IMG/VR virus record: IMGVR_UViG_3300034106_002415
Coordinates: 1 to 62,617 of that record
Source of the DNA: a virus
Taxonomy: Duplodnaviria; Caudoviricetes
DNA length: 62,617 nucleotides
Reading direction: 5' to 3' (one strand)
Part shown: positions 1 through 62,617 of the stretch, in pieces
Layout of the letters: each line of letters opens with the position of its first letter
How positions within the stretch are numbered: the stretch's first letter is position 1
Made by a program: the position numbers and the translations under genes
Notes under the pieces: model-generated
The model's input: only the letters and a program-made list of their open reading frames with translations
What the model was told of the DNA's origin: nothing
Databases searched by the model: none

Positions 1-120
1 TCGCTGAACAACTTGCTTCTCAAGCCACATCTCTACCCATTCCGGGCGATATGCTCGCTGAGCAACTCGCTTCTCAAGCCGCTCCCGCCGCCGGTGGTCT
101 TGGTGTCACAGCTCCAGCAG
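1..120. repeat. Terminal direct repeat (assembly overlap of a circular contig), copy 1
   Basis: Bases 1-120 are identical to 62498-62617; the repeat lies inside a reading frame that continues across the join. Confidence 0.95.
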
Positions 121-1694
121 CCAAGACAGGTCTTGCTGGGTTTGGTCAGCGCTTCGGCCAAACAGCTTCCGCTGGTCTTGGTAAGGGTATGGCCGCTAAA
201 TACGCTCCTTACGCCGCTGGGCTTGGCTTGCTTAATGCTGCTAGCGAAGCATCCACGCCTACGGTTAGGATGCCAGAGGCGGAAGAGTACGAGTTCCCTC
301 TAGAAAACTACCAGCCGCTTAACCTCAATTATCGACCGCGTGAGCTAACCCCCGGCGGTGAAATCCAGTTCTTCGACGTGGTGAACCCGGTTCCGCCCCC
401 GCCCGTCCCCCGTAAGAAAGTAGGCCAGCGTTTTGCTGAAGGCGGCGAAGCCGAAGCTACAGGTGTTAATAATATCCCGATTGACCCGCAGATGTCGCAA
501 ATGTTGGCGGACTACACCCGCATGTTTAGCACGTCACCCGGTGCCATCACTGCGGCGTCAGGCTATCCTGCCCGTACACGTACGTCTGTTGGGGAAATTG
601 ATTTTAATTTGCAGGGTCCCACTGACGCATCGACTGGCACCCCCGGTGCACCTAATGTCCCCGGTTCGGGTGGGGAAACTACGGGTACCCCAGCTAACGT
701 AAGCGACAGCAACACCATGAATGCCGCCAACACCCAAAACTCTGTTAGCAATACGCAGTTTGATATCAACCGGCGAGATGGCGTATATAGCCCCGATCCG
801 CGTGGTCCTTACGTGCTGAACCCGTCACTTCCCGGCACCAACCTCGACGCCGTCAAAGTCTCTGGGCAGGGCGTGATGCCTGACTTCAAGCTCGAAGACT
901 TGCATATCAATCCGGTCAATATGCCGTTCAACGGCACCTATTCGCCTCTGTCACCGGGCACCACGATCCCCGGTATGGAGGTCTCTGGGGACGGTATAAT
1001 GCCTAACTTCACGCTGGACAGCCTGAAAGTGGACCCAGTCATAATCCCGCGAACCAACATATCCAGTGGTTACGGTGCCAGCGGCAGTATGGGTAACTAC
1101 AGAGGCGAGTTCGGTGGCTCCAGCCCGTTCAGCAATACGGGCGGCAACTTGAACAGCATGAGTAGCTTCGGTAATAACCTCGACTCTCGGATCAGCGGGG
1201 GGAACTACACCCTCCCCCCACTCACCTTCACTCCTCCGTTCACACTCCCCCCGCTCACGTTCCCCGGTTCGGTTGGCGGCGGTAACCTACCCACGGACCC
1301 CGAAGAGTACGAAGAGGCAAAAGCTCGCGGTGGTCTAGTGAATATGAAGGATGGTTCCTTTGTCGTCGACGCTCGTACAGTCTCTGAACTCGGCAATGGC
1401 AGCAGCAATGCTGGTATTGAGCATCTGGCTCGCATGGGTGGTCGTCCTGTTCGTGGTGCTGGCGATGGGGTTAGTGATTCTGTGCCAGCACGTATCGGAG
1501 GCCGTCAGAAAGCTCGGGTGGCGCGCGACGAGGTAATCTTCTCGCCGGAGGCGGTCAGCCGCCTTGGTGCTGGTAACCACAGCAAGGGTACCAAGAAGCT
1601 CTACGCTCTTATGGGTAAGGCCCATAGCGCTCGCAAGAAAGCGGGCCGGGGTCAGGACACCAAGGTCGCCAAGGGTCTGGGGGCTCTGAGGTGA
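51..1694 (+). CDS. 3' part of a ~791-aa putative ejection/internal virion protein that starts at 61816 and crosses the join
   Basis: In frame with the ORF from ATG 61816; Gly/Ala-rich; FAEGG and KARGG motifs; C-terminal GDGVSDSVPA domain with an internal duplication; follows the tail genes. Confidence 0.7.
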   Translation: MLAEQLASQAAPAAGGLGVTAPAAKTGLAGFGQRFGQTASAGLGKGMAAKYAPYAAGLGLLNAASEASTPTVRMPEAEEYEFPLENYQPLNLNYRPRELTPGGEIQFFDVVNPVPPPPVPRKKVGQRFAEGGEAEATGVNNIPIDPQMSQMLADYTRMFSTSPGAITAASGYPARTRTSVGEIDFNLQGPTDASTGTPGAPNVPGSGGETTGTPANVSDSNTMNAANTQNSVSNTQFDINRRDGVYSPDPRGPYVLNPSLPGTNLDAVKVSGQGVMPDFKLEDLHINPVNMPFNGTYSPLSPGTTIPGMEVSGDGIMPNFTLDSLKVDPVIIPRTNISSGYGASGSMGNYRGEFGGSSPFSNTGGNLNSMSSFGNNLDSRISGGNYTLPPLTFTPPFTLPPLTFPGSVGGGNLPTDPEEYEEAKARGGLVNMKDGSFVVDARTVSELGNGSSNAGIEHLARMGGRPVRGAGDGVSDSVPARIGGRQKARVARDEVIFSPEAVSRLGAGNHSKGTKKLYALMGKAHSARKKAGRGQDTKVAKGLGALR

Positions 1695-2119
1695 TTATTT
1701 CGCTCGTCCCTTCGGATCACGTAATGAACGTGTGGCCTGCCGTTGCGGGTTACGTGGAGAACGCGCTTGAGTATACCGATGGCCGGTACGAGCTCGATGA
1801 CGTGCTCGCCATGGTTGAAGGCGGCGGGTTCTTGCTCTGGATCGCCTTTGACGACGAGTCCATCAAAGGCTGCGTAATCACGCAGATCATGGAATACCCC
1901 CGCAAACGTTTCCTTGGCTGCCCCTTCGTTACGGGCGACAACTTCGCATCATGGAAGCAGCCTATGTTCGAGACCCTTCAGCGGTTCGCGCGGGATAGCG
2001 ACTGTGTCGGCCTTGAGGCTACTGCGCGTCTTGGTTGGGCACGCGTGTTTAAGGATGACGGCTACGAAGCTATGTGGCAAACCTTTCAGCTGCCAGCGGC
2101 AGGAGTAAATCATGGGTAA
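1691..2119 (+). CDS. Hypothetical protein, possibly GNAT/acetyltransferase-like, in the ejection module
   Basis: 142 aa, overlaps the upstream stop; LWIAFD..GCVITQI..YPRKR and ARLGWAR pattern resembles small acyltransferase-like genes beside podophage ejection genes. Confidence 0.45.
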   Translation: MIISLVPSDHVMNVWPAVAGYVENALEYTDGRYELDDVLAMVEGGGFLLWIAFDDESIKGCVITQIMEYPRKRFLGCPFVTGDNFASWKQPMFETLQRFARDSDCVGLEATARLGWARVFKDDGYEAMWQTFQLPAAGVNHG

Positions 2120-3242
2120 GTCGGCACCTGCTCCCGCTAAGCAGGAAGTGGTAACCTCCACTAGCAACCTGCCAGAATACGCACGTCCGTATTTTGAAGA
2201 CGTGATGGGTCGCGCAATGCGGGCATCGCGCAGCGAATATGTTCCCTACACCTACGAAGACCGCATTGCCGACTTCACTCCGGCGGAGCAGCAGGTTCGG
2301 CAGAACGTCCTTGGACTTGGCTCACCCAACCAGTTTGCGGTCGGGTCGGGCTTGGCGGCTAGCGCCGCGCAAGGTTCCATGGGGGCGGCAAACTACAATC
2401 CAGCGCAGTTTAGCGCGCAGCAGGTTCAGGCACCGCAGCTGGAGCGTTACGGTCTTCGGGGCCCACAGATGTTCGGCAACGAACAGGCCCAGCAGTACAT
2501 GTCGCCGTTTATCCAGCAGGCGTTGGAGCCGCAGCGGCGCGCAGCCATCGCAAACGCGAAGCGTGGACAGCTTGTTCAGGACCTCGGTTCGGCCCGTCAG
2601 GGTGCCTACGGCGGGAGCCGCCAGCTGCTCGCTGGTTTGGAGCGTGAGCGTAGTCTTGGTCAACAACTTGGTGACGTCGAAGCGCGTGGTATGGAAGCGG
2701 CGTTTGGTCAGGCGCAGCAACAGTTCGAGCGTGACCGCGCAGCGGGGATGACGACGGACCAGCAGAACTTGGAGGCAGCGCTGCGGCAGCAGCAGCTGGG
2801 CACCCAGACGGGACTTCAAGCGGCACTGGCTAACCAGCAGACCGGGCTTGAAGCGCAGCGGCTCGGAGAGCAGTCGCGTCAGTTTGGCGCGAGTCAGAAG
2901 CTGGCTGGCTACGGTCAGGCAGGGCAGCTGGCGCAGACCCTTGGCAATCTAGGTCAGTATCAGCAGCAGGCTGATATTCAGCGGCTTGGAGCGCAGGGTG
3001 CGGCAGCGGGTGAGGTGCGTTCTATGGATCAGCAGCGCCGCGACCAGCGGTATGCCGACTTCTTGCGCCAGCGCGACTTCCGGATGGAACAGATTGGGTA
3101 CCTTAACAACATCCTGCGCGGCCTGCCGGTGGGTCTCAGCACTACGAACACAACCTACGCAACGCCGCCGTCCATGGGTTCTCAGGTGCTTGGTGCCGGT
3201 CTCGGCGGCCTGAGTATGGCCCGCTTGATGGGTGGTGGTTAA
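2112..3242 (+). CDS. Putative DNA ejection/pilot protein
   Basis: Gln/Ala/Gly-rich helical protein; YMSPFIQQ and GAYGGSRQ motifs; Gly-rich hydrophobic C-terminus; RBS AGGAG. Confidence 0.6.
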   Translation: MGKSAPAPAKQEVVTSTSNLPEYARPYFEDVMGRAMRASRSEYVPYTYEDRIADFTPAEQQVRQNVLGLGSPNQFAVGSGLAASAAQGSMGAANYNPAQFSAQQVQAPQLERYGLRGPQMFGNEQAQQYMSPFIQQALEPQRRAAIANAKRGQLVQDLGSARQGAYGGSRQLLAGLERERSLGQQLGDVEARGMEAAFGQAQQQFERDRAAGMTTDQQNLEAALRQQQLGTQTGLQAALANQQTGLEAQRLGEQSRQFGASQKLAGYGQAGQLAQTLGNLGQYQQQADIQRLGAQGAAAGEVRSMDQQRRDQRYADFLRQRDFRMEQIGYLNNILRGLPVGLSTTNTTYATPPSMGSQVLGAGLGGLSMARLMGGG

Positions 3243-3252
3243 GGAGGATTAG

Positions 3253-4629
3253 ATGCCTAAACCGTTCAGCCTCCAGTCGCCCGAGAATATCGCCAAGGAA
3301 TATGGCGGTAACAAGCAGAAGATCGCGCAAGCGATGCAGATGGGGCTTGTCGACCCCACGGCGGGTACCCTTGCGGGTATGTTCATCGACCGTATGCGCG
3401 GCGCGCAGATGCAGGAAGGCGCTCAGGCTCCGACCGTAGCGCAGCAGGTATTTGCCCCTCCAGCCCCACCTGCTCCGCCTCCTGGTGCTCCTCCGATGGG
3501 CGGTATGGGTCCGCCTCCCGGTGCTCCTCCGATGGGTGCTCCGCCTATGGGTGGTATGCCGCCTGCGCCTCCGATGGGTGCTCCGCCTATGGGTGCTCCT
3601 CCGATGGGCATGGCTGACGGCGGCTTGGCTGCGCTCCCCGTTCCGGATAACATGTTCGATGAACCCATGGACGGCGAGTATGCCGGCGGCGGCATCGTGG
3701 CTTTTGCTACGGGGGATGAGGTAGACTATAACGAAATCCTTCAAAAGCAGATGGCCTACTTCAACGACCCAGAGAAGCTAAAAGCTGACTACTTCATGGG
3801 TGGCCAACCCAAGCGCGAAGCTGCTGAACGCCTCCGGCAGTTCTATGCAGGCGCGCTTTCTGAGGAAGGCCTGAAGAAGCGCCGCGACGAGGATAAGTAT
3901 TTTGCGCTTGCGCAGCTGGGTGCCACCATGGCGGGCACCCCTGGCAGCCTGTTCCAGTCATTCAGTGCGGGTGTTGGTAAAGCTCTTCCGGGTCTTCAGG
4001 AGTCGAGCAGGGAGCGCCGCGCAGAGCAGCGTGACGCCATTAAACAGCTGGCGCTTGATGAAGGTGCTACTAACGCTGAAGCACGTGATATTGGTAAGCT
4101 GGTCATGGATGGCCGCCTTAAGGCGACCGATATCGGTCAGACGATTGCCCAGATACGGTCTCGGGAAACCCTTGGCCGCGAAGACATTAAGTCGCGTGAA
4201 CGTATTAGCGCGGCGGATAACGACGCACGTATCCGAGCAGCACTACTTGAGGCTGGTGCTGGCGGTAAGGACGGTATGCGACCGACTTACAGCGCCTCGG
4301 TAGAGCTTTCTGGTAAACAAAAAACTGACGTAGACGATGCTCTTAAAGAGATGATTAAAGCGGAAGAAAAGGGTGATTATACACGCTTTAAAGCGGCGGG
4401 TTCTAAGTACTCTACTGCGCTTCGCAATTACAACCAAACAATAGTGAACAAGCTTGGGTATAATCCTGAGCCTAGTGTCCCTATGGGGTTGTTCCCTAAA
4501 ATGGGAGAACTTGCCAAGAAAGACACATCTATTGGGCACGGGCGCGTTTATGGTGGTAAAAAACCGGCACTGGGTTCCAAGGTGATGAACGCTGCGGATG
4601 AAATTCTTGCGCGTACCGGTGTCGATTAA
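3253..4629 (+). CDS. Putative ejection/internal virion protein with a Pro-Met-Gly repeat tract
   Basis: RBS AGGAGG; GAPPMG repeats; MADGG and YAGGG motifs; position in the ejection module. Confidence 0.55.
   Translation: MPKPFSLQSPENIAKEYGGNKQKIAQAMQMGLVDPTAGTLAGMFIDRMRGAQMQEGAQAPTVAQQVFAPPAPPAPPPGAPPMGGMGPPPGAPPMGAPPMGGMPPAPPMGAPPMGAPPMGMADGGLAALPVPDNMFDEPMDGEYAGGGIVAFATGDEVDYNEILQKQMAYFNDPEKLKADYFMGGQPKREAAERLRQFYAGALSEEGLKKRRDEDKYFALAQLGATMAGTPGSLFQSFSAGVGKALPGLQESSRERRAEQRDAIKQLALDEGATNAEARDIGKLVMDGRLKATDIGQTIAQIRSRETLGREDIKSRERISAADNDARIRAALLEAGAGGKDGMRPTYSASVELSGKQKTDVDDALKEMIKAEEKGDYTRFKAAGSKYSTALRNYNQTIVNKLGYNPEPSVPMGLFPKMGELAKKDTSIGHGRVYGGKKPALGSKVMNAADEILARTGVD
3466..3612 (+). repeat. 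Coding tandem repeats (GAPPM/PPMG)
   Basis: Repeated ggtgctcc(t/g)cc(g/t)atggg units. Confidence 0.85.
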
Positions 4630-4663
4630 GCTGACAACAGACCTGCATTTTTAAGGTGACCGT

Positions 4664-7600
4664 ATGGCTTCCGCTGAAAAGTATGCCGCTTGGATCGTAG
4701 CCAACGCCAATAAGCGCGGCACTCCAGAATTTGATACCGTTGCCAAGGCGTACCAAGAAGCCAAAGCGCTTATGGTAAGCCGCCCCGTTGATTCCTCGGT
4801 TTCCAAGCGCGGTGCAGAGCTTGATGCGGAGGAGCGCGCCGCGCAGGAGAAGCTGGCGCAGGACACTCAGAGGCTCGAAGCCTACAACCAGAGTGCCGTT
4901 GGTAAGTTTCTTGCGGCCCCATCGCGGTTGTTTGGTGGGGAGTCGTTTGCTGAAGAGCAGCTTGCAAAACGTAAGGCGGATGCCGCCGAAGTTACTAAGC
5001 GCATCAACCGCGAGCGGGCTTTCATGGAGCGGGAGGGGCGTGCTGCTCCTACACCCACCTTTGGTGAACGTGTAGCCGGTACCCTTAAGTCTATTCCGCG
5101 TGGGGCCATCGAAGGTACGTCGCAAGCCCTTGGTACTTTGGGTGTTTTTGGTAGCGAAGGCGAACAGACCGCTCGCGCTGCGGAAGAACGCGGTACGGCT
5201 TTTGCAAAGAGCCTTGGACTGGGCGCGAGCGAAACCGCCGAGTTTGATCCGATGCAACGCAACCTCGAAGCATTTGGCGGCGGTCTCGGTAGTGTTATCC
5301 CGTATCTCGGTGCAGAGGCAGTGGGGCAGAGGCTCAAGCCGCTTACCAAGGCGGCCCCTTATGTTGCCCGTGGTGCGCAGGCTATCCTTGGTTCTGGTCA
5401 GGGTGCTTCTCAAGCGCGCCAGCAGATGGACGACTTCGAGAAAGAGACGGGGCAAGAAATTGATCCGACCACACGCAAGCTGGTGCAGGCTGGTGGGGGT
5501 GCTATCGGCCTGACTGAACTGCTGCCGGTTGGGCGTATGCTGGACAGCCTCCCAGGGCCGATCAGGACTGCGGTCAACAAGCGCATCACGGACATCGTCA
5601 CTCAAACCGGTGCAGGGAAGCTGGTTCCGGAAGCCGCGCGCACTGCAATCCGCGAAACCCTTCAAGCAGTTGAGAGTCGGGCTGTCGGTCGAATTGCCAC
5701 CCGTGGCGCACTTCCTGAAGCAACACAGGAAGGCGGCGCGCAGCTTGCTCAGAACGTGCTGGAGCGCGCGGCATACAACCCTGATCAAGATGTGATGGAA
5801 AACGTCGCTGAGAACGCTATCCTTGGCGGCCTTGTGGGTGGCACTGTGCGCGGTGGCTTTGAAACCACTAGGGCTCTTGGTAAGCGGGCAGCGGATAACC
5901 GGCGGAAGGCTTTCGAGCAGACTGCGGCCCCTGTTGAAGAGTTCGATATCAACGAGCGCAGTACGGAAGACCCCACGCAGCTGACGCGGCAACGGGTGCA
6001 GCGACTGACCGATCCTGATGAAGACGGTAACGTATTTGCCCGCCGCGCTGATGGTACCGTCTACCAAGCGTCGATGGCTGAGTTGTACCGCATGCGGGTC
6101 CCGACTGATGGTATCCGTGCTGTTCCTATCCCCGAGACGCTCGCGGCTCCGGCTGTTACGCAGCGCTTGACTGCCGCTCTTGGTGATACCTCGTCTGATC
6201 TAGATGTTGACGGCTTCATTAAAAACGTCGCGACGACGCTCAACAACGGCATGGCGTTGGGCAACCCAGAGAGCACGGAAGACTATATCCAGAAGCAGCG
6301 GAATAGCTTGCGTAGGGCGCGCATTTCGGAAGAAGAGCGCATCGCACGTATGCTGGTGCTGGACGAAGCGACGAAGCTCAACGACGAGTATATGAACCTC
6401 GTCACGATGCCGCCTGAAGGAGCTGCCCCTGACACCGCCACGGCGACACCGACATCAGAAGCCCCAGTGCTCTCGGACGAGGCGATTCAAGCTCAAATTG
6501 ACAGCATGCGGGAGCAGGCTGCGCAGCGTGCGGAGGCACTAAAAGAAATTGCGGGCGACTCCAACCAGATTGATAAGGTTAGCATCTTCGCAGACCGCAT
6601 GGCTCAGAGTGGTCTGGCGGCTCCGACGCCGGTTGAGGTAGCACGTCTGAATGACGCGCTGCGCGCGGAGTCTGAAGCCGAGACGGCTGCGGGTCGTGAA
6701 GAGACAGCCCAAGAGCGGCGGCGAGTCCTTGACCGTGCAAATATCATCGAGAGCGTGCTCTACGATGACCGCATCTCTGCGGATACCAAGGTTGACCGCA
6801 TCAACGCCAAGATGCAGGGGAAGGGTCTTGGTCCACTTAGCCGGTACGAACTTGAACGTATCGCGGGTGTCGATTCAGCCAACGCCGTGTTTGGTCCTGA
6901 AGGTGAGTTTACGCAGCGCCGAGACGCACTGCTGGAGCAAGTCCTTGCCGATCCTACCATCACGGACAAGTACCGTGGGTTCACTGAGCAACTCGACCAG
7001 TATCCGGAGCTAGGCGACCCCAGCCCAGCAGAGATACGCATTTTGCGCGGCGATGCAGCGTCCCTTGAGGCACAGATTCCGGAGAGCGGAGAACCTATTA
7101 CCTCTGAGCTGATCCCTGAAGGACCTGGCAATATCTTTGCGGATAGCGCCAACGCCGCTACGGTGACCGAGCCTGCGCCGGAAGTGGTGGAAGAGCCCGC
7201 GCCGGAAGTGGTGGAAGAGCCTGCGCCTGAAGTGGTGGAAGAGCCCGCGCCTACGGATATATTTAGAACCGACCTTACCGATTATGGTTCGTTGGTGGGG
7301 CGCAATGCTCCTGTGCCTGAAGAGCTGGTTGATGCTATCGCTGATAAAGTCATAGACCTTGTCGAAAATAACGATACGGCTACGCTTGCTGAACTCAGCG
7401 CGGACCCAGAACTTGGGCCTGTAATCCAGCAATTTTTTACCAACGAAAGCGCAGCGATTACCAAACGGGGTGTCGAACGCGCCAAGGCCGCACAGCCCGC
7501 GCCTACGGCTGCCACGCAGACGATCAACAACCCCGAAGAGGACGTCACTCCGGTCGAAGAGCAGCTGGAAGCCGATCCCAACACTGTCGAAGGTGCGTTC

Positions 7601-10369
7601 CCTGCATCCCCCAATCGTCCTCGTGCCGAAGCTATTGGCTTTGCGGCTGACATGGAACGCCGCGTCAAGAGCATGTCGAGCCGGTTTATCCGTGCGGCAA
7701 ACTACAAATACCAGACCGCAGAGGACTACGCACGGGCACTGGCTGCCTCCTACGGCCTCACGCAACTGCCGCCCAACCTCAATGTGGCTCGTAAGTTCGA
7801 ACTGCTGGAAAGCCGCAAGGTCGGTGGTCAGATGCGGCTCAACCGGTGGTATCTGCAACCGATCGAGGACAAGGTAAAAGAACTGGGCCTCGACCCCAAG
7901 GACGTCGGAATGTATCTCTGGGCGCGGAGTGCCGCTGCGCGAAACGCGCTGGTCCTTGAGCGCAGTGGTGAGATAAACGGCTCCGGCTTGACCGATGCCC
8001 AAGCGCAGGCTCAACTTGCCAAGCTTGAGCTCGAAGGCCTCGGCCCCGCGTTGCGCGAAGTCGCCAAGCTGCATGATGCCCTGGTGGATTATGTTGGCAA
8101 CCAGCGGGTCAAGGCTGGGCTTCTCTCCCGTGCCGACTGGAAGGCTATGCGTAAGGCGCAGCCGTTCTACACGCCACTCAAGGGCTACGCGCTGAACGGA
8201 GATATGCAAGTCGATGGTGATCCTGATCCGCATAGTGCTGAAGAACGCGGCATCGCCGAGAGCAACGGAACCCGTATCCGTGAAGTGCTGACTGCGCGTG
8301 GGCGCGAGTCGATGCCGTTTAGCCCGCTCTTCAACCTTATGTCCGATGCGCAGTTTGCTATTGCCCGTATCGAGCAGAACAAGGTCAAAGAGGCGTTCCT
8401 CGACAACGTGCTTAGCGACCCCAAGAGCCACGAAGGCCTCGTCACGGTCTACACGCCGAAGAAAGAAGTGCATGCGGGCGGCCTGACCACGCGGCCTAAG
8501 ATGGGGGAGAACGGCCCCGTCAATATGAACCAGCTTGCGGCCCAGAAGAACCCTAGCTTGATGATCGTCAAGAAGGACGGCAAGCCCTACTATATTGAGT
8601 TTGCCAAGACACCTGCGGGGAACGCCCTCTATCGTGCGTTTGCCAACATGACGCCGCCGGAACTGGGTAAGTTCATGCAGGCGGCGCAAGAGGTCTCGAA
8701 TACCATCAAGTCGTTCAAGACCCGTTACAATCCGATCTACATCGGCACCACGGCTTGGGCTCGCGACTTCAACGAAGCTGTCGTTACTGCCTATGCTGCG
8801 CAGGGTATCAAGGGGGGCCCCGCAGCGGGCACCAAGCTCGCTAAGCGGACTGCTCGGTACATCGCATCATTGAGCGGTATGGGCACCATCACCGACTACC
8901 TCAAAGGTAAGGACCCGACCACGGCTGAAGGTGAAATACTGACGCTGCTGTTCGACCAATTCCTTGAGGATGGTGGTGCAATCGGTCACGCGCAGGTTAT
9001 GGACGCTGAGCGCTACGCGCAAGATACAGCCAAGGCCATTGAACGTTACGCCGCTGCTAAACGCGGAGACCCTAGAGCCGCTGCGCTGATGGCCAAGGAT
9101 ATGACGGCGAAGGCGCTGGATAATGCTTCACAGCTTATCGATTTGCAGGCGCGCTTTGCTACGTATCGAGCAGCTATCGAGCAGGGTATCAATCGCGAGG
9201 ACGCAGCTGCACTGGCGCTTGACTCATCGCTAAACCTGACACGGCGCGGCGAGCTGTCCCCTTACCTAGATACGTGGTCATTCTTCTTCAGCCCGACTGT
9301 GGAAGGCGCGCGCAAGCTGCTGTCTCAGGGCCGTTACAGCACGATTGCCCGTAAGTTGTTTTCCAAGGCGGTTATGGTCGGTGCGTTAATGTACCTCTTT
9401 AACCGCTTTGGCCCTGGTGCGGGTGATGACGATGAAGATGGGCGTCCGAACATCCTTGAGGTGAACAATCCAACTGCGCAGTCGCGGATGATCTTCCGAT
9501 ACGGCCCCGGTGTAAACGAGTATGTGGCTGTTCCCGTGGCTTTCGGTATGGGGTACTTCAATTACGCGGGCGGTCAGATCATGGCTGCGGTACTGGATGA
9601 CATCCCGCCGGAAGAGGCTGGGTTCAATATCGTTAGCGGCTTCACGAACATGGCCTCGCCGATCAAGACAGAGGGCACCGAAGGGCTGACCAGCATCGTC
9701 AACTTCGTCATCCCTGACCCAGTGCAGCCGCTTTGGGACTTGGTCGTCAATCGCAGTGCTTTCGGATCAAAAATTTACAGCGACAAGTCTCAGTACGGCA
9801 CACTGCCCAAGTCGGAGCTTGGACGTGAAGAGACCGGAGAAGTCTGGAAGTTCATCGCGCGAGGTATGAACTCTCTCGCAGGTGGCACCGATACGGTGGA
9901 AAAATGGACAAGCATGCAGCCGGAACAGTACCGGTACATCGTGCAGCAGTTCCTTGGGGGTGCCTACGGCTTCGGGCGCGACACGGTAGACTTGGTTGCG
10001 GGTGAAGCCAAACCGGATCAGATGCTCCTGAACCGTATACCGATCATCAAGTCGTTCTTCGGTAGGGGCGGCGAGTTTGCCCCCATGAACAAGTTCTACG
10101 AGGACTACGACGAGCTCAATGCGCTTTACGCGGTCTATAACGACGAGGAGCCCGACTCCGAAAAGCAGGCTGAGAACGAAGCGAAGTTCCCCATGCAGAC
10201 CGATCCGGAGGTTATGGACGCCTTCGGGGATGCCCTGTCGGAGCTACGCAAGATCAACAAGGACAACAGGGACGGCGATTACGCTTCGAGAGAAGCGATG
10301 CTTGCGGACAAAAACAAGGTCTACGAAGACTTCAACCGCGTCTACGCAAAGGCCAAGCGGGGCGAATGA
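4664..10369 (+). CDS. Large ejection/polyvalent virion protein (1901 aa), C-terminus resembling LPD38
   Basis: Last and largest gene of the late arm; helical, acidic linker; C-terminal NLTRRG..FFSPTVEG..P....N...FG..I pattern typical of large polyvalent phage proteins. Confidence 0.6.
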   Translation: MASAEKYAAWIVANANKRGTPEFDTVAKAYQEAKALMVSRPVDSSVSKRGAELDAEERAAQEKLAQDTQRLEAYNQSAVGKFLAAPSRLFGGESFAEEQLAKRKADAAEVTKRINRERAFMEREGRAAPTPTFGERVAGTLKSIPRGAIEGTSQALGTLGVFGSEGEQTARAAEERGTAFAKSLGLGASETAEFDPMQRNLEAFGGGLGSVIPYLGAEAVGQRLKPLTKAAPYVARGAQAILGSGQGASQARQQMDDFEKETGQEIDPTTRKLVQAGGGAIGLTELLPVGRMLDSLPGPIRTAVNKRITDIVTQTGAGKLVPEAARTAIRETLQAVESRAVGRIATRGALPEATQEGGAQLAQNVLERAAYNPDQDVMENVAENAILGGLVGGTVRGGFETTRALGKRAADNRRKAFEQTAAPVEEFDINERSTEDPTQLTRQRVQRLTDPDEDGNVFARRADGTVYQASMAELYRMRVPTDGIRAVPIPETLAAPAVTQRLTAALGDTSSDLDVDGFIKNVATTLNNGMALGNPESTEDYIQKQRNSLRRARISEEERIARMLVLDEATKLNDEYMNLVTMPPEGAAPDTATATPTSEAPVLSDEAIQAQIDSMREQAAQRAEALKEIAGDSNQIDKVSIFADRMAQSGLAAPTPVEVARLNDALRAESEAETAAGREETAQERRRVLDRANIIESVLYDDRISADTKVDRINAKMQGKGLGPLSRYELERIAGVDSANAVFGPEGEFTQRRDALLEQVLADPTITDKYRGFTEQLDQYPELGDPSPAEIRILRGDAASLEAQIPESGEPITSELIPEGPGNIFADSANAATVTEPAPEVVEEPAPEVVEEPAPEVVEEPAPTDIFRTDLTDYGSLVGRNAPVPEELVDAIADKVIDLVENNDTATLAELSADPELGPVIQQFFTNESAAITKRGVERAKAAQPAPTAATQTINNPEEDVTPVEEQLEADPNTVEGAFPASPNRPRAEAIGFAADMERRVKSMSSRFIRAANYKYQTAEDYARALAASYGLTQLPPNLNVARKFELLESRKVGGQMRLNRWYLQPIEDKVKELGLDPKDVGMYLWARSAAARNALVLERSGEINGSGLTDAQAQAQLAKLELEGLGPALREVAKLHDALVDYVGNQRVKAGLLSRADWKAMRKAQPFYTPLKGYALNGDMQVDGDPDPHSAEERGIAESNGTRIREVLTARGRESMPFSPLFNLMSDAQFAIARIEQNKVKEAFLDNVLSDPKSHEGLVTVYTPKKEVHAGGLTTRPKMGENGPVNMNQLAAQKNPSLMIVKKDGKPYYIEFAKTPAGNALYRAFANMTPPELGKFMQAAQEVSNTIKSFKTRYNPIYIGTTAWARDFNEAVVTAYAAQGIKGGPAAGTKLAKRTARYIASLSGMGTITDYLKGKDPTTAEGEILTLLFDQFLEDGGAIGHAQVMDAERYAQDTAKAIERYAAAKRGDPRAAALMAKDMTAKALDNASQLIDLQARFATYRAAIEQGINREDAAALALDSSLNLTRRGELSPYLDTWSFFFSPTVEGARKLLSQGRYSTIARKLFSKAVMVGALMYLFNRFGPGAGDDDEDGRPNILEVNNPTAQSRMIFRYGPGVNEYVAVPVAFGMGYFNYAGGQIMAAVLDDIPPEEAGFNIVSGFTNMASPIKTEGTEGLTSIVNFVIPDPVQPLWDLVVNRSAFGSKIYSDKSQYGTLPKSELGREETGEVWKFIARGMNSLAGGTDTVEKWTSMQPEQYRYIVQQFLGGAYGFGRDTVDLVAGEAKPDQMLLNRIPIIKSFFGRGGEFAPMNKFYEDYDELNALYAVYNDEEPDSEKQAENEAKFPMQTDPEVMDAFGDALSELRKINKDNRDGDYASREAMLADKNKVYEDFNRVYAKAKRGE
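7168..7252 (+). repeat. 24-bp coding tandem repeat (EPAPEVVE x3)
   Basis: gagcc(t/c)gcgcc(g/t)gaagtggtggaa repeated three times plus a partial copy. Confidence 0.9.
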
Positions 10370-10403
10370 AAAAACCCCCGCTGGGGGGAAACCAGCGGGG
10401 GTT
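10369..10403 (-). terminator. Intrinsic terminator of the minus-strand arm (possibly bidirectional)
   Basis: 12-bp stem aacccccgctgg/ccagcgggggtt followed by U6 on the minus strand, at the point where the two arms converge. Confidence 0.85.
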
Positions 10404-10407
10404 AGTA

Positions 10408-10431
10408 CAACCTGAGAGGAGCAAACTCTCA
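10408..10431 (-). ncRNA. Candidate anti-RBS hairpin (3' UTR-derived sRNA or decoy)
   Basis: Minus strand reads UGAGAG-UUUGCUC-CUCUCA-GGUUG, complementary to the shared AGGAGCAAAC RBS of minus-arm genes. Confidence 0.5.
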
Positions 10432-10443
10432 CGCGCCATATAG

Positions 10444-10638
10444 CTAAACGCGCCAGATACGTAAACCCCTGACGCCATCCTCGACGACAGATTTCATCAC
10501 GACGCTGAATCGCAGCCGATCCATGACGGGGCGCACCTCTCGCTTTGCTCGGACGGGGTCGAGGCACGGGATAAAGATCGACGTGCCTCGTTTGAACGCC
10601 TTCCAGTTGACCTGGTAACTAACCTTCTCAACCTGCAT
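10444..10638 (-). CDS. Small conserved phage protein
   Basis: 64 aa from ATG 10638; W..F..G.SIFIP...GLRIWRV pattern like that of 22522..22773. Confidence 0.65.
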   Translation of the reverse strand: MQVEKVSYQVNWKAFKRGTSIFIPCLDPVRAKREVRPVMDRLRFSVVMKSVVEDGVRGLRIWRV

Positions 10639-13498
10639 CGGCGCTCCCGACACCTACGACGTCACCCACACTGAAGAACTCTTCCGAGGCAGTGTTGAGC
10701 TCCAGACAGTAGACCGGCGGGGCAACCATCTTCATGCCCTTGTTTAGCCGCTTAACCATCTTACCGGTAAGCACTCCACGCTCCGTGAGGTACTGCATGG
10801 TCTCTTTGTAGTTGACCTGAAACTGGGCGCAGTCGCGCTTAAACGGTGCAGCTGCGATGTACATCTTCTGCGTATCAGGCTCCCAGCGGATCAGAAGCTC
10901 GCTGCGCGGCTCCAGTATCGGAGCGGCATGCATGTTGGACCGTGCGTCCGCTTCTTCGTTGACCACCAAGATGCTCTGGATGTTGCGACGGATGAAGTCA
11001 CCAACCACTTCGATGGCGTTGTTGCGCGGCGGCTGTACGTCCTCGCGAAGGCTGAGCAGCATCTTGCATGCCCAGTCGTAGATGCGCGGCATATCCCAGT
11101 CGATCAGGCCGATGTGCTTAGCAATCGCGCCCCCAGCAAGGTTAGCGGCCAGCACTGCCGACCAGAAACGCTCGCGCTGTGTCAGCTTCAGCTCGCGGTC
11201 AAGCTTCGACTGTATCTGAAGCGCGGTCTTCTTAGCCTGCTCGTGGTTGGCGACGAGCCACGCAGCATAGATGCGCCCAGCGTGTCCGTTGTTTTCCATC
11301 AGCTGGTGATCGAACATGTTCTTGGCCATCAACGGGTCAAGGGTGTCGGTGTAGTCGATCTTGTACTCCACGAGGCGCATGAGCTCCCCGTCAGGGCTGT
11401 TCTTGGCCACGCCCATCTTCTCGTAGAAGGATGCGTTCGATGAGCACAAAGCCATTGTCTGCCACGTAGTGGCATTGTGTCGCAGTTCGTTTGATGATGC
11501 TTTCACGCGGTCCTTACCGCGCCCTTGGGTGATGTTGTACACCAGCGTGGAGAAGTCCTGCGGTGTCATGTTGGTCATCTCGTCCACCGTGTACGGCAGA
11601 TTGTTCATGACCCCGAGACGCAAGACCTTCGCGTTCAGGGTGTCTTCCTTCACGCAGCACAGAGCATCCGGCGTACCCCAGATGCTGTTGCACATATGCA
11701 GGATGGTGGTCTTGCCCGTACCGGAGTGCGGGTGGATGACGTTGAGCATAGCCCCCCGCTGGCCAAGGAACTTGAAGATCGGTGCGCCAAAACCTGTCAG
11801 CGCAGCGAACGCATGCGGCTCAAGACCAGGACGCCCGTAGAGGTTGAAGACCTCTTTCCATTTGTCCAGTGAGCCTACGGGCCCCATTCGTTCTGCGATT
11901 GCCGCTGTGATCGACGAGGGCGGGCTGTAGAACGTACCCTCCACCGTGACCTCCGAATCACCGATGATAAACTTGCTGTCGTTATCCGCCCAACCAAACT
12001 GAAGTCTCATTTGTTCTGCCTTTCGTTTTTCTGAAAGCGCCATCAGTGACGCTCGTATGTACTCTGCTAGATACTCAAACCGCTTCTTACCGCACAGAAT
12101 GCTCTCCCCTGCGAGGAGCTTGCGCAAATCTCCTGGCTCTGAAATCTTGATGAGGGGAGCCGTGAACTCGCGGACACCGTCCTGCGGAGTGTGAAACTTG
12201 AAGACCGCCACGTCCTTCTCGATGGGGTCGCGCATGCGCTTCAAGATGTAGAAGTCATAGGGCAGCACGAGGATGTCGCCTTCCTCAGTGGGCTTGCCAT
12301 CCCGCCCTAGGGGAGCCTTGCGGTAGATACCCCCAGCTTTGCCCCGAAAGAACGGGAACGGGTACTCAGGGATGATGTGGGTCTTGGGTGCAAACCCTTC
12401 TTCCTCCGGCTCCTCAACAACCACGTTGTCTTCTTCGGTGGCTGCAAGCACCTCATTGCCCAGCGTGATGGGCGACTTGATCTTCTCCGCAAACGGGCAC
12501 CCGTCGCAGCCCCCTGGGTTGCCGCGCTCGAATGTCTCGCAGGTGTGCGGCCCGACAATGTGCTTTATCTTCTGTAGCGTCTTGTACGGGTCGTAGTCTG
12601 GGTGGCCCTCCGACATAGTGTGGATGGCGGTGTCTTGGTCTGCGCAGAACTTCGCTACCGACAGGGCGCTGAACCAGCGGTTCTCAGCCAGTGAGGTCCG
12701 GTTCTCGTAGCAGTCCAACAGCTGCTGGCAGCCGTTCCCAGCGATGCTACGCTGTAGGATTTTAGCAAAGCTCGAAGTGATGTTCTCTTGCAGCGACTTG
12801 GCAAGCTCAGAGAGCTCACGCTTGGGTGTCTCAAGCGGGATCAGGTCCGGTGCCTTCACCCCGAGGATGCTGTAAAACTCTTCGAAGTCTACGGGCTTAG
12901 CGGTCGCCAGCACCGTGACATTGTGCGGTGGGTCGTCCTTGTAGTTCAACGTGCCTGGCACGCGCAGGATACGCGCCACCTCGAAGACGGCGGGGTCCAC
13001 GTAAAGCTCATGGGTGTTGCACAGCTTACGCAGCCGTTCGGCTACAGGCTCCCACTGCTCCCTTGTGACAGTTCCCGTCAGCGCCCAGTATACGTGTATG
13101 CCGCGCCCTGAGTTGACGATGATGGGACGGGGTAACCCGACAGTACGGCAGAAGGCTTGAAGCGCGGCCAGTCCGGTAGCTTGATCGACGTAGCCATCGG
13201 GGCGTCCCGTCTTGGGGTTGGGCTGCGCCTTGGCTTCACCGCAGTCGATATCAAGCCAGAATGCCTTGAGCCCTTGGACGTTCTCCTTGGTGCGGTTCGC
13301 GTCCGTAGCGTACTTGGCGACACCGAAGAACACGTTCCATCCGCCCTTCGAGCGGCGTTCAACGAGGACATCAACCTCTTCGCGCGTGGATAAAAAGTCC
13401 TGCCTTCGCTGCAATTCCTTGCCGGAGCCCTTGAGGCTCACGACAGCAAACCAGCCATCATCTGGTTGTACTGCTCTGAGAAGATCGAAGTCGGTCAT
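10628..13498 (-). CDS. Primase-helicase (AEP primase, DUF927-like region, P-loop helicase domain)
   Basis: AFWLDID and SGRGIHVYW AEP motifs, RILRVPGT; Cys cluster TCETF..CDGC; Walker A SGTGKTT, Walker B YTVDE. Confidence 0.85.
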   Translation of the reverse strand: MTDFDLLRAVQPDDGWFAVVSLKGSGKELQRRQDFLSTREEVDVLVERRSKGGWNVFFGVAKYATDANRTKENVQGLKAFWLDIDCGEAKAQPNPKTGRPDGYVDQATGLAALQAFCRTVGLPRPIIVNSGRGIHVYWALTGTVTREQWEPVAERLRKLCNTHELYVDPAVFEVARILRVPGTLNYKDDPPHNVTVLATAKPVDFEEFYSILGVKAPDLIPLETPKRELSELAKSLQENITSSFAKILQRSIAGNGCQQLLDCYENRTSLAENRWFSALSVAKFCADQDTAIHTMSEGHPDYDPYKTLQKIKHIVGPHTCETFERGNPGGCDGCPFAEKIKSPITLGNEVLAATEEDNVVVEEPEEEGFAPKTHIIPEYPFPFFRGKAGGIYRKAPLGRDGKPTEEGDILVLPYDFYILKRMRDPIEKDVAVFKFHTPQDGVREFTAPLIKISEPGDLRKLLAGESILCGKKRFEYLAEYIRASLMALSEKRKAEQMRLQFGWADNDSKFIIGDSEVTVEGTFYSPPSSITAAIAERMGPVGSLDKWKEVFNLYGRPGLEPHAFAALTGFGAPIFKFLGQRGAMLNVIHPHSGTGKTTILHMCNSIWGTPDALCCVKEDTLNAKVLRLGVMNNLPYTVDEMTNMTPQDFSTLVYNITQGRGKDRVKASSNELRHNATTWQTMALCSSNASFYEKMGVAKNSPDGELMRLVEYKIDYTDTLDPLMAKNMFDHQLMENNGHAGRIYAAWLVANHEQAKKTALQIQSKLDRELKLTQRERFWSAVLAANLAGGAIAKHIGLIDWDMPRIYDWACKMLLSLREDVQPPRNNAIEVVGDFIRRNIQSILVVNEEADARSNMHAAPILEPRSELLIRWEPDTQKMYIAAAPFKRDCAQFQVNYKETMQYLTERGVLTGKMVKRLNKGMKMVAPPVYCLELNTASEEFFSVGDVVGVGSADAG

Positions 13499-13565
13499 AT
13501 GTGAGGTCGCTACTCATCGGGCGCAGAACGCGCCTACAGAAAAAGAGCAGTGCAGGACGGGTGCC

Positions 13566-13796
13566 CTACGATAGCTTGGCGATATAGGCGTCCATCAACG
13601 CGCGGACCGGTGCGGAAGGGTTAGCCGCTCCAGTGAACCAGCTATACACAGTTTGGCGCGATACTTTGAACTCACGGGCCACGGCTGAAACAGGCACTTG
13701 ATGCTTTATGCATGCCTGTCCCAGCCGCACCCCTAGAAGATGCCTATTGGCTTGGCCGTTCCGCTCTATGAGCCGCTGGCTGTAGCCATGCACCAT
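13566..13796 (-). CDS. Small HTH DNA-binding protein
   Basis: VSAVAREFKVSRQTVYSWF helix-turn-helix. Confidence 0.75.
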   Translation of the reverse strand: MVHGYSQRLIERNGQANRHLLGVRLGQACIKHQVPVSAVAREFKVSRQTVYSWFTGAANPSAPVRALMDAYIAKLS

Positions 13797-13798
13797 AC

Positions 13799-14716
13799 TT
13801 ACTCGTCCCCGTCTTCGTCGCCCCAAGCGTTGAGGACTGAGGCAAGGTCACCCTGCGCAACCACAACGTCGGCTCCCTTCTTGGGTGCCCGCTTCTTGGG
13901 TTCCGTGATGACTTCTTCCTCCTCGTCATCCGGCTCGTCGGAGTAGACGACCTTGGGCTTCGGTGCCGCAGCTTCCTGGGTCTTTGCAGGTGCCGCTTCC
14001 TGCGCAGCTACGGTCAGCACGATCATCTCACGCGTAGCCGGATCGTTGCGCGCTGCTTGGACCAGTGCGTACTCTTCATCGGTGACGCCGCGCATCGGAG
14101 TGAACTGAAGCTCCATGGTCTCTGCATCGAGGTTATAGGCGATGTTGGTCACCACCGTGTCGGGACCTTCGCCGTTGGCGATGAGGAACTTCACATAGCT
14201 CTCGAACGGATGCACGTTGCCGCTGCCCTTACCGAAGAGCGACTTGGCGGGCACGTTGAACTGGTAGACTTCACCGGTTCCATCACCGGCCAACAGCAGC
14301 GCGATACGGCGCTGGAAGCGGCATGCACGGCCCTTACCGTTCTCACCTGAACCCACGACGTTCTTGGGGCACGAGGCGCAGTTGCTAGCCTGCGGGTTGC
14401 CCGCAGCTGCCTCCGGCTTATCACCCAGGTTCGACCAGCAGTCAGGCAGGGTCGGCTTGGCATCGGGGTCATACTTACCCGCGTAGAACGTACGGCTGAC
14501 CTTGGGCAGTGCGTCAACGATGATGGCATTGAACTCACCACGGATGGCCTTGCCGATCTGCTCACCGTTAACGACACGCTTGAAGGTGCCGTTGGTGTTG
14601 GTGGCGATGCGACGGGTGTTCCTCGGGGTCGCCAAGGACTTAGCGAGGTCAGACAGTTCGCGCTTGGCTACCGTCGAAACAGCGCCTTCTTGCTTAAAGA
14701 TGGTCAGGTTGCTCAT
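13799..14716 (-). CDS. Putative single-stranded DNA-binding protein
   Basis: Replication cluster; PDCWS, CASC and GRACR motifs; strongly acidic C-terminal tail. Confidence 0.6.
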   Translation of the reverse strand: MSNLTIFKQEGAVSTVAKRELSDLAKSLATPRNTRRIATNTNGTFKRVVNGEQIGKAIRGEFNAIIVDALPKVSRTFYAGKYDPDAKPTLPDCWSNLGDKPEAAAGNPQASNCASCPKNVVGSGENGKGRACRFQRRIALLLAGDGTGEVYQFNVPAKSLFGKGSGNVHPFESYVKFLIANGEGPDTVVTNIAYNLDAETMELQFTPMRGVTDEEYALVQAARNDPATREMIVLTVAAQEAAPAKTQEAAAPKPKVVYSDEPDDEEEEVITEPKKRAPKKGADVVVAQGDLASVLNAWGDEDGDE

Positions 14717-14727
14717 TTGGTCTCTCC

Positions 14728-15129
14728 TTACTTTCCAGTTGGCTTACGTACGCGGACTACATATTTGGTATCGGCGTTCAGGCCGATGGGCAGGTCTTCT
14801 GGGTTATCCTCAAGGAACTGGCGCATGTTGCCGTTGTGGATGCGCTGCTCAAGCAGGAAGGGCGCATCTCGGTCCTTGATGAATTGATACATCGACTCCC
14901 AGTCACTCGTCCAGAACCGAGTGGTTGTCGAGCGGGTAACCGTACCGGCAGCGGTGCGGATGCTGTCTAGGTTCTGGTCGTTGCACAGCGTCAGCAGTGC
15001 TTCGGAGACGACGTCCTGCTGGGCCTTGAGCGCAGCTATCTCCTCCTTGTGTGCTTCTTCCTTCTCGTTAATCGCATCCCGTATCCGCCGGTATGTGAGC
15101 ACGAGCTCGTCGGCTTTGGCATCTTGCAT
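14728..15129 (-). CDS. Conserved phage replication-region protein
   Basis: 133 aa, coiled-coil N-terminus, RTAAGT and LLEQRI motifs, RBS AGGAGCAAAC. Confidence 0.7.
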   Translation of the reverse strand: MQDAKADELVLTYRRIRDAINEKEEAHKEEIAALKAQQDVVSEALLTLCNDQNLDSIRTAAGTVTRSTTTRFWTSDWESMYQFIKDRDAPFLLEQRIHNGNMRQFLEDNPEDLPIGLNADTKYVVRVRKPTGK

Positions 15130-15156
15130 GGTTTGCTCCTTCTTGGTTGTCTCCCT

Positions 15157-15184
15157 AAGATATTCTTACACTACACAATGTCAA
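15157..15184 (-). promoter_or_regulatory. Sigma70-like promoter
   Basis: TTGACA-N16-TATCTT upstream of 15129. Confidence 0.55.
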
Positions 15185-16743
15185 GCACTTTGTAAAATTT
15201 CTTGTCGGTACAGGTCAATAATTTGTCGGTGGTTGGCGATGTTACCCTTAAGCATCTGATAAAGCTTAACTTCCACGTCGCTACCGCTGATGTGCACGAT
15301 GGTCATCGGGTGCTTCTGCCCTGGTCGATCGATGCGCGCGTTGGCCTGTAGGTAGGTCTCGACAGAGGTCGTCGGGGCGTACCAGATTATGGTGTCAGCT
15401 TCGGTCAGCGTGAGCCCGTGCGAGGCCGCCTTCGGCTGGATGAGGAGTACACGGGGATGCTCGCTGGACTGGAACCGCGCGACGATATCGCTGCGTTTGT
15501 TGAGGGGCACCTTGCCGTTGATGACATCGCAGCTGATCTTCTCTTTCTCTAAGGTGCTGCGCAACAGCTCGATGGTGTGGGTGAACGGCACAAACACCAG
15601 CACCTTGCGGGTGGTCTCCTCGATGGCCTCCAGCACGACGTTGATTCGGTTGCTGACATCAAAGTGCACGACTTCGCCAGTATCCGAGTAGACGGCACCC
15701 CCACTGATCTGGAGCAGCTTGTTGAGGCGGGCGGCTGCGTTGACGGCGCTAACCTCTTCCCCGTCAGCCTCCATGATCATCTGGGTCTTGAGGAGCTTGT
15801 AGTACTTCTTCTGCTGCGCGGTAAGCGGTGCCTCGCGTTCGGTGTGCGTCACCTGTGGCAGGTCCAAGCACTGGCTCTTCTCGAACCGTATGGCGGGTTG
15901 CAGTATGCGGTGCACGACCGACTTTGCCTGCGGTTTGACCCCCCACTTGAACTGCGTGATCTTGTACATGACCGAGTCGCGGAAAGACCCGTAGTGTGGG
16001 GGGCAACCTTCAGGGTTCACAAGCTTGGCAAGACCGTAGGCATCGAGCGGAGACTGCGCCGCCGGCGTACCAGTGAGCATCCACAGGCGCGGATCAGTTG
16101 TCTTGATGAGCCGGTTGAGCACCTTCCACCGCGTGGTCTGCGCGTTCTTGTATGCGGTTGCCTCGTCAACGACGATGAGATCGAAGCCCCCTGCGGCAAT
16201 CGTTTCCTCCACGACTGCCACACCGTCGAAGTTGATGATGACGAAGTCAGAGCCGGCCTCAATGATCTTCTTGCGCTGCTTCGCATCCCCGTGCGCCACA
16301 GAGCAGCTGCGGTGCATAGCAAACTTAAACAGGTCCCCCTGCCATGCGGCCTTCATGATCGAGAGCGGGCACAGCACCAGCACCCGCTTCACGAGCCCCT
16401 TCTTCATCAGGTAGTCAGCCGACCAGATGACACTCGCCGTCTTGCCGGTGCCCGCCTCGCTGAAGCAGAACGCTTTGCGGTGAAGGCTGAGAAACGATGC
16501 CGTGGTCTTCTGGTGCGCGAAGGGTGTGAGCCTGCCGGTCCACTCGTAGTCCCGCAGGATGGGCGATGGGACATCTTCCACACCCAAGGCAGTCAGCTTT
16601 TGTGCTTCCTTGATACCCCAGTGCACGGCGACTTTGCTCAGGTCCTTGCGGCGCTCCATCAGGGCGCTCTTCTTTATCGACCCGATAATTGCCGCAGGCT
16701 CCCGTGTCTCCACGAGGAGAACCTTGTTATCGATGATCCGCAT
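15181..16743 (-). CDS. SNF2-family DEAD-like helicase
   Basis: AGTGKT, IVVDEA, LTGTP and QANARIDRPGQ motifs. Confidence 0.9.
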   Translation of the reverse strand: MRIIDNKVLLVETREPAAIIGSIKKSALMERRKDLSKVAVHWGIKEAQKLTALGVEDVPSPILRDYEWTGRLTPFAHQKTTASFLSLHRKAFCFSEAGTGKTASVIWSADYLMKKGLVKRVLVLCPLSIMKAAWQGDLFKFAMHRSCSVAHGDAKQRKKIIEAGSDFVIINFDGVAVVEETIAAGGFDLIVVDEATAYKNAQTTRWKVLNRLIKTTDPRLWMLTGTPAAQSPLDAYGLAKLVNPEGCPPHYGSFRDSVMYKITQFKWGVKPQAKSVVHRILQPAIRFEKSQCLDLPQVTHTEREAPLTAQQKKYYKLLKTQMIMEADGEEVSAVNAAARLNKLLQISGGAVYSDTGEVVHFDVSNRINVVLEAIEETTRKVLVFVPFTHTIELLRSTLEKEKISCDVINGKVPLNKRSDIVARFQSSEHPRVLLIQPKAASHGLTLTEADTIIWYAPTTSVETYLQANARIDRPGQKHPMTIVHISGSDVEVKLYQMLKGNIANHRQIIDLYRQEILQSA

Positions 16744-16762
16744 GTTTGCTCCTCAGTGCGGG

Positions 16763-17059
16763 TTATTTCTTTTTTCGTTCCCGCTTACTTACTTCTGAAA
16801 CCAGGTTGTGCTTGCTGTCTCGCTTGAAGGAGCGGTTCTTGGAGGCGCTTTCGACGCGCAGACCGTCCCCGTTGGAGCCACCCTTGTCGAAGGCTTTGAC
16901 GTGGGCAACGTCCTTGTTGTCACCCTTCTTTACCTTGCCTGCCTTGAGAGCCGCGCGCCGTGCAGCGTTGCGGGCCACACGGTTCTTAACTTGCTCGGGC
17001 TGCGCTTGGTATTTGGCAGAGGTTCCGTACTTGCGGTCTTCAGGATTCTTGTAAGGCAT
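16763..17059 (-). CDS. Small HNH-type nuclease
   Basis: ATG 17059 (TGATG overlap); DVAHVKAFDKGGSN...NRS motif. Confidence 0.7.
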   Translation of the reverse strand: MPYKNPEDRKYGTSAKYQAQPEQVKNRVARNAARRAALKAGKVKKGDNKDVAHVKAFDKGGSNGDGLRVESASKNRSFKRDSKHNLVSEVSKRERKKK

Positions 17060-17721
17060 CACTTCCTCCGTGGCCGCCAGTGCTCGCAAGTTTCGACCGG
17101 ACACCACCCACACAGCGGGCTGGATTTGGCGTTCCATATACCATTTTCCAAAGCCCCCTCCAAGCGGTCTAGCTCGTCGTTGAACACAGACATGTAGGTG
17201 GCTAGGTGCTCTCGGTAATGGGTCTTCTTCGGAAACTCGTTGCTCACCACGAAGGCTAGGCCTGACTTGATCTTCTGCACCTCCGGCATGTGCACGAACA
17301 CAGCGCCTGCCATCAGATCGAGCTGGTGCATGTCTGCGTACTTGGCGTTCTTGCCGGTCTTGTAGTCGATCATGTGGGCGGTATCGCCGTCCACGATCAA
17401 CAAGTCCACGATCCCACGCCACCATACGGCCTTATCGAAGAAGCTACAGGGCTCCAAGTCACGGGTAACCCCAAGCCTTAACTCGCAGTGCTTTTCCCCA
17501 GGAAATTGGGCCAGTGCTTCCACAGCGGGTCGCATGACCTTGTATTTCCCAGGGATCGGCGTTCCGTGTTTGATGTAGTGTTCAGCAGCAGCGTGAGCTT
17601 CTTCACCAAAAAGAGCCTCGGCCCCTTGAGTATCCTTGACATCCTTAGCCACCTTGAGGTGGTAGTACTTCTTCGGACATTGTGAAAAAGTCTTGATGCT
17701 GCTGTACGACCACGATGGCAT
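17059..17721 (-). CDS. PD-(D/E)XK exonuclease (RecB/Cas4-like)
   Basis: SYSS...QCP, GIVD, IDYKTG, QLDL and C-terminal CGWC...C. Confidence 0.85.
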   Translation of the reverse strand: MPSWSYSSIKTFSQCPKKYYHLKVAKDVKDTQGAEALFGEEAHAAAEHYIKHGTPIPGKYKVMRPAVEALAQFPGEKHCELRLGVTRDLEPCSFFDKAVWWRGIVDLLIVDGDTAHMIDYKTGKNAKYADMHQLDLMAGAVFVHMPEVQKIKSGLAFVVSNEFPKKTHYREHLATYMSVFNDELDRLEGALENGIWNAKSSPLCGWCPVETCEHWRPRRK

Positions 17722-17794
17722 TAGTTTTTAACTTTCAAAGAGCGGATTTCCGCCCAAGGATTGTACCAAGCCATAGCTTCCCCCGCAGTTTGCC

Positions 17795-18220
17795 TTACAG
17801 ACGATCAGCCACCAGCTTAGCATAACCCGCGATATCGAGGAAGTTATCCTTGTGCGTCGGGTTGCCGTACACGACACGCCCCATCTTATGGGCGATCATC
17901 TCCATGCTCTCACGCATGTCAGCGTCCATGGCTTCCCAGCTGGGGCTGCTCCGCATGAGGTACTTCACACCCTGAATGAACTGCGCCTTGCTGGCGTAGT
18001 CACCGTAGTCGTTGCCACGCTCGGTCAGGACCGTGTCTACGCTGTTGTCCTCGGGGACAAACTCGGGCGCGGCTGGCTGTCCCTTGAGCTGCATCTCCCT
18101 ATGTACAGCCCACGCATGACCATAGAGCATGCCCACCGTCTTCGCGGTTTCGGTAATGCTGTAGCCCCGCTCCAGCAGTTTGCGCGCCAAGGCGCTCTTC
18201 GTCAGTTTACGCTTAGTCAT
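17795..18220 (-). CDS. DUF6378-like protein with N-terminal HTH-like region
   Basis: ERGNDYG...HKMGR....D.FLDIAGYA pattern. Confidence 0.6.
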   Translation of the reverse strand: MTKRKLTKSALARKLLERGYSITETAKTVGMLYGHAWAVHREMQLKGQPAAPEFVPEDNSVDTVLTERGNDYGDYASKAQFIQGVKYLMRSSPSWEAMDADMRESMEMIAHKMGRVVYGNPTHKDNFLDIAGYAKLVADRL

Positions 18221-18230
18221 TGTTTGCTCC

Positions 18231-19016
18231 TTACTTCAGATTGCCACCGCTCTTCAGGATATCACCGTCGTATGTGTACGTGCCGGTGTGTGTCAGGCGG
18301 ACAAAGGGGTGGGCGTATACTTTGCCGCCGTGCTTCCGCCACAGCTCACAGAAATGGTAGTCCTCCGACAGAAGGGCCCCGCTCTCGTCGATACTGGTAG
18401 CGAAATATTCGTGGGTGAGGGGTTTAGCGTACTCACCCGTATCTGGGTCTTGGAAGGATGACACTCGGTAGGTCGGCACATGCGGTGCAAGATGCTCGAA
18501 CACACCGCGCTTGATAAGCATGAAGCCAGTGCCGCCATGGCGGACCTCGATGCACCCGCTCTCGTCGGACTCAGCGTCTGCGCCGCCAACCATGTTGAAC
18601 ACGAACGCCCCAGCGTGATGCTCTAGCTCATCCAGCTTGCCTGCGCTTGCAGCGCGCTTGACGCTATCCCAGTTCACTTCCTTCTTGGGGTAGATACCGC
18701 AAGCGATGTCTCGGTCAGTGAGCATAAGCTGCGCCACTGCGTCCCCGTCGAAGCCGATGTCAGCGTCGATGAACATCAGATAATCGTGACCGCTCCCCAG
18801 GAACACACGCGCCAGCTCGTTACGGGCGCGGGTGATAAGGCTCTCGTTGGTGATCTGGCACCACGCCACATGCACCCCCAGCTCACGCATCTTGGCGACC
18901 GTGAACAGCAGACCTTGCACATACGCACCTGTGCACATGCCACCGTACATAGGGGTAGCAATCATCAGGCTCGGGCGCTTGGCCTCGACCGGCTTCACCT
19001 TGATTTCGTCACTCAC
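18231..19016 (-). CDS. GT-A fold glycosyltransferase-like protein
   Basis: IATPMYGG, LITRARN, LMFIDAD (DxD), GTGFMLI and SEDYHFC motifs. Confidence 0.75.
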   Translation of the reverse strand: MSDEIKVKPVEAKRPSLMIATPMYGGMCTGAYVQGLLFTVAKMRELGVHVAWCQITNESLITRARNELARVFLGSGHDYLMFIDADIGFDGDAVAQLMLTDRDIACGIYPKKEVNWDSVKRAASAGKLDELEHHAGAFVFNMVGGADAESDESGCIEVRHGGTGFMLIKRGVFEHLAPHVPTYRVSSFQDPDTGEYAKPLTHEYFATSIDESGALLSEDYHFCELWRKHGGKVYAHPFVRLTHTGTYTYDGDILKSGGNLK

Positions 19017-19198
19017 TTCATCTGCTCCTTCTTGTGCTGGTATACCTGCCGCGCAGCGGCGGCGAGGGTCACGCCGAAATGTTCAGCAATCTCCTCAAAG
19101 GGCTTACCAGCTACGTACATATCCCAAGCCACCTGCCGCTTTTCAGGCGTCCACCAGCCAGCAGGCTTGCGGGGGCGACTGACAATGTTACCCGTCAC
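19013..19198 (-). CDS. Small HTH protein (GcrA N-terminal-like)
   Basis: WTPEKR...Y.AG....EIAEHFGVT pattern. Confidence 0.45.
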   Translation of the reverse strand: MTGNIVSRPRKPAGWWTPEKRQVAWDMYVAGKPFEEIAEHFGVTLAAAARQVYQHKKEQMK

Positions 19199-19860
19199 TT
19201 CTTACGCACCGCAAACTGGCGACCGATGTGAACGATGTCGAGTGATTCCGCAAAGGTGTTCACAAAGAAGTCCGTAGCTAGCTTAGGACGGTGGAGGATG
19301 TCGCGGCTCTCACCCCACAGGTAATCGTCGAATACCATCAAGCCACCCTGCTTCAGCAGCGGCCATGCCATACACGCATCGGTCAGCACGTCCTTGGCGG
19401 TATGGCTACCGTCGATGTAGATGAAGTCGTACAGGTTTTTACCATCGACCCAGTGCGCCAGCTTACCCGCCAGAAACTCGGTGGACGTAGCCTTGTACTT
19501 GTAGACGCGGTTGTTGGTCCTATCCGGCCCGTCACTTGCGAACCGTGTGTGCCCCCAGCTACCCTCGCGGCTACGGTGAAGCGCCGAATTGCAGTTGAGC
19601 GCCGCGATGATGTTGTGGTCGAACCGATCTTCGATACCCTGCACGGTCTCAGCGCTGTGCTCCTCGCTGCCTTCCCACGTATCAACGCAGTCGATCCAAT
19701 CGCCAGGGTTCATCATATTCTCAATGATCCAGACGGCGCTACGGCCCTCGAACGAACCGATCTCAAGGAACGACTTACGTTCCGGCAGCAAGCCCTTTAG
19801 CTGCTCCCACACTGGGATGTTGAAGCTGAACCAGTCTTGCGTGAATTTGTAGTCAGTCAT
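19195..19860 (-). CDS. Class I SAM-dependent methyltransferase (Methyltransf_24-like)
   Basis: LEIGSFEGRS, DFIYIDGSH and GGLMVFDDY motifs. Confidence 0.8.
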   Translation of the reverse strand: MTDYKFTQDWFSFNIPVWEQLKGLLPERKSFLEIGSFEGRSAVWIIENMMNPGDWIDCVDTWEGSEEHSAETVQGIEDRFDHNIIAALNCNSALHRSREGSWGHTRFASDGPDRTNNRVYKYKATSTEFLAGKLAHWVDGKNLYDFIYIDGSHTAKDVLTDACMAWPLLKQGGLMVFDDYLWGESRDILHRPKLATDFFVNTFAESLDIVHIGRQFAVRKK

Positions 19861-19864
19861 ATTC

Positions 19865-20236
19865 TTAACTCCCGTGTGGGGCATCTGCTGCCCAAAGGAT
19901 TTCGCTTACACGCACCTCAAGGCCGCGATCATTACCGCCGATCTGGTGGGTGTGGTTGAATGATGTTTTGTAGGCCTGCGAACCGGAATGTATATCTTGG
20001 AAATGCAGAACAGCCCACTCATGGTTGTGCCCAAACGCGGTCGCATACTCGAAGTATATAACCGTACCGTTTTTGAGGCCTAAAGCATAGTCGTAAGGGT
20101 CGTAAGTACTCTTTATCAGGGCAGGGGGCCAACCTGCGGCGGTAAGTTCGCGAGTGTTGTTTTGATACTCGGTATCGTGTAGCTTACTATTCAGCTCAAA
20201 AATCTGCTTCTTGAGCTTATCAATTTCATCGTCCAT
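19865..20236 (-). CDS. Hypothetical protein (visibly more AT-rich)
   Basis: ATG 20236 preceded by AGGAGCAAAC. Confidence 0.65.
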   Translation of the reverse strand: MDDEIDKLKKQIFELNSKLHDTEYQNNTRELTAAGWPPALIKSTYDPYDYALGLKNGTVIYFEYATAFGHNHEWAVLHFQDIHSGSQAYKTSFNHTHQIGGNDRGLEVRVSEILWAADAPHGS

Positions 20237-20252
20237 TGGTTTGCTCCTTTCA

Positions 20253-22073
20253 TCAGCCCCCGTAGGAGGGGCCCATCTTGCTCTCACAGTTCAACGGCAA
20301 CGCCGTTGCCCACTTTGGGCGGATACGCATACACTGCTCAACGAACGCACGGGCTTCATCGCGTGAGCTAGCGGGCGCTAGCGCACCCACAGCGTCATGC
20401 ACGGTCATCACCACACGGTAGCGCCGCGCGACCATCAGCATCTGCTCACCGATCACGATGCGGGCCAGGGCCTGACAGATATTCTCGACGGCCTTCCCAC
20501 CATAGATGCGGTTAGGGATGACGGCCTTACCCTTCTTCTGATCGTAGACCATCTCGGTCTTGCCCTCTGGGGTTCGCACCGTGCGTAGGTTGGGATACTT
20601 GATGGAGAGGCCGTTCGGCAGCTTGATACCGTCCGCACCGCACACCGTCAGCACACCGTCACGACCCAAGGGGGCAGTCTGGTTGCTGGCCATGGCGTCG
20701 AGTGCGCTCCCAGCTTGCCGCCACAGCTTCGGGATTTGCGCGTAAGCCTCCCGATACACCTCGATGATGCGCTTGCATTCGTCCAGTTCCATGTCCACGC
20801 CAAAGGTCTTCAACTGCGCCTTGAACTTGGCCGCCCCCATACCGTAACCGCAACCCAAGATGGTGGTCTTACCCACGAACCGCTGGCCGTCCGCCACCTC
20901 TTCGACAGGCACATTGTAAATGGATGACGCCATGATCTTATAGACATCCTCACCGGCATCGAAGGCGGCCACGAGGTCATCCTGTCCAGCAAGCCAGGCC
21001 AAGGTGCGCGCTTCGATCTGGCTGCTATCGCAGTCGATGAACGCATAGCCCTCGGGTGCCAGCATGGCTTTCTTCAGCGGTGACTTGCGTGGGAGATTCT
21101 GGAGGTTGACCTTGTCGTCGCCACCCCAGCGCCCCGTGTGTGCAGCGTAATAGCGCAGCGGAACAGGCAACGCACCACGCTCCGCAATCTTGATAAACCG
21201 CTCGGTGCGTGTCTCCTCAAGGGTGGACTTCACCCCTAGCCGCGCAGCGACAATGGCCTGCACCTGTGGGTTCTCATGCTCCAGCAATTCCTTGAACGCC
21301 TCGTCGTTCTTGGCAAACGCAAAGGTCTCCTTGCCTGTGGTTGGGCTGATCTTCATGGGCGGCACAACACCGTGGAACGTCAGCAGCTCGGCCAGCTTGG
21401 GGTTGCTCATCAGGTCGGCCTTCTCGTAGTTGAGCTTGGCCATGAGAGCTTCCTTCTGGGCTTGGACATTAGCCAAGTGGTCGGTCAACACCTGCTTATC
21501 CAGGACGAGGGCCGGCTCAGAGAACATTCGGATGGTCAGGTCGATCAGACGAAACTCCACTGACGGGAAGCCCTCACCAATGCGCTTGAACAGCTTGTAC
21601 GTCAGCTCCACGTCGTTGATGCAGTAGTCGCCGTAGGCCGCCAGTTCTTCCGCCGTGAAGTCCAGTCGCCCCTTGCCCAGCGCGTTGACAACCTCGGTGC
21701 CCTTGACGCCCAGCCCATACCGCTCGACGGCTCGTGCCAGGCTATTGCCAGCATCCGGCCCATCCAGTGCCCGCAGCATGGACAGGGTATCCACAATGCG
21801 CTTGGGTCGGATGTCGAACCGCCAGTTCATGATGGCCATATCGAACATCGCGTTGTGCGCGATGGCGATGCTGTTGGCCCAGTCGAACCTATCCAGCCAA
21901 GCCTTGGTCTGCTTGACTGTGCCGGAGAACCACTGCGCCGGCTCGTCGTCCACCTTTACGGATACGCCGATAGCCTCAAAGCGCGAGTCACGGACATACT
22001 CCTCCGTTGTGATCTTCGACAGGCTGAACTGCTGGCTGTAGTAGGTCTCGAAGTCTACGGTCAGGATGGTCAT
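20253..22073 (-). CDS. polA: DNA polymerase family A with 3'-5' exonuclease domain
   Basis: ExoI DFETY, ExoII HNAMFD, ExoIII YCINDV; TGRW, motif A DSSQIEAR, motif B KTTILGCGYG, motif C VHD; start reassigned to ATG 22073 with AAGGAG. Confidence 0.93.
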   Translation of the reverse strand: MTILTVDFETYYSQQFSLSKITTEEYVRDSRFEAIGVSVKVDDEPAQWFSGTVKQTKAWLDRFDWANSIAIAHNAMFDMAIMNWRFDIRPKRIVDTLSMLRALDGPDAGNSLARAVERYGLGVKGTEVVNALGKGRLDFTAEELAAYGDYCINDVELTYKLFKRIGEGFPSVEFRLIDLTIRMFSEPALVLDKQVLTDHLANVQAQKEALMAKLNYEKADLMSNPKLAELLTFHGVVPPMKISPTTGKETFAFAKNDEAFKELLEHENPQVQAIVAARLGVKSTLEETRTERFIKIAERGALPVPLRYYAAHTGRWGGDDKVNLQNLPRKSPLKKAMLAPEGYAFIDCDSSQIEARTLAWLAGQDDLVAAFDAGEDVYKIMASSIYNVPVEEVADGQRFVGKTTILGCGYGMGAAKFKAQLKTFGVDMELDECKRIIEVYREAYAQIPKLWRQAGSALDAMASNQTAPLGRDGVLTVCGADGIKLPNGLSIKYPNLRTVRTPEGKTEMVYDQKKGKAVIPNRIYGGKAVENICQALARIVIGEQMLMVARRYRVVMTVHDAVGALAPASSRDEARAFVEQCMRIRPKWATALPLNCESKMGPSYGG

Positions 22074-22267
22074 TTTGCTACTCCTTGTGGTCGCACCCAG
22101 CGCCTGCCGCGCTTTTCGTGTAGGACTAAGCTGACCGGCCCGTCCTGCCCGTAGACCCATGCGTAGTGCTGGCCCAATATCAGCGCTCCATCCACCGTAT
22201 CGGCGTACGCCTGCGCCACGACGTACCCGTCCTGCGTGACGCGCGCTCGGTATTCGGTCATACCCAT
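22070..22267 (-). CDS. Hypothetical protein
   Basis: 65-aa ORF coupled to the polA start. Confidence 0.5.
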   Translation of the reverse strand: MGMTEYRARVTQDGYVVAQAYADTVDGALILGQHYAWVYGQDGPVSLVLHEKRGRRWVRPQGVAK

Positions 22268-22521
22268 TACTCCCCATCGCGGTCGATGGCCCGCTTAATC
22301 AGTATGTAGCTAGGGGCTACAATCAGTGCGACCACCGTCCAGAAAAGTATCGGGTCATGCATCGGCCTGCTCCCTCGCTACCGTTGCCTTGGCCTGCCAC
22401 AGGTGCGCCTTGGCGCGCTCGGACAGCACCACTGGTCTCATTGCCCCGTCAGGGTATCGCCAGTAGAACCTACGGTTGTGGATCACCACGTTTGCGTCTC
22501 TGCTAGAACGGCGTTCGGCTG

Positions 22522-22773
22522 TCATGCCACCCTCCAGCAGCGGGCCACGTTGTTCTCACGATCGGTTCGCACCGTGAACTTGCCACCATATTTGCGCGCG
22601 TAGGCCGTCATGGCGGCGTTGAGACGCCCCACAGCCTTGTCACCGTTACGGAGCATGACACCCACCAGGGGTATGGTGAAGCTATCCCCAACCCGAAGCT
22701 CTGCGAACGGGTACTTGCGTGGACGCCCAACAGCCACGGGCGGCATGGGGATGCGTTCTTCAATCTCAATCAT
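22522..22773 (-). CDS. Small conserved phage protein
   Basis: IP.P....KYPF..L.VGDSF...RCWRV pattern. Confidence 0.65.
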   Translation of the reverse strand: MIEIEERIPMPPVAVGRPRKYPFAELRVGDSFTIPLVGVMLRNGDKAVGRLNAAMTAYARKYGGKFTVRTDRENNVARCWRVA

Positions 22774-23399
22774 GCTGGACTTCCCTTAGTGACAGTTCCC
22801 TTATCCCCCCACTGCTCGGCCATAGCCTCGGCAATCCCTTTGAACGTGGTGCTACGAAGCTTCCACCGGTCGGCACTGGGTGGGAGGTAGTGCAGGCGCT
22901 GGCGCTGGTTGTCAGGTAGCGCATCCATCGCAGCCTTGACGTTGTTGGTCGGCACCAGAGGCGGCAGATTCTTCAGCCACAGGCACGTTGCCTTCTGCTC
23001 CATGTGGCCAAACATCCACGGCTGCACCAATTGCGTTTGCTTGACCCCACCGATCCGCTCCTTCGCATACTTGTGCATGATCGGGTTCTCAATGGCGATG
23101 CGCGGCACAGGTGCGTCAAGCAGCTCGCGGAAAAACTCAGCTGCCTCGTCCAGCTTCTCCCAGCGTGACGGGTCTTTGTGCAGCCACGCTACCCCACTGT
23201 TGGTGAGGTAGGTGCAGGGCGGGTGGGCAATCATCAAGTCCCAACCATGCCCGTGTGCAAGCACTAGGGCATCACCTTGGATGTGCCACTGGGGATCACC
23301 ATCAGTCGGCAGCAGGTCGCAAGACCAGGCGTCATGCCCACGCGCACGGAACGCATCGCGAACCGTGGCGCTATATTCGCAGGCGACCAGAACCTTCAC
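22770..23399 (-). CDS. Putative DNA cytosine-C5 methyltransferase-like protein
   Basis: VLVACEYS, SCD, catalytic-type HPPC and IENP motifs. Confidence 0.7.
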   Translation of the reverse strand: MKVLVACEYSATVRDAFRARGHDAWSCDLLPTDGDPQWHIQGDALVLAHGHGWDLMIAHPPCTYLTNSGVAWLHKDPSRWEKLDEAAEFFRELLDAPVPRIAIENPIMHKYAKERIGGVKQTQLVQPWMFGHMEQKATCLWLKNLPPLVPTNNVKAAMDALPDNQRQRLHYLPPSADRWKLRSTTFKGIAEAMAEQWGDKGTVTKGSPA

Positions 23400-23400
23400 C

Positions 23401-23628
23401 TCAAACCCCCGTAAGTTCTGGCGTAGACGTGGTGGCCACCGTGTTCAGAAAGGGAATAACCGGCTGCTCACCACGCAAGGCAGCGTAGGCTAGCTGCACC
23501 TTGGCAGTGTTGATGATCTTGCCAGCCGTGTTGTTGATCTCGGCTGCCTGCTTTAAATCCATGTCCCCATCACGCAGCTTGTCGAACACTTCGATCAGGC
23601 TGTCGCGGATGTCGGTAATGTTAGTCAT
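23401..23628 (-). CDS. Hypothetical protein
   Basis: 75 aa with AGGAGCAAAC RBS. Confidence 0.65.
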   Translation of the reverse strand: MTNITDIRDSLIEVFDKLRDGDMDLKQAAEINNTAGKIINTAKVQLAYAALRGEQPVIPFLNTVATTSTPELTGV

Positions 23629-24443
23629 TGGTTTGCTCCTTGGTTGATGAACTTTTTAATCTTGGTTATGAGTTCGAGGGCTTCATTTAGCTGTTTACTA
23701 TGCCCCCCGCCCTTCCAGCTTGGGTGTGTAGGGCCCTCCATTATACCGTGTATCTCTCGATACTTCATTATGTTGCGCGCTCTGAATGCGTTAAGACACT
23801 CAGACGAACAGCATAGGTGGGCGTCAGGATGATACTTGCGATGTGTCCGTTGGTTCAGTGACGGAGTAAAAACCGTTTTGCACTCATGGCATGAAGCATC
23901 GTCGTAGTATCCTGACGCTATCAGTTCTGCGGGCCGGTACTCTCTCCTAGTAAGTACCTGTGATTTCTGCGCGGGAGACTTCTTGTTTAGATTTTTCCAG
24001 CATGACTCACAGCAAAACCTGGTGTCGGTACCCTTTGCAAGCCACCTTGAACGCTTTTGGCTCGTTAACGGCACATCTGCACCGCAGAGTATGCAAGGTA
24101 CGCTTTGCGGTACACTTGCTCGGCGTTCCTGTTCTTGCCTCCACTTGATACGGCGTTCCTCTTTCGCTTCCTTGGTGTAATGGCCGTTTTTCCATTGTGA
24201 GTGTGCAGGGCCTGTCCGCTTGTTGTTATGGTTATATGCAACCAAGCGATCCCTAGCAGCCTTTTGAGCCGGTGACCCCCATGGAGGCATCTTACCCGAC
24301 TCCCACCGTGCCCGAGAATGTTGACCACGCGACAGGTGAAGGCACGGCTTTGAGCAGTAGACTGTTCTGGCCGCCCGAATGTTTTCACGCTGCTTTACAC
24401 TAGGCGCAAACTCTGCGCTGCACACGCCGCACGTAGCCATCAC
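23625..24443 (-). CDS. Multi zinc-ribbon DNA-binding protein, homing-endonuclease-related
   Basis: Three CxxC...(Y/F/L)C.S..C units plus HSQWKNG and HPSWKGG motifs; more AT-rich than neighbours. Confidence 0.55.
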   Translation of the reverse strand: MMATCGVCSAEFAPSVKQRENIRAARTVYCSKPCLHLSRGQHSRARWESGKMPPWGSPAQKAARDRLVAYNHNNKRTGPAHSQWKNGHYTKEAKEERRIKWRQEQERRASVPQSVPCILCGADVPLTSQKRSRWLAKGTDTRFCCESCWKNLNKKSPAQKSQVLTRREYRPAELIASGYYDDASCHECKTVFTPSLNQRTHRKYHPDAHLCCSSECLNAFRARNIMKYREIHGIMEGPTHPSWKGGGHSKQLNEALELITKIKKFINQGANQ

Positions 24444-24742
24444 ACGCCCCCCTTCATGTCACGAACTAGGGGGCGCACCATCTCCCAGTTCTCCTCGTTA
24501 GCCACCACAGCCACACCGCCAGCGAGGCGGATGCTCTCGATCTCACGGGTTTGCAGCGCGGTCGGCCTGTTAGCGCCTGCCTTGCACTCAATGGCGAGGA
24601 AGCGACCGTTCACACAGGCGATGATATCCGGCACCCCACTGCGACCGTAGCCGTGCGTGGCAGGGAAAAAGTAGTACGCGCCCTCGCTCTTGAGGACGGA
24701 CTCCACCTTAGTTTTTATGCGCTTTTCTGGTGTTTGCGCCAT
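24440..24742 (-). CDS. VRR-NUC domain nuclease (Holliday junction resolvase-like)
   Basis: PE, GVPDII, IECKA and TALQ motifs. Confidence 0.85.
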   Translation of the reverse strand: MAQTPEKRIKTKVESVLKSEGAYYFFPATHGYGRSGVPDIIACVNGRFLAIECKAGANRPTALQTREIESIRLAGGVAVVANEENWEMVRPLVRDMKGGV

Positions 24743-24766
24743 GAGTTTGCTCCTCTTGGTTGGGTG

Positions 24767-24794
24767 TTCCTACCCTTTTTATATTGGTTGTCAA
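24767..24794 (-). promoter_or_regulatory. Sigma70-like promoter
   Basis: TTGACA-N16-TAGGAA with an AT-rich spacer upstream of 24742. Confidence 0.45.
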
Positions 24795-24964
24795 GCGATA
24801 CCCGTGCGCTCCCTCGCATAGGCAATCAGCACCTCGCGCATCTCGGCACTCGGATTGCGGAACCGTTTGTAGAAGTCGAGGATATCCTGGGGGAGGCGCA
24901 TGGTGACGTGCGTCATGCGTGGAGGGGTGAGCGGTGCGAGATGTGCGAGATGTGCCTTGTTCAT
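24791..24964 (-). CDS. 57-aa ribbon-helix-helix (BrnA-like) DNA-binding protein, missing from the ORF track
   Basis: Manual translation MNKAHL...HVTMRLPQDILDFYKRFRNPSAEMREVLIAYARE; ATGA coupling to the upstream gene. Confidence 0.6.
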   Translation of the reverse strand: MNKAHLAHLAPLTPPRMTHVTMRLPQDILDFYKRFRNPSAEMREVLIAYARERTGIA

Positions 24965-25158
24965 TGTGTGTCCTTCATCAGTAGGTGACGGTCGAGGCGG
25001 TCAAGCACCTCGGTAACGTCAGAGAGCAGACGCGCTGCTTGGTTGGATTCGGGTACGCCATCGACGATGTTCCAGTCGGCGTGATTGTCGAGGTAATCGT
25101 AGACACCGCACAGTGCGCTGTGGATGTCGATCAGAAATGTGCGGTGGATGTCGGGCAT
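24961..25158 (-). CDS. Hypothetical early protein
   Basis: ATG 25158 with GGAGCAG RBS. Confidence 0.55.
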   Translation of the reverse strand: MPDIHRTFLIDIHSALCGVYDYLDNHADWNIVDGVPESNQAARLLSDVTEVLDRLDRHLLMKDTQ

Positions 25159-25347
25159 CTCATCTGCTCCCTCAGTGTATCGGCGGCAGCGGTGAGCGGA
25201 TACCAGGAATGTCAATCCCTGCGCCGTCCAATGCCCGTATCAGTGACGTTATGAGGTGAGCATGGTTCATCGTGATATCGATGATGTCTTGCATCGCCTC
25301 GGTCAGGGATTCGATGGTTTCCTCTTGCGCGTTGTCGTCGTGCATCT

Positions 25348-25620
25348 TCAGTCCTCCCGTGTGTCATAGCGGTAATCACCATAGGCAGCTTCAGCGTCCA
25401 TGATGTCCTCACTGACCCGTTCGTGGGCGTACTTGATGATGGCTATGTCCTCGGCGTCTGTGGTCTCGATGCTGTAGCCGTTGTGCCGCACGTCCTCGAT
25501 TCGCAAGTCATCGCCATCAGTCTCATAGATCACCTCGACCTCCCAGACCTCGTCCCCCCGCTCCAGCTCGTAATCGAAGTGGAGGGTGTATCGCCCGCTA
25601 TATGCACCGTAGCCGTTCAT
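25348..25620 (-). CDS. Hypothetical acidic early protein
   Basis: RBS AGGAGCAAGC. Confidence 0.65.
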   Translation of the reverse strand: MNGYGAYSGRYTLHFDYELERGDEVWEVEVIYETDGDDLRIEDVRHNGYSIETTDAEDIAIIKYAHERVSEDIMDAEAAYGDYRYDTRED

Positions 25621-25631
25621 GTGCTTGCTCC

Positions 25632-25835
25632 TCAGTTGCTATCCCAGTGGTGGTAGCCCGCGCCGTTGTCGCCACGGCCCCTGTCGTAGGCGTCCTCGCG
25701 TTCCTCGTCGGCCCGCTCCACCAGCACCATCGCAAGCTCCTGCCAGTTGGTGTCGGTGTTGGTGCCATACTTCACCCAACGCTTCAGGCCTTCCCAAGGC
25801 AGGGTGCGGAAGTAATCACGATCCTTCTTAGTCAT
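25632..25835 (-). CDS. Hypothetical early protein
   Basis: RBS AGGAGCAAAC. Confidence 0.65.
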   Translation of the reverse strand: MTKKDRDYFRTLPWEGLKRWVKYGTNTDTNWQELAMVLVERADEEREDAYDRGRGDNGAGYHHWDSN

Positions 25836-26031
25836 TGGTTTGCTCCTTCTTCGTTAGGCCCAGCGCATACAGGCGCTGGCGCAGGTGGTTGGGGGCAAAG
25901 CCCCACAGGCCAAGCACGTTTCGACCATACAGAGCGCACTCCTTGTTAAGCTCTGCCTCAAGGGCGCGTAGCTGTGCCTTGGCCTCGTCGTACTGGTGCA
26001 GCAGCGTGAACACTTTGAGTTCGTCGGTCAT
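25828..26031 (-). CDS. Hypothetical early protein
   Basis: ATG 26031 (MTDELKVF) with AGGAGCAAAC. Confidence 0.65.
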   Translation of the reverse strand: MTDELKVFTLLHQYDEAKAQLRALEAELNKECALYGRNVLGLWGFAPNHLRQRLYALGLTKKEQTND

Positions 26032-26041
26032 GGTTTGCTCC

Positions 26042-26407
26042 TCAGTAGATTTCGATCTCGCGGCGGATACCCAGGCGATACTCACGGTACATCGAACCGC
26101 CGCCCTCTGTGTCGTCGTTGTCCTCGCCGATCCGCACCATCTCCCAGTGCGCCCTGTGGGTTGCGTGTTCCTCGGTGTTGAACGCTTCCTCGAACTCCCG
26201 CACCGCAGCCCATGCTGATTGGACATATTCGTAATCGTCGTACCACTTCACATCGTCGTACTTCACGGTCACTAGTGGGTGGTCGTCGTATTCGAAGATG
26301 CTGCACCAGGCTTTCGGCCAGTGCTTATCAATCCATGCCGCAATCTCGCTGGTCTCTGTTTCGCCCGCTGGGTAGAAGGCGAACATCACATCACTACGGT
26401 AGCCCAT
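26042..26407 (-). CDS. Hypothetical early protein
   Basis: MGYRSDV...KWY....RIGED pattern; GAGGAG RBS. Confidence 0.65.
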   Translation of the reverse strand: MGYRSDVMFAFYPAGETETSEIAAWIDKHWPKAWCSIFEYDDHPLVTVKYDDVKWYDDYEYVQSAWAAVREFEEAFNTEEHATHRAHWEMVRIGEDNDDTEGGGSMYREYRLGIRREIEIY

Positions 26408-26494
26408 CTTGCTTCTCCTCAAGCCATCATCAGGATGAAAACACAGGCGACCAGTGCGGCCACCACGAAAACGGATTGCACGGGGGTCTCCATG

Positions 26495-26728
26495 TTACTG
26501 CTCCCCCCGCGCACGGATGGCAGACTGGAAGTCCTCCTCGTTCTCCACCACGTTCCAGCGGGCGATGAACGCTAGCAGCCACTGCCAATGCTCCCCCACC
26601 ACCAGAAGTAGTTCGTCGGCTGACATGAGGGGCAGGTTGTTCGTGTCGCAGTACTCAGTCAGCAGGTCAGTCAGTGCCTCGGTGCTGTTGCTACGCACGA
26701 TGTCGTCGAAGTCTGTCATCTGTGTCAT
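26495..26728 (-). CDS. Hypothetical early protein
   Basis: RBS AGGAGCAAGC. Confidence 0.6.
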   Translation of the reverse strand: MTQMTDFDDIVRSNSTEALTDLLTEYCDTNNLPLMSADELLLVVGEHWQWLLAFIARWNVVENEEDFQSAIRARGEQ

Positions 26729-26739
26729 GTGCTTGCTCC

Positions 26740-27246
26740 TCAGTTGGCGAAGTAGATTGCCTTGGCCTCTTCAACCGGCAGGTCAGACAGGTAGGTATAG
26801 GTGGGATACTTGGCCTTCATCACATCCAGCACCATCCAGTGCGTCTGTGGTTTCTGTACAGCCAGCTCCCAGACGCCAGCCACGTCAGGCTTGGTGAACA
26901 GCACCTTGGCCTTCATGGCGCGGGCGAAATCCTTGTCGCGCAGCCACTGGTTGACCAGATCACCGCAGACCATTTCCAGGTTTTGCTCAAGGGTCATGCC
27001 GTAGGCTTCATACGGTTTGTAGGTCTCGCCGATTAAGGTGTTGAGGGTCTCAATGTCGGCATAGCCGCGCCCGCCCTCGCCGTGGAACTCATCCGGCCCG
27101 CCGTGGCCACGGTTGGACACAGTCCCCCAGCGTTCACCGTCCACATACAGGACAGCCGTGTAGCAGTGGGTCTCCTCGCTGAAGTGTGCAACGCGCTTGA
27201 TGTTGGACAGCGCGATGTGCGGTGCCTTGGTCAGTGTGATCGTCAT
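26740..27246 (-). CDS. Hypothetical early protein
   Basis: SEET.CY.A.LYVDG...N.GHGG motif; RBS AGGAGCAAGC. Confidence 0.7.
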   Translation of the reverse strand: MTITLTKAPHIALSNIKRVAHFSEETHCYTAVLYVDGERWGTVSNRGHGGPDEFHGEGGRGYADIETLNTLIGETYKPYEAYGMTLEQNLEMVCGDLVNQWLRDKDFARAMKAKVLFTKPDVAGVWELAVQKPQTHWMVLDVMKAKYPTYTYLSDLPVEEAKAIYFAN

Positions 27247-27285
27247 ATGCTTGCTCCTCGGTTGTGCGGGTTGCTCCCGCTGCTA

Positions 27286-27316
27286 ATTGTGTGACACGCT
27301 GTGTGTCACAGGTCAA
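27286..27316 (-). promoter_or_regulatory. Probable promoter with inverted-repeat operator
   Basis: TTGACC followed by TGTGACAC-N5-GTGTCACA; the -10 element is weak. Confidence 0.5.
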
Positions 27317-27330
27317 TGGGGTTTTTTACA

Positions 27331-27516
27331 TTAGGCTTCGCTTGTGTCTTCCTGCTGCGATTCGATGAAGTCCCAACCGGCCGCGCACATGCGCTGCTCG
27401 ACCTTGTCGGGGTTGACCCCATCCAGTTCCTCTGGGTCAAAGGCACACACCGCAAACCCAGCATCACGCAGCAGTTTGAGCGCATCCAGAATCTCGTTGG
27501 TGTAGGTGAACATCAC
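27331..27516 (-). CDS. Hypothetical early protein
   Basis: 61-aa ORF with AAGGAG RBS. Confidence 0.55.
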   Translation of the reverse strand: MMFTYTNEILDALKLLRDAGFAVCAFDPEELDGVNPDKVEQRMCAAGWDFIESQQEDTSEA

Positions 27517-27712
27517 TTCTCTCCTTTTATGACAGTTCCCTGCCCTCGACGCCCAGCGCCTCGGATATCCAGGCCATTGCGGTCTTCACGTCATCAACAC
27601 GGGCGGGGTTCGGCTCAGTGTCCTCCCAGTCCCAGATGGCCTCCCACAGCGTGTCCAGCCATGATGCGGGGTTGTTCGCATTGGGTTTCATCTCACTCTC
27701 CTTTCCTGGTTT

Positions 27713-27943
27713 TTAGTTGTGGGTGTCGGCCATCTTGGTGACGTAATGCACGGGGCGTTCGTACCGGCCCGCACTGTCGCGGGTGACGCTAACCCAGCGG
27801 CCGCCACTGGCAAGGCCCACTGTCTGCCCATAGTTGATGTTCACGCCCAGCGGCCACAGTTCGGTCAAGGCCTCGCTGTCCAACGCCTCGTTCAAGGTAT
27901 CGAACCAGTTCTGCCCCGTGCGGTTCAGGTCAATCACGCGCAT
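27713..27943 (-). CDS. Hypothetical early protein
   Basis: ATG 27943 with GGAGAGTGAG leader. Confidence 0.55.
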   Translation of the reverse strand: MRVIDLNRTGQNWFDTLNEALDSEALTELWPLGVNINYGQTVGLASGGRWVSVTRDSAGRYERPVHYVTKMADTHN

Positions 27944-28066
27944 CTCACTCTCCCTTTGGTTTGTCGTGGCCACGCAGCAGGGCGTGGATAAGCTTTGCCT
28001 CTTTCTTTCCGATCGGTTGGCGGCTGGCCTTGATGGCGCGGTTCACCGCTGTTTCGTTATAGTTGG

Positions 28067-28486
28067 TCATGGCTTAGGCTCCAGATCAGTGAGGAAAGCG
28101 GCTGTGAAGTGGCTGATGTTGTCATCAGTCCGGATGTTGGCGATGCCATCGCTAATCCGGTCAATGGTTCCGGTGCGGTCGTTGCTGATAATCCGCACCT
28201 TGTCGCCAAGGTTAAACGTGTTGGTCATGGCGTTAGGCTCCCCCAACAGTTCGGCCAACAGTTCATCATCGCTCAGGTTGGCCAGCACATCATCCAGCGT
28301 CATTGCGGGGTCAGTGATGCCGTAAAGCAGCCAGTTTGTGTTGGCCCTGCCACCGGCCTTGTCGGCCTCTTGCATGGTGGCGAAGCCGCCCACGGTGTGG
28401 ATGATGCCTTCATCACCCCACAGTTCATAAGCAAACTTGCCGGTGGCGTTTGCGTCCTTGCCTGTTGACCAGCCCATGATGTTCAC
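28067..28486 (-). CDS. Hypothetical early protein
   Basis: First gene after the promoter at 28505-28533. Confidence 0.55.
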   Translation of the reverse strand: MNIMGWSTGKDANATGKFAYELWGDEGIIHTVGGFATMQEADKAGGRANTNWLLYGITDPAMTLDDVLANLSDDELLAELLGEPNAMTNTFNLGDKVRIISNDRTGTIDRISDGIANIRTDDNISHFTAAFLTDLEPKP

Positions 28487-28504
28487 TCCCTCGTTGATGT
28501 TTCT

Positions 28505-28533
28505 AAGCTAACCCGTGTGCCACACGGCGTCAA
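28505..28533 (-). promoter_or_regulatory. Early sigma70-like promoter with palindromic operator in the spacer
   Basis: TTGACG-N17-TAGCTT; spacer contains the perfect palindrome CCGTGTG-N-CACACGG. Confidence 0.75.
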
Positions 28534-28539
28534 GGGTAA

Positions 28540-28930
28540 AATCGAAAACTGATCGAAAATAATTTAAGTGTCTGATTTCGCAGGGTTGTTATGGAAAGTG
28601 TAAGGTATGTAAGGAAAACGGCAAGGGGTTCTTACATTAGTTTTGCGGGGAAAACGCAACAAAACCAGTGGGGTAGTAGTATAGTAAATAGTTTTGTAAA
28701 ATAGTAGGATTGTAAAAACGGAAATACGCCAGACTTTTTTTGTCGCACCCATCGCTGTGCCACACAAGTGCGAGCCAGTTTCGCCGAAACCGAAAAAGTT
28801 GAAATCCCGCTCACACCCGTCTTACATTCCTACAGTTCTTACACCATTGAAATCATTATCTTTTTTTCTTACACAACATCTTACACAACCCCCATTTCTT
28901 TACGTTTGTTTTTCCTGTTGCCACGAAAAC
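28540..28930. other. AT-rich non-coding region with repeated CTTACA boxes, candidate replication origin
   Basis: CTTACA/TGTAAG at 28599, 28608, 28631, 28821, 28838, 28868 and 28880; no credible ORF. Confidence 0.45.
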
Positions 28931-29061
28931 CGTAGCGTGTTAGTCGTGTGTTCACGACCTCGGGAAGCCGGAACCGCCGCCCACCTATGACGGTTCCCGC
29001 CCACGCCTGGCTCCAGGCCAACGCCGTTCCTGTGGGGCTGGCAATGCCAGCCCCCCTCCCC

Positions 29062-29787
29062 TCAATGCCGCGCAATCTGAACCGACACGCGCGCCTTGCT
29101 AGCCGTTCCCATGCAAGCCCGACACGTGGCGCAATTGGTCACGGCCGCCTTTTCTTTGCTGGCAGGGCAAACGGTTTCTAGGCCTTTGACGTTTTCAAAT
29201 GGCTTGGCGGTGACGCGAAACGTCCGAAACCCGCGCTTATGTGCGGCCAGCATATCGGCCAAGCTATCGGCACTGGCCATGACAAGCCGCGCCCAATCGA
29301 TACCGGCCGCGCGCCATTGGTGCGTGTATCCCGTCCAACCTAGTGCCTTGCTAGCGGCCGCTTGCCATATGCCTATAGGCGCGGCGAAGGGGTCGCCATA
29401 GGAACCAAAGCGAACCATCCGGCCCTCGCATAGGCTGGCAATGTCGGCCATAGTGGCGCGGGGATATATGCCGCGCTGATACCCATTGTATACCGACAAG
29501 GGGGCTTGGAACGTCTTCACATAGCAGGGGACAAAGGCCTCACCGCTAGCCGTCACAGTCTCCCGCATAGCCGGCCGGTGTGGGCATTGGCCGCAAATGC
29601 TAGCGTCATCGCCAGACTTAACCGCATGGTGTGGCGCGATATCCGATCGGATAATCCATGTCTGTATCATGTCGCCAGTCTTGGCGTTTGCGCTGCTATT
29701 CGCAAAGCCCGTGGCAATCACCACGATAGGCTGGCCGTCAATGCCGCTAGGGCCTTCATACAGAATATAACCGTTTGGCTTGGACAT
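29062..29787 (-). CDS. Cys-rich conserved phage early protein
   Basis: NAKTG, CGQCP..CYV, RFGSYGDP, YTHQW, CPA..CATCRAC motifs; RBS CGGGAGTAA. Confidence 0.7.
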   Translation of the reverse strand: MSKPNGYILYEGPSGIDGQPIVVIATGFANSSANAKTGDMIQTWIIRSDIAPHHAVKSGDDASICGQCPHRPAMRETVTASGEAFVPCYVKTFQAPLSVYNGYQRGIYPRATMADIASLCEGRMVRFGSYGDPFAAPIGIWQAAASKALGWTGYTHQWRAAGIDWARLVMASADSLADMLAAHKRGFRTFRVTAKPFENVKGLETVCPASKEKAAVTNCATCRACMGTASKARVSVQIARH

Positions 29788-29811
29788 GGTAATTACTCCC
29801 GTGTGGTTTGA

Positions 29812-30015
29812 TTAGTACTTAGCAACCTTGCCCAATTGCTTAAGGGTGGCGGATACTAGGCCGTGATCGTCCGGCATATCGCCAAGGCCCAAAAGATCGA
29901 GCGCGGCATAGACGGCACTGAATGTATCACGTTCGGGGTGGCGGGCTTTGATATCGCGGGCAACACGCACCAACACGGTGACGGTGTGAAGCGATTTAGC
30001 GAGCGGTTTGTTCAT
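29812..30015 (-). CDS. Hypothetical early protein
   Basis: RBS CGGGAGTAA. Confidence 0.6.
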   Translation of the reverse strand: MNKPLAKSLHTVTVLVRVARDIKARHPERDTFSAVYAALDLLGLGDMPDDHGLVSATLKQLGKVAKY

Positions 30016-30036
30016 GATGTTACTCCCGTGATGTGA

Positions 30037-30216
30037 TTAGCGGATGACGACTAGTTCGGACGCAAGGAAAGCTTGCTCAAAGCCGCCAGTATCCGGCTTG
30101 ACGTTAAACCATTCATCTTTGCCGATGACGCAAATGTCGGCAATCTTGCCACGCAAACCGTTGATCGTGATGACGTTTGCGCCCTTGCGCTTTGCTTTGT
30201 GCGATGTGGTCAACAT
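30037..30216 (-). CDS. Hypothetical early protein
   Basis: ATG 30216 with RBS CGGGAGTAA. Confidence 0.55.
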   Translation of the reverse strand: MLTTSHKAKRKGANVITINGLRGKIADICVIGKDEWFNVKPDTGGFEQAFLASELVVIR

Positions 30217-30311
30217 GGTGATTACTCCCGTTTGATCTTTGTATCGGAGGCCGCAGGTTGCACCGTGTCGCCGTAGCAGTCCGGTGCGGTGTTTGGCCGT
30301 TCGATGTTCCA

Positions 30312-30340
30312 AAGCTAGCCGGATGTGGCACACGTGGCAA
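30312..30340 (-). promoter_or_regulatory. Early sigma70-like promoter with operator in the spacer
   Basis: TTGCCA-N17-TAGCTT; spacer contains TGTG-N-CACA; AT-rich upstream. Confidence 0.7.
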
Positions 30341-30470
30341 CAAGAAAATGAAAGAAACCCGAAAATAATTTATAACCCGTTGAGATCAAACGAAATAAAT
30401 CTTCGCTCTCATCGTGGCGCGACCGAAACGCTACCTAGCCAAAAGCAGATGACGCGCGTGGGCGCCGCGT

Positions 30471-30533
30471 GTGTCGCGTGTGTCGCGTGTGTCGCGTGTG
30501 TCGCGTGTGTCGCGTGTGTCGCGTGTGTCGCGC
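30471..30533. repeat. 9-bp tandem repeat (GTGTCGCGT) x7
   Basis: Six perfect units plus one with a single mismatch, in the non-coding gap between the two arms. Confidence 0.95.
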
Positions 30534-31018
30534 ATTACGCGCGCCTGGCGTGTGGGGGTGTGCGCCCGCGCGCGCCTGGACGCGCACCCACCCGCCCCCG
30601 ACCCCCCCTGTATGGCTTTGGAGTCCCAGCGATTTACATACATAGTATTATGCACAGCCCCCCACGCACTTTTCCAAACCAGCGACCCCCACCCCCCTTC
30701 TATTAGGAAGACCCCCCGTCAGGAGTCCCAACCTCCCCTTGCCCCCGTAGGGGGTATATTATATAACCGTACTGCGCCTCGCCCCCCGTCCTCTCCCCGT
30801 GGTGTGCTGCGGATAATCGGAATAAACGTCGTCTGACCCACGACGGGCGCTCCAGCTTGCTTCTTGGCGGCATTTCGGTATAGCCCTCGCTCCCTCCCCT
30901 AGCGGGGTAACCCGGATGATCAGCAGCATCGCCCGCTGCTGGGGGGCCGGACCCACTTTACAAACTCCCCCGTACGCCCTTATAGGCAAGGTCTGCTCCC
31001 ACAAACCGGACGCTGCGC

Positions 31019-31618
31019 ATGCCCATTGCCAAGATCGAACCCACGGATAAGCATCCCATCCCGTACTCGCTGGATGCTGATGAACCCGAGGATTATCTGA
31101 CGCAGGTGCTGATCGCAGGGAATACCGCCGATGTACTTGAGCAGCTTGGTGCCCCCCTCGAAGTCGACGACAGCACGTTCCATAAAGAGAAGGCGCTGAT
31201 TGATGCGGCGTTGAAGGGGAAGAACCCAGACGCCTTGCGGCAGTATCCGGCAGCGGTAGCTGCATCTGCCTTCGTTAAGCGGTATGGAAGCAGCATCGCG
31301 CATGAAGTGTCCGAGGTGCGCACGGCTTTGACCAACAAGCTGCTTGAAATTGCCGACTGCGGAGACACCAAGCACGAACTGCGTGCGATTGAGCTGCTGG
31401 GTAAGCACGTCGATATCGGCCTGTTCACCGAGCGCAGCGAGATCAACATCAACTACAAGGACCCCGAGAGCCTGGAGAAGGCAATCAAGGAGCGGGTCAA
31501 GCGGTTGCTGAACGCAGACATTATAGACGTGACGCCTGTCGGGATGGACCTCGACGAGGAGCTAGGCGTCTTCGAAGGTCCCGACGAAGAGCCGGAGGGT
31601 GACGAGCCCGATGCTTGA
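31019..31618 (+). CDS. Putative terminase small subunit
   Basis: Directly upstream of terL; RAIELLGKH..IGLF motif. Confidence 0.65.
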   Translation: MPIAKIEPTDKHPIPYSLDADEPEDYLTQVLIAGNTADVLEQLGAPLEVDDSTFHKEKALIDAALKGKNPDALRQYPAAVAASAFVKRYGSSIAHEVSEVRTALTNKLLEIADCGDTKHELRAIELLGKHVDIGLFTERSEININYKDPESLEKAIKERVKRLLNADIIDVTPVGMDLDEELGVFEGPDEEPEGDEPDA

Positions 31619-33134
31619 CGACATCTCCCTCGTAGACATCCCCAAGATACTCCACAAGCTGCCGCCGCGCGAGCAAGAGCTCTTGCTGGCTGAGCTGGAC
31701 AAGTTGGCCGAGATGAAGCAGCGCAAGCTGTCTCAGACCAAGTTCCTTGCCTTCGTGAAGGAGGTATGGCCCGCGTTCATTGCTGGGAGGCACCATGCGA
31801 AAATGGCGGATGCGTTTGAGCGGGTGGCTCGGGGCGAGTGCAAGAGGCTTATTATTAATATGCCTCCTCGCCACACTAAGTCTGAGTTTGCCTCTTATCT
31901 ATTGCCTGCTTGGTTTCTGGGGAAGTACCCGCACAAGAAGATCATCCAGTGCTCCCACACAGCTGAGCTCGCCGTTGGTTTCGGTCGTAAAGTCCGTAAC
32001 TTGGTTGATACGGATGCCTACAAAGCAATTTTCCCTGATCTTGCGCTGGCATCCGACTCCAAGGCAGCAGGACGGTGGAATACCAACAAGCAGGGCGACT
32101 ATTTCGCTATCGGTATTGGTGGTGCCGTTACCGGTAAAGGGGCCGACGTCCTCATCATCGACGATCCACACAGCGAGCAAGAAGCTGCGCTGGCCGAAGT
32201 GAACCCAGATATATACGACAAGACCTACGAGTGGTATACTTCGGGCCCCCGTCAGCGTCTGCAACCAGGTGGGTCCATCGTCATCGTCATGACACGGTGG
32301 TCGAAGCGAGACCTGACGGGCCAGATTATCAAAGATGCGGCGGCCAACGAGAGCATTGGCGAGTGGGAAGTCATTGAATTTCCAGCAATTTTGCCCAGCA
32401 ACAACCCGCTGTGGCCCGAGTTCTGGGAGTTGGATGAACTTCTGAAGGTTAAGCGCGACGTCCCTAACAGCAAGTGGATGGCGCAGTACCAGCAGAACCC
32501 CGTGTCTGAGTCTGCTGCTATTATTAAACGTGAGTGGTGGAAGACGTGGGAGCGCGAGAACCCACCCCAGTGCGACTTCCTGCTACAAAGTTGGGACACG
32601 GCCTTCGAGAAGACGCAGCGAGCGGATTACTCGGCGCAGACCACATGGGGTGTGTTCTACCACCCAGACGACAACGGTATAGATCAGGCCAACATCATCC
32701 TGCTGAACGCGGCGCGTGACCGCGTGGAGTTCCCTGCTTTGAAGCAGTGGGCCATCGACGAGTATAAAGAGTGGGACCCAGATAGCGTCATCATCGAGAA
32801 AAAGGCGTCAGGGGCACCGCTCATCTACGAGATGCGGTCCATGGGCATACCCGTGCAGGAGTTCACCCCGACAAGGGGTAACGACAAGATCAGCCGTCTG
32901 AACGCTGTGGCGGACATATTTGCCTCTGGACGGGTGTGGGCCCCAGCAACGCGCTGGGCTGAAGAAGTCATTGACGAGGTGGCTGAGTTCCCTGCGGGTA
33001 GCCACGATGACTTTGTCGACACCGTCTCCATGGCGATGCACAGGTTCCGGCGCGGGGGCTACGTGACTACTGCGCTAGACGCAGACGACGAACCGCTGTA
33101 TTTTAAAAGCTCACGCAGGCAGGGTTATTACTAA
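31599..33134 (+). CDS. terL: Terminase large subunit
   Basis: MPPRHTKS Walker A, IIDDP Walker B, MTRW, YQQ.P, SWDTAF and HDDFVD nuclease motifs; start may be ATG 31611. Confidence 0.93.
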   Translation: MTSPMLDDISLVDIPKILHKLPPREQELLLAELDKLAEMKQRKLSQTKFLAFVKEVWPAFIAGRHHAKMADAFERVARGECKRLIINMPPRHTKSEFASYLLPAWFLGKYPHKKIIQCSHTAELAVGFGRKVRNLVDTDAYKAIFPDLALASDSKAAGRWNTNKQGDYFAIGIGGAVTGKGADVLIIDDPHSEQEAALAEVNPDIYDKTYEWYTSGPRQRLQPGGSIVIVMTRWSKRDLTGQIIKDAAANESIGEWEVIEFPAILPSNNPLWPEFWELDELLKVKRDVPNSKWMAQYQQNPVSESAAIIKREWWKTWERENPPQCDFLLQSWDTAFEKTQRADYSAQTTWGVFYHPDDNGIDQANIILLNAARDRVEFPALKQWAIDEYKEWDPDSVIIEKKASGAPLIYEMRSMGIPVQEFTPTRGNDKISRLNAVADIFASGRVWAPATRWAEEVIDEVAEFPAGSHDDFVDTVSMAMHRFRRGGYVTTALDADDEPLYFKSSRRQGYY

Positions 33135-35584
33135 TGGCAATTGACAAGGCTCTTAACGCCGCCCCCACTGGCTTGACTGCTATGCAGCCGTCGCTGGACA
33201 TCGACGAGCTCTACGCTGAGCCGAACGAGCCTGAGATCGAGATCGAGATCGAGCTCGACTTGGACGACGAGGGGGAAGAGGACGAAACGCCTCCGGGGTT
33301 TGACGACAACCTTGCCGAAGACATGGACGACGGGCAGCTGACCGAGCTGGCGGGTGACCTGCTGGGTGAGTTTGATGAGGACATCAGCAGCCGCAAGGAC
33401 TGGATACAGACCTACGTCGACGGCCTTGAGCTGTTGGGTATGAAGGTCGAGGACCGCACCGAGCCGTGGCCCGGTGCCTGCGGTGTGTACCACCCGCTCC
33501 TGTCTGAAGCTCTGGTCAAGTTCCAAGCTGAGACCATGATGGAGACGTTCCCAGCACAGGGGCCGGTGCGGACGCAGATCATCGGTGAAGAGACGCCAGA
33601 GACGCGTGACGCCGCCCAGCGTGTGCAGGCGGATATGAACTACGAGCTCACCGACGTCATGACGGAGTATCGGCCCGAGCATGAGCGGATGCTGTGGGGT
33701 CTGGGCCTGTCAGGTAACGCCTTCAAGAAGGTCTACTACGACCCGAGCTTTGGCCGTCAGACGGCTATGTATATCCCCGCCGAAGATGTGGTGGTGCCTT
33801 ACGGTGCGTCCAACCTTGAGACGGCAGAGCGCGTCACCCATGTGATGCGTAAAACGCCTAATGAACTCAAGAAGTTGCAGTCAAAGGGCTTCTACCGCGA
33901 AGTCGAGATGGCTGACCCCGTCGACAGCTTCGATGAGGTTGAGAAAGCCATCGCGGAGAAAATGGGCTTTCGAGCCAGCTCTGACGACCGCTACAAGCTG
34001 CTGGAAATGCACGTCGACCTCGTGCTTCCGGACGACGAGTTTGCCAAGGACGAGTCCAAGGCCGGCATCGCCGTGCCTTACGTAATTACCATCGAGAAGT
34101 CGTCGCAGACCATCCTCGCTATCCGTCGTAACTGGAACCCAGACGACGAGATGAAGCAGAAGCGCAACCACTTCGTGCACTACGCGTACGTTCCGGGGTT
34201 TGGCTTCTATGCCTTCGGTCTCATCCACCTCGTGGGTGCCTTCGCCAAGTCGGGCACCAGTCTTATCCGTCAGCTGGTCGATGCGGGTACGCTGAGCAAT
34301 CTGCCCGGTGGCTTCAAGACCAAGGGTCTGCGGGTCAAGGGTGATGACACCCCCATCGCTCCGGCTGAGTGGCGTGACGTCGATGTGGCGTCAGGTACGA
34401 TGCGCGACAACATCATGCCGCTGCCGTATAAGGAGCCCAGCCAAGTCCTCTACAGCCTTCTGGGTACCATCGTAGAGGAAGGCCGTCGCTTCGCTGGCGC
34501 TGCTGATATGAAGATCAGCGACATGTCGGGTCAGGCTCCGGTCGGCACGACGCTGGCTATCCTTGAGCGCACCTTGAAGACCATGTCGGCGGTGCAGGCG
34601 CGCATCCACTACGCGATGAAGCAGGAGTTCAAGCTCCTTAAGAACATCATCCGCGACTACACCTCGGACGACTACGGCTATAAGCCAGAGGTTGGCCCCA
34701 AGCGCGCCAAGCAGAGCGACTACGACAAGGTGTATGTCATCCCTGTGTCGGACCCCAACGCCGCCACCATGGCGCAGAAAATCGTCCAGTATCAGGCGGT
34801 TATCCAGTTGGCGCAGTCGGCTCCGGGCATCTACGACATGCCTTACCTGCACCGGCAGATGCTTGAAGTGCTGGGTATCAAGAATGCCCAGAAGCTCGTC
34901 CCGCTGCAAGACAGCGACGAGATGAAGCCCCGCGACCCGGTCAGCGAGAACATGGACGTCCTGAACATGAAGCCGGTCAAGGCGTTCATGTACCAAGACC
35001 ACGAAGCGCACCTTGCCGTCCACATGGCGGCTGTTCAAGACCCGAAAATCCAGCAGATGGTGGGGCAGAGCCCCAACGCACAGACCATCATGGCGACTAT
35101 GACGGCTCACATGCAGGAGCATCTGGCGTTCGAGTATCGCCGTCAGGTGGAAGAGCAGGCGGGCGTCCCGCTGCCGCCGCCCAATGCTGAGATGGACGAG
35201 AAGACCGAGCTGGAGGTGTCTCGCCTTGCCGCTGCCGCTGCCCAGCAGTTGCTCAGGAAGAACCAAGGCGAAGCTGCCCAGCAGCAGGCTCAGCAGGCGG
35301 CACAGGACCCAGTTATGCAGCTTCAGCAGGCCGAGCTGCAACTCAAGGCCGAAGAGCTTAGGCAGAAGGCGCAAAAGCTTCAGGTCGACGCCGCAGATAA
35401 GGCGGACAGGCTGGACATCGAGCGCGAGCGCATCGCCGCTCAGAAGGAGATCGCCGGTCTCAACGCTGGGGTCAAGGTTGCCACCGACAAGGCACGTCTG
35501 GCGTCAGACGAGCAGCTCGAAGGGCTGCGTGTGGGCGTCCAAGTTGCTCGTGAGAGCATGACGAGTGAGCAAAAGCCGGCTTAA
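33134..35584 (+). CDS. Portal protein
   Basis: 816 aa directly after terL; FKKVYYD and FYAFGL motifs; Gln-rich coiled-coil C-terminus as in P22-like portals. Confidence 0.85.
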   Translation: MAIDKALNAAPTGLTAMQPSLDIDELYAEPNEPEIEIEIELDLDDEGEEDETPPGFDDNLAEDMDDGQLTELAGDLLGEFDEDISSRKDWIQTYVDGLELLGMKVEDRTEPWPGACGVYHPLLSEALVKFQAETMMETFPAQGPVRTQIIGEETPETRDAAQRVQADMNYELTDVMTEYRPEHERMLWGLGLSGNAFKKVYYDPSFGRQTAMYIPAEDVVVPYGASNLETAERVTHVMRKTPNELKKLQSKGFYREVEMADPVDSFDEVEKAIAEKMGFRASSDDRYKLLEMHVDLVLPDDEFAKDESKAGIAVPYVITIEKSSQTILAIRRNWNPDDEMKQKRNHFVHYAYVPGFGFYAFGLIHLVGAFAKSGTSLIRQLVDAGTLSNLPGGFKTKGLRVKGDDTPIAPAEWRDVDVASGTMRDNIMPLPYKEPSQVLYSLLGTIVEEGRRFAGAADMKISDMSGQAPVGTTLAILERTLKTMSAVQARIHYAMKQEFKLLKNIIRDYTSDDYGYKPEVGPKRAKQSDYDKVYVIPVSDPNAATMAQKIVQYQAVIQLAQSAPGIYDMPYLHRQMLEVLGIKNAQKLVPLQDSDEMKPRDPVSENMDVLNMKPVKAFMYQDHEAHLAVHMAAVQDPKIQQMVGQSPNAQTIMATMTAHMQEHLAFEYRRQVEEQAGVPLPPPNAEMDEKTELEVSRLAAAAAQQLLRKNQGEAAQQQAQQAAQDPVMQLQQAELQLKAEELRQKAQKLQVDAADKADRLDIERERIAAQKEIAGLNAGVKVATDKARLASDEQLEGLRVGVQVARESMTSEQKPA

Positions 35585-35607
35585 ACCCCGGCGCAGGGAG
35601 AGACTAA

Positions 35608-35802
35608 ATGAGCAACGACATCTTCCGCCATCTGGCGAACAAGAACAACGAGGAGATCAAAATCCTCTCTGACGATTTGGCGCGTGGGCACGCCAAAGAC
35701 CACGGGGAATACAAGTACGCCGCTGGCGTAATCCGTGGGTTGATGATGGCTAACAGCTTCATCGCTGAAACTGCCCACAAAATGGAGACTGACGATGACT
35801 GA
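35608..35802 (+). CDS. Small head-module protein
   Basis: Y....G.IRGL pattern, between portal and GroES. Confidence 0.65.
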   Translation: MSNDIFRHLANKNNEEIKILSDDLARGHAKDHGEYKYAAGVIRGLMMANSFIAETAHKMETDDD

Positions 35803-36223
35803 TACAGAGGACAAAACTCTGTTCGACGAGCTACCTACCCTCCGTAAAATGACCAATGTCGAGGCGGCTAACCAGCCGGTTGAAGACAAACCCAAGCAAC
35901 TGCCGGAACCATCGGGTTATCGCCTTCTGTGCGCGGTGCCTGACGTCGAGGAGAAGTATGCCAGTGGTCTGTACAAGGCGGATATCACCCGACACCACGA
36001 AGAGCTGACCACCCCAGTGCTGTTTGTGCTGAAAATCGGCCCCGACGCCTTCAAGGACCCCAAGCGGTTCCCGAACGGTCCGTGGTGCAAGGAAGGTGAT
36101 TTCATCCTGACCCGCCCGATGGCCGGTAGCCGTGTGAAAATCCACGGTCGGGAGTTCCGTCTTATCAACGACGACAGCGTTGAGGCTGTTGTGGACGATC
36201 CGCGAGGCATTTCGCGCGCCTAA
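35795..36223 (+). CDS. groES: Co-chaperonin GroES-like protein
   Basis: P.GYRLL, mobile loop SGLY, VLKIGPDA, KEGD, G.EFRLIND..V.AV pattern. Confidence 0.8.
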   Translation: MTDTEDKTLFDELPTLRKMTNVEAANQPVEDKPKQLPEPSGYRLLCAVPDVEEKYASGLYKADITRHHEELTTPVLFVLKIGPDAFKDPKRFPNGPWCKEGDFILTRPMAGSRVKIHGREFRLINDDSVEAVVDDPRGISRA

Positions 36224-36256
36224 CGGGAGCGTTTTCCCGTACAAAGGAGAGAAGTG

Positions 36257-37183
36257 ATGGCTACCAAGCCTATTGACGACGACATCCAGTGGGAAGTCGA
36301 AGCTGAAGACGACGAAAAGCCTCAAGTCGAAGTGGTCGACGATACTCCGGAGGCTGACAGGGGCCGTGAGCCCATGCCGAAGGAGATTGTCGAGGAGCTG
36401 GAGAGCGACGAGCTCGAAGAATACTCCGATAAGGTCAAAACCCGCCTCAAACAGATGAAAAAGGTCTGGCACGACGAGCGCCGAGAGAAGGAACGCGTCC
36501 AGCGTGAGCAGCAGGAGGCTCTGAACGCCGCCCATCGACTGCTGGAAGAAAACCGCCGCCTGAAAAAGACGCTGTCTGAAGGCGAGCAGTCACTTGTTGG
36601 CAGCTATAAGCAGACCGCCGAGTATGAAATCGACGCCGCCCGCAGGGCATATCGCGATGCGTACGAGTCTGGTGACGCTGACAAGGTCGTTGATGCCCAA
36701 GAAAAGCTCTCGCGGGCTACTTTGCGGCTTCAGCAGGTTGAGCAGTATCGACCTACTTTACAGCAGGAAGAAACTGAGGTAGACATTGTACCGCAGCAGG
36801 TGCAACAGCCCCGGCTCGACCAGAAAACGGTTACGTGGCAAGAGCGTAATACGTGGTACGGGACCGATCCGGAGATGACTGCGTCGGCTCTCGGGCTTCA
36901 CCAGAAGCTCGTTAATGAACGTGGCCCGCAGTATGTGGGTTCCGACGAATATTGGACAGCCGTCGACACAACGATGCGCCGTCGATTCCCCGATTACTTC
37001 GGGGAAGAAGAGGCTCCGAAAACCTCTTCGCGCGAAAACAAGAGCGCGAATGTCGTAGCTCCTGCTTCACGCAGCCGGTCCCCCAAAAAGATTGTGCTGA
37101 AACAGTCCCAGCTGGCCATCGCCAAGAGGTTGGGTCTTACTCCCGAGCAATATGCTCGTGAACTCATGAAGACGGAGAACTAA
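36257..37183 (+). CDS. Putative capsid scaffolding protein
   Basis: Acidic N-terminus, long coiled coil, C-terminal IAKRLGLTPEQYA helix pair; upstream of the capsid genes. Confidence 0.7.
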   Translation: MATKPIDDDIQWEVEAEDDEKPQVEVVDDTPEADRGREPMPKEIVEELESDELEEYSDKVKTRLKQMKKVWHDERREKERVQREQQEALNAAHRLLEENRRLKKTLSEGEQSLVGSYKQTAEYEIDAARRAYRDAYESGDADKVVDAQEKLSRATLRLQQVEQYRPTLQQEETEVDIVPQQVQQPRLDQKTVTWQERNTWYGTDPEMTASALGLHQKLVNERGPQYVGSDEYWTAVDTTMRRRFPDYFGEEEAPKTSSRENKSANVVAPASRSRSPKKIVLKQSQLAIAKRLGLTPEQYARELMKTEN

Positions 37184-37184
37184 T

Positions 37185-37673
37185 ATGGCTACTCGTGATA
37201 CTCATTCCATCGACGACGTCATGGAAACTCTCGGTGAAGCGCGTGCGCCTCGCCAGACGCGTGAAGATACAAAGCGTGTCGAAGTTTGGGCCCCAGCGTC
37301 AACGCTGCCCGAGCCAGACAAGCAGCCGGGTTACGCCTATCGCTGGATTCGTGTTTCCACGAACGGTGAGAAGGACCCCCGGAACATTTCGGCCAAGCTG
37401 CGCGAAGGTTGGGAACCTGTTAGCATTAGCGAGCAGCCCAAGTTTAGCCTGATGGTCGATCCGGACAGCCGCTTCAAAGACAACGTCGAAGTCGCAGGGT
37501 TGCTGCTTTGCAAAGCTCCGATGGAACTGATGCGCCAGCGTAAGTCTTACTTCACTGGTAAAAATCAGTCTCAGATGGAGTCCGTGGACAACAACTTTAT
37601 GCGCGAGAGCGATGCTCGTATGCCTCTCTTCCGTGAGAAGAAGTCATCGACATCATTTGGCAAAGGCAGATAA
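37185..37673 (+). CDS. Conserved head-module protein
   Basis: WAP...LP.P...GY.YRWIR and EGWEPV motifs. Confidence 0.7.
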   Translation: MATRDTHSIDDVMETLGEARAPRQTREDTKRVEVWAPASTLPEPDKQPGYAYRWIRVSTNGEKDPRNISAKLREGWEPVSISEQPKFSLMVDPDSRFKDNVEVAGLLLCKAPMELMRQRKSYFTGKNQSQMESVDNNFMRESDARMPLFREKKSSTSFGKGR

Positions 37674-37685
37674 CAGGAGCTAATT

Positions 37686-38285
37686 ATGGCTTATCCCGCT
37701 GTTGAAGCCCCCTACGGGCTTCTCCCGATTAACCTTATCGGCGGTCAGGTGTTTGCCGGTTCCACCCGTCAGATTCCGATTGCTGTCAACTCGGCCACGG
37801 CCATCTTCTATGGTGACGTTGTCAAGCTGAACAGCGACGGTACTCTGGACAAGGACACCGGTACGAGCGCCGCTACCCCGGTAGGTGTGTTCCTTGGTTG
37901 CACCTACGTCGATCCGACGTTTGGTCTGACCTTCCGTCAGTACTACCCCGGTACCACGAACATCAACGGCATCACGGCCTATGTGCTGGACGATCCCGAT
38001 GCGCTGTTCAAGGTCGCCGTGGTTTCGAGCGGCACCACCATGAGCTTTATGAACCGTACTTCGGTCGGTAATAACGCTGTTCTGGTGCAGAACTCGGGCC
38101 TGACGGCCACTGGTAACAGCCGCGTGGCTGTTAGCTCGACCACCGCAACCACTTCAACGTGGCCGGTGCGCGTTATCGACGTCATCCCCGACACCGCTAG
38201 GGCGGGTAACCCCGGTTCGTATACCGAGGTTATCGTCAAGTGGAATCAGGGTATGCACCAGTACCTCAACCCAACCGGCGTGTAA
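37686..38285 (+). CDS. Putative capsid decoration/cement protein
   Basis: Beta-rich; IFYGDVV, GVFLGC.Y and DDPD motifs; directly before the capsid gene. Confidence 0.6.
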   Translation: MAYPAVEAPYGLLPINLIGGQVFAGSTRQIPIAVNSATAIFYGDVVKLNSDGTLDKDTGTSAATPVGVFLGCTYVDPTFGLTFRQYYPGTTNINGITAYVLDDPDALFKVAVVSSGTTMSFMNRTSVGNNAVLVQNSGLTATGNSRVAVSSTTATTSTWPVRVIDVIPDTARAGNPGSYTEVIVKWNQGMHQYLNPTGV

Positions 38286-38297
38286 GGAGACTGAACA

Positions 38298-39209
38298 ATG
38301 GCAATTTCGCGCGCACAGCTTCTTAAGGAGCTTCTGCCGGGTCTGAACGCCCTGTTCGGCCTCGAATACGCACGCTACGGCGAAGAGCATAAGCAAATCT
38401 TCGAAACGGAAAGCTCTGAGCGTTCGTTCGAAGAAGAAACCAAGCTCTCGGGCTTCTCGGCTGCGCCGGTGAAGAACGAAGGTTCGGCCATCGCTTATGA
38501 CAACGCGCAGGAAGCTTGGACGGCTCGCTACAACCACGAGACGATTGCTCTCGGGTTTTCCATCACGGAAGAAGCCATCGAAGACAACCTGTACGACTCG
38601 CTGTCGGCCCGCTACACCAAGGCACTTGCTCGTGCCATGGCGTACACCAAGCAGACCAAGGCTGCGGCTGTCCTGAACAACGGTTTCGACGCCGATTATC
38701 CCGGTGGCGATGGCGTGGCTCTGTTCTCGGCTTCGCACCCGCTGGTTGGTGGTGGCACCAACTCGAACATCCCCAGCACTCCGGCTGACCTCAACGAAAC
38801 CTCGCTTGAGGCTGCGGTCATTCAGATTGCTGCGTGGACCGACGAGCGTGGCCTGCTGATCGCGGCTAAGCCGAAGAAGCTGGTTGTCCCGCCGAGCCTG
38901 ATGTTCGTTGCGACCCGACTGCTGGAGACCGAACTCCGCGTGTCGACCGCCGACAACGACATCAACGCCATCAAGTCGAACGGCGCTATCCCTGAAGGGT
39001 ACACGGTCAACCACTTCCTGACCGACCCGGACGCATGGTTCCTGACGACCGATGTGCCGAACGGCCTGAAGCACTTTGTTCGTACGCCGATGGCGCAGAA
39101 CATGGATGGTGACTTCGACACCGGCAACGTTCGCTACAAGAGCCGCGAGCGTTACAGCTTTGGCTGGTCTGACCCGCTGGGCATGTACGGTAGCGAAGGC
39201 GCTGCCTAA
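38298..39209 (+). CDS. Major capsid protein (Mu gpT-like family)
   Basis: MAISRAQLLKELLPGLNALFG start, KNEG, DGVALFS..HP, LVVPP and RERYSFGWSD motifs; strong RBS; followed by a terminator. Confidence 0.85.
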   Translation: MAISRAQLLKELLPGLNALFGLEYARYGEEHKQIFETESSERSFEEETKLSGFSAAPVKNEGSAIAYDNAQEAWTARYNHETIALGFSITEEAIEDNLYDSLSARYTKALARAMAYTKQTKAAAVLNNGFDADYPGGDGVALFSASHPLVGGGTNSNIPSTPADLNETSLEAAVIQIAAWTDERGLLIAAKPKKLVVPPSLMFVATRLLETELRVSTADNDINAIKSNGAIPEGYTVNHFLTDPDAWFLTTDVPNGLKHFVRTPMAQNMDGDFDTGNVRYKSRERYSFGWSDPLGMYGSEGAA

Positions 39210-39237
39210 GCTAAGTCCTAGGGAAGTTTAGGACTTC

Positions 39238-39270
39238 GAGACCCCCCGGCGAGAGTCGGGGGGTCTTTTT
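39238..39270 (+). terminator. Intrinsic terminator after the capsid gene
   Basis: agaccccccggc/gtcggggggtct stem followed by a T run; second hairpin aagtccta/taggactt just upstream. Confidence 0.85.
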
Positions 39271-39400
39271 CTGTCCGCTATAAGGCCGGTGGTTCGTTAT
39301 CTAGACCTGTAACGTTACCTGTAACTAAGTCTCCTTATCCGTGCTTCAAACCTAGCAGACCACACTTTGTTTTCGCAGGTACATGTTGTAAGAGGATGGT

Positions 39401-39937
39401 ATGACTAGGGCGGAGGCAAAAGCTGCGGGGCTACCCCGTTACCACGGGAGACCCTGTCAAATTCATGGCACGACCGAGCGGTACACCGCAAATTGCGAGT
39501 GTTGCGCGTGCGCGTGTGTGAGGACGGCAAAAGACCATCAGAAACATCTAGCTAAACGGCGCGCCGTTAAGGCTGCGTATCGAGTAGAGCACCGGGAGGA
39601 GGCCCGCGATAGGTCGGCTAAATGGAGCGCAGAAAACCCCGATAGGGCGCGTGAGCGCGTGGCTATATGGCATAGGGAGAACCGCGATAAGAGTTGCGCC
39701 AAGCGCGCTAAACGCCGTGCGGCCTTGGTCAACCGCACACCCGTATGGGCGGATTTAAAAATTATAGCTGAAATCTATGCCGAAGCACAGAGACTGACCG
39801 AGACCACGGGGGTCCCGCATCATGTAGACCATATTATCCCGTTGCATGGTAAGACTGTATCGGGGCTACACGTGGAGGGAAATTTGCAGATTCTCACCGC
39901 GCAAGAAAACTTGCGTAAGAGCAACCGTGTGGTATAA
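39401..39937 (+). CDS. Free-standing HNH homing endonuclease
   Basis: Y.G.PC..HG...RY....C..C N-terminus; HVDHIIPL..GLHV..NL......N..K.N motif. Confidence 0.85.
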   Translation: MTRAEAKAAGLPRYHGRPCQIHGTTERYTANCECCACACVRTAKDHQKHLAKRRAVKAAYRVEHREEARDRSAKWSAENPDRARERVAIWHRENRDKSCAKRAKRRAALVNRTPVWADLKIIAEIYAEAQRLTETTGVPHHVDHIIPLHGKTVSGLHVEGNLQILTAQENLRKSNRVV

Positions 39938-39956
39938 GTGCGGAACCGGAATTATA

Positions 39957-40013
39957 CCCGTGCCGACTGGTCCGGCAGACGTTGCAGAGACGGTACGGGG
40001 GATGTGCTGCTAC
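39957..40013 (+). ncRNA. Structured RNA element downstream of the gpT-like capsid gene (possible Mu-gpT-DE motif)
   Basis: Stem cccgtgccg/cggtacggg enclosing hairpin ctg-N6-cag; loop gcag can pair with ctgc near the RBS. Confidence 0.4.
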
Positions 40014-40026
40014 ACGGAGATAAATA

Positions 40027-40425
40027 ATGGCGAATACCACGTTCAACGGTCCGGTACGTTCTGAGAACGGCTTCGAGACCATCTCGATCAACCAATCGAC
40101 CGGTACGGTTACCGTCACCTCCACCCTTGGCCCTGCCATGTCGGTTACTTCTCTGGCGGCAACTGGCGCTGTCACGGCAGCTTCGGTAGCGGCAACTGGC
40201 AACGTCACGGCTGACAGCAACGTCGCGCTTGTCGCTGGCGGCGCTTCTGCGTTCATCGCAACCAACACGGCTGCTGGTATGGGTATGTACGTCGGTTCAG
40301 GCGCTCCGACCGTGGCTGCTGCCAAGGGTTCGATCTATCTGCGTAGCGATGGTAGCTCGACGTCGACCCGTCTGTACGTTTCGGATGGTGGCACCACTTG
40401 GATCGCCGTAACCACCGCATCGTAA
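40027..40425 (+). CDS. Putative minor virion protein
   Basis: MANTTFNGPVRSENGF start; Thr/Ser/Ala-rich; GSGAP...GSIYLR motif. Confidence 0.65.
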   Translation: MANTTFNGPVRSENGFETISINQSTGTVTVTSTLGPAMSVTSLAATGAVTAASVAATGNVTADSNVALVAGGASAFIATNTAAGMGMYVGSGAPTVAAAKGSIYLRSDGSSTSTRLYVSDGGTTWIAVTTAS

Positions 40426-40449
40426 TAGCTCAATAGGAGGGCCACCCCT

Positions 40450-40926
40450 ATGGGTATGCAATACGATGTCAAATCCCAACACCGGTCTACTTCAGGTGTT
40501 ATATACGGTTCCCGCACCCGTCTGAAGGGGGCTATCCTCTCCGCTAACGCAGCTGCGGCAGCGAGGAACGTCCTTTTCATGGACAATAATCCGCAAGCGG
40601 GTACGTATAGCATTGCCTCAACCACACTAACAGTTACGGTAGCAAATAATCTCGTTGCCGGTGATAGGGTATTCCTAGATTTTACTAGCGGTTCTGCTGT
40701 GGATGGTGCGTATACGGTTGTTTCGGCTGATGCCACTTCCTTCACGGTTACTACGGCGGCATCTGGTACGGGTAACGTGAATGTCTACATGACCGTCTTG
40801 CTGGAAGCCGATAGCTATAACGCTGTGGCGTATTCTATCCTTGTTCCCGGCGAAGGCATCCTTGCTGACAATGGGATTTACGTGGGATTGCCCGCTAACA
40901 TAACTGTTACAGCCTTTTACGGGTGA
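40450..40926 (+). CDS. Putative minor virion protein
   Basis: Beta-rich; RLKG...PGEGIL...GIYV...T.FYG pattern with an inserted beta domain. Confidence 0.65.
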   Translation: MGMQYDVKSQHRSTSGVIYGSRTRLKGAILSANAAAAARNVLFMDNNPQAGTYSIASTTLTVTVANNLVAGDRVFLDFTSGSAVDGAYTVVSADATSFTVTTAASGTGNVNVYMTVLLEADSYNAVAYSILVPGEGILADNGIYVGLPANITVTAFYG

Positions 40927-40929
40927 CAT

Positions 40930-41664
40930 ATGCAAGCAGTCAAAGGCTTCGATATGGCGGGAAAAGGGGTCTTCATCGGCCTCCCCGCCTACGACTTCAA
41001 GGTGTCGCTGAAGCTTGCGGTCTCGCTTGCTCGTTTCGCGCAACTGGCTCCTAAGCACGGTATCGACATCAACATCGGCAGCGTCTGTGGCTGCTCGGTG
41101 GTCTCTCGGGCGCGCAACCTGCTGGTGCAGGACCTGCTTGAGTCGGACGCCGACTACCTGCTGTTTATCGACTCGGACATCAACTTCGAACCCGAAGACA
41201 TCCTGCGCCTGATGGCGTGGGCGCAAGACCCCAAGAAGGGTATTGTGGCGGGTGTCCCCCGCGTCCGGGACGTCAACAAAACCTACATCGCAAACCTCGA
41301 CCACGATGAAAATGGCGAGTTGACGATGAATGGTATGGGTCTTGTTCGGGCTACGCGCGTAGCCACAGCGTTCATGTTGATTCAGCGCAAGGTCATCGAG
41401 GACATGATCGCCGCGCACCCGGAGTGGAAGTACTACGACAAGCGCTGCGAGAAGACGGTCCCGGCCCTGTTCGACTTCAAGCTCACCGACGAGGGTTACA
41501 TGGGCGAGGACTTCCTGTTCTGCGACCGTGCCCGCGAGCTGGGTTATGAAGTGTGGGTCGATCCGACCATTAGCCTCGGCCACATGGGTGTGCAGGAGTA
41601 CACCGGTAACTTTGGGGACGACGTCCTCTACCCGATGGTTGTTCCGCAGAAGGATGTAGCATGA
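40930..41664 (+). CDS. GT-A fold glycosyltransferase-like protein in the virion module
   Basis: IGLPAY, VSRARN, LLFIDSD, ATAFMLI and GEDFLFC motifs. Confidence 0.75.
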   Translation: MQAVKGFDMAGKGVFIGLPAYDFKVSLKLAVSLARFAQLAPKHGIDINIGSVCGCSVVSRARNLLVQDLLESDADYLLFIDSDINFEPEDILRLMAWAQDPKKGIVAGVPRVRDVNKTYIANLDHDENGELTMNGMGLVRATRVATAFMLIQRKVIEDMIAAHPEWKYYDKRCEKTVPALFDFKLTDEGYMGEDFLFCDRARELGYEVWVDPTISLGHMGVQEYTGNFGDDVLYPMVVPQKDVA

Positions 41665-42080
41665 AGCGCAAGAAGCGTTACGCCGATGGTGGTGGGGTAG
41701 ACGAGGAACTCGTCGTCGAGGGTATGCGCCCTCAGAACTTCAACCTTGCTTCTCTGAATCGTGGCTCGTCCAGCGGCGGTATGGGTCCGTCTATGCCAGG
41801 TGGCGGCGGTGGTATGCCCGCTCCTGCAATGGGCTCGGCTCCGGCTCGTGCTCCTATGCCGATTGGCCGTACTGCCGGTTATCTGGGCCCCACCATCCGT
41901 GGGGAAGGCGGCGAGCGCGTGTCTATGGGTATGGGCCGGCGCGGCGCTATCGGCGCAGGCGCGTCTATCCCCTTTAAGAAGGGCGGCAAAGTCAAGAAGA
42001 TGGCCAAGGGCGGTTCCACCGCCTCCAAGCGCGCTGACGGCTGCGCCACCAAGGGCAAGACTAAAGGAAGGTTTGTCTGA
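41661..42080 (+). CDS. Small basic Gly/Met-rich protein with KRADG tag
   Basis: YADGG, FKKGG, MAKGG; ends SKRADGCATKGKTKGRFV. Confidence 0.75.
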   Translation: MKRKKRYADGGGVDEELVVEGMRPQNFNLASLNRGSSSGGMGPSMPGGGGGMPAPAMGSAPARAPMPIGRTAGYLGPTIRGEGGERVSMGMGRRGAIGAGASIPFKKGGKVKKMAKGGSTASKRADGCATKGKTKGRFV

Positions 42081-42373
42081 TGGCTAAGATTGACAAAATC
42101 CTCGGCTCCATCTCCCCGATGTATGGCATGGTCAGTGGGGAAGGTCTGTTCTCCAATATACGCAAAATCAGCCCCTTTATGCACGCTATTGGCGAAGGCG
42201 ACACCGCTGCCGAGAAGCGACGTCGTGCGGCTATGGAAGACAAGACCGCTGCGGACGCAGCCCCCGGTATGAAGCGCGGCGGTGCGGTCAAGAAGATGGC
42301 CAAGGGCGGTAGCGCCTCCAAGCGCGCCGATGGTTGCGCCACCAAGGGTAAGACGAAGGGACGGTTCGTATGA
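42080..42373 (+). CDS. Small basic protein with KRADG tag
   Basis: MKRGG, MAKGG; ends SKRADGCATKGKTKGRFV. Confidence 0.75.
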   Translation: MAKIDKILGSISPMYGMVSGEGLFSNIRKISPFMHAIGEGDTAAEKRRRAAMEDKTAADAAPGMKRGGAVKKMAKGGSASKRADGCATKGKTKGRFV

Positions 42374-42906
42374 AGAAGGACCCGAATAACGCCTACGACT
42401 CTAAGGCTGCGCGCGAGAAGGCTATGCAAGATGTTCAGGCGGACATTGATATGCGTGACTTCGCTGACGCCGCTCCAATTTCGTTTCGTAAACGAGCCGG
42501 GGATATTGGCCCGCTGACTAAAATGGAGCGGATGGCCAAAGATGACGTATATAAAAATCGCGTTGGTCCCGGTCGTCGCTTGAGTGAAGCAGAAGGTGAT
42601 GCCACCCGCAAGCGTCTCATCGAGAAGTACGCCAAAGAAGCCCCCGCTTCAAAGATGCCGTCGTCGGCTGAGAGCGCCGCTGCGGGTAATCGCGCCTCTA
42701 AGGAAAACGCTAAGGACGCAAAGGCGGTTGCAGCGACAACCCCCCGCAAGAGACCGTCGATTGCAGCGTCCATGGATAGCGCCCGCCGCGTTGGTCGCCA
42801 AGAAGGTGATGAGATGCGCAAGATGGGTATGGCCAAGGGCGGCTCCGTCTCCAAGCGTGCTGACGGCTGCGCGGTGCGCGGTAAGACCAAGGGGAAAATC
42901 TACTAA
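42370..42906 (+). CDS. Small basic protein with KRADG tag
   Basis: MAKGG; ends SKRADGCAVRGKTKGKIY. Confidence 0.75.
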   Translation: MKKDPNNAYDSKAAREKAMQDVQADIDMRDFADAAPISFRKRAGDIGPLTKMERMAKDDVYKNRVGPGRRLSEAEGDATRKRLIEKYAKEAPASKMPSSAESAAAGNRASKENAKDAKAVAATTPRKRPSIAASMDSARRVGRQEGDEMRKMGMAKGGSVSKRADGCAVRGKTKGKIY

Positions 42907-43160
42907 TGGCTAAGTCCCCGGCTTGGACGCGTAAGGAAGGCAAGAACCCCAAGGGTGGCTTGAACGCCAAGGGGCGTGCGTCCTACAACAAAGCCAATCC
43001 GGGGAAGCCGGGGCTCAAGGCCCCGCAGCCTGAAGGTGGTGCCCGTAAGAAGTCCTTCTGTGCCCGGATGTCTGGGATGAAGAAGAAACTGACGAGCTCC
43101 AAGACCGCCAACGATCCGAACAGCCGTATCAACAAGTCTCTCCGGGCGTGGAAGTGCTGA
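42906..43160 (+). CDS. Small basic protein (DUF6321-like)
   Basis: KNPKGGLNAKGR...RKKSFCARM...SLRAWKC pattern. Confidence 0.7.
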   Translation: MAKSPAWTRKEGKNPKGGLNAKGRASYNKANPGKPGLKAPQPEGGARKKSFCARMSGMKKKLTSSKTANDPNSRINKSLRAWKC

Positions 43161-43161
43161 T

Positions 43162-43326
43162 ATGACCGACGACGCAAAGACTATGCTCGACGCAGCCTCG
43201 GTGTTCACCGTTGTCGGAACTCTAATGGACGTGCTTCCGGCTGTTGCCGCCATCTTCACCATCATCTGGACTAGCATCCGTATCTATGAGACAGATACGG
43301 TGCAAAAACTTCTCGGAAAGGACTAA
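43162..43326 (+). CDS. 54-aa membrane protein, holin-like; missing from the ORF track
   Basis: Manual translation MTDDAKTMLDAASVFTVVGTLMDVLPAVAAIFTIIWTSIRIYETDTVQKLLGKD. Confidence 0.6.
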   Translation: MTDDAKTMLDAASVFTVVGTLMDVLPAVAAIFTIIWTSIRIYETDTVQKLLGKD

Positions 43327-43327
43327 C

Positions 43328-43606
43328 ATGCCTAGCAAGACCCCCAAGCAGAAAAGCTTCATGGCCGCTGTGGCCAACAACCCCAAGTTCGCCAAGAAGG
43401 TGGGCGTGGCCCCCAAGGTCGGTAAGGAGTTCGCTATGAAGGACAAGAAGATGGGCATGAAGAAGATGGCCTCTGGCGGTGCATGTAAGGCCGCTGGCGG
43501 TAACGTGTCGAAGCGCGCCGATGGTATCGCCAAGAAGGGCAAGACCGACACCAAGATGCCGAAGATGGCCATGGGCGGTTACGCCAAGGGCGGAAAGAGC
43601 TGCTGA
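43328..43606 (+). CDS. Small Lys-rich protein with KRADG tag
   Basis: ATG 43328 MPSKTPKQ; MASGG, KRADGIAKKGKT, MAMGG, YAKGG. Confidence 0.75.
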   Translation: MPSKTPKQKSFMAAVANNPKFAKKVGVAPKVGKEFAMKDKKMGMKKMASGGACKAAGGNVSKRADGIAKKGKTDTKMPKMAMGGYAKGGKSC

Positions 43607-43607
43607 C

Positions 43608-43886
43608 ATGCGACCGAGTCGGGGTATGGGTGCCATAGCGGCATCCAAGATGCCAAAGGCGAAGACTATTCGTCGGAAGGACAACCCCGGCGAGGTCACC
43701 ATGTACGCCAAGGGCGGCAAGGTTAAGGCGAAACGCATGGCTGAAGGTGGTAGCGCCAAGGACGCGTGCTACTCCAAGGTCAAGGCGCGCTACAAAGTCT
43801 TTCCTTCCGCCTACGCCTCGGGTGCTATCTCCAAGTGCCGTAAGGTCGGTGCCAAGAACTGGGGTAACAAAGGTGGCGGTTCGTAA
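43608..43886 (+). CDS. Small basic protein
   Basis: ATG 43608 MRPSRGMG; YAKGG, MAEGG, DACY.KVK..YKVFPSAYASG. Confidence 0.7.
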   Translation: MRPSRGMGAIAASKMPKAKTIRRKDNPGEVTMYAKGGKVKAKRMAEGGSAKDACYSKVKARYKVFPSAYASGAISKCRKVGAKNWGNKGGGS

Positions 43887-44148
43887 AACCGAGAAAGGCG
43901 CTTCGCTCAAGCGCTGGTTCCAAGAAGACTGGAAGGACGTCCGCACGGGTAAAGCCTGCGGGCGTCAGCCGGGTGAGAAACGCGGCACACCTTACTGTAG
44001 ACCCAGCAAGCGTATTTCTGATAAGACCCCCAAGACGTCGTCGGAAATGACCCCCACGGAGAAGAAGACGCGTATCGCTCAGAAGAAGCGGTTGGGGCAA
44101 CCTCCGGGTGCACCTAAGCGTGTACAGGCAGCGCGGAGACAGAAATGA
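43873..44148 (+). CDS. Small basic protein (DUF5872-like)
   Basis: LKRWFQEDW.D..TGK.CG...PYCRP pattern; GTG start. Confidence 0.65.
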   Translation: MAVRKTEKGASLKRWFQEDWKDVRTGKACGRQPGEKRGTPYCRPSKRISDKTPKTSSEMTPTEKKTRIAQKKRLGQPPGAPKRVQAARRQK

Positions 44149-44861
44149 CCACCAGCGGCACCGCAACGTTCGACCTTAACCTGAACGAGCTGTTCGAAGA
44201 AGCCTTCGAGCGGTGCGGTGCCGAGATGCGCACGGGCTATGACTTCCGCACGGCGCGGCGCAGCCTGAACCTGCTGACCATCGAGTGGGCCAACCGGGGG
44301 ATAAACCTGTGGACTCTTGAGCAGGGGTCGATCCCCATGGTGCAGGGGCAGATCACCTATGACCTGCCTGTGGATACAATTGATCTTCTGGAGCAAGTTA
44401 TCCGCACCAACGCGGGTTCGGGTCCAAATCAGATCGACATCAACATCACCCGCATCAGCGCCGATACCTACATCACGATCCCGAACAAGAACGCACAGGG
44501 GCGTCCTATTCAGGTGTGGATCAACCGCCGGTCAGGTGCCACTACGCCAACAGGCGTACAGAACCCGCAGATCAACGTATGGCCCGCTCCGGACCAGAAC
44601 AACTACTACACCTTCTTCTATTACCGCCTACGTCGTATCCAAGACGCCGGCACCAACGGCCTTGTAACGCAGGACATCCCCTTCCGCTTCCTACCATGCC
44701 TCGTGGCAGGCTTGGCGTATCATCTCTCGTTGAAAATCCCCGGCGCGCTGGAGCGGGCTATCCCGCTTAAAGCCATGTACGATGAAGCTTGGCAGCAGGC
44801 TGCTGACGAAGACCGGGAGAAGGCCCCGCTGCGGATCGCCCCCCGTCAGTATTTCCGATAA
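44145..44861 (+). CDS. Putative head-tail adaptor/virion protein
   Basis: MTTSGT..F, EEAFERCG, ARRSLNLL..EWANRG, WPAPD and FLPCLVAGLAY motifs. Confidence 0.7.
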   Translation: MTTSGTATFDLNLNELFEEAFERCGAEMRTGYDFRTARRSLNLLTIEWANRGINLWTLEQGSIPMVQGQITYDLPVDTIDLLEQVIRTNAGSGPNQIDINITRISADTYITIPNKNAQGRPIQVWINRRSGATTPTGVQNPQINVWPAPDQNNYYTFFYYRLRRIQDAGTNGLVTQDIPFRFLPCLVAGLAYHLSLKIPGALERAIPLKAMYDEAWQQAADEDREKAPLRIAPRQYFR

Positions 44862-44864
44862 GTT

Positions 44865-45356
44865 ATGTCCTACGGCCCATCGTTCTTGGCATGGGCTGCG
44901 GGGTTTTTCGACGGCGAAGGCTCTGTTTTTGTTGAGATATCCAAGAACAAAAACACCCGGCGTAGAGTACGTAACTTGCTAACCGCGTCCGTTACTCAGA
45001 CGTCTACACCGTGCCTGAATCTGTTCAAAGAGCATTTTGGCGGTAATATAACACCGATAACCAAGAACCGTCGACACCACATGAACAACTCTGTCTGCTA
45101 CGTGTGGCGCGTACGCAGTAAAGATGCGATAGCGTTCCTTGAAGCCATAGCCCCTTATGTGGTAGTGAAGAAGGAGCAAGTAGAGTTAGCGCTTCAGTAC
45201 CCACTTACGCCAGCAGACGGCAGGAAATATGCGGGTCCCTACAACCCCCTGCCTGACGAGGTCCATAACCGGCGTATGGAGATTGGGCAAAAACTCAGAG
45301 ACATCCGAGCGTCGATGAAGACGGCTTCGGCAGTGAGGGAGGATGTAAGTGCCTAA
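44865..45356 (+). CDS. Single-motif LAGLIDADG homing endonuclease
   Basis: WAAGFFDGEGS motif, VTQT, FGGNI, PY..VKK.Q; more AT-rich than neighbours. Confidence 0.85.
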   Translation: MSYGPSFLAWAAGFFDGEGSVFVEISKNKNTRRRVRNLLTASVTQTSTPCLNLFKEHFGGNITPITKNRRHHMNNSVCYVWRVRSKDAIAFLEAIAPYVVVKKEQVELALQYPLTPADGRKYAGPYNPLPDEVHNRRMEIGQKLRDIRASMKTASAVREDVSA

Positions 45357-45741
45357 TCGCTTTGCCTCCGGCAAAAAAGCTATCGCGGAGTGCGACCGTT
45401 GCGGTCAGCGCTACAAGCTGAAAGAGCTCAAGCAGCTCGTCATCAAGACGAAGAACGTCAACATCCTTGTCTGCTATACGTGCTGGGAACCTGACCAACC
45501 TCAGTTGCAGCTGGGTATGTATCCCGTGGATGACCCGCAGGCGCTGCGTAATCCTCGCCCGGACGTCAGCTATTTGCAGAGCGGCTTGAACGACAACGGC
45601 TTTCCAAGCGAAGGTAGCCGCGTGATCCAGTGGGGCTGGAACCCTGTTGGTCTCGACAATCCACTGGGTTTATCTGGGCTTCCAAATACGCTATTAGGAC
45701 AAGGTCAGATAGGCACTGTGACGGTAACGACGGAGAACTAA
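45349..45741 (+). CDS. Conserved Zn-ribbon virion-module protein
   Basis: CDRCG...VCYTCWE..QPQ..DPQALRNPRPD pattern. Confidence 0.7.
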   Translation: MPNRFASGKKAIAECDRCGQRYKLKELKQLVIKTKNVNILVCYTCWEPDQPQLQLGMYPVDDPQALRNPRPDVSYLQSGLNDNGFPSEGSRVIQWGWNPVGLDNPLGLSGLPNTLLGQGQIGTVTVTTEN

Positions 45742-45742
45742 G

Positions 45743-45868
45743 ATGGCCAAGGGTGGTAAGACAAACGCGCAGATGCTGGCGATGGGTCGTAACCTCGCCA
45801 AGCTCGCCAACCAGAAGAGCGGTAAGAAGCCGGTCAAGGACATGGGTAAGGTGAACAAAAATGGCTAA
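45743..45868 (+). CDS. 41-aa basic peptide; missing from the ORF track
   Basis: MAKGGKTNAQMLAMGRNLAKLANQKSGKKPVKDMGKVNKNG; RBS GGAG. Confidence 0.6.
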   Translation: MAKGGKTNAQMLAMGRNLAKLANQKSGKKPVKDMGKVNKNG

Positions 45869-46004
45869 CGGCACTCCGAAGCAGGTCCCTGTTGGTAAGA
45901 ACAACAGCGGCTATCCGAACAACATCGCCAACACTCAGACCCAGAAGACGCGCGGCACCGGTGCGGCGACCAAGGGCACTGGGCACAGTACAAAGATGGG
46001 TTGA
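45861..46004 (+). CDS. 47-aa basic peptide; missing from the ORF track
   Basis: Ends KTRGTGAATKGTGHSTKMG; TGATG coupling to the next gene. Confidence 0.6.
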   Translation: MANGTPKQVPVGKNNSGYPNNIANTQTQKTRGTGAATKGTGHSTKMG

Positions 46005-46684
46005 TGAACTACGCTCAGCTCTTTGAGACCATCAAGGGGTACGTCGAAAACGACTTCCCCAACACCTCGTGGACGGATTCTGCCGGCACGGGGACGGTGA
46101 CGTTTACCTCAACGGAGCAGATCAATACCTTCATCGTCAACGCCGAGGAGCGTATCTTCAACGCGGTCCAGCTGCTGGACCTGCGCAAGAACGTGACGGG
46201 TAACTGCACGGCAGGTAACAAGTATCTCTCGGTGCCGTCTGATTGGCTGGCTAACTTCTCATTGGCTGTGATCGACGCCAGTGGGAACTACGAGTACCTG
46301 TTGAACAAGGACGTCAGCTATATCCGTCAGTCGTTTCCGAACCCGAACACGCAGGGTATCCCGTCTCACTACGCTTACTTTGACGAGAACTCGTACATCC
46401 TTGGTCCGACGCCGGATGCTTCTTACTCCGTCGAGCTGCACTATTTCTACTACCCACCGTCAATCACGACTGCAAGCACCTCGTGGCTTGGGGACAACTT
46501 CGAAAGCGTGCTACTCTATGGCTCTCTTCTCGAAGCTTATACCTTTATGAAGGGCGAGCAGGACGTGATTGCTAGCTACCAAAAGCGCTACGACGAAGCG
46601 CTTGCCCTGCTGAAGCAGCTGGCCGAAGGCAAGAACCGTGAAGATATGTATCGTAGCGGCCAAGTCCGATACCCAGTGAGGTAA
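46004..46684 (+). CDS. Putative tail tubular/adaptor protein
   Basis: MNYAQL...I..AE.RI, GPTPD..Y.VELHY and LLYGSL.EAY.FMK motifs. Confidence 0.7.
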   Translation: MNYAQLFETIKGYVENDFPNTSWTDSAGTGTVTFTSTEQINTFIVNAEERIFNAVQLLDLRKNVTGNCTAGNKYLSVPSDWLANFSLAVIDASGNYEYLLNKDVSYIRQSFPNPNTQGIPSHYAYFDENSYILGPTPDASYSVELHYFYYPPSITTASTSWLGDNFESVLLYGSLLEAYTFMKGEQDVIASYQKRYDEALALLKQLAEGKNREDMYRSGQVRYPVR

Positions 46685-46687
46685 CCT

Positions 46688-46975
46688 ATGATTAGCACAC
46701 TCGCAGGCGGAGATATCGGCAGCGTCATGGTGATGGCGACGGAGGGGCGTGGTTTCACACCCGAAGAGATTGCCGAACGCGCGCTGGACAAGATTATCTA
46801 TGTAGGAAGCCAGACACATCCGGCTATCCGCGAGCAGGCCGAAGCCTTCAAGGGCAACATCCGTCAAGTGCTTGTACATTATATGCACGAAGCGGTGCGG
46901 TCTCATAACGTGACTCTGGTTAGCAAGTTCAAACAGGCGGGGCATCCAGAGTTGATCCCGATCCTCGACGCATAA
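46688..46975 (+). CDS. Conserved hypothetical protein
   Basis: RGFTPEEIAERA..KI....HPAIREQA.AFK pattern; RBS GAGG. Confidence 0.7.
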   Translation: MISTLAGGDIGSVMVMATEGRGFTPEEIAERALDKIIYVGSQTHPAIREQAEAFKGNIRQVLVHYMHEAVRSHNVTLVSKFKQAGHPELIPILDA

Positions 46976-46987
46976 GGATACCTTAAG

Positions 46988-47461
46988 ATGGCAATCACCC
47001 AAGCAATGTGCACCAGCTTCAAGGCCGAGCTTATGCTCGCCGTGCACGACTTCCGCGCCACCGGTGGCGATACCTTCAAGCTCGCCTTGTACACCTCGGC
47101 GGCTACCATCGACGCGAACACCACGGCGTACAGCTCGTCAAACGAAGTGACTGGTACCAACTATACCGCTGGCGGTGGTACGCTGACGCGTTTGGGTGTC
47201 GTGACCTCGAACAACACGGCTTCGACCGGGGTTGGCTTCACCGACTTCTCGGACCTGACTTTTTCCAACGCGACCATCACGGCTCGCGGTGCGCTCATCT
47301 ACAACAACACCCCCTCGGCTAACTCGAACGCGAACACCACGCTGACGAACGCGGCGGTGGCGGCGCTGGACTTTGGCTCGGACAAGACCTCCACGGACGG
47401 TGACTTCACTATCATCTTCCCGGCGGCAACCAACACGACCGCCATCATCCGGATCGCCTGA
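46988..47461 (+). CDS. Putative tail structural protein
   Basis: CTSFK.EL, FKLALY, Y.AGG, ARGALIYN and LDFGSDK motifs. Confidence 0.7.
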   Translation: MAITQAMCTSFKAELMLAVHDFRATGGDTFKLALYTSAATIDANTTAYSSSNEVTGTNYTAGGGTLTRLGVVTSNNTASTGVGFTDFSDLTFSNATITARGALIYNNTPSANSNANTTLTNAAVAALDFGSDKTSTDGDFTIIFPAATNTTAIIRIA

Positions 47462-47823
47462 TGATTGAAGAACTTGTCAGTAGGGTGTTTTACGCTCGTA
47501 ATGTCGCTCACGTCGAACACTGGGTAGCCAGCGGCGTGGGCGGCTACGCGCGCCACAAGACCCTAGGCAAGTTCTACGAAGAGGTCATTGAGGCTCTGGA
47601 TAGCTTGGTAGAGGCATACCAAGGTGCGTTCGAGCTTATCGGCCCGGTGCGCGCTCCGAAGACCAAGGCGACGGACATCCAGCTCATCCTCATTGAGGAC
47701 GCAGAGTGGATCGAGAAGAACCACGAGAAAATCTGCAAGGGCAACCGTGCCGTGGCCAACCTCATCGACGGTGTGACTGAGGTGTACCTCACCACGACCT
47801 ACAAACTGAGGAACCTGATGTGA
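47461..47823 (+). CDS. Ferritin/Dps-like four-helix protein (DUF5856-like)
   Basis: H..HW...YA.HK.LG.FY......D.LVE.YQG...YKL pattern. Confidence 0.6.
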   Translation: MIEELVSRVFYARNVAHVEHWVASGVGGYARHKTLGKFYEEVIEALDSLVEAYQGAFELIGPVRAPKTKATDIQLILIEDAEWIEKNHEKICKGNRAVANLIDGVTEVYLTTTYKLRNLM

Positions 47824-48236
47824 GCTTCTGGGATCGTTTTGAAAGCACCCGCGACGGTATCGAGGACACGGTTGAGTTCACGATCCGTATGGCCGTTGTC
47901 ACGCTGGCTTGCGTCGTGCTGGTCGTCGTGGCCGCGCTGGTCATTGGACTGTTTATGCCGAACCACATCGTGGACAGCGACAAGGTCTTCGAGATTGTCG
48001 GCCCCGCGTTCAACATGGTCATCGGCGCGTTCGTCGGTCTGCTGGGCGGCCTGAGCCTCAACGCCAACGCGCGTGATAAGAAGCCAGAAGAGCCTGCGTC
48101 TGAACCGACTCCCGTGGTTGACGATGATGGCATGGCTCCGTGGGAGAAGTACCGTAACGATCTGCGCTACGATGCCAACGGTGACGGCGTGGTTGATGAG
48201 AGCGATTTCCCTGACTGGCGCAATCCGGGGGCGTAA
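47820..48236 (+). CDS. Two-TM membrane protein with C-terminal EF-hand-like loop
   Basis: Two hydrophobic helices; DANGDGVVDESD. Confidence 0.65.
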   Translation: MSFWDRFESTRDGIEDTVEFTIRMAVVTLACVVLVVVAALVIGLFMPNHIVDSDKVFEIVGPAFNMVIGAFVGLLGGLSLNANARDKKPEEPASEPTPVVDDDGMAPWEKYRNDLRYDANGDGVVDESDFPDWRNPGA

Positions 48237-48404
48237 GTGACTGGTAATCTCTCCACCGTCGAGCTGATCGGTCAGCTCTGGCCGGTCGTTCTGGCGTTCA
48301 TCTCCCTGACGATCATCCTCGCCAAGATGGATGTGCGCCTCGGTGTGGCGGAGGAGAAGATCAAGACGCTCTTTGAACTCTGGAACAAGAGGAAGGACGG
48401 ATGA
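48237..48404 (+). CDS. 55-aa single-TM protein (holin/antiholin candidate); missing from the ORF track
   Basis: MTGNLSTVELIGQLWPVVLAFISLTIILAKMDVRLGVAEEKIKTLFELWNKRKDG; ATGA overlap with the endolysin. Confidence 0.6.
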   Translation: MTGNLSTVELIGQLWPVVLAFISLTIILAKMDVRLGVAEEKIKTLFELWNKRKDG

Positions 48405-49015
48405 GCCTCGTAAACCTCCAGAAGAAGATTGGCGTCACCGCTGACGGTGCGTTTGGCCCCGGCACGCTTAAGGCTGCCGCTACTTACTACAAGCTGTCGC
48501 CCCACCGCGCCGCGCACTTCTTTGCCCAGACGGCGCACGAGAGTGGCAACTTCACGGCGTTTAGCGAGAACCTGAACTACGGCGCGAAGGGCCTGCGCGG
48601 TATCTTTGGCAAGTACTTCCCGACCGACGCCATGGCCAAGATGTATGAGCGCCAGCCACAGAAGATTGCCAACCGTGTCTATGCCAGCCGCATGGGCAAC
48701 GGCGTCGAGGCGTCCGGTGATGGTTGGAAGTACCGTGGTCGCGGCGCGTTGCAGCTGACGGGTAAGGCGAACTACCAAGCGTTCTCCGACTACATCAACC
48801 GCCCAGACGTGATGACAAACCCCGACCTCGTGGCAACCGAGCTCTGCTTCGAGTCGGCGCTGTGGTTCTTCGACAAGAACAAGCTCTGGGGTATCTGTGA
48901 CCAAGGCATTAACGACGCCGCCATCCTCGCGCTGACCAAGCGGATTAACGGTGGCACCCACGGTCTGGATGACCGCATGGCGAAGACAAAGAAGTTTGCC
49001 GGGTGGCTGGCATGA
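48401..49015 (+). CDS. Endolysin, glycoside hydrolase family 19 with N-terminal peptidoglycan-binding remnant
   Basis: LQ..IG..ADG.FGP.T; FFAQTAHES, ENLNY, YRGRG.LQLTG..NY and TKRINGG motifs. Confidence 0.9.
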   Translation: MSLVNLQKKIGVTADGAFGPGTLKAAATYYKLSPHRAAHFFAQTAHESGNFTAFSENLNYGAKGLRGIFGKYFPTDAMAKMYERQPQKIANRVYASRMGNGVEASGDGWKYRGRGALQLTGKANYQAFSDYINRPDVMTNPDLVATELCFESALWFFDKNKLWGICDQGINDAAILALTKRINGGTHGLDDRMAKTKKFAGWLA

Positions 49016-49413
49016 TCCCTAACCCTATTATGCTATACGCAGCGGCAGGCGCTCTCATTGTTGGTGCAGCCGCAGGGTATAAGGTCCGCGACTGGCAGTG
49101 TGACGCAGCGTACGCAAAGGCTATGGAAAAAGCTGAGAAGCAGCGCGTCAAAAAGCAAGAGGTGGTAGATGTTATTTCGCAAACGTATGAGGACCAACGC
49201 GATAAAGCCGATGGGGTGGCGACCGAGAGAACCTATACCATTCGCGAAATATACAAAACGGCTCCTGCCGTTCCTGTTGATTGTGCCGCTCCTGATGCTG
49301 TGCGTAAGCTGCTCGAAAGCGGTGTCCGTGACGCCAATGCCGCGTCCGCCGGCGAACCTAGCGTCGAAATGCCCAGCGCTTCAGAACCCGCCGCTGGTAC
49401 TGCTCGACCCTGA
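49012..49413 (+). CDS. i-spanin (Rz-like)
   Basis: N-terminal TM helix, coiled coil, C-terminal Cys; follows the endolysin. Confidence 0.7.
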   Translation: MIPNPIMLYAAAGALIVGAAAGYKVRDWQCDAAYAKAMEKAEKQRVKKQEVVDVISQTYEDQRDKADGVATERTYTIREIYKTAPAVPVDCAAPDAVRKLLESGVRDANAASAGEPSVEMPSASEPAAGTARP

Positions 49414-49516
49414 ACGGGCGCTCTGGGAAGCGGACATGATTGCAAAATACGCGGATTGCAGTATAAAACACCGGCTGACGGTTAAAGCATGGGAAGACGC
49501 AGTAGCTGTAAAATAA
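49211..49516 (+). CDS. o-spanin (Rz1-like lipoprotein), overlapping Rz in another frame
   Basis: Hydrophobic signal LLPFLLIVPLLMLCVSC, Pro-rich PPANLASKCP and a second Cys; start uncertain. Confidence 0.65.
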   Translation: MGWRPREPIPFAKYTKRLLPFLLIVPLLMLCVSCSKAVSVTPMPRPPANLASKCPALQNPPLVLLDPERALWEADMIAKYADCSIKHRLTVKAWEDAVAVK

Positions 49517-49525
49517 GGACGGCCC

Positions 49526-51862
49526 ATGGCCACATTCTACCTCGACTTCGACGGAGGCAATGACGCAAACAACGGCACGACTTTTGCCTTGCGGTGGAAG
49601 ACGATCACCAATGGCGCTACGGCTGGACGCCTTGCGGTGGGTGATACCGTCAGGATCATGGCCTCGCCTGATCCGACAAGCATTGGCAATGCGACTTGGA
49701 CGGGTGGCGGGCGTCCTGCTTCCGTAGGCATCTCATCATCTACTAACGCCACGCCTATCGTCATTACGACCTCGTCGGCGCACGGGCTAGTGACGGGCGA
49801 CTATGTGTCCGTTACGGGCCACACGACCAACACGAACGCCAACGGTGTCTGGAAAGTCGGCACTACGCCCACAAGCACCACGTTTCAAATCCTTCAGATT
49901 GACGGCACCAATACCACAGGTAACGGTGTTGGTGGCGCAACAGGCAACGTTACAAACGCGGACAACCTCGTCGTCAAGACGGCGTCGCCGCTGGTGCAGA
50001 ATATTGCCCTCTGCGGCGGTCTGGGGGAAAAGCCCGCTTGGACGGCCAGCGCAAACGTCACGACAGCGCGAAATACAGTAACCTATAAAGAAGGCAACTC
50101 CGCTGCCGAAATTGATATTTTTTCTGCGTTTACCACTGGCAAAGCGGCTTACTACACATTACCCGCAACGCTTGATTTGTCAGCTTATCAGCAAGTTTCG
50201 TTTTGGGTGCGTCTAAACTCTGGGTTTCTAGGCGCGGCGGGCCAAACTTACTTGGCGCTTTGCACCGACACCATTGGTGACACGGTCGCGCATCAGTGCA
50301 ATATCCCCGCAGTCGGCGCGACTGCTGTATGGGTGCCGGTCACGGTCAATTTGGGTACTAACCTCAACGCGGCCATCCGATCAGTGGCGTTCTATGTGGC
50401 CACCGATGGCCCCGCGCAAAACTTTAGGTTGGACAACATCGTTGCCTGCAAGGCCGCGTCGTCTGCCGACAGCGTGACGCTCAACTCGCTGATCTCTAAA
50501 TCGGACGGCACGGGCGATGAGGCGTGGTACGCCATCCAGAGCATCAACTATGATGTCATCATGCTGGCCAATGCCAATGGTAATACTAGTCAAACCGCCA
50601 ACATCCGAGGCTACAATGGCGTCACGGAGACGGTGACGACCTACAAGCGCGAGACGACAAAAACGGTGCCTGCCGCTACTTCCAACGCAATTGTGGCTGC
50701 TGTTAATGACGAAGGCAACCCCGGCAACCTCATCACCTACAGCGGCGGGTGGAACAGGACGGATATGTCCACGCAGACGGGCGTAACGTGGTACGACGGC
50801 ACCAACGGGTTTGGCATCGGCTTGCAGGCCAATGCGCGCGAGTATGTCCAAATTGATCGGCTAAACTTTTGTCGATATAACATAGCCGTCCAGATTACAT
50901 CAAGTTCAAACAACATGATTGTTGGCTCTATGTACATAACTGCCAGCTCCTCCACTGCGCTTGAAATGGGCGCAACCAACATTTTGAATTTTATTGGTTC
51001 GTCGTTGTGGATTAATAACAATGGGGGCGGTTTTACATACGCCGCAACAGGCGCAAATATTACAGATGTTAAACTGTTGTCTAATAACTCATCTAGCGGT
51101 GTAGATTTTGGCACCTCTCGGTATAACACAATTAGCTCTTTAATTGGCGGCAACAACGGCACCGGAACGTCTAATGGCGATATACTTTTTAACCAATGTT
51201 TTAACGGCACTGTTAGAACGGCGACACTAACCAACGGCCCCGGAAACGGAATTGTTTCTGGGATAAATGCGTTTAGTAATTCGGTCAACGGTGGCAGCAG
51301 TTCTGGTCACGCGCAAGGCGTGCTTGTTAATTCTACATCTGAGCTATATCTTAACAACTTTACTATTAACGAAGCCACAGAGGTCGGCACCGTTGGCACC
51401 GTGCCGGGGTTTGTTTACGCCAACCGCCTTGACGACACCGACAATAACAGTTGGGTTTTTCAGCCTAGCATCGGCACCGTCAACCAACAAACGTCGGTCG
51501 TGGACAGCCCCGCCACAACCGCGTGGCGCATGCGCCCAACGTCAACCAATGCCCGCGCAACCAGCCCCCTGCTACTTAAACTCGGCACCGTCGTTTGCGC
51601 CGCCAGCAGCGCCGTAACCGTCACGGCCCGTATGCAACGCGACAATGCCGGCTTGACCATGCGCCTCATCTGCCCCGGCGGCCAGATTACGGGCGTCTCT
51701 ACGGACGTGTTTACGGACATGACGGCTGCGGCGAACACTTGGGAAACCGTTTCTATTACGTTCACGCCCACCAAGGCAGGTGCGGTGGACATCTACGCCG
51801 AAGCCTTCGGCGGCACGACATTTTCCGGTTACGTCTGCAACCTCACAGCAACACAGGCATAA
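49526..51862 (+). CDS. Tail spike/receptor-binding protein, paralog A
   Basis: Beta-rich; ITTSSAHGL..GD.V.V.G module; Asn/Gly/Ser-rich beta-helix-like centre. Confidence 0.65.
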   Translation: MATFYLDFDGGNDANNGTTFALRWKTITNGATAGRLAVGDTVRIMASPDPTSIGNATWTGGGRPASVGISSSTNATPIVITTSSAHGLVTGDYVSVTGHTTNTNANGVWKVGTTPTSTTFQILQIDGTNTTGNGVGGATGNVTNADNLVVKTASPLVQNIALCGGLGEKPAWTASANVTTARNTVTYKEGNSAAEIDIFSAFTTGKAAYYTLPATLDLSAYQQVSFWVRLNSGFLGAAGQTYLALCTDTIGDTVAHQCNIPAVGATAVWVPVTVNLGTNLNAAIRSVAFYVATDGPAQNFRLDNIVACKAASSADSVTLNSLISKSDGTGDEAWYAIQSINYDVIMLANANGNTSQTANIRGYNGVTETVTTYKRETTKTVPAATSNAIVAAVNDEGNPGNLITYSGGWNRTDMSTQTGVTWYDGTNGFGIGLQANAREYVQIDRLNFCRYNIAVQITSSSNNMIVGSMYITASSSTALEMGATNILNFIGSSLWINNNGGGFTYAATGANITDVKLLSNNSSSGVDFGTSRYNTISSLIGGNNGTGTSNGDILFNQCFNGTVRTATLTNGPGNGIVSGINAFSNSVNGGSSSGHAQGVLVNSTSELYLNNFTINEATEVGTVGTVPGFVYANRLDDTDNNSWVFQPSIGTVNQQTSVVDSPATTAWRMRPTSTNARATSPLLLKLGTVVCAASSAVTVTARMQRDNAGLTMRLICPGGQITGVSTDVFTDMTAAANTWETVSITFTPTKAGAVDIYAEAFGGTTFSGYVCNLTATQA

Positions 51863-51865
51863 GCC

Positions 51866-52084
51866 ATGTATGAGATCATCGACCGTGAACAGGACGACGC
51901 CGGGAAATGGCGCATCCGCGTGGCCATCGGCGGCCAGACCGTGACGTTTAAGTTTGCGTCAGACCCCACAGACGAGGAGGCGCAGGCGCAGGCTGCGCGT
52001 TACGACGCTTCACAGGCAGTGGCGTCAGGCGAAACAGCCACTATCACGCCTGACCCGACCAACGGCGCTTTCCAAGTCACATAA
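51866..52084 (+). CDS. Small accessory protein of the tail spike cassette
   Basis: 72 aa between the two paralogs. Confidence 0.6.
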   Translation: MYEIIDREQDDAGKWRIRVAIGGQTVTFKFASDPTDEEAQAQAARYDASQAVASGETATITPDPTNGAFQVT

Positions 52085-52099
52085 GGGGATATCAGCGCC

Positions 52100-54370
52100 G
52101 TGCCTACATTCTACATCGACTTTGAAAACGGCAACGACGCCGCCGCCGGCACGTCGTTTGCCACGCGATGGAGAACCATGACCAGCGGCGCTACGGCTGC
52201 GCGCATCGCGCCGGGTGATACGATCAGGATCATGGCGTCGCCCGATCTAACCAACATGGGCAACGCGACTTGGACAGGCGGCGGGCGTCCTTCTTCGGTT
52301 AACATCTCGTCGTCCACCAACGCCACGCCTATCGTGATCACAACCTCATCAGCGCATGGGCTGGTGGCGGGCGACTATGTCTTTGTCGCGGGTCATACCG
52401 TCAATACCAACGCCAACGGCACTTGGAAGGTCGGCACGGTGCCGACAGGGACTACATTTCAAATTCTTCAAATCGATGGCAGCAACACCACGGGCAACGG
52501 CGTCGGTGGCGCAACGGGCAACGTCACCAACGCCAACGGTAGCGTCGTCAAAACGGCAACGCCGCTTATACAGAACATTGCTCTGTGCGGCGGCTTGGGG
52601 GAAAAGCCTGCGTGGACGGCAAGTGCAAACGTCACGACAGGGGTAGGTGCGGGAAGAGAAGGCAATGGCAGTGCGTCATTTTCTATAGCCGCTGCGTTCA
52701 CTACAGGCAAAGCTGCGTACTACACGCTCCCTTCGACCCTTGACCTCTCAGGTTATCAGCAAGTTTCGTTCTGGATGCGCCAATTTGGGCCTTATGGTGC
52801 GGCAGGCCAAATGTATTTGGCACTTTGCACGGACACCATTGGCGACACCGTCGCGAACCAGTGCAACTTTCCTGCGCCCGTTACAAACAGTTGGTTTCCA
52901 GTGACGGTCAATCTTGGCACCAACCTCAACGCCGCTATCCGCTCAGTGGCGCTTTACGTTGTTACCGATCTTGGCGCGCAAAGCCTTGTGATTGACAACA
53001 TCACCGCGTCCAAAGCTGCCTCTTCCGCAGATAGCCTGACGCTTACATCACTGGTCTCAAAATCGGACGGCACGGGCGACGAAGCGTGGTACACCATCGA
53101 TAGCGTTAACTACGATGTCATCGTGATGTCGGCCTATTACACCGGCACCACCGGGACAGTGACAACTTACAAACGCGAGACTGTAAAGACCCCAGCAGGG
53201 TCTGGCGTTGATGGTCTCGGCGTTGGTATCGTCCAAGACAGCGGTACAGCCGGCAACGTCATCGCGTACAGTGGCGGGTGGAATAGAACGGATATGTCCA
53301 CGCAGACGGGGGTAACTTGGCTGGACGGTCAGAACGGAACCAACCGTGGTATAACCGCCGCTGGCTCTGGCCAAAATTTTTGGACAATGGATCGCGTCAA
53401 TCTGTGTCGTTATGGTCAGGGTCTTTCTTTTACTGCATCTGATATAACGATTGGAAATATGTACATTACGGCTAGTGCCTTAAGAGGCTCAAGCATCGGC
53501 GTAACCAACTCTACAATTACAAATGTCTGGTCTTATAACAACGGCGGTAACGGGATTGAATTTGGCGGTTTTGGTTCTACTATAACAAATGTTAAACTTG
53601 TAGCCGGCAATAGTTCTACTGGGTTAGTTTTCTCTGGCTCAAGATTCCATACCGTTGGCTCTGTAATTGGCGGCAATAACGGTAGTAATGACATACAATT
53701 TCAAGGTTTTAATTGCACGGTAGGGACGGCCACCTTAACCGGCTTCAATTCCCTTGCTACTGGCATTAGTTCAACCTCGTCAGCGTTTGATAACTTTGTC
53801 AATGGCGGTAGCAGTTCCGGCCATGCTCAAGGCGTGAGCCTTACTTCTGGCCAGTTGTATCTCAATAACTTCACCATCAACGAAGCCACAGAGGTTAGCA
53901 GCAGCACCGTGGCGGGATTTGTCTACGCCAATCGCCTCGACGACACCGACAACAACAGTTGGGTTTTTCAAGCGGGCATCGGCACCGTCAATCAACAGAC
54001 CGCAGTGGTGGACAGCCCCGCGACGACATCGTGGCGGATGCGCCCGACAACGACGACTGCCTCTGCAAACAGCCCGCTGCTGCTCAAATTGGGTACGGTG
54101 GTCTGCGCCGCCAGCAGCGCAGTGACGGTCACGGCCCGTATGCAGCGCGACAACACCCAACTGACCATGCGCCTGATCTGCCCCGGCGGTCAGATCACTG
54201 GTGTTTCCACAAGCGTGAGCAGCGACATGACGGCTGCGGCAAATACGTGGGAGACGGTTAGTATCACGTTCACGCCGACGGAAGCCGGCGCGGTGGACAT
54301 CTACGCCCATGCTTTTGGTGGAACAACGCGCAGCGGCTACGTCTGCAACCTCACAGCGACACAGGTCTGA
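52100..54370 (+). CDS. Tail spike/receptor-binding protein, paralog B
   Basis: Near-identical N- and C-terminal thirds to 49526..51862 with a divergent centre. Confidence 0.65.
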   Translation: MPTFYIDFENGNDAAAGTSFATRWRTMTSGATAARIAPGDTIRIMASPDLTNMGNATWTGGGRPSSVNISSSTNATPIVITTSSAHGLVAGDYVFVAGHTVNTNANGTWKVGTVPTGTTFQILQIDGSNTTGNGVGGATGNVTNANGSVVKTATPLIQNIALCGGLGEKPAWTASANVTTGVGAGREGNGSASFSIAAAFTTGKAAYYTLPSTLDLSGYQQVSFWMRQFGPYGAAGQMYLALCTDTIGDTVANQCNFPAPVTNSWFPVTVNLGTNLNAAIRSVALYVVTDLGAQSLVIDNITASKAASSADSLTLTSLVSKSDGTGDEAWYTIDSVNYDVIVMSAYYTGTTGTVTTYKRETVKTPAGSGVDGLGVGIVQDSGTAGNVIAYSGGWNRTDMSTQTGVTWLDGQNGTNRGITAAGSGQNFWTMDRVNLCRYGQGLSFTASDITIGNMYITASALRGSSIGVTNSTITNVWSYNNGGNGIEFGGFGSTITNVKLVAGNSSTGLVFSGSRFHTVGSVIGGNNGSNDIQFQGFNCTVGTATLTGFNSLATGISSTSSAFDNFVNGGSSSGHAQGVSLTSGQLYLNNFTINEATEVSSSTVAGFVYANRLDDTDNNSWVFQAGIGTVNQQTAVVDSPATTSWRMRPTTTTASANSPLLLKLGTVVCAASSAVTVTARMQRDNTQLTMRLICPGGQITGVSTSVSSDMTAAANTWETVSITFTPTEAGAVDIYAHAFGGTTRSGYVCNLTATQV

Positions 54371-54371
54371 C

Positions 54372-54479
54372 ATGTACGAGATCATTGACCGTGAGCAAAA
54401 CGAGGAAGTGCAGGCGCAGGCTGCGCGTTACGGCGCGATGATGCAGGGACAGTCAGATGCCGCTCCCAACACGAACTGA
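54372..54479 (+). pseudogene. Internally deleted copy of 51866..52084
   Basis: MYEIIDREQ joined directly to EEVQAQAARY; the middle ~26 codons are missing. Confidence 0.7.
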
Positions 54480-56520
54480 TGTCCTCACCCTAGACTTTAC
54501 GGGTGCCGGTCAACCGGCGGCGTATATCGAAGCCAAGACGCTCAGCCCGTCTTCGGCAACGCTCGATTATACGCTGGCGGGGCAGCCCGCTTTTGGCCTC
54601 GCGCCCGCAGGGGGCGGCGGGGTTACTGTAAACCTTACCGGTGTTTCTGCGACGGGTTCGGTCGGCACTGCTACGATTCAAGCGCTAGCTAATATACTTA
54701 CCACTGACGTTTCTGCGTTAGGTTTGGTTGGTACTGCTACGGCTGCGGCTAACATCAGTATACTTGTCACTGGTGTTTCTGCGACGGGTTCGGTCGGCAC
54801 TGCTACAACTCAAGCGTTAGCTAATATACTTGCCACCGGTGTTTCTGCGACGGGTTCGGTCGGCACTGCTACGGCTGCGGCTAACACCAGTGTGCCTGTT
54901 ACTGATGTTTTTGCGGTAGGTTCGGTCGGTGACGTTACGATCCAAACGCTAGCTAACGTACTTGTCACCGGTGTTTCTGCGGCAGGTTTGGTTAACGATG
55001 TCGCGATTGCGGCTAGCACCAGTGTGCCTGTTACTGACGTTTTTGCGATGGGTTTGATTGAGAGTGTTACGACCCAAGCGCCAGCTAACGTACTCGTCAC
55101 TGGTGTTTCCGCTGAAGCCATTATTGAGGGCGTCGGTATAGCTAGTGGTGGCAATATCAGCGTCGATCCGGGCAGCGTAGTTAGCACGGGGTTCGTAGGC
55201 GTTGTAACGGTAAACGTCATAGCGAATATCTCCGTTACGCTTACAGGCGTTGAATCTACTGGCTCAGTTGGCACGGTTACAGCCTCCACCCCCGCTAGCT
55301 TCTCGGTCACAGGCGTATCCGCTGATGGCTCGGTTGGCACCACCCAAGTCACGGGTAAAGCCAACACCACCCTGACCGGTGTCTCCGCTGTTGGCTCAGT
55401 TGGCACCGTAGCTATCGGCGCTGCTGCTTCTACCACCCTGACCGGTGTTTCTGCCGCAGGCGCAGTGGGCACAGTTTCTGTTAGTGAAGGCACTAGCTTC
55501 TCGGTCACGGGCGTCTCAGCTACTGCTTTCGTTGGCACCACCCAAGTCACGGGTAAAGCCAACACCACCCTGACCGGTGTCTCCGCTGTTGGCTCAGTTG
55601 GCTCGGTTTCTGTTGCCGAAGGTACAGGCGTCACCCTCACAGGTGTTTCTGCCGCAGGCGCAGTGGGCACAGTTTCTGTTAGTGAAGGCACTAGCTTCTC
55701 GGTCACGGGCGTCTCCGCTGATGGCTCGGTTGGCACCGCCCAAGTCACGGGTAAAGCCAACACCACTCTGACCGGTGTCTCTGCTACCGGCTCAGCTGGC
55801 TCGGTTTCTGTTGCCGAAGGTACAGGCGTCACCCTCACGGGTGTTGAGGCTACTGGCTCAACTGGGACCGCCACCACTACCGGTAAGGCCAACGTTTTCC
55901 CAACCGAGGTGTCGGCCAACGGGCTTGTTGGTACAGCGAGCACCTCGACCAATAACAACCTACAGGTTACCGGCGTAAGCGCTGCTGCTTCTGTCGGCAC
56001 TGCTATCGCCGCAGCTTCGGCTAGTGCTCCTGTTACGGGCGTCTCTGCTGCTGGCGATGTTGGCACGGTTTTTGTCGCTGCTAACTGCAACGTGCTGCCC
56101 GATGGCGTCTCGGCTACTGCTTCCGCTGGCACCGCCCAAGTCACAGGTAAAGCCAATGTCACCCTGACCGGCGTTAGCGCACAAGGTGCGGTTGGTACGG
56201 TTACTACTGAATCGGCCTATTACGTCACCGGTGTGTCCGCCGCCGTATCGGTAGGTACTGTTTCGGTTGCCTCCAAGGGGAACGTGTTTGTTACGGGGGT
56301 CGAGGCTACCGGCGTCGTTGCCAAGGTCCTTGTTTGGGGTGTTATCAACGACAATCAGGTACCCAACTGGCAAGACGTCAACGACTCGCAAAGCGTGACT
56401 TGGTCTGCTATAGACGACAACCAGACACCTAACTGGCAGGCGGTAAACGCCTCGCAATCCATTACGTGGGGTGCTATAAACGACGGGAACACCGTGGTAT
56501 GGGTACAGATACCAACGTAA
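54457..56520 (+). CDS. Long repetitive Val/Thr/Gly/Ser/Ala virion fibre protein
   Basis: Many TGVSAxGxVGT repeats with ~24-aa period; C-terminal Trp repeats (W..IND.Q). Confidence 0.7.
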   Translation: MPLPTRTDVLTLDFTGAGQPAAYIEAKTLSPSSATLDYTLAGQPAFGLAPAGGGGVTVNLTGVSATGSVGTATIQALANILTTDVSALGLVGTATAAANISILVTGVSATGSVGTATTQALANILATGVSATGSVGTATAAANTSVPVTDVFAVGSVGDVTIQTLANVLVTGVSAAGLVNDVAIAASTSVPVTDVFAMGLIESVTTQAPANVLVTGVSAEAIIEGVGIASGGNISVDPGSVVSTGFVGVVTVNVIANISVTLTGVESTGSVGTVTASTPASFSVTGVSADGSVGTTQVTGKANTTLTGVSAVGSVGTVAIGAAASTTLTGVSAAGAVGTVSVSEGTSFSVTGVSATAFVGTTQVTGKANTTLTGVSAVGSVGSVSVAEGTGVTLTGVSAAGAVGTVSVSEGTSFSVTGVSADGSVGTAQVTGKANTTLTGVSATGSAGSVSVAEGTGVTLTGVEATGSTGTATTTGKANVFPTEVSANGLVGTASTSTNNNLQVTGVSAAASVGTAIAAASASAPVTGVSAAGDVGTVFVAANCNVLPDGVSATASAGTAQVTGKANVTLTGVSAQGAVGTVTTESAYYVTGVSAAVSVGTVSVASKGNVFVTGVEATGVVAKVLVWGVINDNQVPNWQDVNDSQSVTWSAIDDNQTPNWQAVNASQSITWGAINDGNTVVWVQIPT

Positions 56521-56529
56521 GGGACGAAC

Positions 56530-58713
56530 ATGCCTAGCACGTATAGCAACCTCAAAATCCAGCTGATGGCCACGGGTGAGAACACCACCACGTGGGGCAA
56601 CGTCACCAACACCAACCTTGGTACGGCCATTGAAGAGGCTATCGTAGGTTCTGCTGACGTGGCGTTTTCTGACGCCAACGTCACCCTTACTTTGACGGAT
56701 ACCAACACTACGCAGTCCGCGCGCAACATGCGCCTCAACCTGACGGGCACTGCCACTGCGGGTTATAACCTCATCGTCCCGGCCATCGAGAAGCCGTACA
56801 TCATCAACAACGGTACCGATGGTACCATCACCGTCAAGAACACCACGGGCACAGGCGTCGCTGTCCCTGCTGGTAGCACCATGTGGGTATTCAATAACGG
56901 CACGAACGTCGTGAACGTCGTCACGTACATGACTGCCATTGCTGGTTCTAACACTTCCCCTTCCTACGCGTTTGCAGGGGACCTCAACACTGGCATGTGG
57001 TCGCCCGCCGCTGACACCATTGCGTTCAGCGAAGGCGGCGTTGAAGCTATGCGCATCGACAGCAGCGGCAACGTCGGGATCGGGACGACCAGCCCCGGTG
57101 CAAAGCTGGACGTGGTCGGGAGCGCAAGCTTTGGAGCCGCAATTTTAACCGGTACCGGACTTTCAACCGGTGATGCTCAACTGGAACTTGGCGGTAACCG
57201 CACCGGCTCCGGCCTTGCATATATTGACCTTCACGCCATTTCTGGTGGTGACTTCCAAGCCCGCCTCATCCGTTACGGCGGGGTCAACGGCGGCCTTGAC
57301 CTTATCCAGACCGGCACGGGTGGGATGGTCATCACTAACGAGGGCAGCGCCGACACCGTATTCAAAACCAATGCCACCGAACGTATACGCATCACCAACG
57401 CAGGCAACGTCGGGATTGGGGTGACTTCCCCGCCGCAGCTTCTGGCTGCCGGAAACGCCACGGATCAGGTTGGCGCAGGCGTATCTGGCGCGGTCTCAAC
57501 TGTGTATTTTGGATCGCCAAGCACTGGGTCTGGCGGCATTCGCCGTCTCGCCTATGATCGCGCCACTGGTAACTTTGATTTCATCGGCAACAGCGTTGCC
57601 AGCCCCACAACTCAGATGACCATCACTGCCGCAGGCAACGTCGGGATCGGGACGAGCAGCCCCGCCGTAAAGCTGGATGTGATCGGCGCCATCTACTCTC
57701 GTCCGGGCGAAGCAGCCGGTGCGGTCGCAGAGCTTACTGCGGATGCATCTTCCGGTGCCAATGGCATTTCGCTTATCGCCGGATTTACCAGTGGCGGCTA
57801 CGGCCCCATCAAGCTGCTGACCTCCGCCACAGAACGTATGCGCATCGACAGCAGCGGCAACGTTGGGATTGGTACTACTGGTGGCGACTTTGGGCGCTCT
57901 TGGCGTCTTGTGGCCAAAAACGATCAAAACGCGATTACTAACATCGGCGTTATCAACGCCAACACCGGAGCTTCTGCGTCTGCTCAAATCAGCAAAATTA
58001 CGGGTACAGGCAACAGTTTTGTTGACTGGGGACTGGCTGATAACAGCGGCTCGCCTTATGATGTTTTTTCCTACGGTTCAGCCGTTCAATATGTTTCGTG
58101 GGGTTTCGGCGGCTCTGAACGTATGCGCATCGCCAGCAATGGCTTTGTGGGTGTGGGCACTTCTACCAATAACGGTATTGATAAACTAACAGTCGCCGGC
58201 ATCGTTGGAGCGGTAACATCAGGGCGCTGCGGTCTTCATGTCTATAACGGCGGCGCGACTGCTGAATGGTTCATTGGTCAGCCCAGCGCGGCAAACCCTA
58301 ACCTGACCTTTAGTAAACTGGTTTCCGGCGTTTATACCGATTACTTTGTGATAGACACTGTGGGCGGCATCACATCCGCCGACGCCGCCGACGCCGTTGG
58401 CTACAAAGGCATCCCGCAAAACAGCCAGACGGCAACCTACACACTGGCCCTGTCGGATATGGGTAAGCACATCAGTATCACGTTTGGCGGTGTGGTTATC
58501 CCGGCTAACTCTGGCGTTGCGTTCCCCATCGGCTCGGCTGTCACGATCTTCAACAACAGCGGTAGCAGCCAAACTGTTTCAATCACCACCGACACACTGC
58601 GGCTTGCAGGCACTTCAACCACCGGGACTCGCAATTTGGCGCAGTATGGTATAGCCACAGTCATTAAAGTGACCTCTACTGTATGGGTCATATCTGGAGC
58701 AGGAGTAAGCTAA
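56530..58713 (+). CDS. Tail fibre protein
   Basis: MPSTYS...GEN..TWG..TN.N start; repeated RIxSxGNVGIGT units. Confidence 0.8.
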   Translation: MPSTYSNLKIQLMATGENTTTWGNVTNTNLGTAIEEAIVGSADVAFSDANVTLTLTDTNTTQSARNMRLNLTGTATAGYNLIVPAIEKPYIINNGTDGTITVKNTTGTGVAVPAGSTMWVFNNGTNVVNVVTYMTAIAGSNTSPSYAFAGDLNTGMWSPAADTIAFSEGGVEAMRIDSSGNVGIGTTSPGAKLDVVGSASFGAAILTGTGLSTGDAQLELGGNRTGSGLAYIDLHAISGGDFQARLIRYGGVNGGLDLIQTGTGGMVITNEGSADTVFKTNATERIRITNAGNVGIGVTSPPQLLAAGNATDQVGAGVSGAVSTVYFGSPSTGSGGIRRLAYDRATGNFDFIGNSVASPTTQMTITAAGNVGIGTSSPAVKLDVIGAIYSRPGEAAGAVAELTADASSGANGISLIAGFTSGGYGPIKLLTSATERMRIDSSGNVGIGTTGGDFGRSWRLVAKNDQNAITNIGVINANTGASASAQISKITGTGNSFVDWGLADNSGSPYDVFSYGSAVQYVSWGFGGSERMRIASNGFVGVGTSTNNGIDKLTVAGIVGAVTSGRCGLHVYNGGATAEWFIGQPSAANPNLTFSKLVSGVYTDYFVIDTVGGITSADAADAVGYKGIPQNSQTATYTLALSDMGKHISITFGGVVIPANSGVAFPIGSAVTIFNNSGSSQTVSITTDTLRLAGTSTTGTRNLAQYGIATVIKVTSTVWVISGAGVS

Positions 58714-59039
58714 TGCCCACTACCTACACTTGGTCTGTCATTCAGATGGACGCCTACCCGGAACTCGACGGTAATACCGATGTGGTCTTTACCGTTCACT
58801 GGACGCTGACCGGCACCGATGGCACTCACACTGCTGGTGTTTACGGCTCTGTCGGCGTGACGGTTGACCCGGACGCTCCGTTCACGCCTTATGCTGACCT
58901 GACGCAAGAGCAGGTGGTCGGCTGGGTGCAGAGCGCGCTGGGCGAAGAGCAGGTCGCTGCCTACGAAGCCAACGTCGCCACGCAGATTGCCAACCTCGCC
59001 AACCCACCTATCGTAACCCCACCGCTGCCTTGGAAGTAA
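58713..59039 (+). CDS. Tail fibre-associated protein
   Basis: ATG 58713 (TAATG); TYTW...VHW...FTPYADLT.EQV.GW...LPW pattern. Confidence 0.7.
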   Translation: MPTTYTWSVIQMDAYPELDGNTDVVFTVHWTLTGTDGTHTAGVYGSVGVTVDPDAPFTPYADLTQEQVVGWVQSALGEEQVAAYEANVATQIANLANPPIVTPPLPWK

Positions 59040-59043
59040 CCCT

Positions 59044-59538
59044 GTGAGTGGTATCCAGATGGCATTATTGGGCACGGCCCAAGGGACGTCGATTAGCTTA
59101 GGCTTCGACGCTAACTTCGTAATGACCTCTGATGGTACCGCCCCGTCGACTCAACAGGCCAGCTTTACCTTGGGGACCAATGCTACCGTAAGCTCATCAG
59201 CGGAGACCGTAACCTCGGCAGCGACCCGTTGGGGTTCGCCCACTACTGCCGGTATCGGAAGCGATTTTGAGGTGCGGTTAGAAGTCTCAAGTTTGACCGT
59301 TGAGGCGAGCGAACCCACATTGGTCCAGTTTGCGGGGGTCAACGTCACCGGCCTTGGAAACACGGCGTACTACGCGCTCTCGTCAGCGCGCTCCCTTGTG
59401 GTGCAAGCTACGTCGAACCCTACTGTGGGGAGTAGCGATTTCACGTCTATAGGTGGCACGGTACGCATCCGAGAGATTGCCAACACCGCCAACGAAACTA
59501 CCGCTACGTTCAGCCTGCTGACCAACGCAGACGTGTAA
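59044..59538 (+). CDS. Putative distal tail fibre/adhesin subunit
   Basis: MSGIQMALLG start; Thr/Ser-rich beta protein. Confidence 0.55.
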   Translation: MSGIQMALLGTAQGTSISLGFDANFVMTSDGTAPSTQQASFTLGTNATVSSSAETVTSAATRWGSPTTAGIGSDFEVRLEVSSLTVEASEPTLVQFAGVNVTGLGNTAYYALSSARSLVVQATSNPTVGSSDFTSIGGTVRIREIANTANETTATFSLLTNADV

Positions 59539-59548
59539 GGAGTAGTAG

Positions 59549-61471
59549 GTGCCCTTCATCAAGCTCCAGTTTAAGCCGGGTGTGAACCGCGACCAGACCG
59601 ACTACTCCAACGAGGGCGGCTGGTACGAGTGCGACAAAATTCGGTTTCGCTCCGGCTACCCGGAGAAGCTTGGTGGCTGGGTCAAGTCTACGCCTACCGC
59701 GTTTGACGGCGTCTGCCGCCAGATGTGGAACTGGATCACGACGTTCAATGACAACTTGCTGGCGCTGGGCACGAACGACAAAGTCTATATTGAGAACGGC
59801 GGCTACTTCAACGACATCACGCCCTTCGATCTTGCGCTAGCAGGGTCGAACACCTTTGCGGTGATTAACACCCAGAAGCTCGTCACGGTGACCACGACGA
59901 CCGCGCTTCCTTCATGGCTTGATACCGGCGAACCGGTGCTCATTGCCGGGTTTGCATCTGCTCTTGGCGGCATCCCCATTGGTGAGCTGAATGGCGTTCG
60001 CACGGTTACGGTAACCGGGGCCAATAGCTTTACGTTCGTTACAACGACAGCTGCTTCGTCCAATGCGTCCGTAAGTGGCGCGGGATATACGGTGCAAACC
60101 GAAATTGGTCCGGGTAACGCCATCTCGGTTACCGGTCTCGGCTGGGGTGCGGGTAGTTGGAGCCGAGGCGCATGGGGCCTCGGGGCTACCGATGGAGGTA
60201 TTAAGCTACCGCAGAGCGACTGGTGGTTTGACAACTTCGACAATGACCTTGTGATGAATATCCGTAACGATGCACCTTACTGGTGGAGTCGTGGAGCGAG
60301 CAATGACCCTTCTGCTTCACTGGCTACACATGCGATAACGCTTCAAGATTACGCGACAGCCGAAGGCTACACAGCAAGCTCGGTCCCCGTGCGGGTTATG
60401 CAGTTACTGGTATCACAGCAGGACAGACACCTCATCGCCTTTGGCGCGGTGCCGTTCGGTTCCACCGCCGGGGCGGACTTTGACCCTATGCTTATCCGCT
60501 GGGCTGACCAAGATACTCCGGGAGACTGGACTCCGTCGACGACTAATACTGCCGGTGACCTCCGTGTGTCTCGCGGTTCTAAAATTATCCGCGCGCTGCC
60601 GACCCGGCAGGAAATCTTGGTCTGGACCGACAGCCACCTCTACACGCTCCAGTTCCTCGGGACGACGGACGTCTTCGGTATTCAAGAATACGCTGACAGC
60701 ATATCGGTAGCCTCCCCGCGCGCCATGGCTTCGGCGGCCAACATCACCTACTGGATGGGTCAGGACAAGTTCTACGCCTACACAGGCCGCGTCGAGACGC
60801 TACCCTGCACCCTGCGTAACCACGTCTTTATGAACATCAACCGTGACCAGCTGGACCAGATTATCTGCGGTACCAACGAGCAGTGGAATGAGGTCTGGTG
60901 GTTCTATCCCACGGCGGACAGCAACTATAATAACGCCTATGTGGTCTATAACCACCTTGAGCGCCTCTGGTACTACGGGACGATTGACCGCACCGCGTGG
61001 CTCGATACCCCGCTCCGTGGATACCCGCAGGCTACGAATACCCCAGTTACGCTTGATGGTGTCACCGCTACTACTGGTCCCGGATATCTCTACAGCCACG
61101 AGAACGGCCTCAACGACGACGGTGCTGCGATGGTCAGCTACATCCAGTCGTCGGATTTTGACCTTGATGACGGCGACCAGTTCATGCTGACTCGGCGTAT
61201 CCTGCCTGACGTTGGGTTTGAAGGTTCGACGGCGGCTGCGCCGGAAGTTACCCTTACCGTGCGCCCGCGCAACTTCCCCGGTAGTACGTTCAGCGCAGAC
61301 GCTGCGGATACGCAGCGTGTTATCGAAACTTCGGTTGGCGTCTATACCGATCAGGTCTTTGTCCGCGCCCGCGCCCGCCAGATGGCACTTAAAGTGCGTT
61401 CCGAAAATCTTGGTGTGCAGTGGCAGCTTGGCGCACCGCGCCTTGACGCGCGTCCTGATGGTCGTCGCTGA
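59549..61471 (+). CDS. Tail nozzle/stabilisation protein (tubular protein B-like)
   Basis: KPGVNR, RFR.G.PEK.GGW, IRWADQ, EVWWFYP, RTAW.D and PDGRR motifs; propeller-like. Confidence 0.75.
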   Translation: MPFIKLQFKPGVNRDQTDYSNEGGWYECDKIRFRSGYPEKLGGWVKSTPTAFDGVCRQMWNWITTFNDNLLALGTNDKVYIENGGYFNDITPFDLALAGSNTFAVINTQKLVTVTTTTALPSWLDTGEPVLIAGFASALGGIPIGELNGVRTVTVTGANSFTFVTTTAASSNASVSGAGYTVQTEIGPGNAISVTGLGWGAGSWSRGAWGLGATDGGIKLPQSDWWFDNFDNDLVMNIRNDAPYWWSRGASNDPSASLATHAITLQDYATAEGYTASSVPVRVMQLLVSQQDRHLIAFGAVPFGSTAGADFDPMLIRWADQDTPGDWTPSTTNTAGDLRVSRGSKIIRALPTRQEILVWTDSHLYTLQFLGTTDVFGIQEYADSISVASPRAMASAANITYWMGQDKFYAYTGRVETLPCTLRNHVFMNINRDQLDQIICGTNEQWNEVWWFYPTADSNYNNAYVVYNHLERLWYYGTIDRTAWLDTPLRGYPQATNTPVTLDGVTATTGPGYLYSHENGLNDDGAAMVSYIQSSDFDLDDGDQFMLTRRILPDVGFEGSTAAAPEVTLTVRPRNFPGSTFSADAADTQRVIETSVGVYTDQVFVRARARQMALKVRSENLGVQWQLGAPRLDARPDGRR

Positions 61472-61773
61472 TGGCTCTTACTAAGTTCAGGGCGTCACCC
61501 CTACCCAACCCCCCGGCGCAGTACGACCCGCAGTACCTGCGACAGCTTATCCGCGTCATCGAGACTTACTTCTCCCAGCTGGACAGCAACACCCCCAACT
61601 ACGCGCAGTCGTACACGGCGGACACTTTTAACGGCATCGCCGCTACGAAGCAGGTCACCACGGCGGAGAAAAATGCGCTTACCCCTAGCGCAGGATGGGT
61701 AGTATTTGATACAACGTTGGACAAGTTATGCGTTTATAGCGGGTCCGCGTGGGAGACCGTGACTTCTGTTTGA
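61471..61773 (+). CDS. Small tail-associated protein
   Basis: LP.PP.QYD..Y..QL.R....YFSQLD pattern. Confidence 0.65.
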   Translation: MALTKFRASPLPNPPAQYDPQYLRQLIRVIETYFSQLDSNTPNYAQSYTADTFNGIAATKQVTTAEKNALTPSAGWVVFDTTLDKLCVYSGSAWETVTSV

Positions 61774-61815
61774 GTTGAGGCTATAAGCGTAGCCATAAGG
61801 TAGGAACGACGGCCT

Positions 61816-62617
61816 ATGAACGTACAGGCAATGCCGCCGATTAGCGCGTCAGCGAACAACACGTCCGTTGCGGGTCGTCCCCCCATGCTTGGTACTCCGG
61901 TGCCCGGTACCGCTGGTGGCCTTCCGGCGCAGGGCGGCTTATCTATTGCCAAGAACCCAATGGCCGAGCAGCTTCGGAGTTACGGACGCAACGGCGACTC
62001 CATGCTGGTCCACATGACTCCCGGCGAGGTCGGCGGTCTTCAACAACTTGCCATGGCTGCTGGTGGTTCTCTGACCATCAACCCCGACACCGGCCTACCC
62101 GAAGCAGGCTTTTTGGGTAAGCTTCTGCCGACCATCCTTGGCGCAGCCCTTGCCGCTACTGGTGTCGGCGCACCCCTTGCTGCTGGTATAGTCGGTCTGG
62201 GTCAGACCGCGCTCACTGGTGATATCGGTAAGGGGCTTATGGCGGGCCTCGGTGCGTTCGGTGGTGGCTCACTTGCTGGTGCTGCTGGTCTTGGTGGGGC
62301 AATCTCCAACAACGCCTTTGGCGCGCTGGGTAGTAAAGCAGGGATACTGGGCGCAAACATGGGTGCCGGCGCTGGTGCTGGTGCTCTTGGTGCTGGTAAA
62401 GCGGCAGCGTCCAATCTCCTACCGGGCGATGAAATTGCTATGCGGCTAGCGGAGGCAAAGACGCAGGCGGCGTCCAACCTCCTACCGGGCGATATGCTCG
62501 CTGAACAACTTGCTTCTCAAGCCACATCTCTACCCATTCCGGGCGATATGCTCGCTGAGCAACTCGCTTCTCAAGCCGCTCCCGCCGCCGGTGGTCTTGG
62601 TGTCACAGCTCCAGCAG
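61816..62617 (+). CDS. 5' part of the ~791-aa ejection/internal virion protein (continues at 51..1694)
   Basis: ATG 61816, open to the window end; GRNGDSMLVHMTPGEV...INPDTGLPE motif, Gly/Ala-rich hydrophobic region, PGDMLAEQLASQA repeats. Confidence 0.8.
   Translation, partial: MNVQAMPPISASANNTSVAGRPPMLGTPVPGTAGGLPAQGGLSIAKNPMAEQLRSYGRNGDSMLVHMTPGEVGGLQQLAMAAGGSLTINPDTGLPEAGFLGKLLPTILGAALAATGVGAPLAAGIVGLGQTALTGDIGKGLMAGLGAFGGGSLAGAAGLGGAISNNAFGALGSKAGILGANMGAGAGAGALGAGKAAASNLLPGDEIAMRLAEAKTQAASNLLPGDMLAEQLASQATSLPIPGDMLAEQLASQAAPAAGGLGVTAPA
62498..62617. repeat. Terminal direct repeat, copy 2
   Basis: Identical to 1-120. Confidence 0.95.

Follow-up and report, generated by a model that had tools for sequence, protein, structure and literature searches.

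The minus arm of the 62.6-kb window (i.e., the whole stretch of DNA that we analyzed) ends in a 64-aa ORF that is kept in all relatives and for which no Pfam or PHROG family was matched. Downstream of its stop codon (10446-10444), the same strand carries a short hairpin and an intrinsic terminator, with promoter-like boxes lying upstream:

10444..10638, minus strand: ORF of 64 aa at the end of the minus arm, finishing in GLRIWRV and a stop; contains the -35-like box
10460..10465, minus strand: -35-like box TTTACG, in the Gly-Leu-Arg codons of that ORF, 17 nt before the -10-like box
10437..10442, minus strand: -10-like box TATATG, weak, with no T at its end; lies 6 nt upstream of the predicted start, G10430
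10369..10430, minus strand: predicted small RNA of ~61 nt (5' hairpin, 10-nt linker between hairpin and terminator, terminator, U tail)
10413..10431, minus strand: anti-RBS hairpin of 5-6 bp (5' arm (T)GAGAG, 7-nt loop UUUGCUC, 3' arm CUCUC(A))
10408..10412, minus strand: GGUUG box, the complement of a CAACC box found 5' of the Shine-Dalgarno (SD) sequence in several leaders
10373..10403, minus strand: intrinsic terminator stem-loop of 12 bp, 9 of them G-C, with T6 at 10369-10374

On the minus strand, the hairpin reads TGAGAG (10431-10426), TTTGCTC (10425-10419), and CTCTCA (10418-10413), and the loop together with the 3' arm is complementary to (G)AGAGGAGCAAA(C), which confirms the original prediction that a hairpin reading the complement of a gene leader precedes the terminator. 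The 64-nt RNA spanning 10430-10367 is predicted to fold into this hairpin and the terminator (-30.3 kcal/mol, z = -5.1), and none of 200 shuffles folded equally well. The strong terminator is one-way, since the T tract is present on the minus strand only, and the plus strand reads TTAGTAC past the stem. The plus strand of the element also folds, as a mirror hairpin.

The -35-like box of the window clade matches 4 of 6 positions of the E. coli-type sigma-70 consensus, which may not be that of the host. The final T of a -10 box is usually essential, and the -10 box of the window is the least canonical among relatives. A sigma-70 promoter scan of the window called none at the element.

The leader motif and its predicted target sites

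The motif AGGAGCAAAC occurs in nine exact copies in the window, eight on the minus strand, all of them located at ribosome-binding sites, and one on the plus strand (10417-10426); by arithmetic, a 10-mer should turn up 0.06 times on each strand of a 62.6-kb sequence. When up to one mismatch was allowed, there were 14 matches against 3.72 expected, a number that 0 of 100 shuffles attained. The shorter GGAGCAA is followed by ATG 2-5 nt downstream in 11 of its 12 minus-strand copies, and none of its four plus-strand copies is a ribosome-binding site. The genome therefore holds a single exact inverted copy, as had been claimed, and the further claim that this copy is not itself a ribosome-binding site also stands, since no ATG, GTG, or TTG lies at the appropriate distance after the GGAGCAA copy at 10418. 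The leader motif was not found in front of plus-arm genes, and it is longer than 16S pairing accounts for. The earliest genes (29.8-30.2 kb) share another leader, GGGAGUAA.

Predicted target sites are given below:

14728..15129, minus strand: gene X, 133 aa, DUF7307/Pam3 gp33-like, replication module
15131-15140, minus strand: gene X leader, AGGAGCAAAC; target kept family-wide
24743..24756, minus strand: best predicted site, a leader with 14 complementary nt in front of the Hjc/VRR-NUC-like gene (24440-24742)
16744..16753, minus strand: leader of the SNF2 helicase gene, AGGAGCAAAC
18222..18231, minus strand: leader of a 141-aa DUF6378 gene, AGGAGCAAAC
20239..20248, minus strand: leader of a 123-aa gene, AGGAGCAAAC
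23631..23640, minus strand: leader of a 75-aa gene, AGGAGCAAAC
25838..25847, minus strand: leader of a 67-aa gene, AGGAGCAAAC
26033..26042, minus strand: leader of another 67-aa gene, AGGAGCAAAC
25623..25632, minus strand: leader of a 90-aa gene, AGGAGCAAGC, preceded by CAACTG
26731..26740, minus strand: leader of a 77-aa gene, AGGAGCAAGC
27249..27258, minus strand: leader of a 168-aa gene (the first of the operon), AGGAGCAAGC

These sites lie 4.7-17 kb from the element and match it over 9-14 contiguous nt. In a comparison covering 67 translation-initiation regions of the window, the net cofold energy was -14.5 kcal/mol at the 11 motif sites, as opposed to -4.7 at 20 other minus-arm sites and -2.9 at 36 plus-arm sites. 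The Hjc/VRR-NUC-like leader ranked top of all 67 (ddG = -22.8 kcal/mol), and the 14-nt match to this leader that had been noted from the sequence proved real. In addition, the GGUUG box lengthens the complementarity to ~22 nt with an internal loop, giving cofold ddG values of -14 to -23 kcal/mol for CAACC-bearing leaders. A structure model of the gene X product (pLDDT 86.5) gave no PDB match at E <= 0.001.

Conservation and co-variation among relatives

We compared 80 related loci, 73 of which (primase identity, 48-100%) extend at least 250 nt beyond the primase gene. A CTCC/TCCT stretch followed by a terminator was found at the same position in 72 of these 73 loci, corresponding to 52 of 53 distinct sequences with the window included (core CTCC in 50 and TCCT in 2). 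The parts of the conserved unit are a -35/-10-like pair set into the 3' end of the final gene, then a 5' hairpin, an anti-SD stretch rich in C and U, and the terminator. A further copy of the element was found on a MAG contig, and the contig of one relative was binned with a betaproteobacterial MAG. The anti-SD part is absent from L020, though the gene X leader is kept, and the element is therefore dispensable in that relative. In three relatives (L003, L005, and L006), the gene past the terminator is unlike that of the window, and the element remains with the replication arm. No conserved ORF or start codon was found 3' of the element on the plus strand.

Ten distinct hairpin variants occur among the relatives, and all five pairs are intact in each, with pairs 2 and 3 alternating between A-U (6 variants) and G-C (4 variants). 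At the seven predicted terminator pairs in 17 aligned relatives, 19 of the 24 non-Watson-Crick cells are G-U on the minus-sense strand, with no A-C or C-A among the 24. The anti-SD stretch of many relatives lies unpaired between hairpins and has no more than the SD core in common with the leaders.

The promoter-like boxes show a similar persistence. TAnnnT is present at the equivalent -10 offset in 44 of the 53 distinct sequences, and TATAyr at the -10 position in the window clade and L015 (6 of 53). At -35, separated from the -10 box by a 17-nt spacer, Leu is encoded by TTG or TTA in 45 of 52 distinct relatives, compared with a TTR share of 30% for Leu in their primase genes. In 52 of the 53 distinct sequences, and in both architectures, transcription is predicted to start on the first base of the 5'-most hairpin. 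The original prediction regarded the RNA as a product of the end of the early/middle transcript; the element does sit at the operon 3' end, but in most relatives the RNA seems to have a promoter of its own in the last coding sequence, so that it need not be an operon 3'-end by-product. A ~91% relative in one metatranscriptome covers nearly the whole stretch, as assembled contigs that are uninformative on transcript ends and strand.

The anti-SD stretch varies clade by clade together with the gene X ribosome-binding region and the shared leader of each phage, and at least five clade-specific seed/leader pairs keep the complementarity of the seed to target initiation regions by compensatory change. 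Five examples bear out the expectation that the 3' element would co-vary with the relatives' own leaders, i.e., GUUUGCUCC/GGAGCAAAC in the window, GAAUCGCUCC/GGAGCGAUUC in L011, GUUGCUCC/GGAGCAAC in L016 and G001, GUUAGCUCC/GGAGCUAAC in L033 and G002, and GUUAGUUCC/GGAACUAAC in L049 and L081. Across 16 distinct hairpin-type pairs, positions +3, +5, +7, +8, and +9 of the gene X leader vary (two to three letters each), and the RNA matches in 15/16 at each of +3, +5, and +7, in 10/16 at +8, and in 7/12 at +9; the match is imperfect in L012 and L030. Own RNA/leader pairs also scored better than cross pairs (-16.2 vs -14.0 kcal/mol; longest match, 7.6 vs 6.1 nt), with none of 10,000 permutations as good, these permutations ignoring phage relatedness.

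Gene X ranked first among the sites in 28 of 52 loci, compared with ~6 expected. In most of the 24 of 52 distinct pairs in which it was not, the leader match is just the generic CTCCT core, and the complementarity of any CU-rich RNA to SD sequences is partly trivial. Shared leader sets comprise four ribosome-binding sites with AGGAGCAAC in G001 and three with GGAGCTAAC in G002, and the further targets predicted for G003 and G004 (9-10 nt) lie close to what chance would give. The predicted regulon of a dozen genes that had been envisaged is specific to the lineage of the window, and the family-wide target is gene X alone, with sets of four and three sites in two relatives.

Proposed function and alternative explanations

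The anatomy of the element, its conservation as a unit, the co-variation of seed and leaders, and the thermodynamic feasibility of their pairing are directly supported. Since this conserved candidate RNA gene mirrors and co-evolves with the phage's own ribosome-binding sites, it probably tunes their translation. More specifically, we favor, with some confidence, a ~61-nt trans-acting antisense RNA that would occlude the ribosome sites of 11 genes in the 27.3-to-10.4 kb operon. Such an RNA could be transcribed from the putative weak promoter that lies within the final 25 nt of the 64-aa ORF, be released from the 3' end of the 17-kb operon (start near 27.3 kb), or both, and the intrinsic terminator would set its 3' end. 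The 5' hairpin would expose UUUGCUC in its 7-nt loop for pairing in trans with the extended SD leader (CAACC..)GAGGAGCAA(A/G)C of 11 operon genes, among them gene X and the genes for the SNF2 helicase and Hjc/VRR-NUC-like nuclease, and this pairing may extend beyond the loop to CUCUC in the 3' arm and to the GGUUG box. Once the ribosome-binding site is covered, translation would most likely be lowered, and decay of the mRNA may ensue. Production of the RNA, its action in trans, and a repressive effect are inferred, as is any role in timing. The seed lies partly within the 3' arm of the hairpin, which counts against this reading.

Alternatively, the locus could be a cis-acting 3'-UTR element without a free small RNA, serving as a 3' stabilizer, as a termination helper, or by folding back over 4.6 kb onto the gene X site. 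The element does lie in the 3' UTR of the last gene, the weak boxes of the window escaped the sigma-70 scan, and co-variation with the gene X leader fits cis pairing equally well. However, a plain stabilizer would need no leader match, 11 targets over 12 kb are hard to reach from one 3' end, and the conserved boxes with their fixed spacing, together with a start at the first base of the hairpin in nearly all distinct sequences, speak against it; we consider the cis explanation rather unlikely. The RNA might instead be directed at the host, its CUCC(U) core binding host SD sites or competing with 16S rRNA pairing, with the phage-leader matches being secondary. We give this a somewhat lower probability, since the clade-specific extensions past the SD co-vary with phage leaders, even though the generic CUCCU core is the sole feature common to all clades and the weak Rfam matches are all bacterial anti-SD sRNAs (ar14, suhB/mmgR, and Betaproteobacteria toxic sRNA).

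Recognition by a protein would make GGAGCAAAC a DNA or sense-RNA site for a phage regulator. The inverted copy would then be another such site, for example one displayed in a hairpin loop of late read-through RNA, in line with the plus-strand decoy originally offered as an alternative. The motif extends past 16S pairing, the sites of one protein would co-vary too, the plus strand can form its mirror hairpin, and its terminator has no U tract on that strand, so late transcripts could read through. The decoy is nonetheless disfavored because it is the minus-sense strand that has the T tract, the promoter-like boxes, and every G-U wobble. The protein explanation as a whole appears improbable, as many relatives have a single-stranded stretch that shares just the SD core with the leaders, the element is kept beside different convergent genes, and the plus strand has no conserved ORF or start codon downstream. 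Finally, the locus could be an inert, functionless scrap of inverted leader beside a terminator, as the loss in L020 might suggest; given the rarity with which a 10-mer is expected by chance, the conservation down to 48% primase identity, and the compensatory changes, we regard this as very improbable.

Beyond an antisense RNA acting on individual leaders, it is conceivable, albeit more doubtful, that the phage uses a private address system for translation. Operon genes would bear an extended SD "zip code" (GGAGCAAAC in the window; GGAGCGAUUC, GGAGCAAC, GGAGCUAAC, or GGAACUAAC in sister lineages) that is read by one ~61-nt anti-zip-code RNA at the operon end, throttling the replication/recombination set as a block. 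Since zip code and reader RNA co-evolve, related co-infecting phages would not cross-regulate. The distinct GGGAGUAA leader of the earliest genes hints that leaders mark temporal classes.

Comparison with known regulatory RNAs

To our knowledge, very few small RNAs with a known target have been described in phages of the non-temperate type. No Rfam family reached its gathering score in the whole window. A search of 10250-10600 (351 nt) returned 19 matches at E <= 10, the best being a sub-threshold match to ar14 (RF02344; 25.0 bits, E = 0.0075; gathering, 58.8 bits). Betaproteobacteria toxic sRNA (RF02278; gathering, 50 bits) scored 13.2 bits in the window and, among 10 loci scanned, 27 in L030 and 24 in L051. 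The C4 model was absent from these 19 matches and did not reach gathering window-wide. In literature searches, we found no description of this sRNA family, supplementary tables being outside the scope (e.g., Table S1 of PMC12197685, with 38 uncharacterized phage sRNAs). An excerpt of a 2025 review of phage sRNAs deals mostly with prophage RNAs (PMC12197685), and an excerpt of a Pseudomonas phage transcriptome survey gives sRNA candidates without targets (PMC10914365). In the present case, a candidate RNA, its seed, and its predicted targets could all be named from sequence comparison alone, natural compensatory mutations being present in at least five lineages of an abundant group of uncultured lake (freshwater) phages. 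If correct, our reading would mean that a phage regulates a block of its own replication genes via a shared, co-evolving ribosome-site extension, and it would provide orthogonal RNA/leader pairs that might serve as translational switches.

In the c4 system, RNA and target change together between related phages (heteroimmunity co-variation). The c4 RNA is processed out of the same transcript that it controls and acts on one antirepressor operon in temperate phages, whereas the RNA predicted here lies at the 3' end of a replication operon, has an apparent promoter of its own, and matches as many as 11 leaders; the window ORFs that were scanned included no lysogeny gene. As excerpted, the sources describe c4 of phages P1/P7 (immI) as, in the way predicted for our candidate, a phage small RNA that is not encoded opposite its target and pairs through loops with the ribosome-binding region of a phage mRNA (PMC12197685), and list C4 antisense RNA as Rfam RF01695 (PMC4603805). 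The element of the window is 4.7-17 kb from its predicted targets, with 9-14 nt of contiguous match, unlike sar of phage P22. The latter is transcribed opposite its target and is thus cis-antisense and fully complementary. As is proposed for the element, sar is a small phage RNA that blocks translation initiation of a phage gene by start-region pairing, according to the same review excerpt (PMC12197685).

The alphaproteobacterial ar14 RNAs are bacterial and chromosomal and have host targets. In excerpted accounts, the ar14 family (NfeR1) and AbcR are multi-target RNAs, as is predicted for our candidate; their unpaired CU-rich anti-SD motifs occlude ribosome-binding sites, and ar14 has three hairpins, each with unpaired CCUCCUCCC (PMC10746234). 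The predicted window RNA has one anti-SD hairpin with UUUGCUCCUCUC plus the terminator. The RNAs of the RF02278 family, whose function is given as unknown in the excerpted source, are likewise short, at 57-92 nt, and combine a CU-rich UCUCCU stretch on the 5' side with a terminator (model alignment; PMC4603805). The predicted arrangement of a promoter in the end of a coding sequence, a terminator shared with the mRNA, and a seed just 5' of the terminator is that of MicL and DapZ. These are 3'-UTR sRNAs with a promoter within the upstream coding region, and they are bacterial and Hfq-dependent and act on host targets.

Anatomy and setting of the element

The virus record analyzed here is complete (62,617 bp, with direct terminal repeats), and a run of minus-strand genes extends from ~31 kb down to 10,444. 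The features framing the candidate small RNA (the element, 10369-10430, minus strand) are as follows.

4664-10369, plus strand: 1901-aa ORF, LPD38 domain (large polyvalent protein type) at the C terminus
10373-10403, minus strand: terminator stem-loop of 12 bp, with a T6 tract at 10374-10369
10408-10412, minus strand: GGUUG
10413-10431, minus strand: hairpin TGAGAG / UUUGCUC / CUCUCA
10444-10446, minus strand: last stop codon
10444-10638, minus strand: last ORF of the minus arm, 64 aa
10628-13498, minus strand: DUF927 primase/helicase, 956 aa
15181-16743, minus strand: SNF2 helicase
20253-22277, minus strand: family A DNA polymerase
24440-24742, minus strand: Hjc/VRR-NUC-like nuclease

Since the LPD38 ORF ends at 10369, the element sits between convergent genes. 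The T tract is restricted to the minus strand, and the 3' end of the plus-strand ORF falls within it. A 64-nt RNA from the window folds into the hairpin and the terminator (-30.3 kcal/mol, z = -5.1). Counting the leader sequence AGGAGCAAAC on both strands yielded nine exact copies, eight on the minus strand and one on the plus strand (10417-10426). The claims that the inverted copy is unique, that it matches the leader of the VRR-NUC-type nuclease gene over 14 nt, and that it is no ribosome-binding site thus all hold: the match is exact, and the plus strand has no start codon after the copy. With one mismatch allowed, 14 matches were found versus 3.7 expected, and none of 100 shuffles reached 14. 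GGAGCAA has 12 copies on the minus strand, 11 of them with an ATG 2-5 nt downstream, and no leader of this type was found among plus-arm genes.

Nineteen DNA runs, nearly all labelled lake or freshwater, contained at least half of the sampled words of the window. A blastn search revealed no cultured relatives; by tblastn, the best match and nearest cultured phage was Pseudomonas phage Rollin (29.7% identity, primase), in which overlapping genes follow the primase with no intergenic space. No tRNA genes were found in the window, and one relative has a tRNA gene (L015:948-1022, 52.3 bits) within its replication arm.

Conservation and seed/leader co-variation among relatives

A primase search of viral contigs returned 162 related stretches, and we retained 80, whose primase identity is 48-100%. 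We read 73 loci (72 by script, L070 by eye), the other 7 ending <250 nt past the primase gene; with the window counted in, 53 sequences are distinct. In 72 of the 73, what comes after the 64-aa ORF is a stretch containing CTCC/TCCT and then a strong terminator; the sole exception, L020, has the terminator and lacks the CU-rich part. At L020:4819-4890 the anti-SD hairpin is missing, a UGGUUGGUGUUGGUC stretch is kept along with the terminator, and the leader of gene X (a 133-aa replication-module gene, 14728-15129, minus strand) is still AAGGAGCAACC.

Two architectures were observed. In the first, that of the window, a 5'-terminal hairpin carries the anti-SD in its loop and 3' arm. The second opens with a 5' hairpin whose loop holds a conserved CAGUUG motif; single-stranded UUCUCCUU comes next, then in some cases an extra hairpin, and finally the terminator. 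Both occur together in one clade (L033, L042 and similar). An additional hairpin-type copy was located on a contig of 3.9 kb that was binned with a MAG of an uncultured betaproteobacterium; this is the single hint of a host and too weak for naming one. All five pairs are intact in each of the 10 distinct versions of the anti-SD hairpin, with pairs 2 and 3 switching between A-U (6) and G-C (4), as in GAGAG/CUCUC, GGAAG/CUUCC, and GAAAG/CUUUC; L070 has a further version, GGAUG/CAUCC. The 5' hairpins of the second architecture show at least nine different stems around one loop motif. This (G)CAGUUG motif is kept in 19 distinct relatives despite differing stems; relatives carrying it include L027, L029, L033, L042, L049, L068, L069, L072, L078, L079, and L081.

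Among 17 aligned relatives, 24 cells of the terminator are non-Watson-Crick, and 19 of these are G-U in the minus sense and none A-C/C-A, which marks the minus-sense strand as the one predicted to fold. RNAalifold on MAFFT alignments recovered the terminator and not the 5' hairpins, because loops of unequal length shift the 5' arms, so the hairpin counts were taken from scripts. Collectively, the anatomy and conservation of the element are solid. In L003, L005, and L006, the convergent gene past the T tract is unlike that of the window (compare 10300-10368), so that a recombination boundary falls right where the candidate small RNA unit ends.

Three further ideas about this region were discarded: a mini-ORF on the plus strand, placed behind the CAGTTG motif that relatives conserve (its ATG is not kept), a second seed in which CAGUUG pairs with CAACUG boxes (presence in RNA and leader does not track across clades), and a peptide encoded within the RNA (the ATG at 10434-10436 is missing in L003).

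Orthologues of gene X were found in 66 of 73 sequences. It shows a weak, below-cut-off Pfam match to DUF7307 (E 0.0011) and falls into DUF7307 clusters in the ESM Atlas; PHROG 13900 labels it 'minor head protein', which is doubtful because the gene lies inside the replication module. In a PDB profile search no match had an E value under 0.46, and its AlphaFold model (pLDDT 86.5) gave no Foldseek matches at E <= 0.001. The proposal that the 3' element co-varies with the leaders of relatives was borne out by clade-specific pairs of RNA seed and gene X leader.

Table. RNA seeds and gene X leaders in the window and related loci (L handles).
Window: seed GUUUGCUCCU; leader AGGAGCAAAC
L015: seed GUUUGCUCCUUC; leader GAAGGAGCAAAC
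L014, L016, L022: seed GUUGCUCCUC(U); leader (A)GAGGAGCAAC
L011: seed GAAUCGCUCCU; leader AGGAGCGAUUC
L033, L042, L074: seed AGUUAGCUCC(UU); leader (AA)GGAGCUAACU
L049, L081: seed AGUUAGUUCCUUU; leader AAAGGAACUAACU
L031: seed UCUCCUUGGUUG; leader CAACCAAGGAGA
L059: seed UGCUUCUCC; leader GGAGAAGCA

Sixteen distinct pairs of the hairpin type show leader variation at +3, +5, +7, +8, and +9 (counted from the SD's first G), and the RNA is complementary in 15/16, 15/16, 15/16, and 10/16 at the first four positions and in 7/12 at +9. For 52 distinct pairs, own pairs exceeded cross pairs both in duplex energy (-16.2 vs -14.0 kcal/mol) and in longest match (7.6 vs 6.1 nt); no permutation out of 10,000 equalled this, in a test that ignores the shared ancestry of the phages. 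In addition, gene X was the best-matching initiation region in 28 of 52 loci (sole top in 19) versus ~6 expected; in the other 24 it is not top-ranked, and mostly the CUCCU core alone matches its leader. L012 and L030 match imperfectly. These compensatory changes, in at least five lineages, strongly suggest that the element base-pairs with phage leaders.

Range of predicted targets

A whole-genome duplex scan with a 38-nt seed was not discriminating (chance GC-rich duplexes, -39.6, vs the true leader, -39.7 kcal/mol), and we therefore used a cofold run on the 67 initiation regions of the window. GGAGCAA(A/G)C occurs in 11 of them, between 15.1 and 27.3 kb; several are preceded by CAACC or CAACUG, where GGUUG and the hairpin arm can pair too. 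The 11 motif sites averaged -14.5 kcal/mol in net cofold energy, the remaining minus-arm sites (20) -4.7 and the plus-arm sites (36) -2.9, and the eight best of the 67 were all motif sites. In the relative G001, AGGAGCAAC is found at 4 ribosome sites, and in G002, GGAGCUAAC at 3, gene X included in both; in these two complete relatives the shared leader is thus seen to follow the phage's own predicted RNA. In G003 and G004, matches to other genes are just 9-10 nt, near chance given the shared SD core. The 400-aa orthologues G001_31691 and G004_6580 are both among the predicted targets.

The motif genes come right after a promoter-like TTGACC box and a 21-bp palindrome at ~27.3 kb, so the leader class corresponds to one long operon ending at the terminator of the element. 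At 27281-27316 (minus strand), the TTGACC box and palindrome (TGTGACACACAGCGTGTCACA) are followed by a hairpin (GCGGG-AGCAA-CCCGC) that shows a sense GGAGCAA copy with no start codon after it; this stretch is probably the promoter/operator and 5' leader of the operon. In G001, positions 27108-27142 hold two AGGAGCAAC units in tandem, neither with a start codon.

Another extended leader precedes the ATG of three of the earliest minus-arm genes, suggesting that each temporal class or operon has leaders of its own.

29793-29800, minus strand: ACGGGAGTAAnnA(C)C leader
30020-30027, minus strand: ACGGGAGTAAnnA(C)C leader
30222-30229, minus strand: ACGGGAGTAAnnA(C)C leader

No inverted copy of the ACGGGAGTAAnnA leader was found outside genes in the window. 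A second anti-leader RNA, for early GGGAGTAA leaders, was rejected (minus-strand TTACTCC occurs solely inside genes). Upstream of gene X, a ~100-aa gene keeps a TGTGAAYAYAAC(A/C)GGAG leader across clades (start codons at L011:1775, L012:199, L033:2202, L037:2396, L044:2413, L069:1940, L072:2549, and L080:2369), which may be an operator for another regulator.

Transcription, alternative roles, and known RNAs

Of 53 distinct sequences, 44 have a TAnnnT box (TACACT 15, TAAACT 11, TAGACT 7, others) that begins 5 nt past the initial base of the stop codon, and in 2 more the distance is 3 nt; TATAyr takes its place in the window clade and L015 (6/53). The Leu codon of the conserved ...GLRVWR* tail, 17 nt upstream of the box, is TTG in 37 and TTA in 8 (TTR in 45 of 52 distinct contexts), against a TTR background of 30% among 4,097 Leu codons in primase genes of the same phages; this codon would supply a -35 reading TTGCGN. 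Transcription is predicted to begin 6-7 nt past the -10 box, and in both architectures that position is the opening base of the 5'-most hairpin. The window has the following boxes.

10460-10465, minus strand: -35-like TTTACG, 17-nt spacer to the -10-like box
10437-10442, minus strand: -10-like TATATG, without the final T; predicted start G10430

A sigma-70 scan reported no promoter at these boxes. Since TAnnnT and TTR are conserved in relatives but the window box is weak and the scan empty, independent transcription is likely for the phage family as a whole and uncertain in the window itself; release from the operon 3' end would give a similar RNA. The one metatranscriptome among the runs matching the window (X20, share 0.10) contains contigs from a ~91% relative that occur in 29 of 30 window bins, one spanning 9818-10688. 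It neither supports nor refutes the RNA, because neither strand, nor ends, nor level can be read from such contigs, which might also stem from carried-over DNA.

We regard a trans-acting antisense RNA as the best reading of the element, with somewhat better than even confidence. Such an RNA would be expressed, would act in trans on the leaders, would presumably repress them, and might thereby time the operon. The smaller share of probability is divided among a role confined to the 3' UTR in cis, an anti-SD directed at the host, a protein site or a plus-strand reading, and chance.

Rfam returned no family at gathering score for the whole window; the best sub-threshold match on the element was ar14 (25 vs 58.8 bits), and relatives gave weak matches to other anti-SD sRNAs. 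Three hairpins with CCUCCUCCC define the ar14 family (PMC10746234), a layout absent in the element. Surveys of virulent Pseudomonas phages list small RNA candidates without targets (PMC10914365). In concept, c4 of phages P1 and P7 comes closest: this RNA uses loop sequences to base-pair at the ribosome site on a phage mRNA (PMC12197685). The element differs from c4 in position, apparent own promoter, number of targets, and type of phage.

Follow-up and report, generated by a model that had tools for sequence, protein, structure and literature searches.

A tag shared by ribosome-binding sites of the minus arm

The window, by which we mean the whole 62,617-nt stretch of Caudoviricetes DNA that was analysed, carries a minus-strand arm with replication genes and a set of structural genes on the plus strand. 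Genes were listed by our own open reading frame and codon-score call with hand curation (77 genes; this list is not an annotation). The sequence GYTTGCTCCT has 12 matches in the window, 11 on the plus strand and one on the minus strand (10417-10426), compared with a mean of 0.27 and a maximum of 2 in dinucleotide shuffles, of which 0 of 100 reached 12. Read on the minus strand, all 11 plus-strand sites are AGGAGCAA(A/G)C, and each precedes an ATG that opens a reading frame, at a distance of 0 nt at one site, 1 nt at three and 2 nt at seven. These tags were reported in the initial annotation and are recovered here at the same coordinates. The CAA(A/G)C part of the tag is presumed to be unable to pair with the 3' end of 16S rRNA.

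All tagged genes lie on the minus strand. Gene 14728-15129 (133 aa; weak match to DUF7307 and phrog_13900) has tag AGGAGCAAAC at 15131-15140, 1 nt ahead of its ATG; this gene comes after the helicase and is the target that all examined lineages keep. The same sequence at 16744-16753 abuts the ATG (0 nt) of the SNF2-type helicase gene (15181-16743) and is overlapped by an upstream TGA stop codon. Further tags are found at 18222-18231 (1 nt ahead of the gene 17795-18220 ATG; 141 aa, DUF6378), 20239-20248 (2 nt; gene 19865-20236, 123 aa), 23631-23640 (2 nt; gene 23401-23628, 75 aa, with CAACC just upstream), 24745-24754 (2 nt; gene 24440-24742, 100 aa, with a Hjc/VRR-NUC-like nuclease as its product), 25838-25847 (2 nt; gene 25632-25835, 67 aa) and 26033-26042 (1 nt; gene 25828-26031, 67 aa). 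The variant AGGAGCAAGC occurs at 25623-25632 (2 nt; gene 25348-25620, 90 aa), 26731-26740 (2 nt; gene 26495-26728, 77 aa) and 27249-27258 (2 nt; gene 26740-27246, 168 aa, the first tagged gene past promoter-like sequence). The upstream gap is at least 48 nt at only two of the 11 tags (24743-24790 and 27247-27330), and four tags overlap the upstream stop codon.

The tag is ahead of 11 of the 27 minus-arm genes at 10.4-27.3 kb, none of the seven earlier minus-arm genes (27.3-30.3 kb) and none of the 43 plus-strand structural genes, an enrichment of 11/27 against 0/50 other genes (Fisher p=2e-6). This comparison bears out the earlier observation that late leaders lack the motif, as do the four late leaders quoted at the time, which are all present and all without it. 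Similarly, CA directly follows GGAG in 13 of the 19 mid-arm leaders that hold GGAG, and in none of the seven early or 16 late ones. Sixteen of the 27 mid-arm genes, among them those for the primase, DNA polymerase and exonuclease, have no tag, which counts against reading the tagged genes as a regulon.

An element antisense to the tag, and its relatives

The twelfth copy of the motif, outside the list of the initial annotation, reads on the plus strand at 10417-10426 and sits inside a minus-strand hairpin (10414-10430). The hairpin opens a candidate anti-RBS small RNA or 3'-end element of ~62-66 nt (10367-10432, minus strand), in which a single-stranded linker of 10 nt separates it from an intrinsic terminator and its U-tract. 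The element folds with a minimum free energy of -30.3 kcal/mol (z=-5.4) and scores 81 bits with covariance model R1. The hairpin, GAGAG-UUUGCUC-CUCUC, has a 5-bp stem and a 7-nt loop (10419-10425); its loop and 3' arm together read GUUUGCUCCU, the exact antisense of AGGAGCAAAC. Part of this antisense sequence lies within the stem, which counts against an antisense-RNA reading. The linker (10404-10413, minus strand) holds GGUUG (10408-10412), complementary to the CAACC found upstream of four of the 11 tags. CAAC(C) had been described as frequent upstream of the tags; CAAC is present within ~10 nt at 6 of 11.

The terminator (10367-10403, minus strand) consists of a 12-pair stem followed by a T-run. 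The last late gene, encoded on the opposite strand, has its stop codon overlapped by the U-tract; on the plus strand, the terminator stem has no T-run. Since the terminator beside the hairpin faces the minus strand, the minus-strand RNA reads GAGAG-UUUGCUC-CUCUC, linker, terminator and U6. A scan for the antisense of leader 9-mers common to at least three genes found the hairpin as the only site on the transcribed strand of the arm.

Promoter-like sequence lies immediately upstream (10437-10465, minus strand), with TTTACG (10465-10460), a 17-nt spacing and TATATG (10442-10437), the latter ~6 nt from the hairpin. The -10 box of the window lacks the final T, which counts against a promoter, and a strict sigma-70 scan of 10200-10800 returned no promoter. 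A small conserved open reading frame (10444-10638, minus strand; 64 aa), whose protein has no family match, separates the primase gene from the RNA element and carries the -35-like box in its last codons. The only RNA run found consists of assembled contigs from relatives of ~90% identity, from which neither strand nor ends can be read.

Of 80 related loci, 31 have the element; they comprise 21 distinct variants and, in addition, L057. Among these variants the loop core UGCUCCU is invariant, and the stem changes from GAGAG/CUCUC to GGAAG/CUUCC through two compensatory pairs, with 5/5 pairs kept in 17 of 17 sequences; this covariation represents one lineage split (5 versus 12 sequences), which counts against its weight. 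The terminator in relatives contains U-G and G-U pairs on the minus strand. All 20 aligned variants have the same GGGGTTTACG upstream of the hairpin, even at synonymous codon positions, with a TATAAT-like box 16-17 nt past it and ~7 nt before the hairpin. The element is kept at one position in relatives down to ~70% helicase identity, and lineages at 57-59% identity carry a different sequence in the element that is again self-complementary to their own ribosome-binding sites.

Perfect complementarity between the element and the 11 leaders extends over 10-14 nt and is longest at the nuclease gene tag (24745-24754), with 14 nt and CAACC in addition. In the window, 11 of 68 minus-strand and 0 of 57 plus-strand reading frame starts have leaders complementary over 9 nt or more to the element of the same genome; the counts are 11/65 versus 0/60 in the relative G001 and 8/41 versus 0/44 in the relative G004. 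When a 13-nt seed is used, -16.3 kcal/mol is reached by 14 of the 77 leaders; 300 control seeds, in which CUCCU was kept and the sequence on either side shuffled, give a mean of 1.1 (maximum 8). The same seed gives duplex energies of -15.7 and -16.7 kcal/mol at two weaker minus-strand tags, AGGAGCAG (19022-19029), before the GTG of gene 18231-19016, and GGGAGCAG (25164-25171), before the ATG of gene 24961-25158.

Across distant lineages, the antisense sequence and the flavour of the ribosome-binding sites change together, albeit imperfectly. The element reads CUCUUCUCCUUAAC and the binding sites AAGGAGAAGAG in L078, the corresponding sequences in L073 are CUCUUCUCCUC and GGAGAAGAG, and in L077 the loop UUCAUUCUCCUGUU and the binding site AACAGGAGAAUGAA form a 14-nt match. 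Among representatives of five lineages, own-genome pairing is the single best of 120 assignments, with 24 leaders compared with a mean of 7, and for orthologous targets (the helicase and the next gene) self duplexes average -22 kcal/mol versus -16 to -17 kcal/mol for cross duplexes. The coupling is less good in other genomes. In the 71%-identity group, 9 of 22 leaders match a UUUGCUCC-type element versus 6 of 22 that match their own AUGCUCC element, and in L076 only 1 of 19 leaders matches its own. In L059 the element is devoid of anti-RBS sequence and matches 0 of 8 leaders; one ribosome-binding site there nonetheless reads GAAGGAGCAAGCC.

Candidate antisense control and alternative explanations

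We favour, with some confidence, control of the tagged genes as a regulon by an anti-RBS small RNA or 3'-end element; on the sequence evidence, a single phage-encoded RNA probably controls translation of the whole tagged gene set. The initial annotation had offered a small RNA target as one reading of the motif, and this part of it gains a conserved candidate partner at 10367-10432 (minus strand) that co-varies with the flavour of the binding sites, the evidence being comparative. The tag would then serve as an address read by an antisense RNA of ~64 nt, which may be produced from 10367-10465 (minus strand) either by its own promoter or as the 3' end of the replication-arm transcript. Pairing is predicted to begin at the 7-nt loop, the loop and 3' stem arm annealing to the tag, and linker GGUUG is complementary to the CAACC upstream of some tags. 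At each of 11 genes, such a duplex would cover the Shine-Dalgarno sequence and the spacer as far as the start codon and would compete with the 30S subunit, joint translational repression of the gene set being the most likely outcome. We infer the production of the RNA, its pairing in vivo and its repressive effect from these comparisons.

A second contact may exist at a leader hairpin, GCGGG-AGCAA-CCCGC (27266-27280, minus strand), upstream of the first tagged gene, whose loop is complementary to UUGCU of the candidate RNA loop and could possibly form a kissing contact with it. This hairpin, proposed earlier, does appear in the minimum free energy fold, but the 61-nt leader as a whole folds no better than shuffles (z=-0.28). 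It is identical in G001 and therefore yields no covariation information.

Could the tag instead be a strong, unstructured initiation region with a C/A-rich spacer, which owes its spread to common descent, gene conversion or convergent selection? The spacing of AGGAG to ATG at the tags is an ordinary 5-7 nt, the tagged leaders are U-poor and A/C-rich, and three tag sites have AGGAGCAAAC(C)AATGACTAA in common. The hairpin copy would in that case be a relic of an inverted gene-junction duplication without function in trans, in line with the resemblance of the plus-strand CAACCTGAGAGGAGCAAAC to the junctions CAACTGAGGAGCAAGC, stop codon included. We nevertheless regard this explanation as unlikely, since the structural genes, expected to be the most translated, are those that never carry the tag, and since a relic would neither keep its position, stem covariation and invariant loop over the range of helicase identities described above nor give way to another self-complementary sequence beyond it. 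Still less probable is a tag that acts mainly as microhomology or a linker for the exchange of small-gene cassettes between related phages, as the initial annotation had also suggested. Compared with G001, a 92-96% relative, two homology-block ends adjoin a tag: at position 18217 of the window the same tag plus ATG is followed by a different gene, and at 20249 G001 has ~590 extra nt. G001 also has 16 minus-strand GGAGCAA sites (15.4-28.1 kb of its record) versus 12 in the window. However, of the ~12 block ends within the tagged stretch only 2 touch a tag, the rest falling at untagged junctions or within genes, and because this is about the share expected from 11 of 27 tagged junctions, cassette exchange is not specifically supported. 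It also leaves the antisense hairpin unexplained, and is compatible with the antisense-RNA explanation rather than a replacement for it.

The tag might also be a site for a protein, for instance a translational repressor resembling RegA or a nuclease resembling RegB that depends on sequence 3' of GGAG. Phage T4 provides the precedent at the initiation regions of early messages, where RegA represses many early mRNAs and RegB cleaves early GGAG sites with the extended 3' consensus GG*AGRAYARAA (PMC3014915). The lone hairpin copy would be a decoy or high-affinity site on late plus-strand RNA arising by read-through, on which the hairpin would display the sense motif; its pairs fit either strand because all are G-C or A-U, with no G-U pair to fix the strand. 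On that RNA, however, the hairpin would come after the terminator stem without its T-run. Nor would a protein need the linker GGUUG to mirror the leader CAACC, and it would not predict the exact-complement element changes seen in L077, L078 and L073. None of 30 minus-arm proteins matches the RegA or RegB families in Pfam (E<=0.01), leaving the protein operator of the initial annotation without support, and we consider it improbable.

Comparison with known systems

A literature search returned no description of a system that combines a ribosome-binding-site tag with a matching antisense RNA, and an Rfam scan of the window returned no family at gathering score. T4 RegA and RegB resemble the proposed control in that many early or middle phage messages are jointly shut down at their initiation regions (PMC3014915), although the agents are proteins there and a candidate RNA here. 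The c4 antisense RNA of P1 and P7 (~77 nt) is likewise a small RNA of phage origin that targets phage mRNA in trans, with loop-placed complementary sequences that pair around a ribosome-binding site and block translation (PMC12197685), but it has one target region (icd/ant) where the candidate RNA would have 11 tagged genes. It matures by processing of the transcript that also carries its target; c4 is absent among the 31 Rfam matches at E<=10 in 10330-10480.

Among bacterial regulators, RoxS and FsrA have C-rich regions that provide a short pyrimidine-rich motif with which one small RNA pairs with the Shine-Dalgarno regions of several mRNAs (PMC8216469), and alpha-r14/Cuckoo (RF02344) exposes a pyrimidine-rich anti-SD seed in a loop. 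The latter family (ar14) is the best sub-threshold Rfam match of the element, on the same strand (25 bits, E=0.003), a score so far under the gathering score of 58.8 that the element is not a member. These are chromosomal regulators of host metabolism, whereas specificity here would come from a private extension 3' of GGAG. In the icaR mRNA of Staphylococcus aureus, where 3'-UTR and 5'-UTR pair, an anti-SD motif at the 3' end pairs with the Shine-Dalgarno region and blocks initiation (PMC3868564). By analogy, such action could apply if the element is the 3' end of the arm transcript, although icaR is a single bacterial mRNA acting on itself (PMC3868564).

Of the motifs already described, the nearest are the Start-Associated Sequences (SAS) that Cluster K mycobacteriophages carry (Pope et al. 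2011, PMC3203893), grouped here with the SAS-like motif found in Microbacterium phages of Cluster EF (PMC7302621). Like the tag, SAS is an asymmetric 10-13-nt motif around AGGAG, present in 10-19 copies of a single orientation that occupy the genome's non-structural half, a few nucleotides ahead of starts that are mostly ATG (11/11 here, at 0-2 nt), and has a lone reverse copy away from gene starts (PMC3203893), as at 10417-10426. Its conserved flanking bases are unable to pair with 16S rRNA (PMC3203893), as we presume for CAA(A/G)C of the tag. The SAS consensus, GGGATAGGAGCCC, has only AGGAGC in common with the tag, however, the host phylum is other than here, and gaps >50 bp are favoured (PMC3203893), in contrast to the mostly tight or overlapping junctions described above. 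About half of SAS sites have 17-bp inverted repeats (ESAS), and the available text of that report gives the function of SAS as unknown and proposes no antisense partner (PMC3203893).

The gp96/gp97 gap of phage Anaya contains a conserved, covarying stem-loop. Within it, a shorter 6-bp GC stem closes a 10-nt loop, and this loop holds the reverse SAS copy. In Ekdilam, whose 15 SAS copies are unchanged, the loop UCCUCCUUCCCC complements them only imperfectly. It is conceivable, though we hold the idea tentatively, that unrelated phage groups tag blocks of genes by an extension of the ribosome-binding site and switch them with one antisense-loop RNA, Cluster K SAS included. If so, a conserved structured RNA from the non-coding gap at the right end would have the lone reverse SAS as its loop.

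Tagged ribosome-binding sites of the minus-strand arm

The phage genome is complete at 62,617 bp with a G+C content of 57-58%, and megablast against GenBank recovered no close relative, the best protein identities there being 56% for TerL and 38% for the helicase. On our own gene calls, in which ORFs were ranked by codon usage and curated by hand, a plus-strand structural arm runs from ~31.0 kb through the window end and on to 10,369, including TerL (31611-33134, +) and an ORF that we take from these calls as a putative portal (33134-35584, +). The minus-strand arm extends from ~30.3 kb down to 10.4 kb and encodes an SNF2 helicase, a PD-(D/E)XK nuclease, a DNA polymerase, two methyltransferases, a primase-helicase and numerous small ORFs. 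A helicase-based scan of IMG/VR identified 172 relatives, and 80 loci with helicase identities from 100% to 57% were retained; the relative G001 is colinear with the window and 92-96% identical.

Several features of this layout stand apart. The 1901-aa protein at 4664-10369 (+) matches only the C-terminal parts of phrog_14770 and phrog_616, profiles of ~2,800-3,400 positions and unknown function. The 5' end of the long DNA-polymerase ORF includes ~200 nt (22074-22277) that are missing in G001 and in one RNA-run contig; in the contig, 12 other letters stand between 22073 and 22277. Either an indel or a polymerase start that varies among relatives may account for this. A 272-aa ORF (23625-24443, -), with no family match except a faint endonuclease match, forms with the tagged gene 23401-23628 a 1,051-nt cassette in whose place G001 has 417 nt.

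The initial annotation described an extended ribosome-binding site (RBS), AGGAGCAA(A/G)C, shared by at least 11 minus-arm genes and not used by the late genes inspected, and the observation is real. Its plus-strand reading, GYTTGCTCCT, occurs 12 times in the window against an expectation of 0.27, and the 11 plus-strand copies, all at the coordinates first given, each place the tag 0-2 nt upstream of a minus-strand ATG. The tag precedes 11 of the 27 mid-arm genes (minus strand, 10.4-27.3 kb), none of the seven early minus-strand genes (27.3-30.3 kb) and none of the 43 late plus-strand genes (P = 2e-6). Likewise, CA directly follows GGAG in 13/19 mid-arm leaders, 0/7 early and 0/16 late leaders, and upstream of the tags CAACC is present at 4/11 and CAAC at 6/11. 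Late leaders mostly read GGAGA or GGAGT, while the earliest minus-strand leaders read GGAGAG(A/T)G or GGGAGTAAT. Relatives down to ~70% identity show GGAGCAA with a strong bias towards the arm strand.

The early genes have leader types of their own. Three genes in 27331-30216 (-) have in common the leader (A/G)GGAGAG(A/T)G, and those at 29062-29787 and 30037-30216 (-) have near-identical leaders, CGGGAGTAAT(T/C)ACC ATG; a scan of the window found no antisense copy of these leader types. Just upstream of the first tagged gene lies a promoter-like TTGACC-N17-CACAAT (27285-27320, -), identical in G001, whose spacer contains a perfect palindrome, TGTGACAC-N5-GTGTCACA (27290-27310); it looks like a repressor-controlled promoter opening the tagged block. 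The leader hairpin at 27266-27280, proposed earlier to expose the motif in its loop, does exist, but its stability is no greater than that of shuffled sequences, and it is identical in G001; a kissing contact of its loop with that of the RNA element described below is conceivable. When G004, the complete genome of a group at 71% identity, was scanned for AGCA-loop hairpins, the matches were too numerous to read.

A candidate RNA element at the end of the arm

The twelfth copy is the only one on the opposite strand and lies away from gene starts, at 10417-10426, followed by CTCTCACGCGCCATATAG. It is contained in a plus-strand hairpin, GAGAG-GAGCAAA-CTCTC (10414-10430). A G+C-rich stem of 12 pairs lies ten bases away and has its T-run on the minus strand, so that a minus-strand RNA would read 5'-GAGAG UUUGCUC CUCUC AGGUUGUACUAA, then a terminator ending in U6. 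The element (10367-10432, -) is predicted to fold into two hairpins, the second being the terminator (10367-10403), joined by a single-stranded linker (10404-10413), at -30.3 kcal/mol (z = -5.4). Its loop and 3' arm, GUUUGCUCCU, are the exact antisense of the tag, and GGUUG in the linker is the antisense of the CAACC found upstream of some tags. In a scan for antisense matches to any leader 9-mer common to at least three genes, the element was the sole site on the transcribed strand of the arm.

In gene order the element comes downstream of primase and a small conserved ORF. Of the 80 loci, 31 have it, as 21 different variants and L057, a count made regardless of whether a locus spans that region. 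Its hairpin takes the forms GAGAG-UUUGCUC-CUCUC, GGAAG-UUUGCUC-CUUCC, GGAAG-AUGCUC-CUUCC, GGAAG-CUGCUC-CUUCC and GGAAG-UGCUC-CUUCC. All five stem pairs are retained in every sequence of a 17-sequence alignment, two of them changing on both sides, albeit in a single lineage split (5 versus 12 sequences). On the minus strand, U-G and G-U pairs occur in the terminator. The covariation score of the whole structure was reached by none of 500 shuffles. With a covariance model derived from this alignment, the window copy scores 81 bits, and weaker copies were found in the loci L059, L074/L076 and L078. The model also matches, at 22 bits, the leader of gene 24440-24742 in antisense orientation (24739-24780, +), where a small plus-strand terminator-like hairpin, GGGTGTTCCTACCC, precedes TTTTT (24762-24775); this match could be a second, cis-antisense copy or a mere reflection of long complementarity. 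No Rfam family exceeded its gathering score in the window, and membership in ar14, the best sub-threshold match, was rejected (25 bits against 58.8 required).

Two blocks, TGCTCCT and GGGGTTTACG, are invariant in an alignment of 20 variants. GGGGTTTACG falls within the last codons of the small ORF, where synonymous sites are invariant too; 16-17 nt beyond it comes a TATAAT-like box, ~7 nt ahead of the hairpin, in the forms TATAAT, TAATAT and TGnTATTAA (TATATG in the window). We read GGGGTTTACG and this box as a putative dedicated promoter; a strict consensus promoter scan did not call it. The small ORF itself (10444-10638) has no match in Pfam or PHROG, and an RNA-chaperone role therefore cannot be claimed for it. 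In a freshwater sediment metatranscriptome (run X1; share 0.09), assembled contigs of ~90%-identical relatives cover the whole arm, contigs of this kind giving neither strand, ends nor level. One of them spans 10007-10688, and among the 29 listed of its 49 differences none falls in 10363-10430.

Complementarity between element and leaders

Pairing was assessed by contiguous complementarity and 13-nt seed duplexes, because energies of 31-nt seed duplexes separated the gene classes poorly. In the window, leaders with 9 or more contiguous nt complementary to the element occur at 11/68 minus-strand and 0/57 plus-strand ORF starts, and similar contrasts hold for the genomes' own elements in G001 (11/65 versus 0/60) and G004 (8/41 versus 0/44). 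Seed duplexes with tagged leaders range from -16.3 to -21.2 kcal/mol, compared with -8.5 as the median of the remaining 66, and 14 of 77 leaders reach -16.3 kcal/mol against a mean of 1.1 (maximum 8) for 300 flank-shuffled seeds in which CUCCU was fixed.

Where helicase identity falls to 57-59%, both the element and the RBSs are different. For example, L078 has the element CUCUUCUCCUUAAC and RBSs AAGGAGAAGAG(U), L073 has CUCUUCUCCUC and GGAGAAGAG, and L077 has the loop UUCAUUCUCCUGUU and RBSs AACAGGAGAAUGAA, a 14-nt match. Across five lineage representatives, pairing each element with its own genome was the unique best of 120 assignments and gave 24 matching leaders, where the mean is 7. Similarly, the orthologous leaders of the helicase and of the next gene (14728-15129 in the window) average -22 kcal/mol with their own element and -16 to -17 with foreign ones. 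Against this, leaders of the 71% group fit an element of the UUUGCUCC type better than their own (9 versus 6 of 22), L076 is weak, with 1/19 leaders matching, and the L059 element lacks the anti-RBS sequence, with 0/8 leaders matching. The helicase leader of the 71% group can itself form the hairpin CACGA-AGGAGCAG-UCGUG, which places the RBS in the loop and its GTG start within the stem (G004 record ~47,095-47,115, equivalent to L048 near 9,985-10,005).

A possible antisense switch and its known counterparts

The most economical reading of these sequences is that the element is a candidate antisense RNA directed at the initiation regions that carry the tag. Such an RNA would be transcribed from a promoter of its own or be the terminal 3' segment of the arm transcript. 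Base pairing would begin in the 7-nt loop, spread into the stem arm and linker, and cover the Shine-Dalgarno sequence and spacer, with repression of the tagged genes as the effect that we infer by analogy. The element loop opens with UUUG, which matches YUNR, the U-turn motif of antisense RNA loops. The initial annotation had suggested an sRNA target as one explanation of the tag, and the element supports this by supplying a specific candidate partner, conserved among relatives and in part co-varying with its targets; its expression and effect are predicted.

A protein operator had been suggested as an alternative, to which a nuclease site may be added by comparison with T4 RegA and RegB (PMC3014915); no protein of this type of family is found among 30 minus-arm proteins, which speaks against such control. 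Microhomology for cassette swapping was also suggested at the outset; in the comparison with G001, 2 of ~12 block ends abut a tag, about the rate expected for gene junctions. The tag might instead be merely a strong RBS and the twelfth copy a relic inverted junction, and the plus-strand copy, CAACCTGAGAGGAGCAAAC, does resemble a tagged junction, stop codon included, a likeness that may record how the RNA gene originated.

What is known about the timing of phage gene expression concerns mainly transcriptional control, together with a few proteins such as T4 RegA and RegB. If the antisense reading is true, one short RNA reading a tag on many of the phage's own RBSs would be a compact post-transcriptional switch, would account for conserved bases outside the anti-Shine-Dalgarno pairing region and, as a tag and RNA pair, would offer a portable means of synthetic gene-set control. 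No description of a phage small RNA that targets a tagged group of genes in the same phage was found in the open-access literature, including passages of a 2025 review (PMC12197685). The element has functional parallels in the c4 RNA of P1/P7 (same review), in C-rich anti-Shine-Dalgarno sRNAs such as RoxS (PMC8216469) and in the icaR 3'-UTR (PMC3868564).

The tag itself is most like the Start-Associated Sequences (SAS) of Cluster K mycobacteriophages, which likewise add conserved, non-pairing flanks to AGGAG, keep to one orientation and to the non-structural half of the genome, precede ATG starts and include one reverse copy (PMC3203893). The window tag differs from SAS in sequence, sits in tight gene junctions and shows no evident ESAS, the 17-bp inverted repeats that accompany about half of the SAS sites. 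The Cluster K phage Anaya has 16 forward SAS and one reverse SAS, the latter within the 385-nt gp96|gp97 gap, where the transcribed strand reads GCGCGG-CCUCCUAUCC-CCGCGC. This region (L089:34853-34915, record ~59,852-59,914) is non-coding, mostly unannotated and retained in 138 Cluster K records. In eight aligned phages it forms a long predicted stem-loop with the reverse-SAS hairpin at its tip, as the apical loop, with compensatory change in 10/43 predicted pairs and several G-U pairs on the transcribed strand. In Ekdilam, another Cluster K phage, co-variation of SAS and loop fails, as its 15 SAS copies are kept while the loop is imperfect, and a literature search found no usable published RNA-seq of Cluster K phages. 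The function of SAS was left open in 2011 (PMC3203893). A small RNA that reads start-associated tags would provide a testable hypothesis for these motifs, in the tractable host M. smegmatis.
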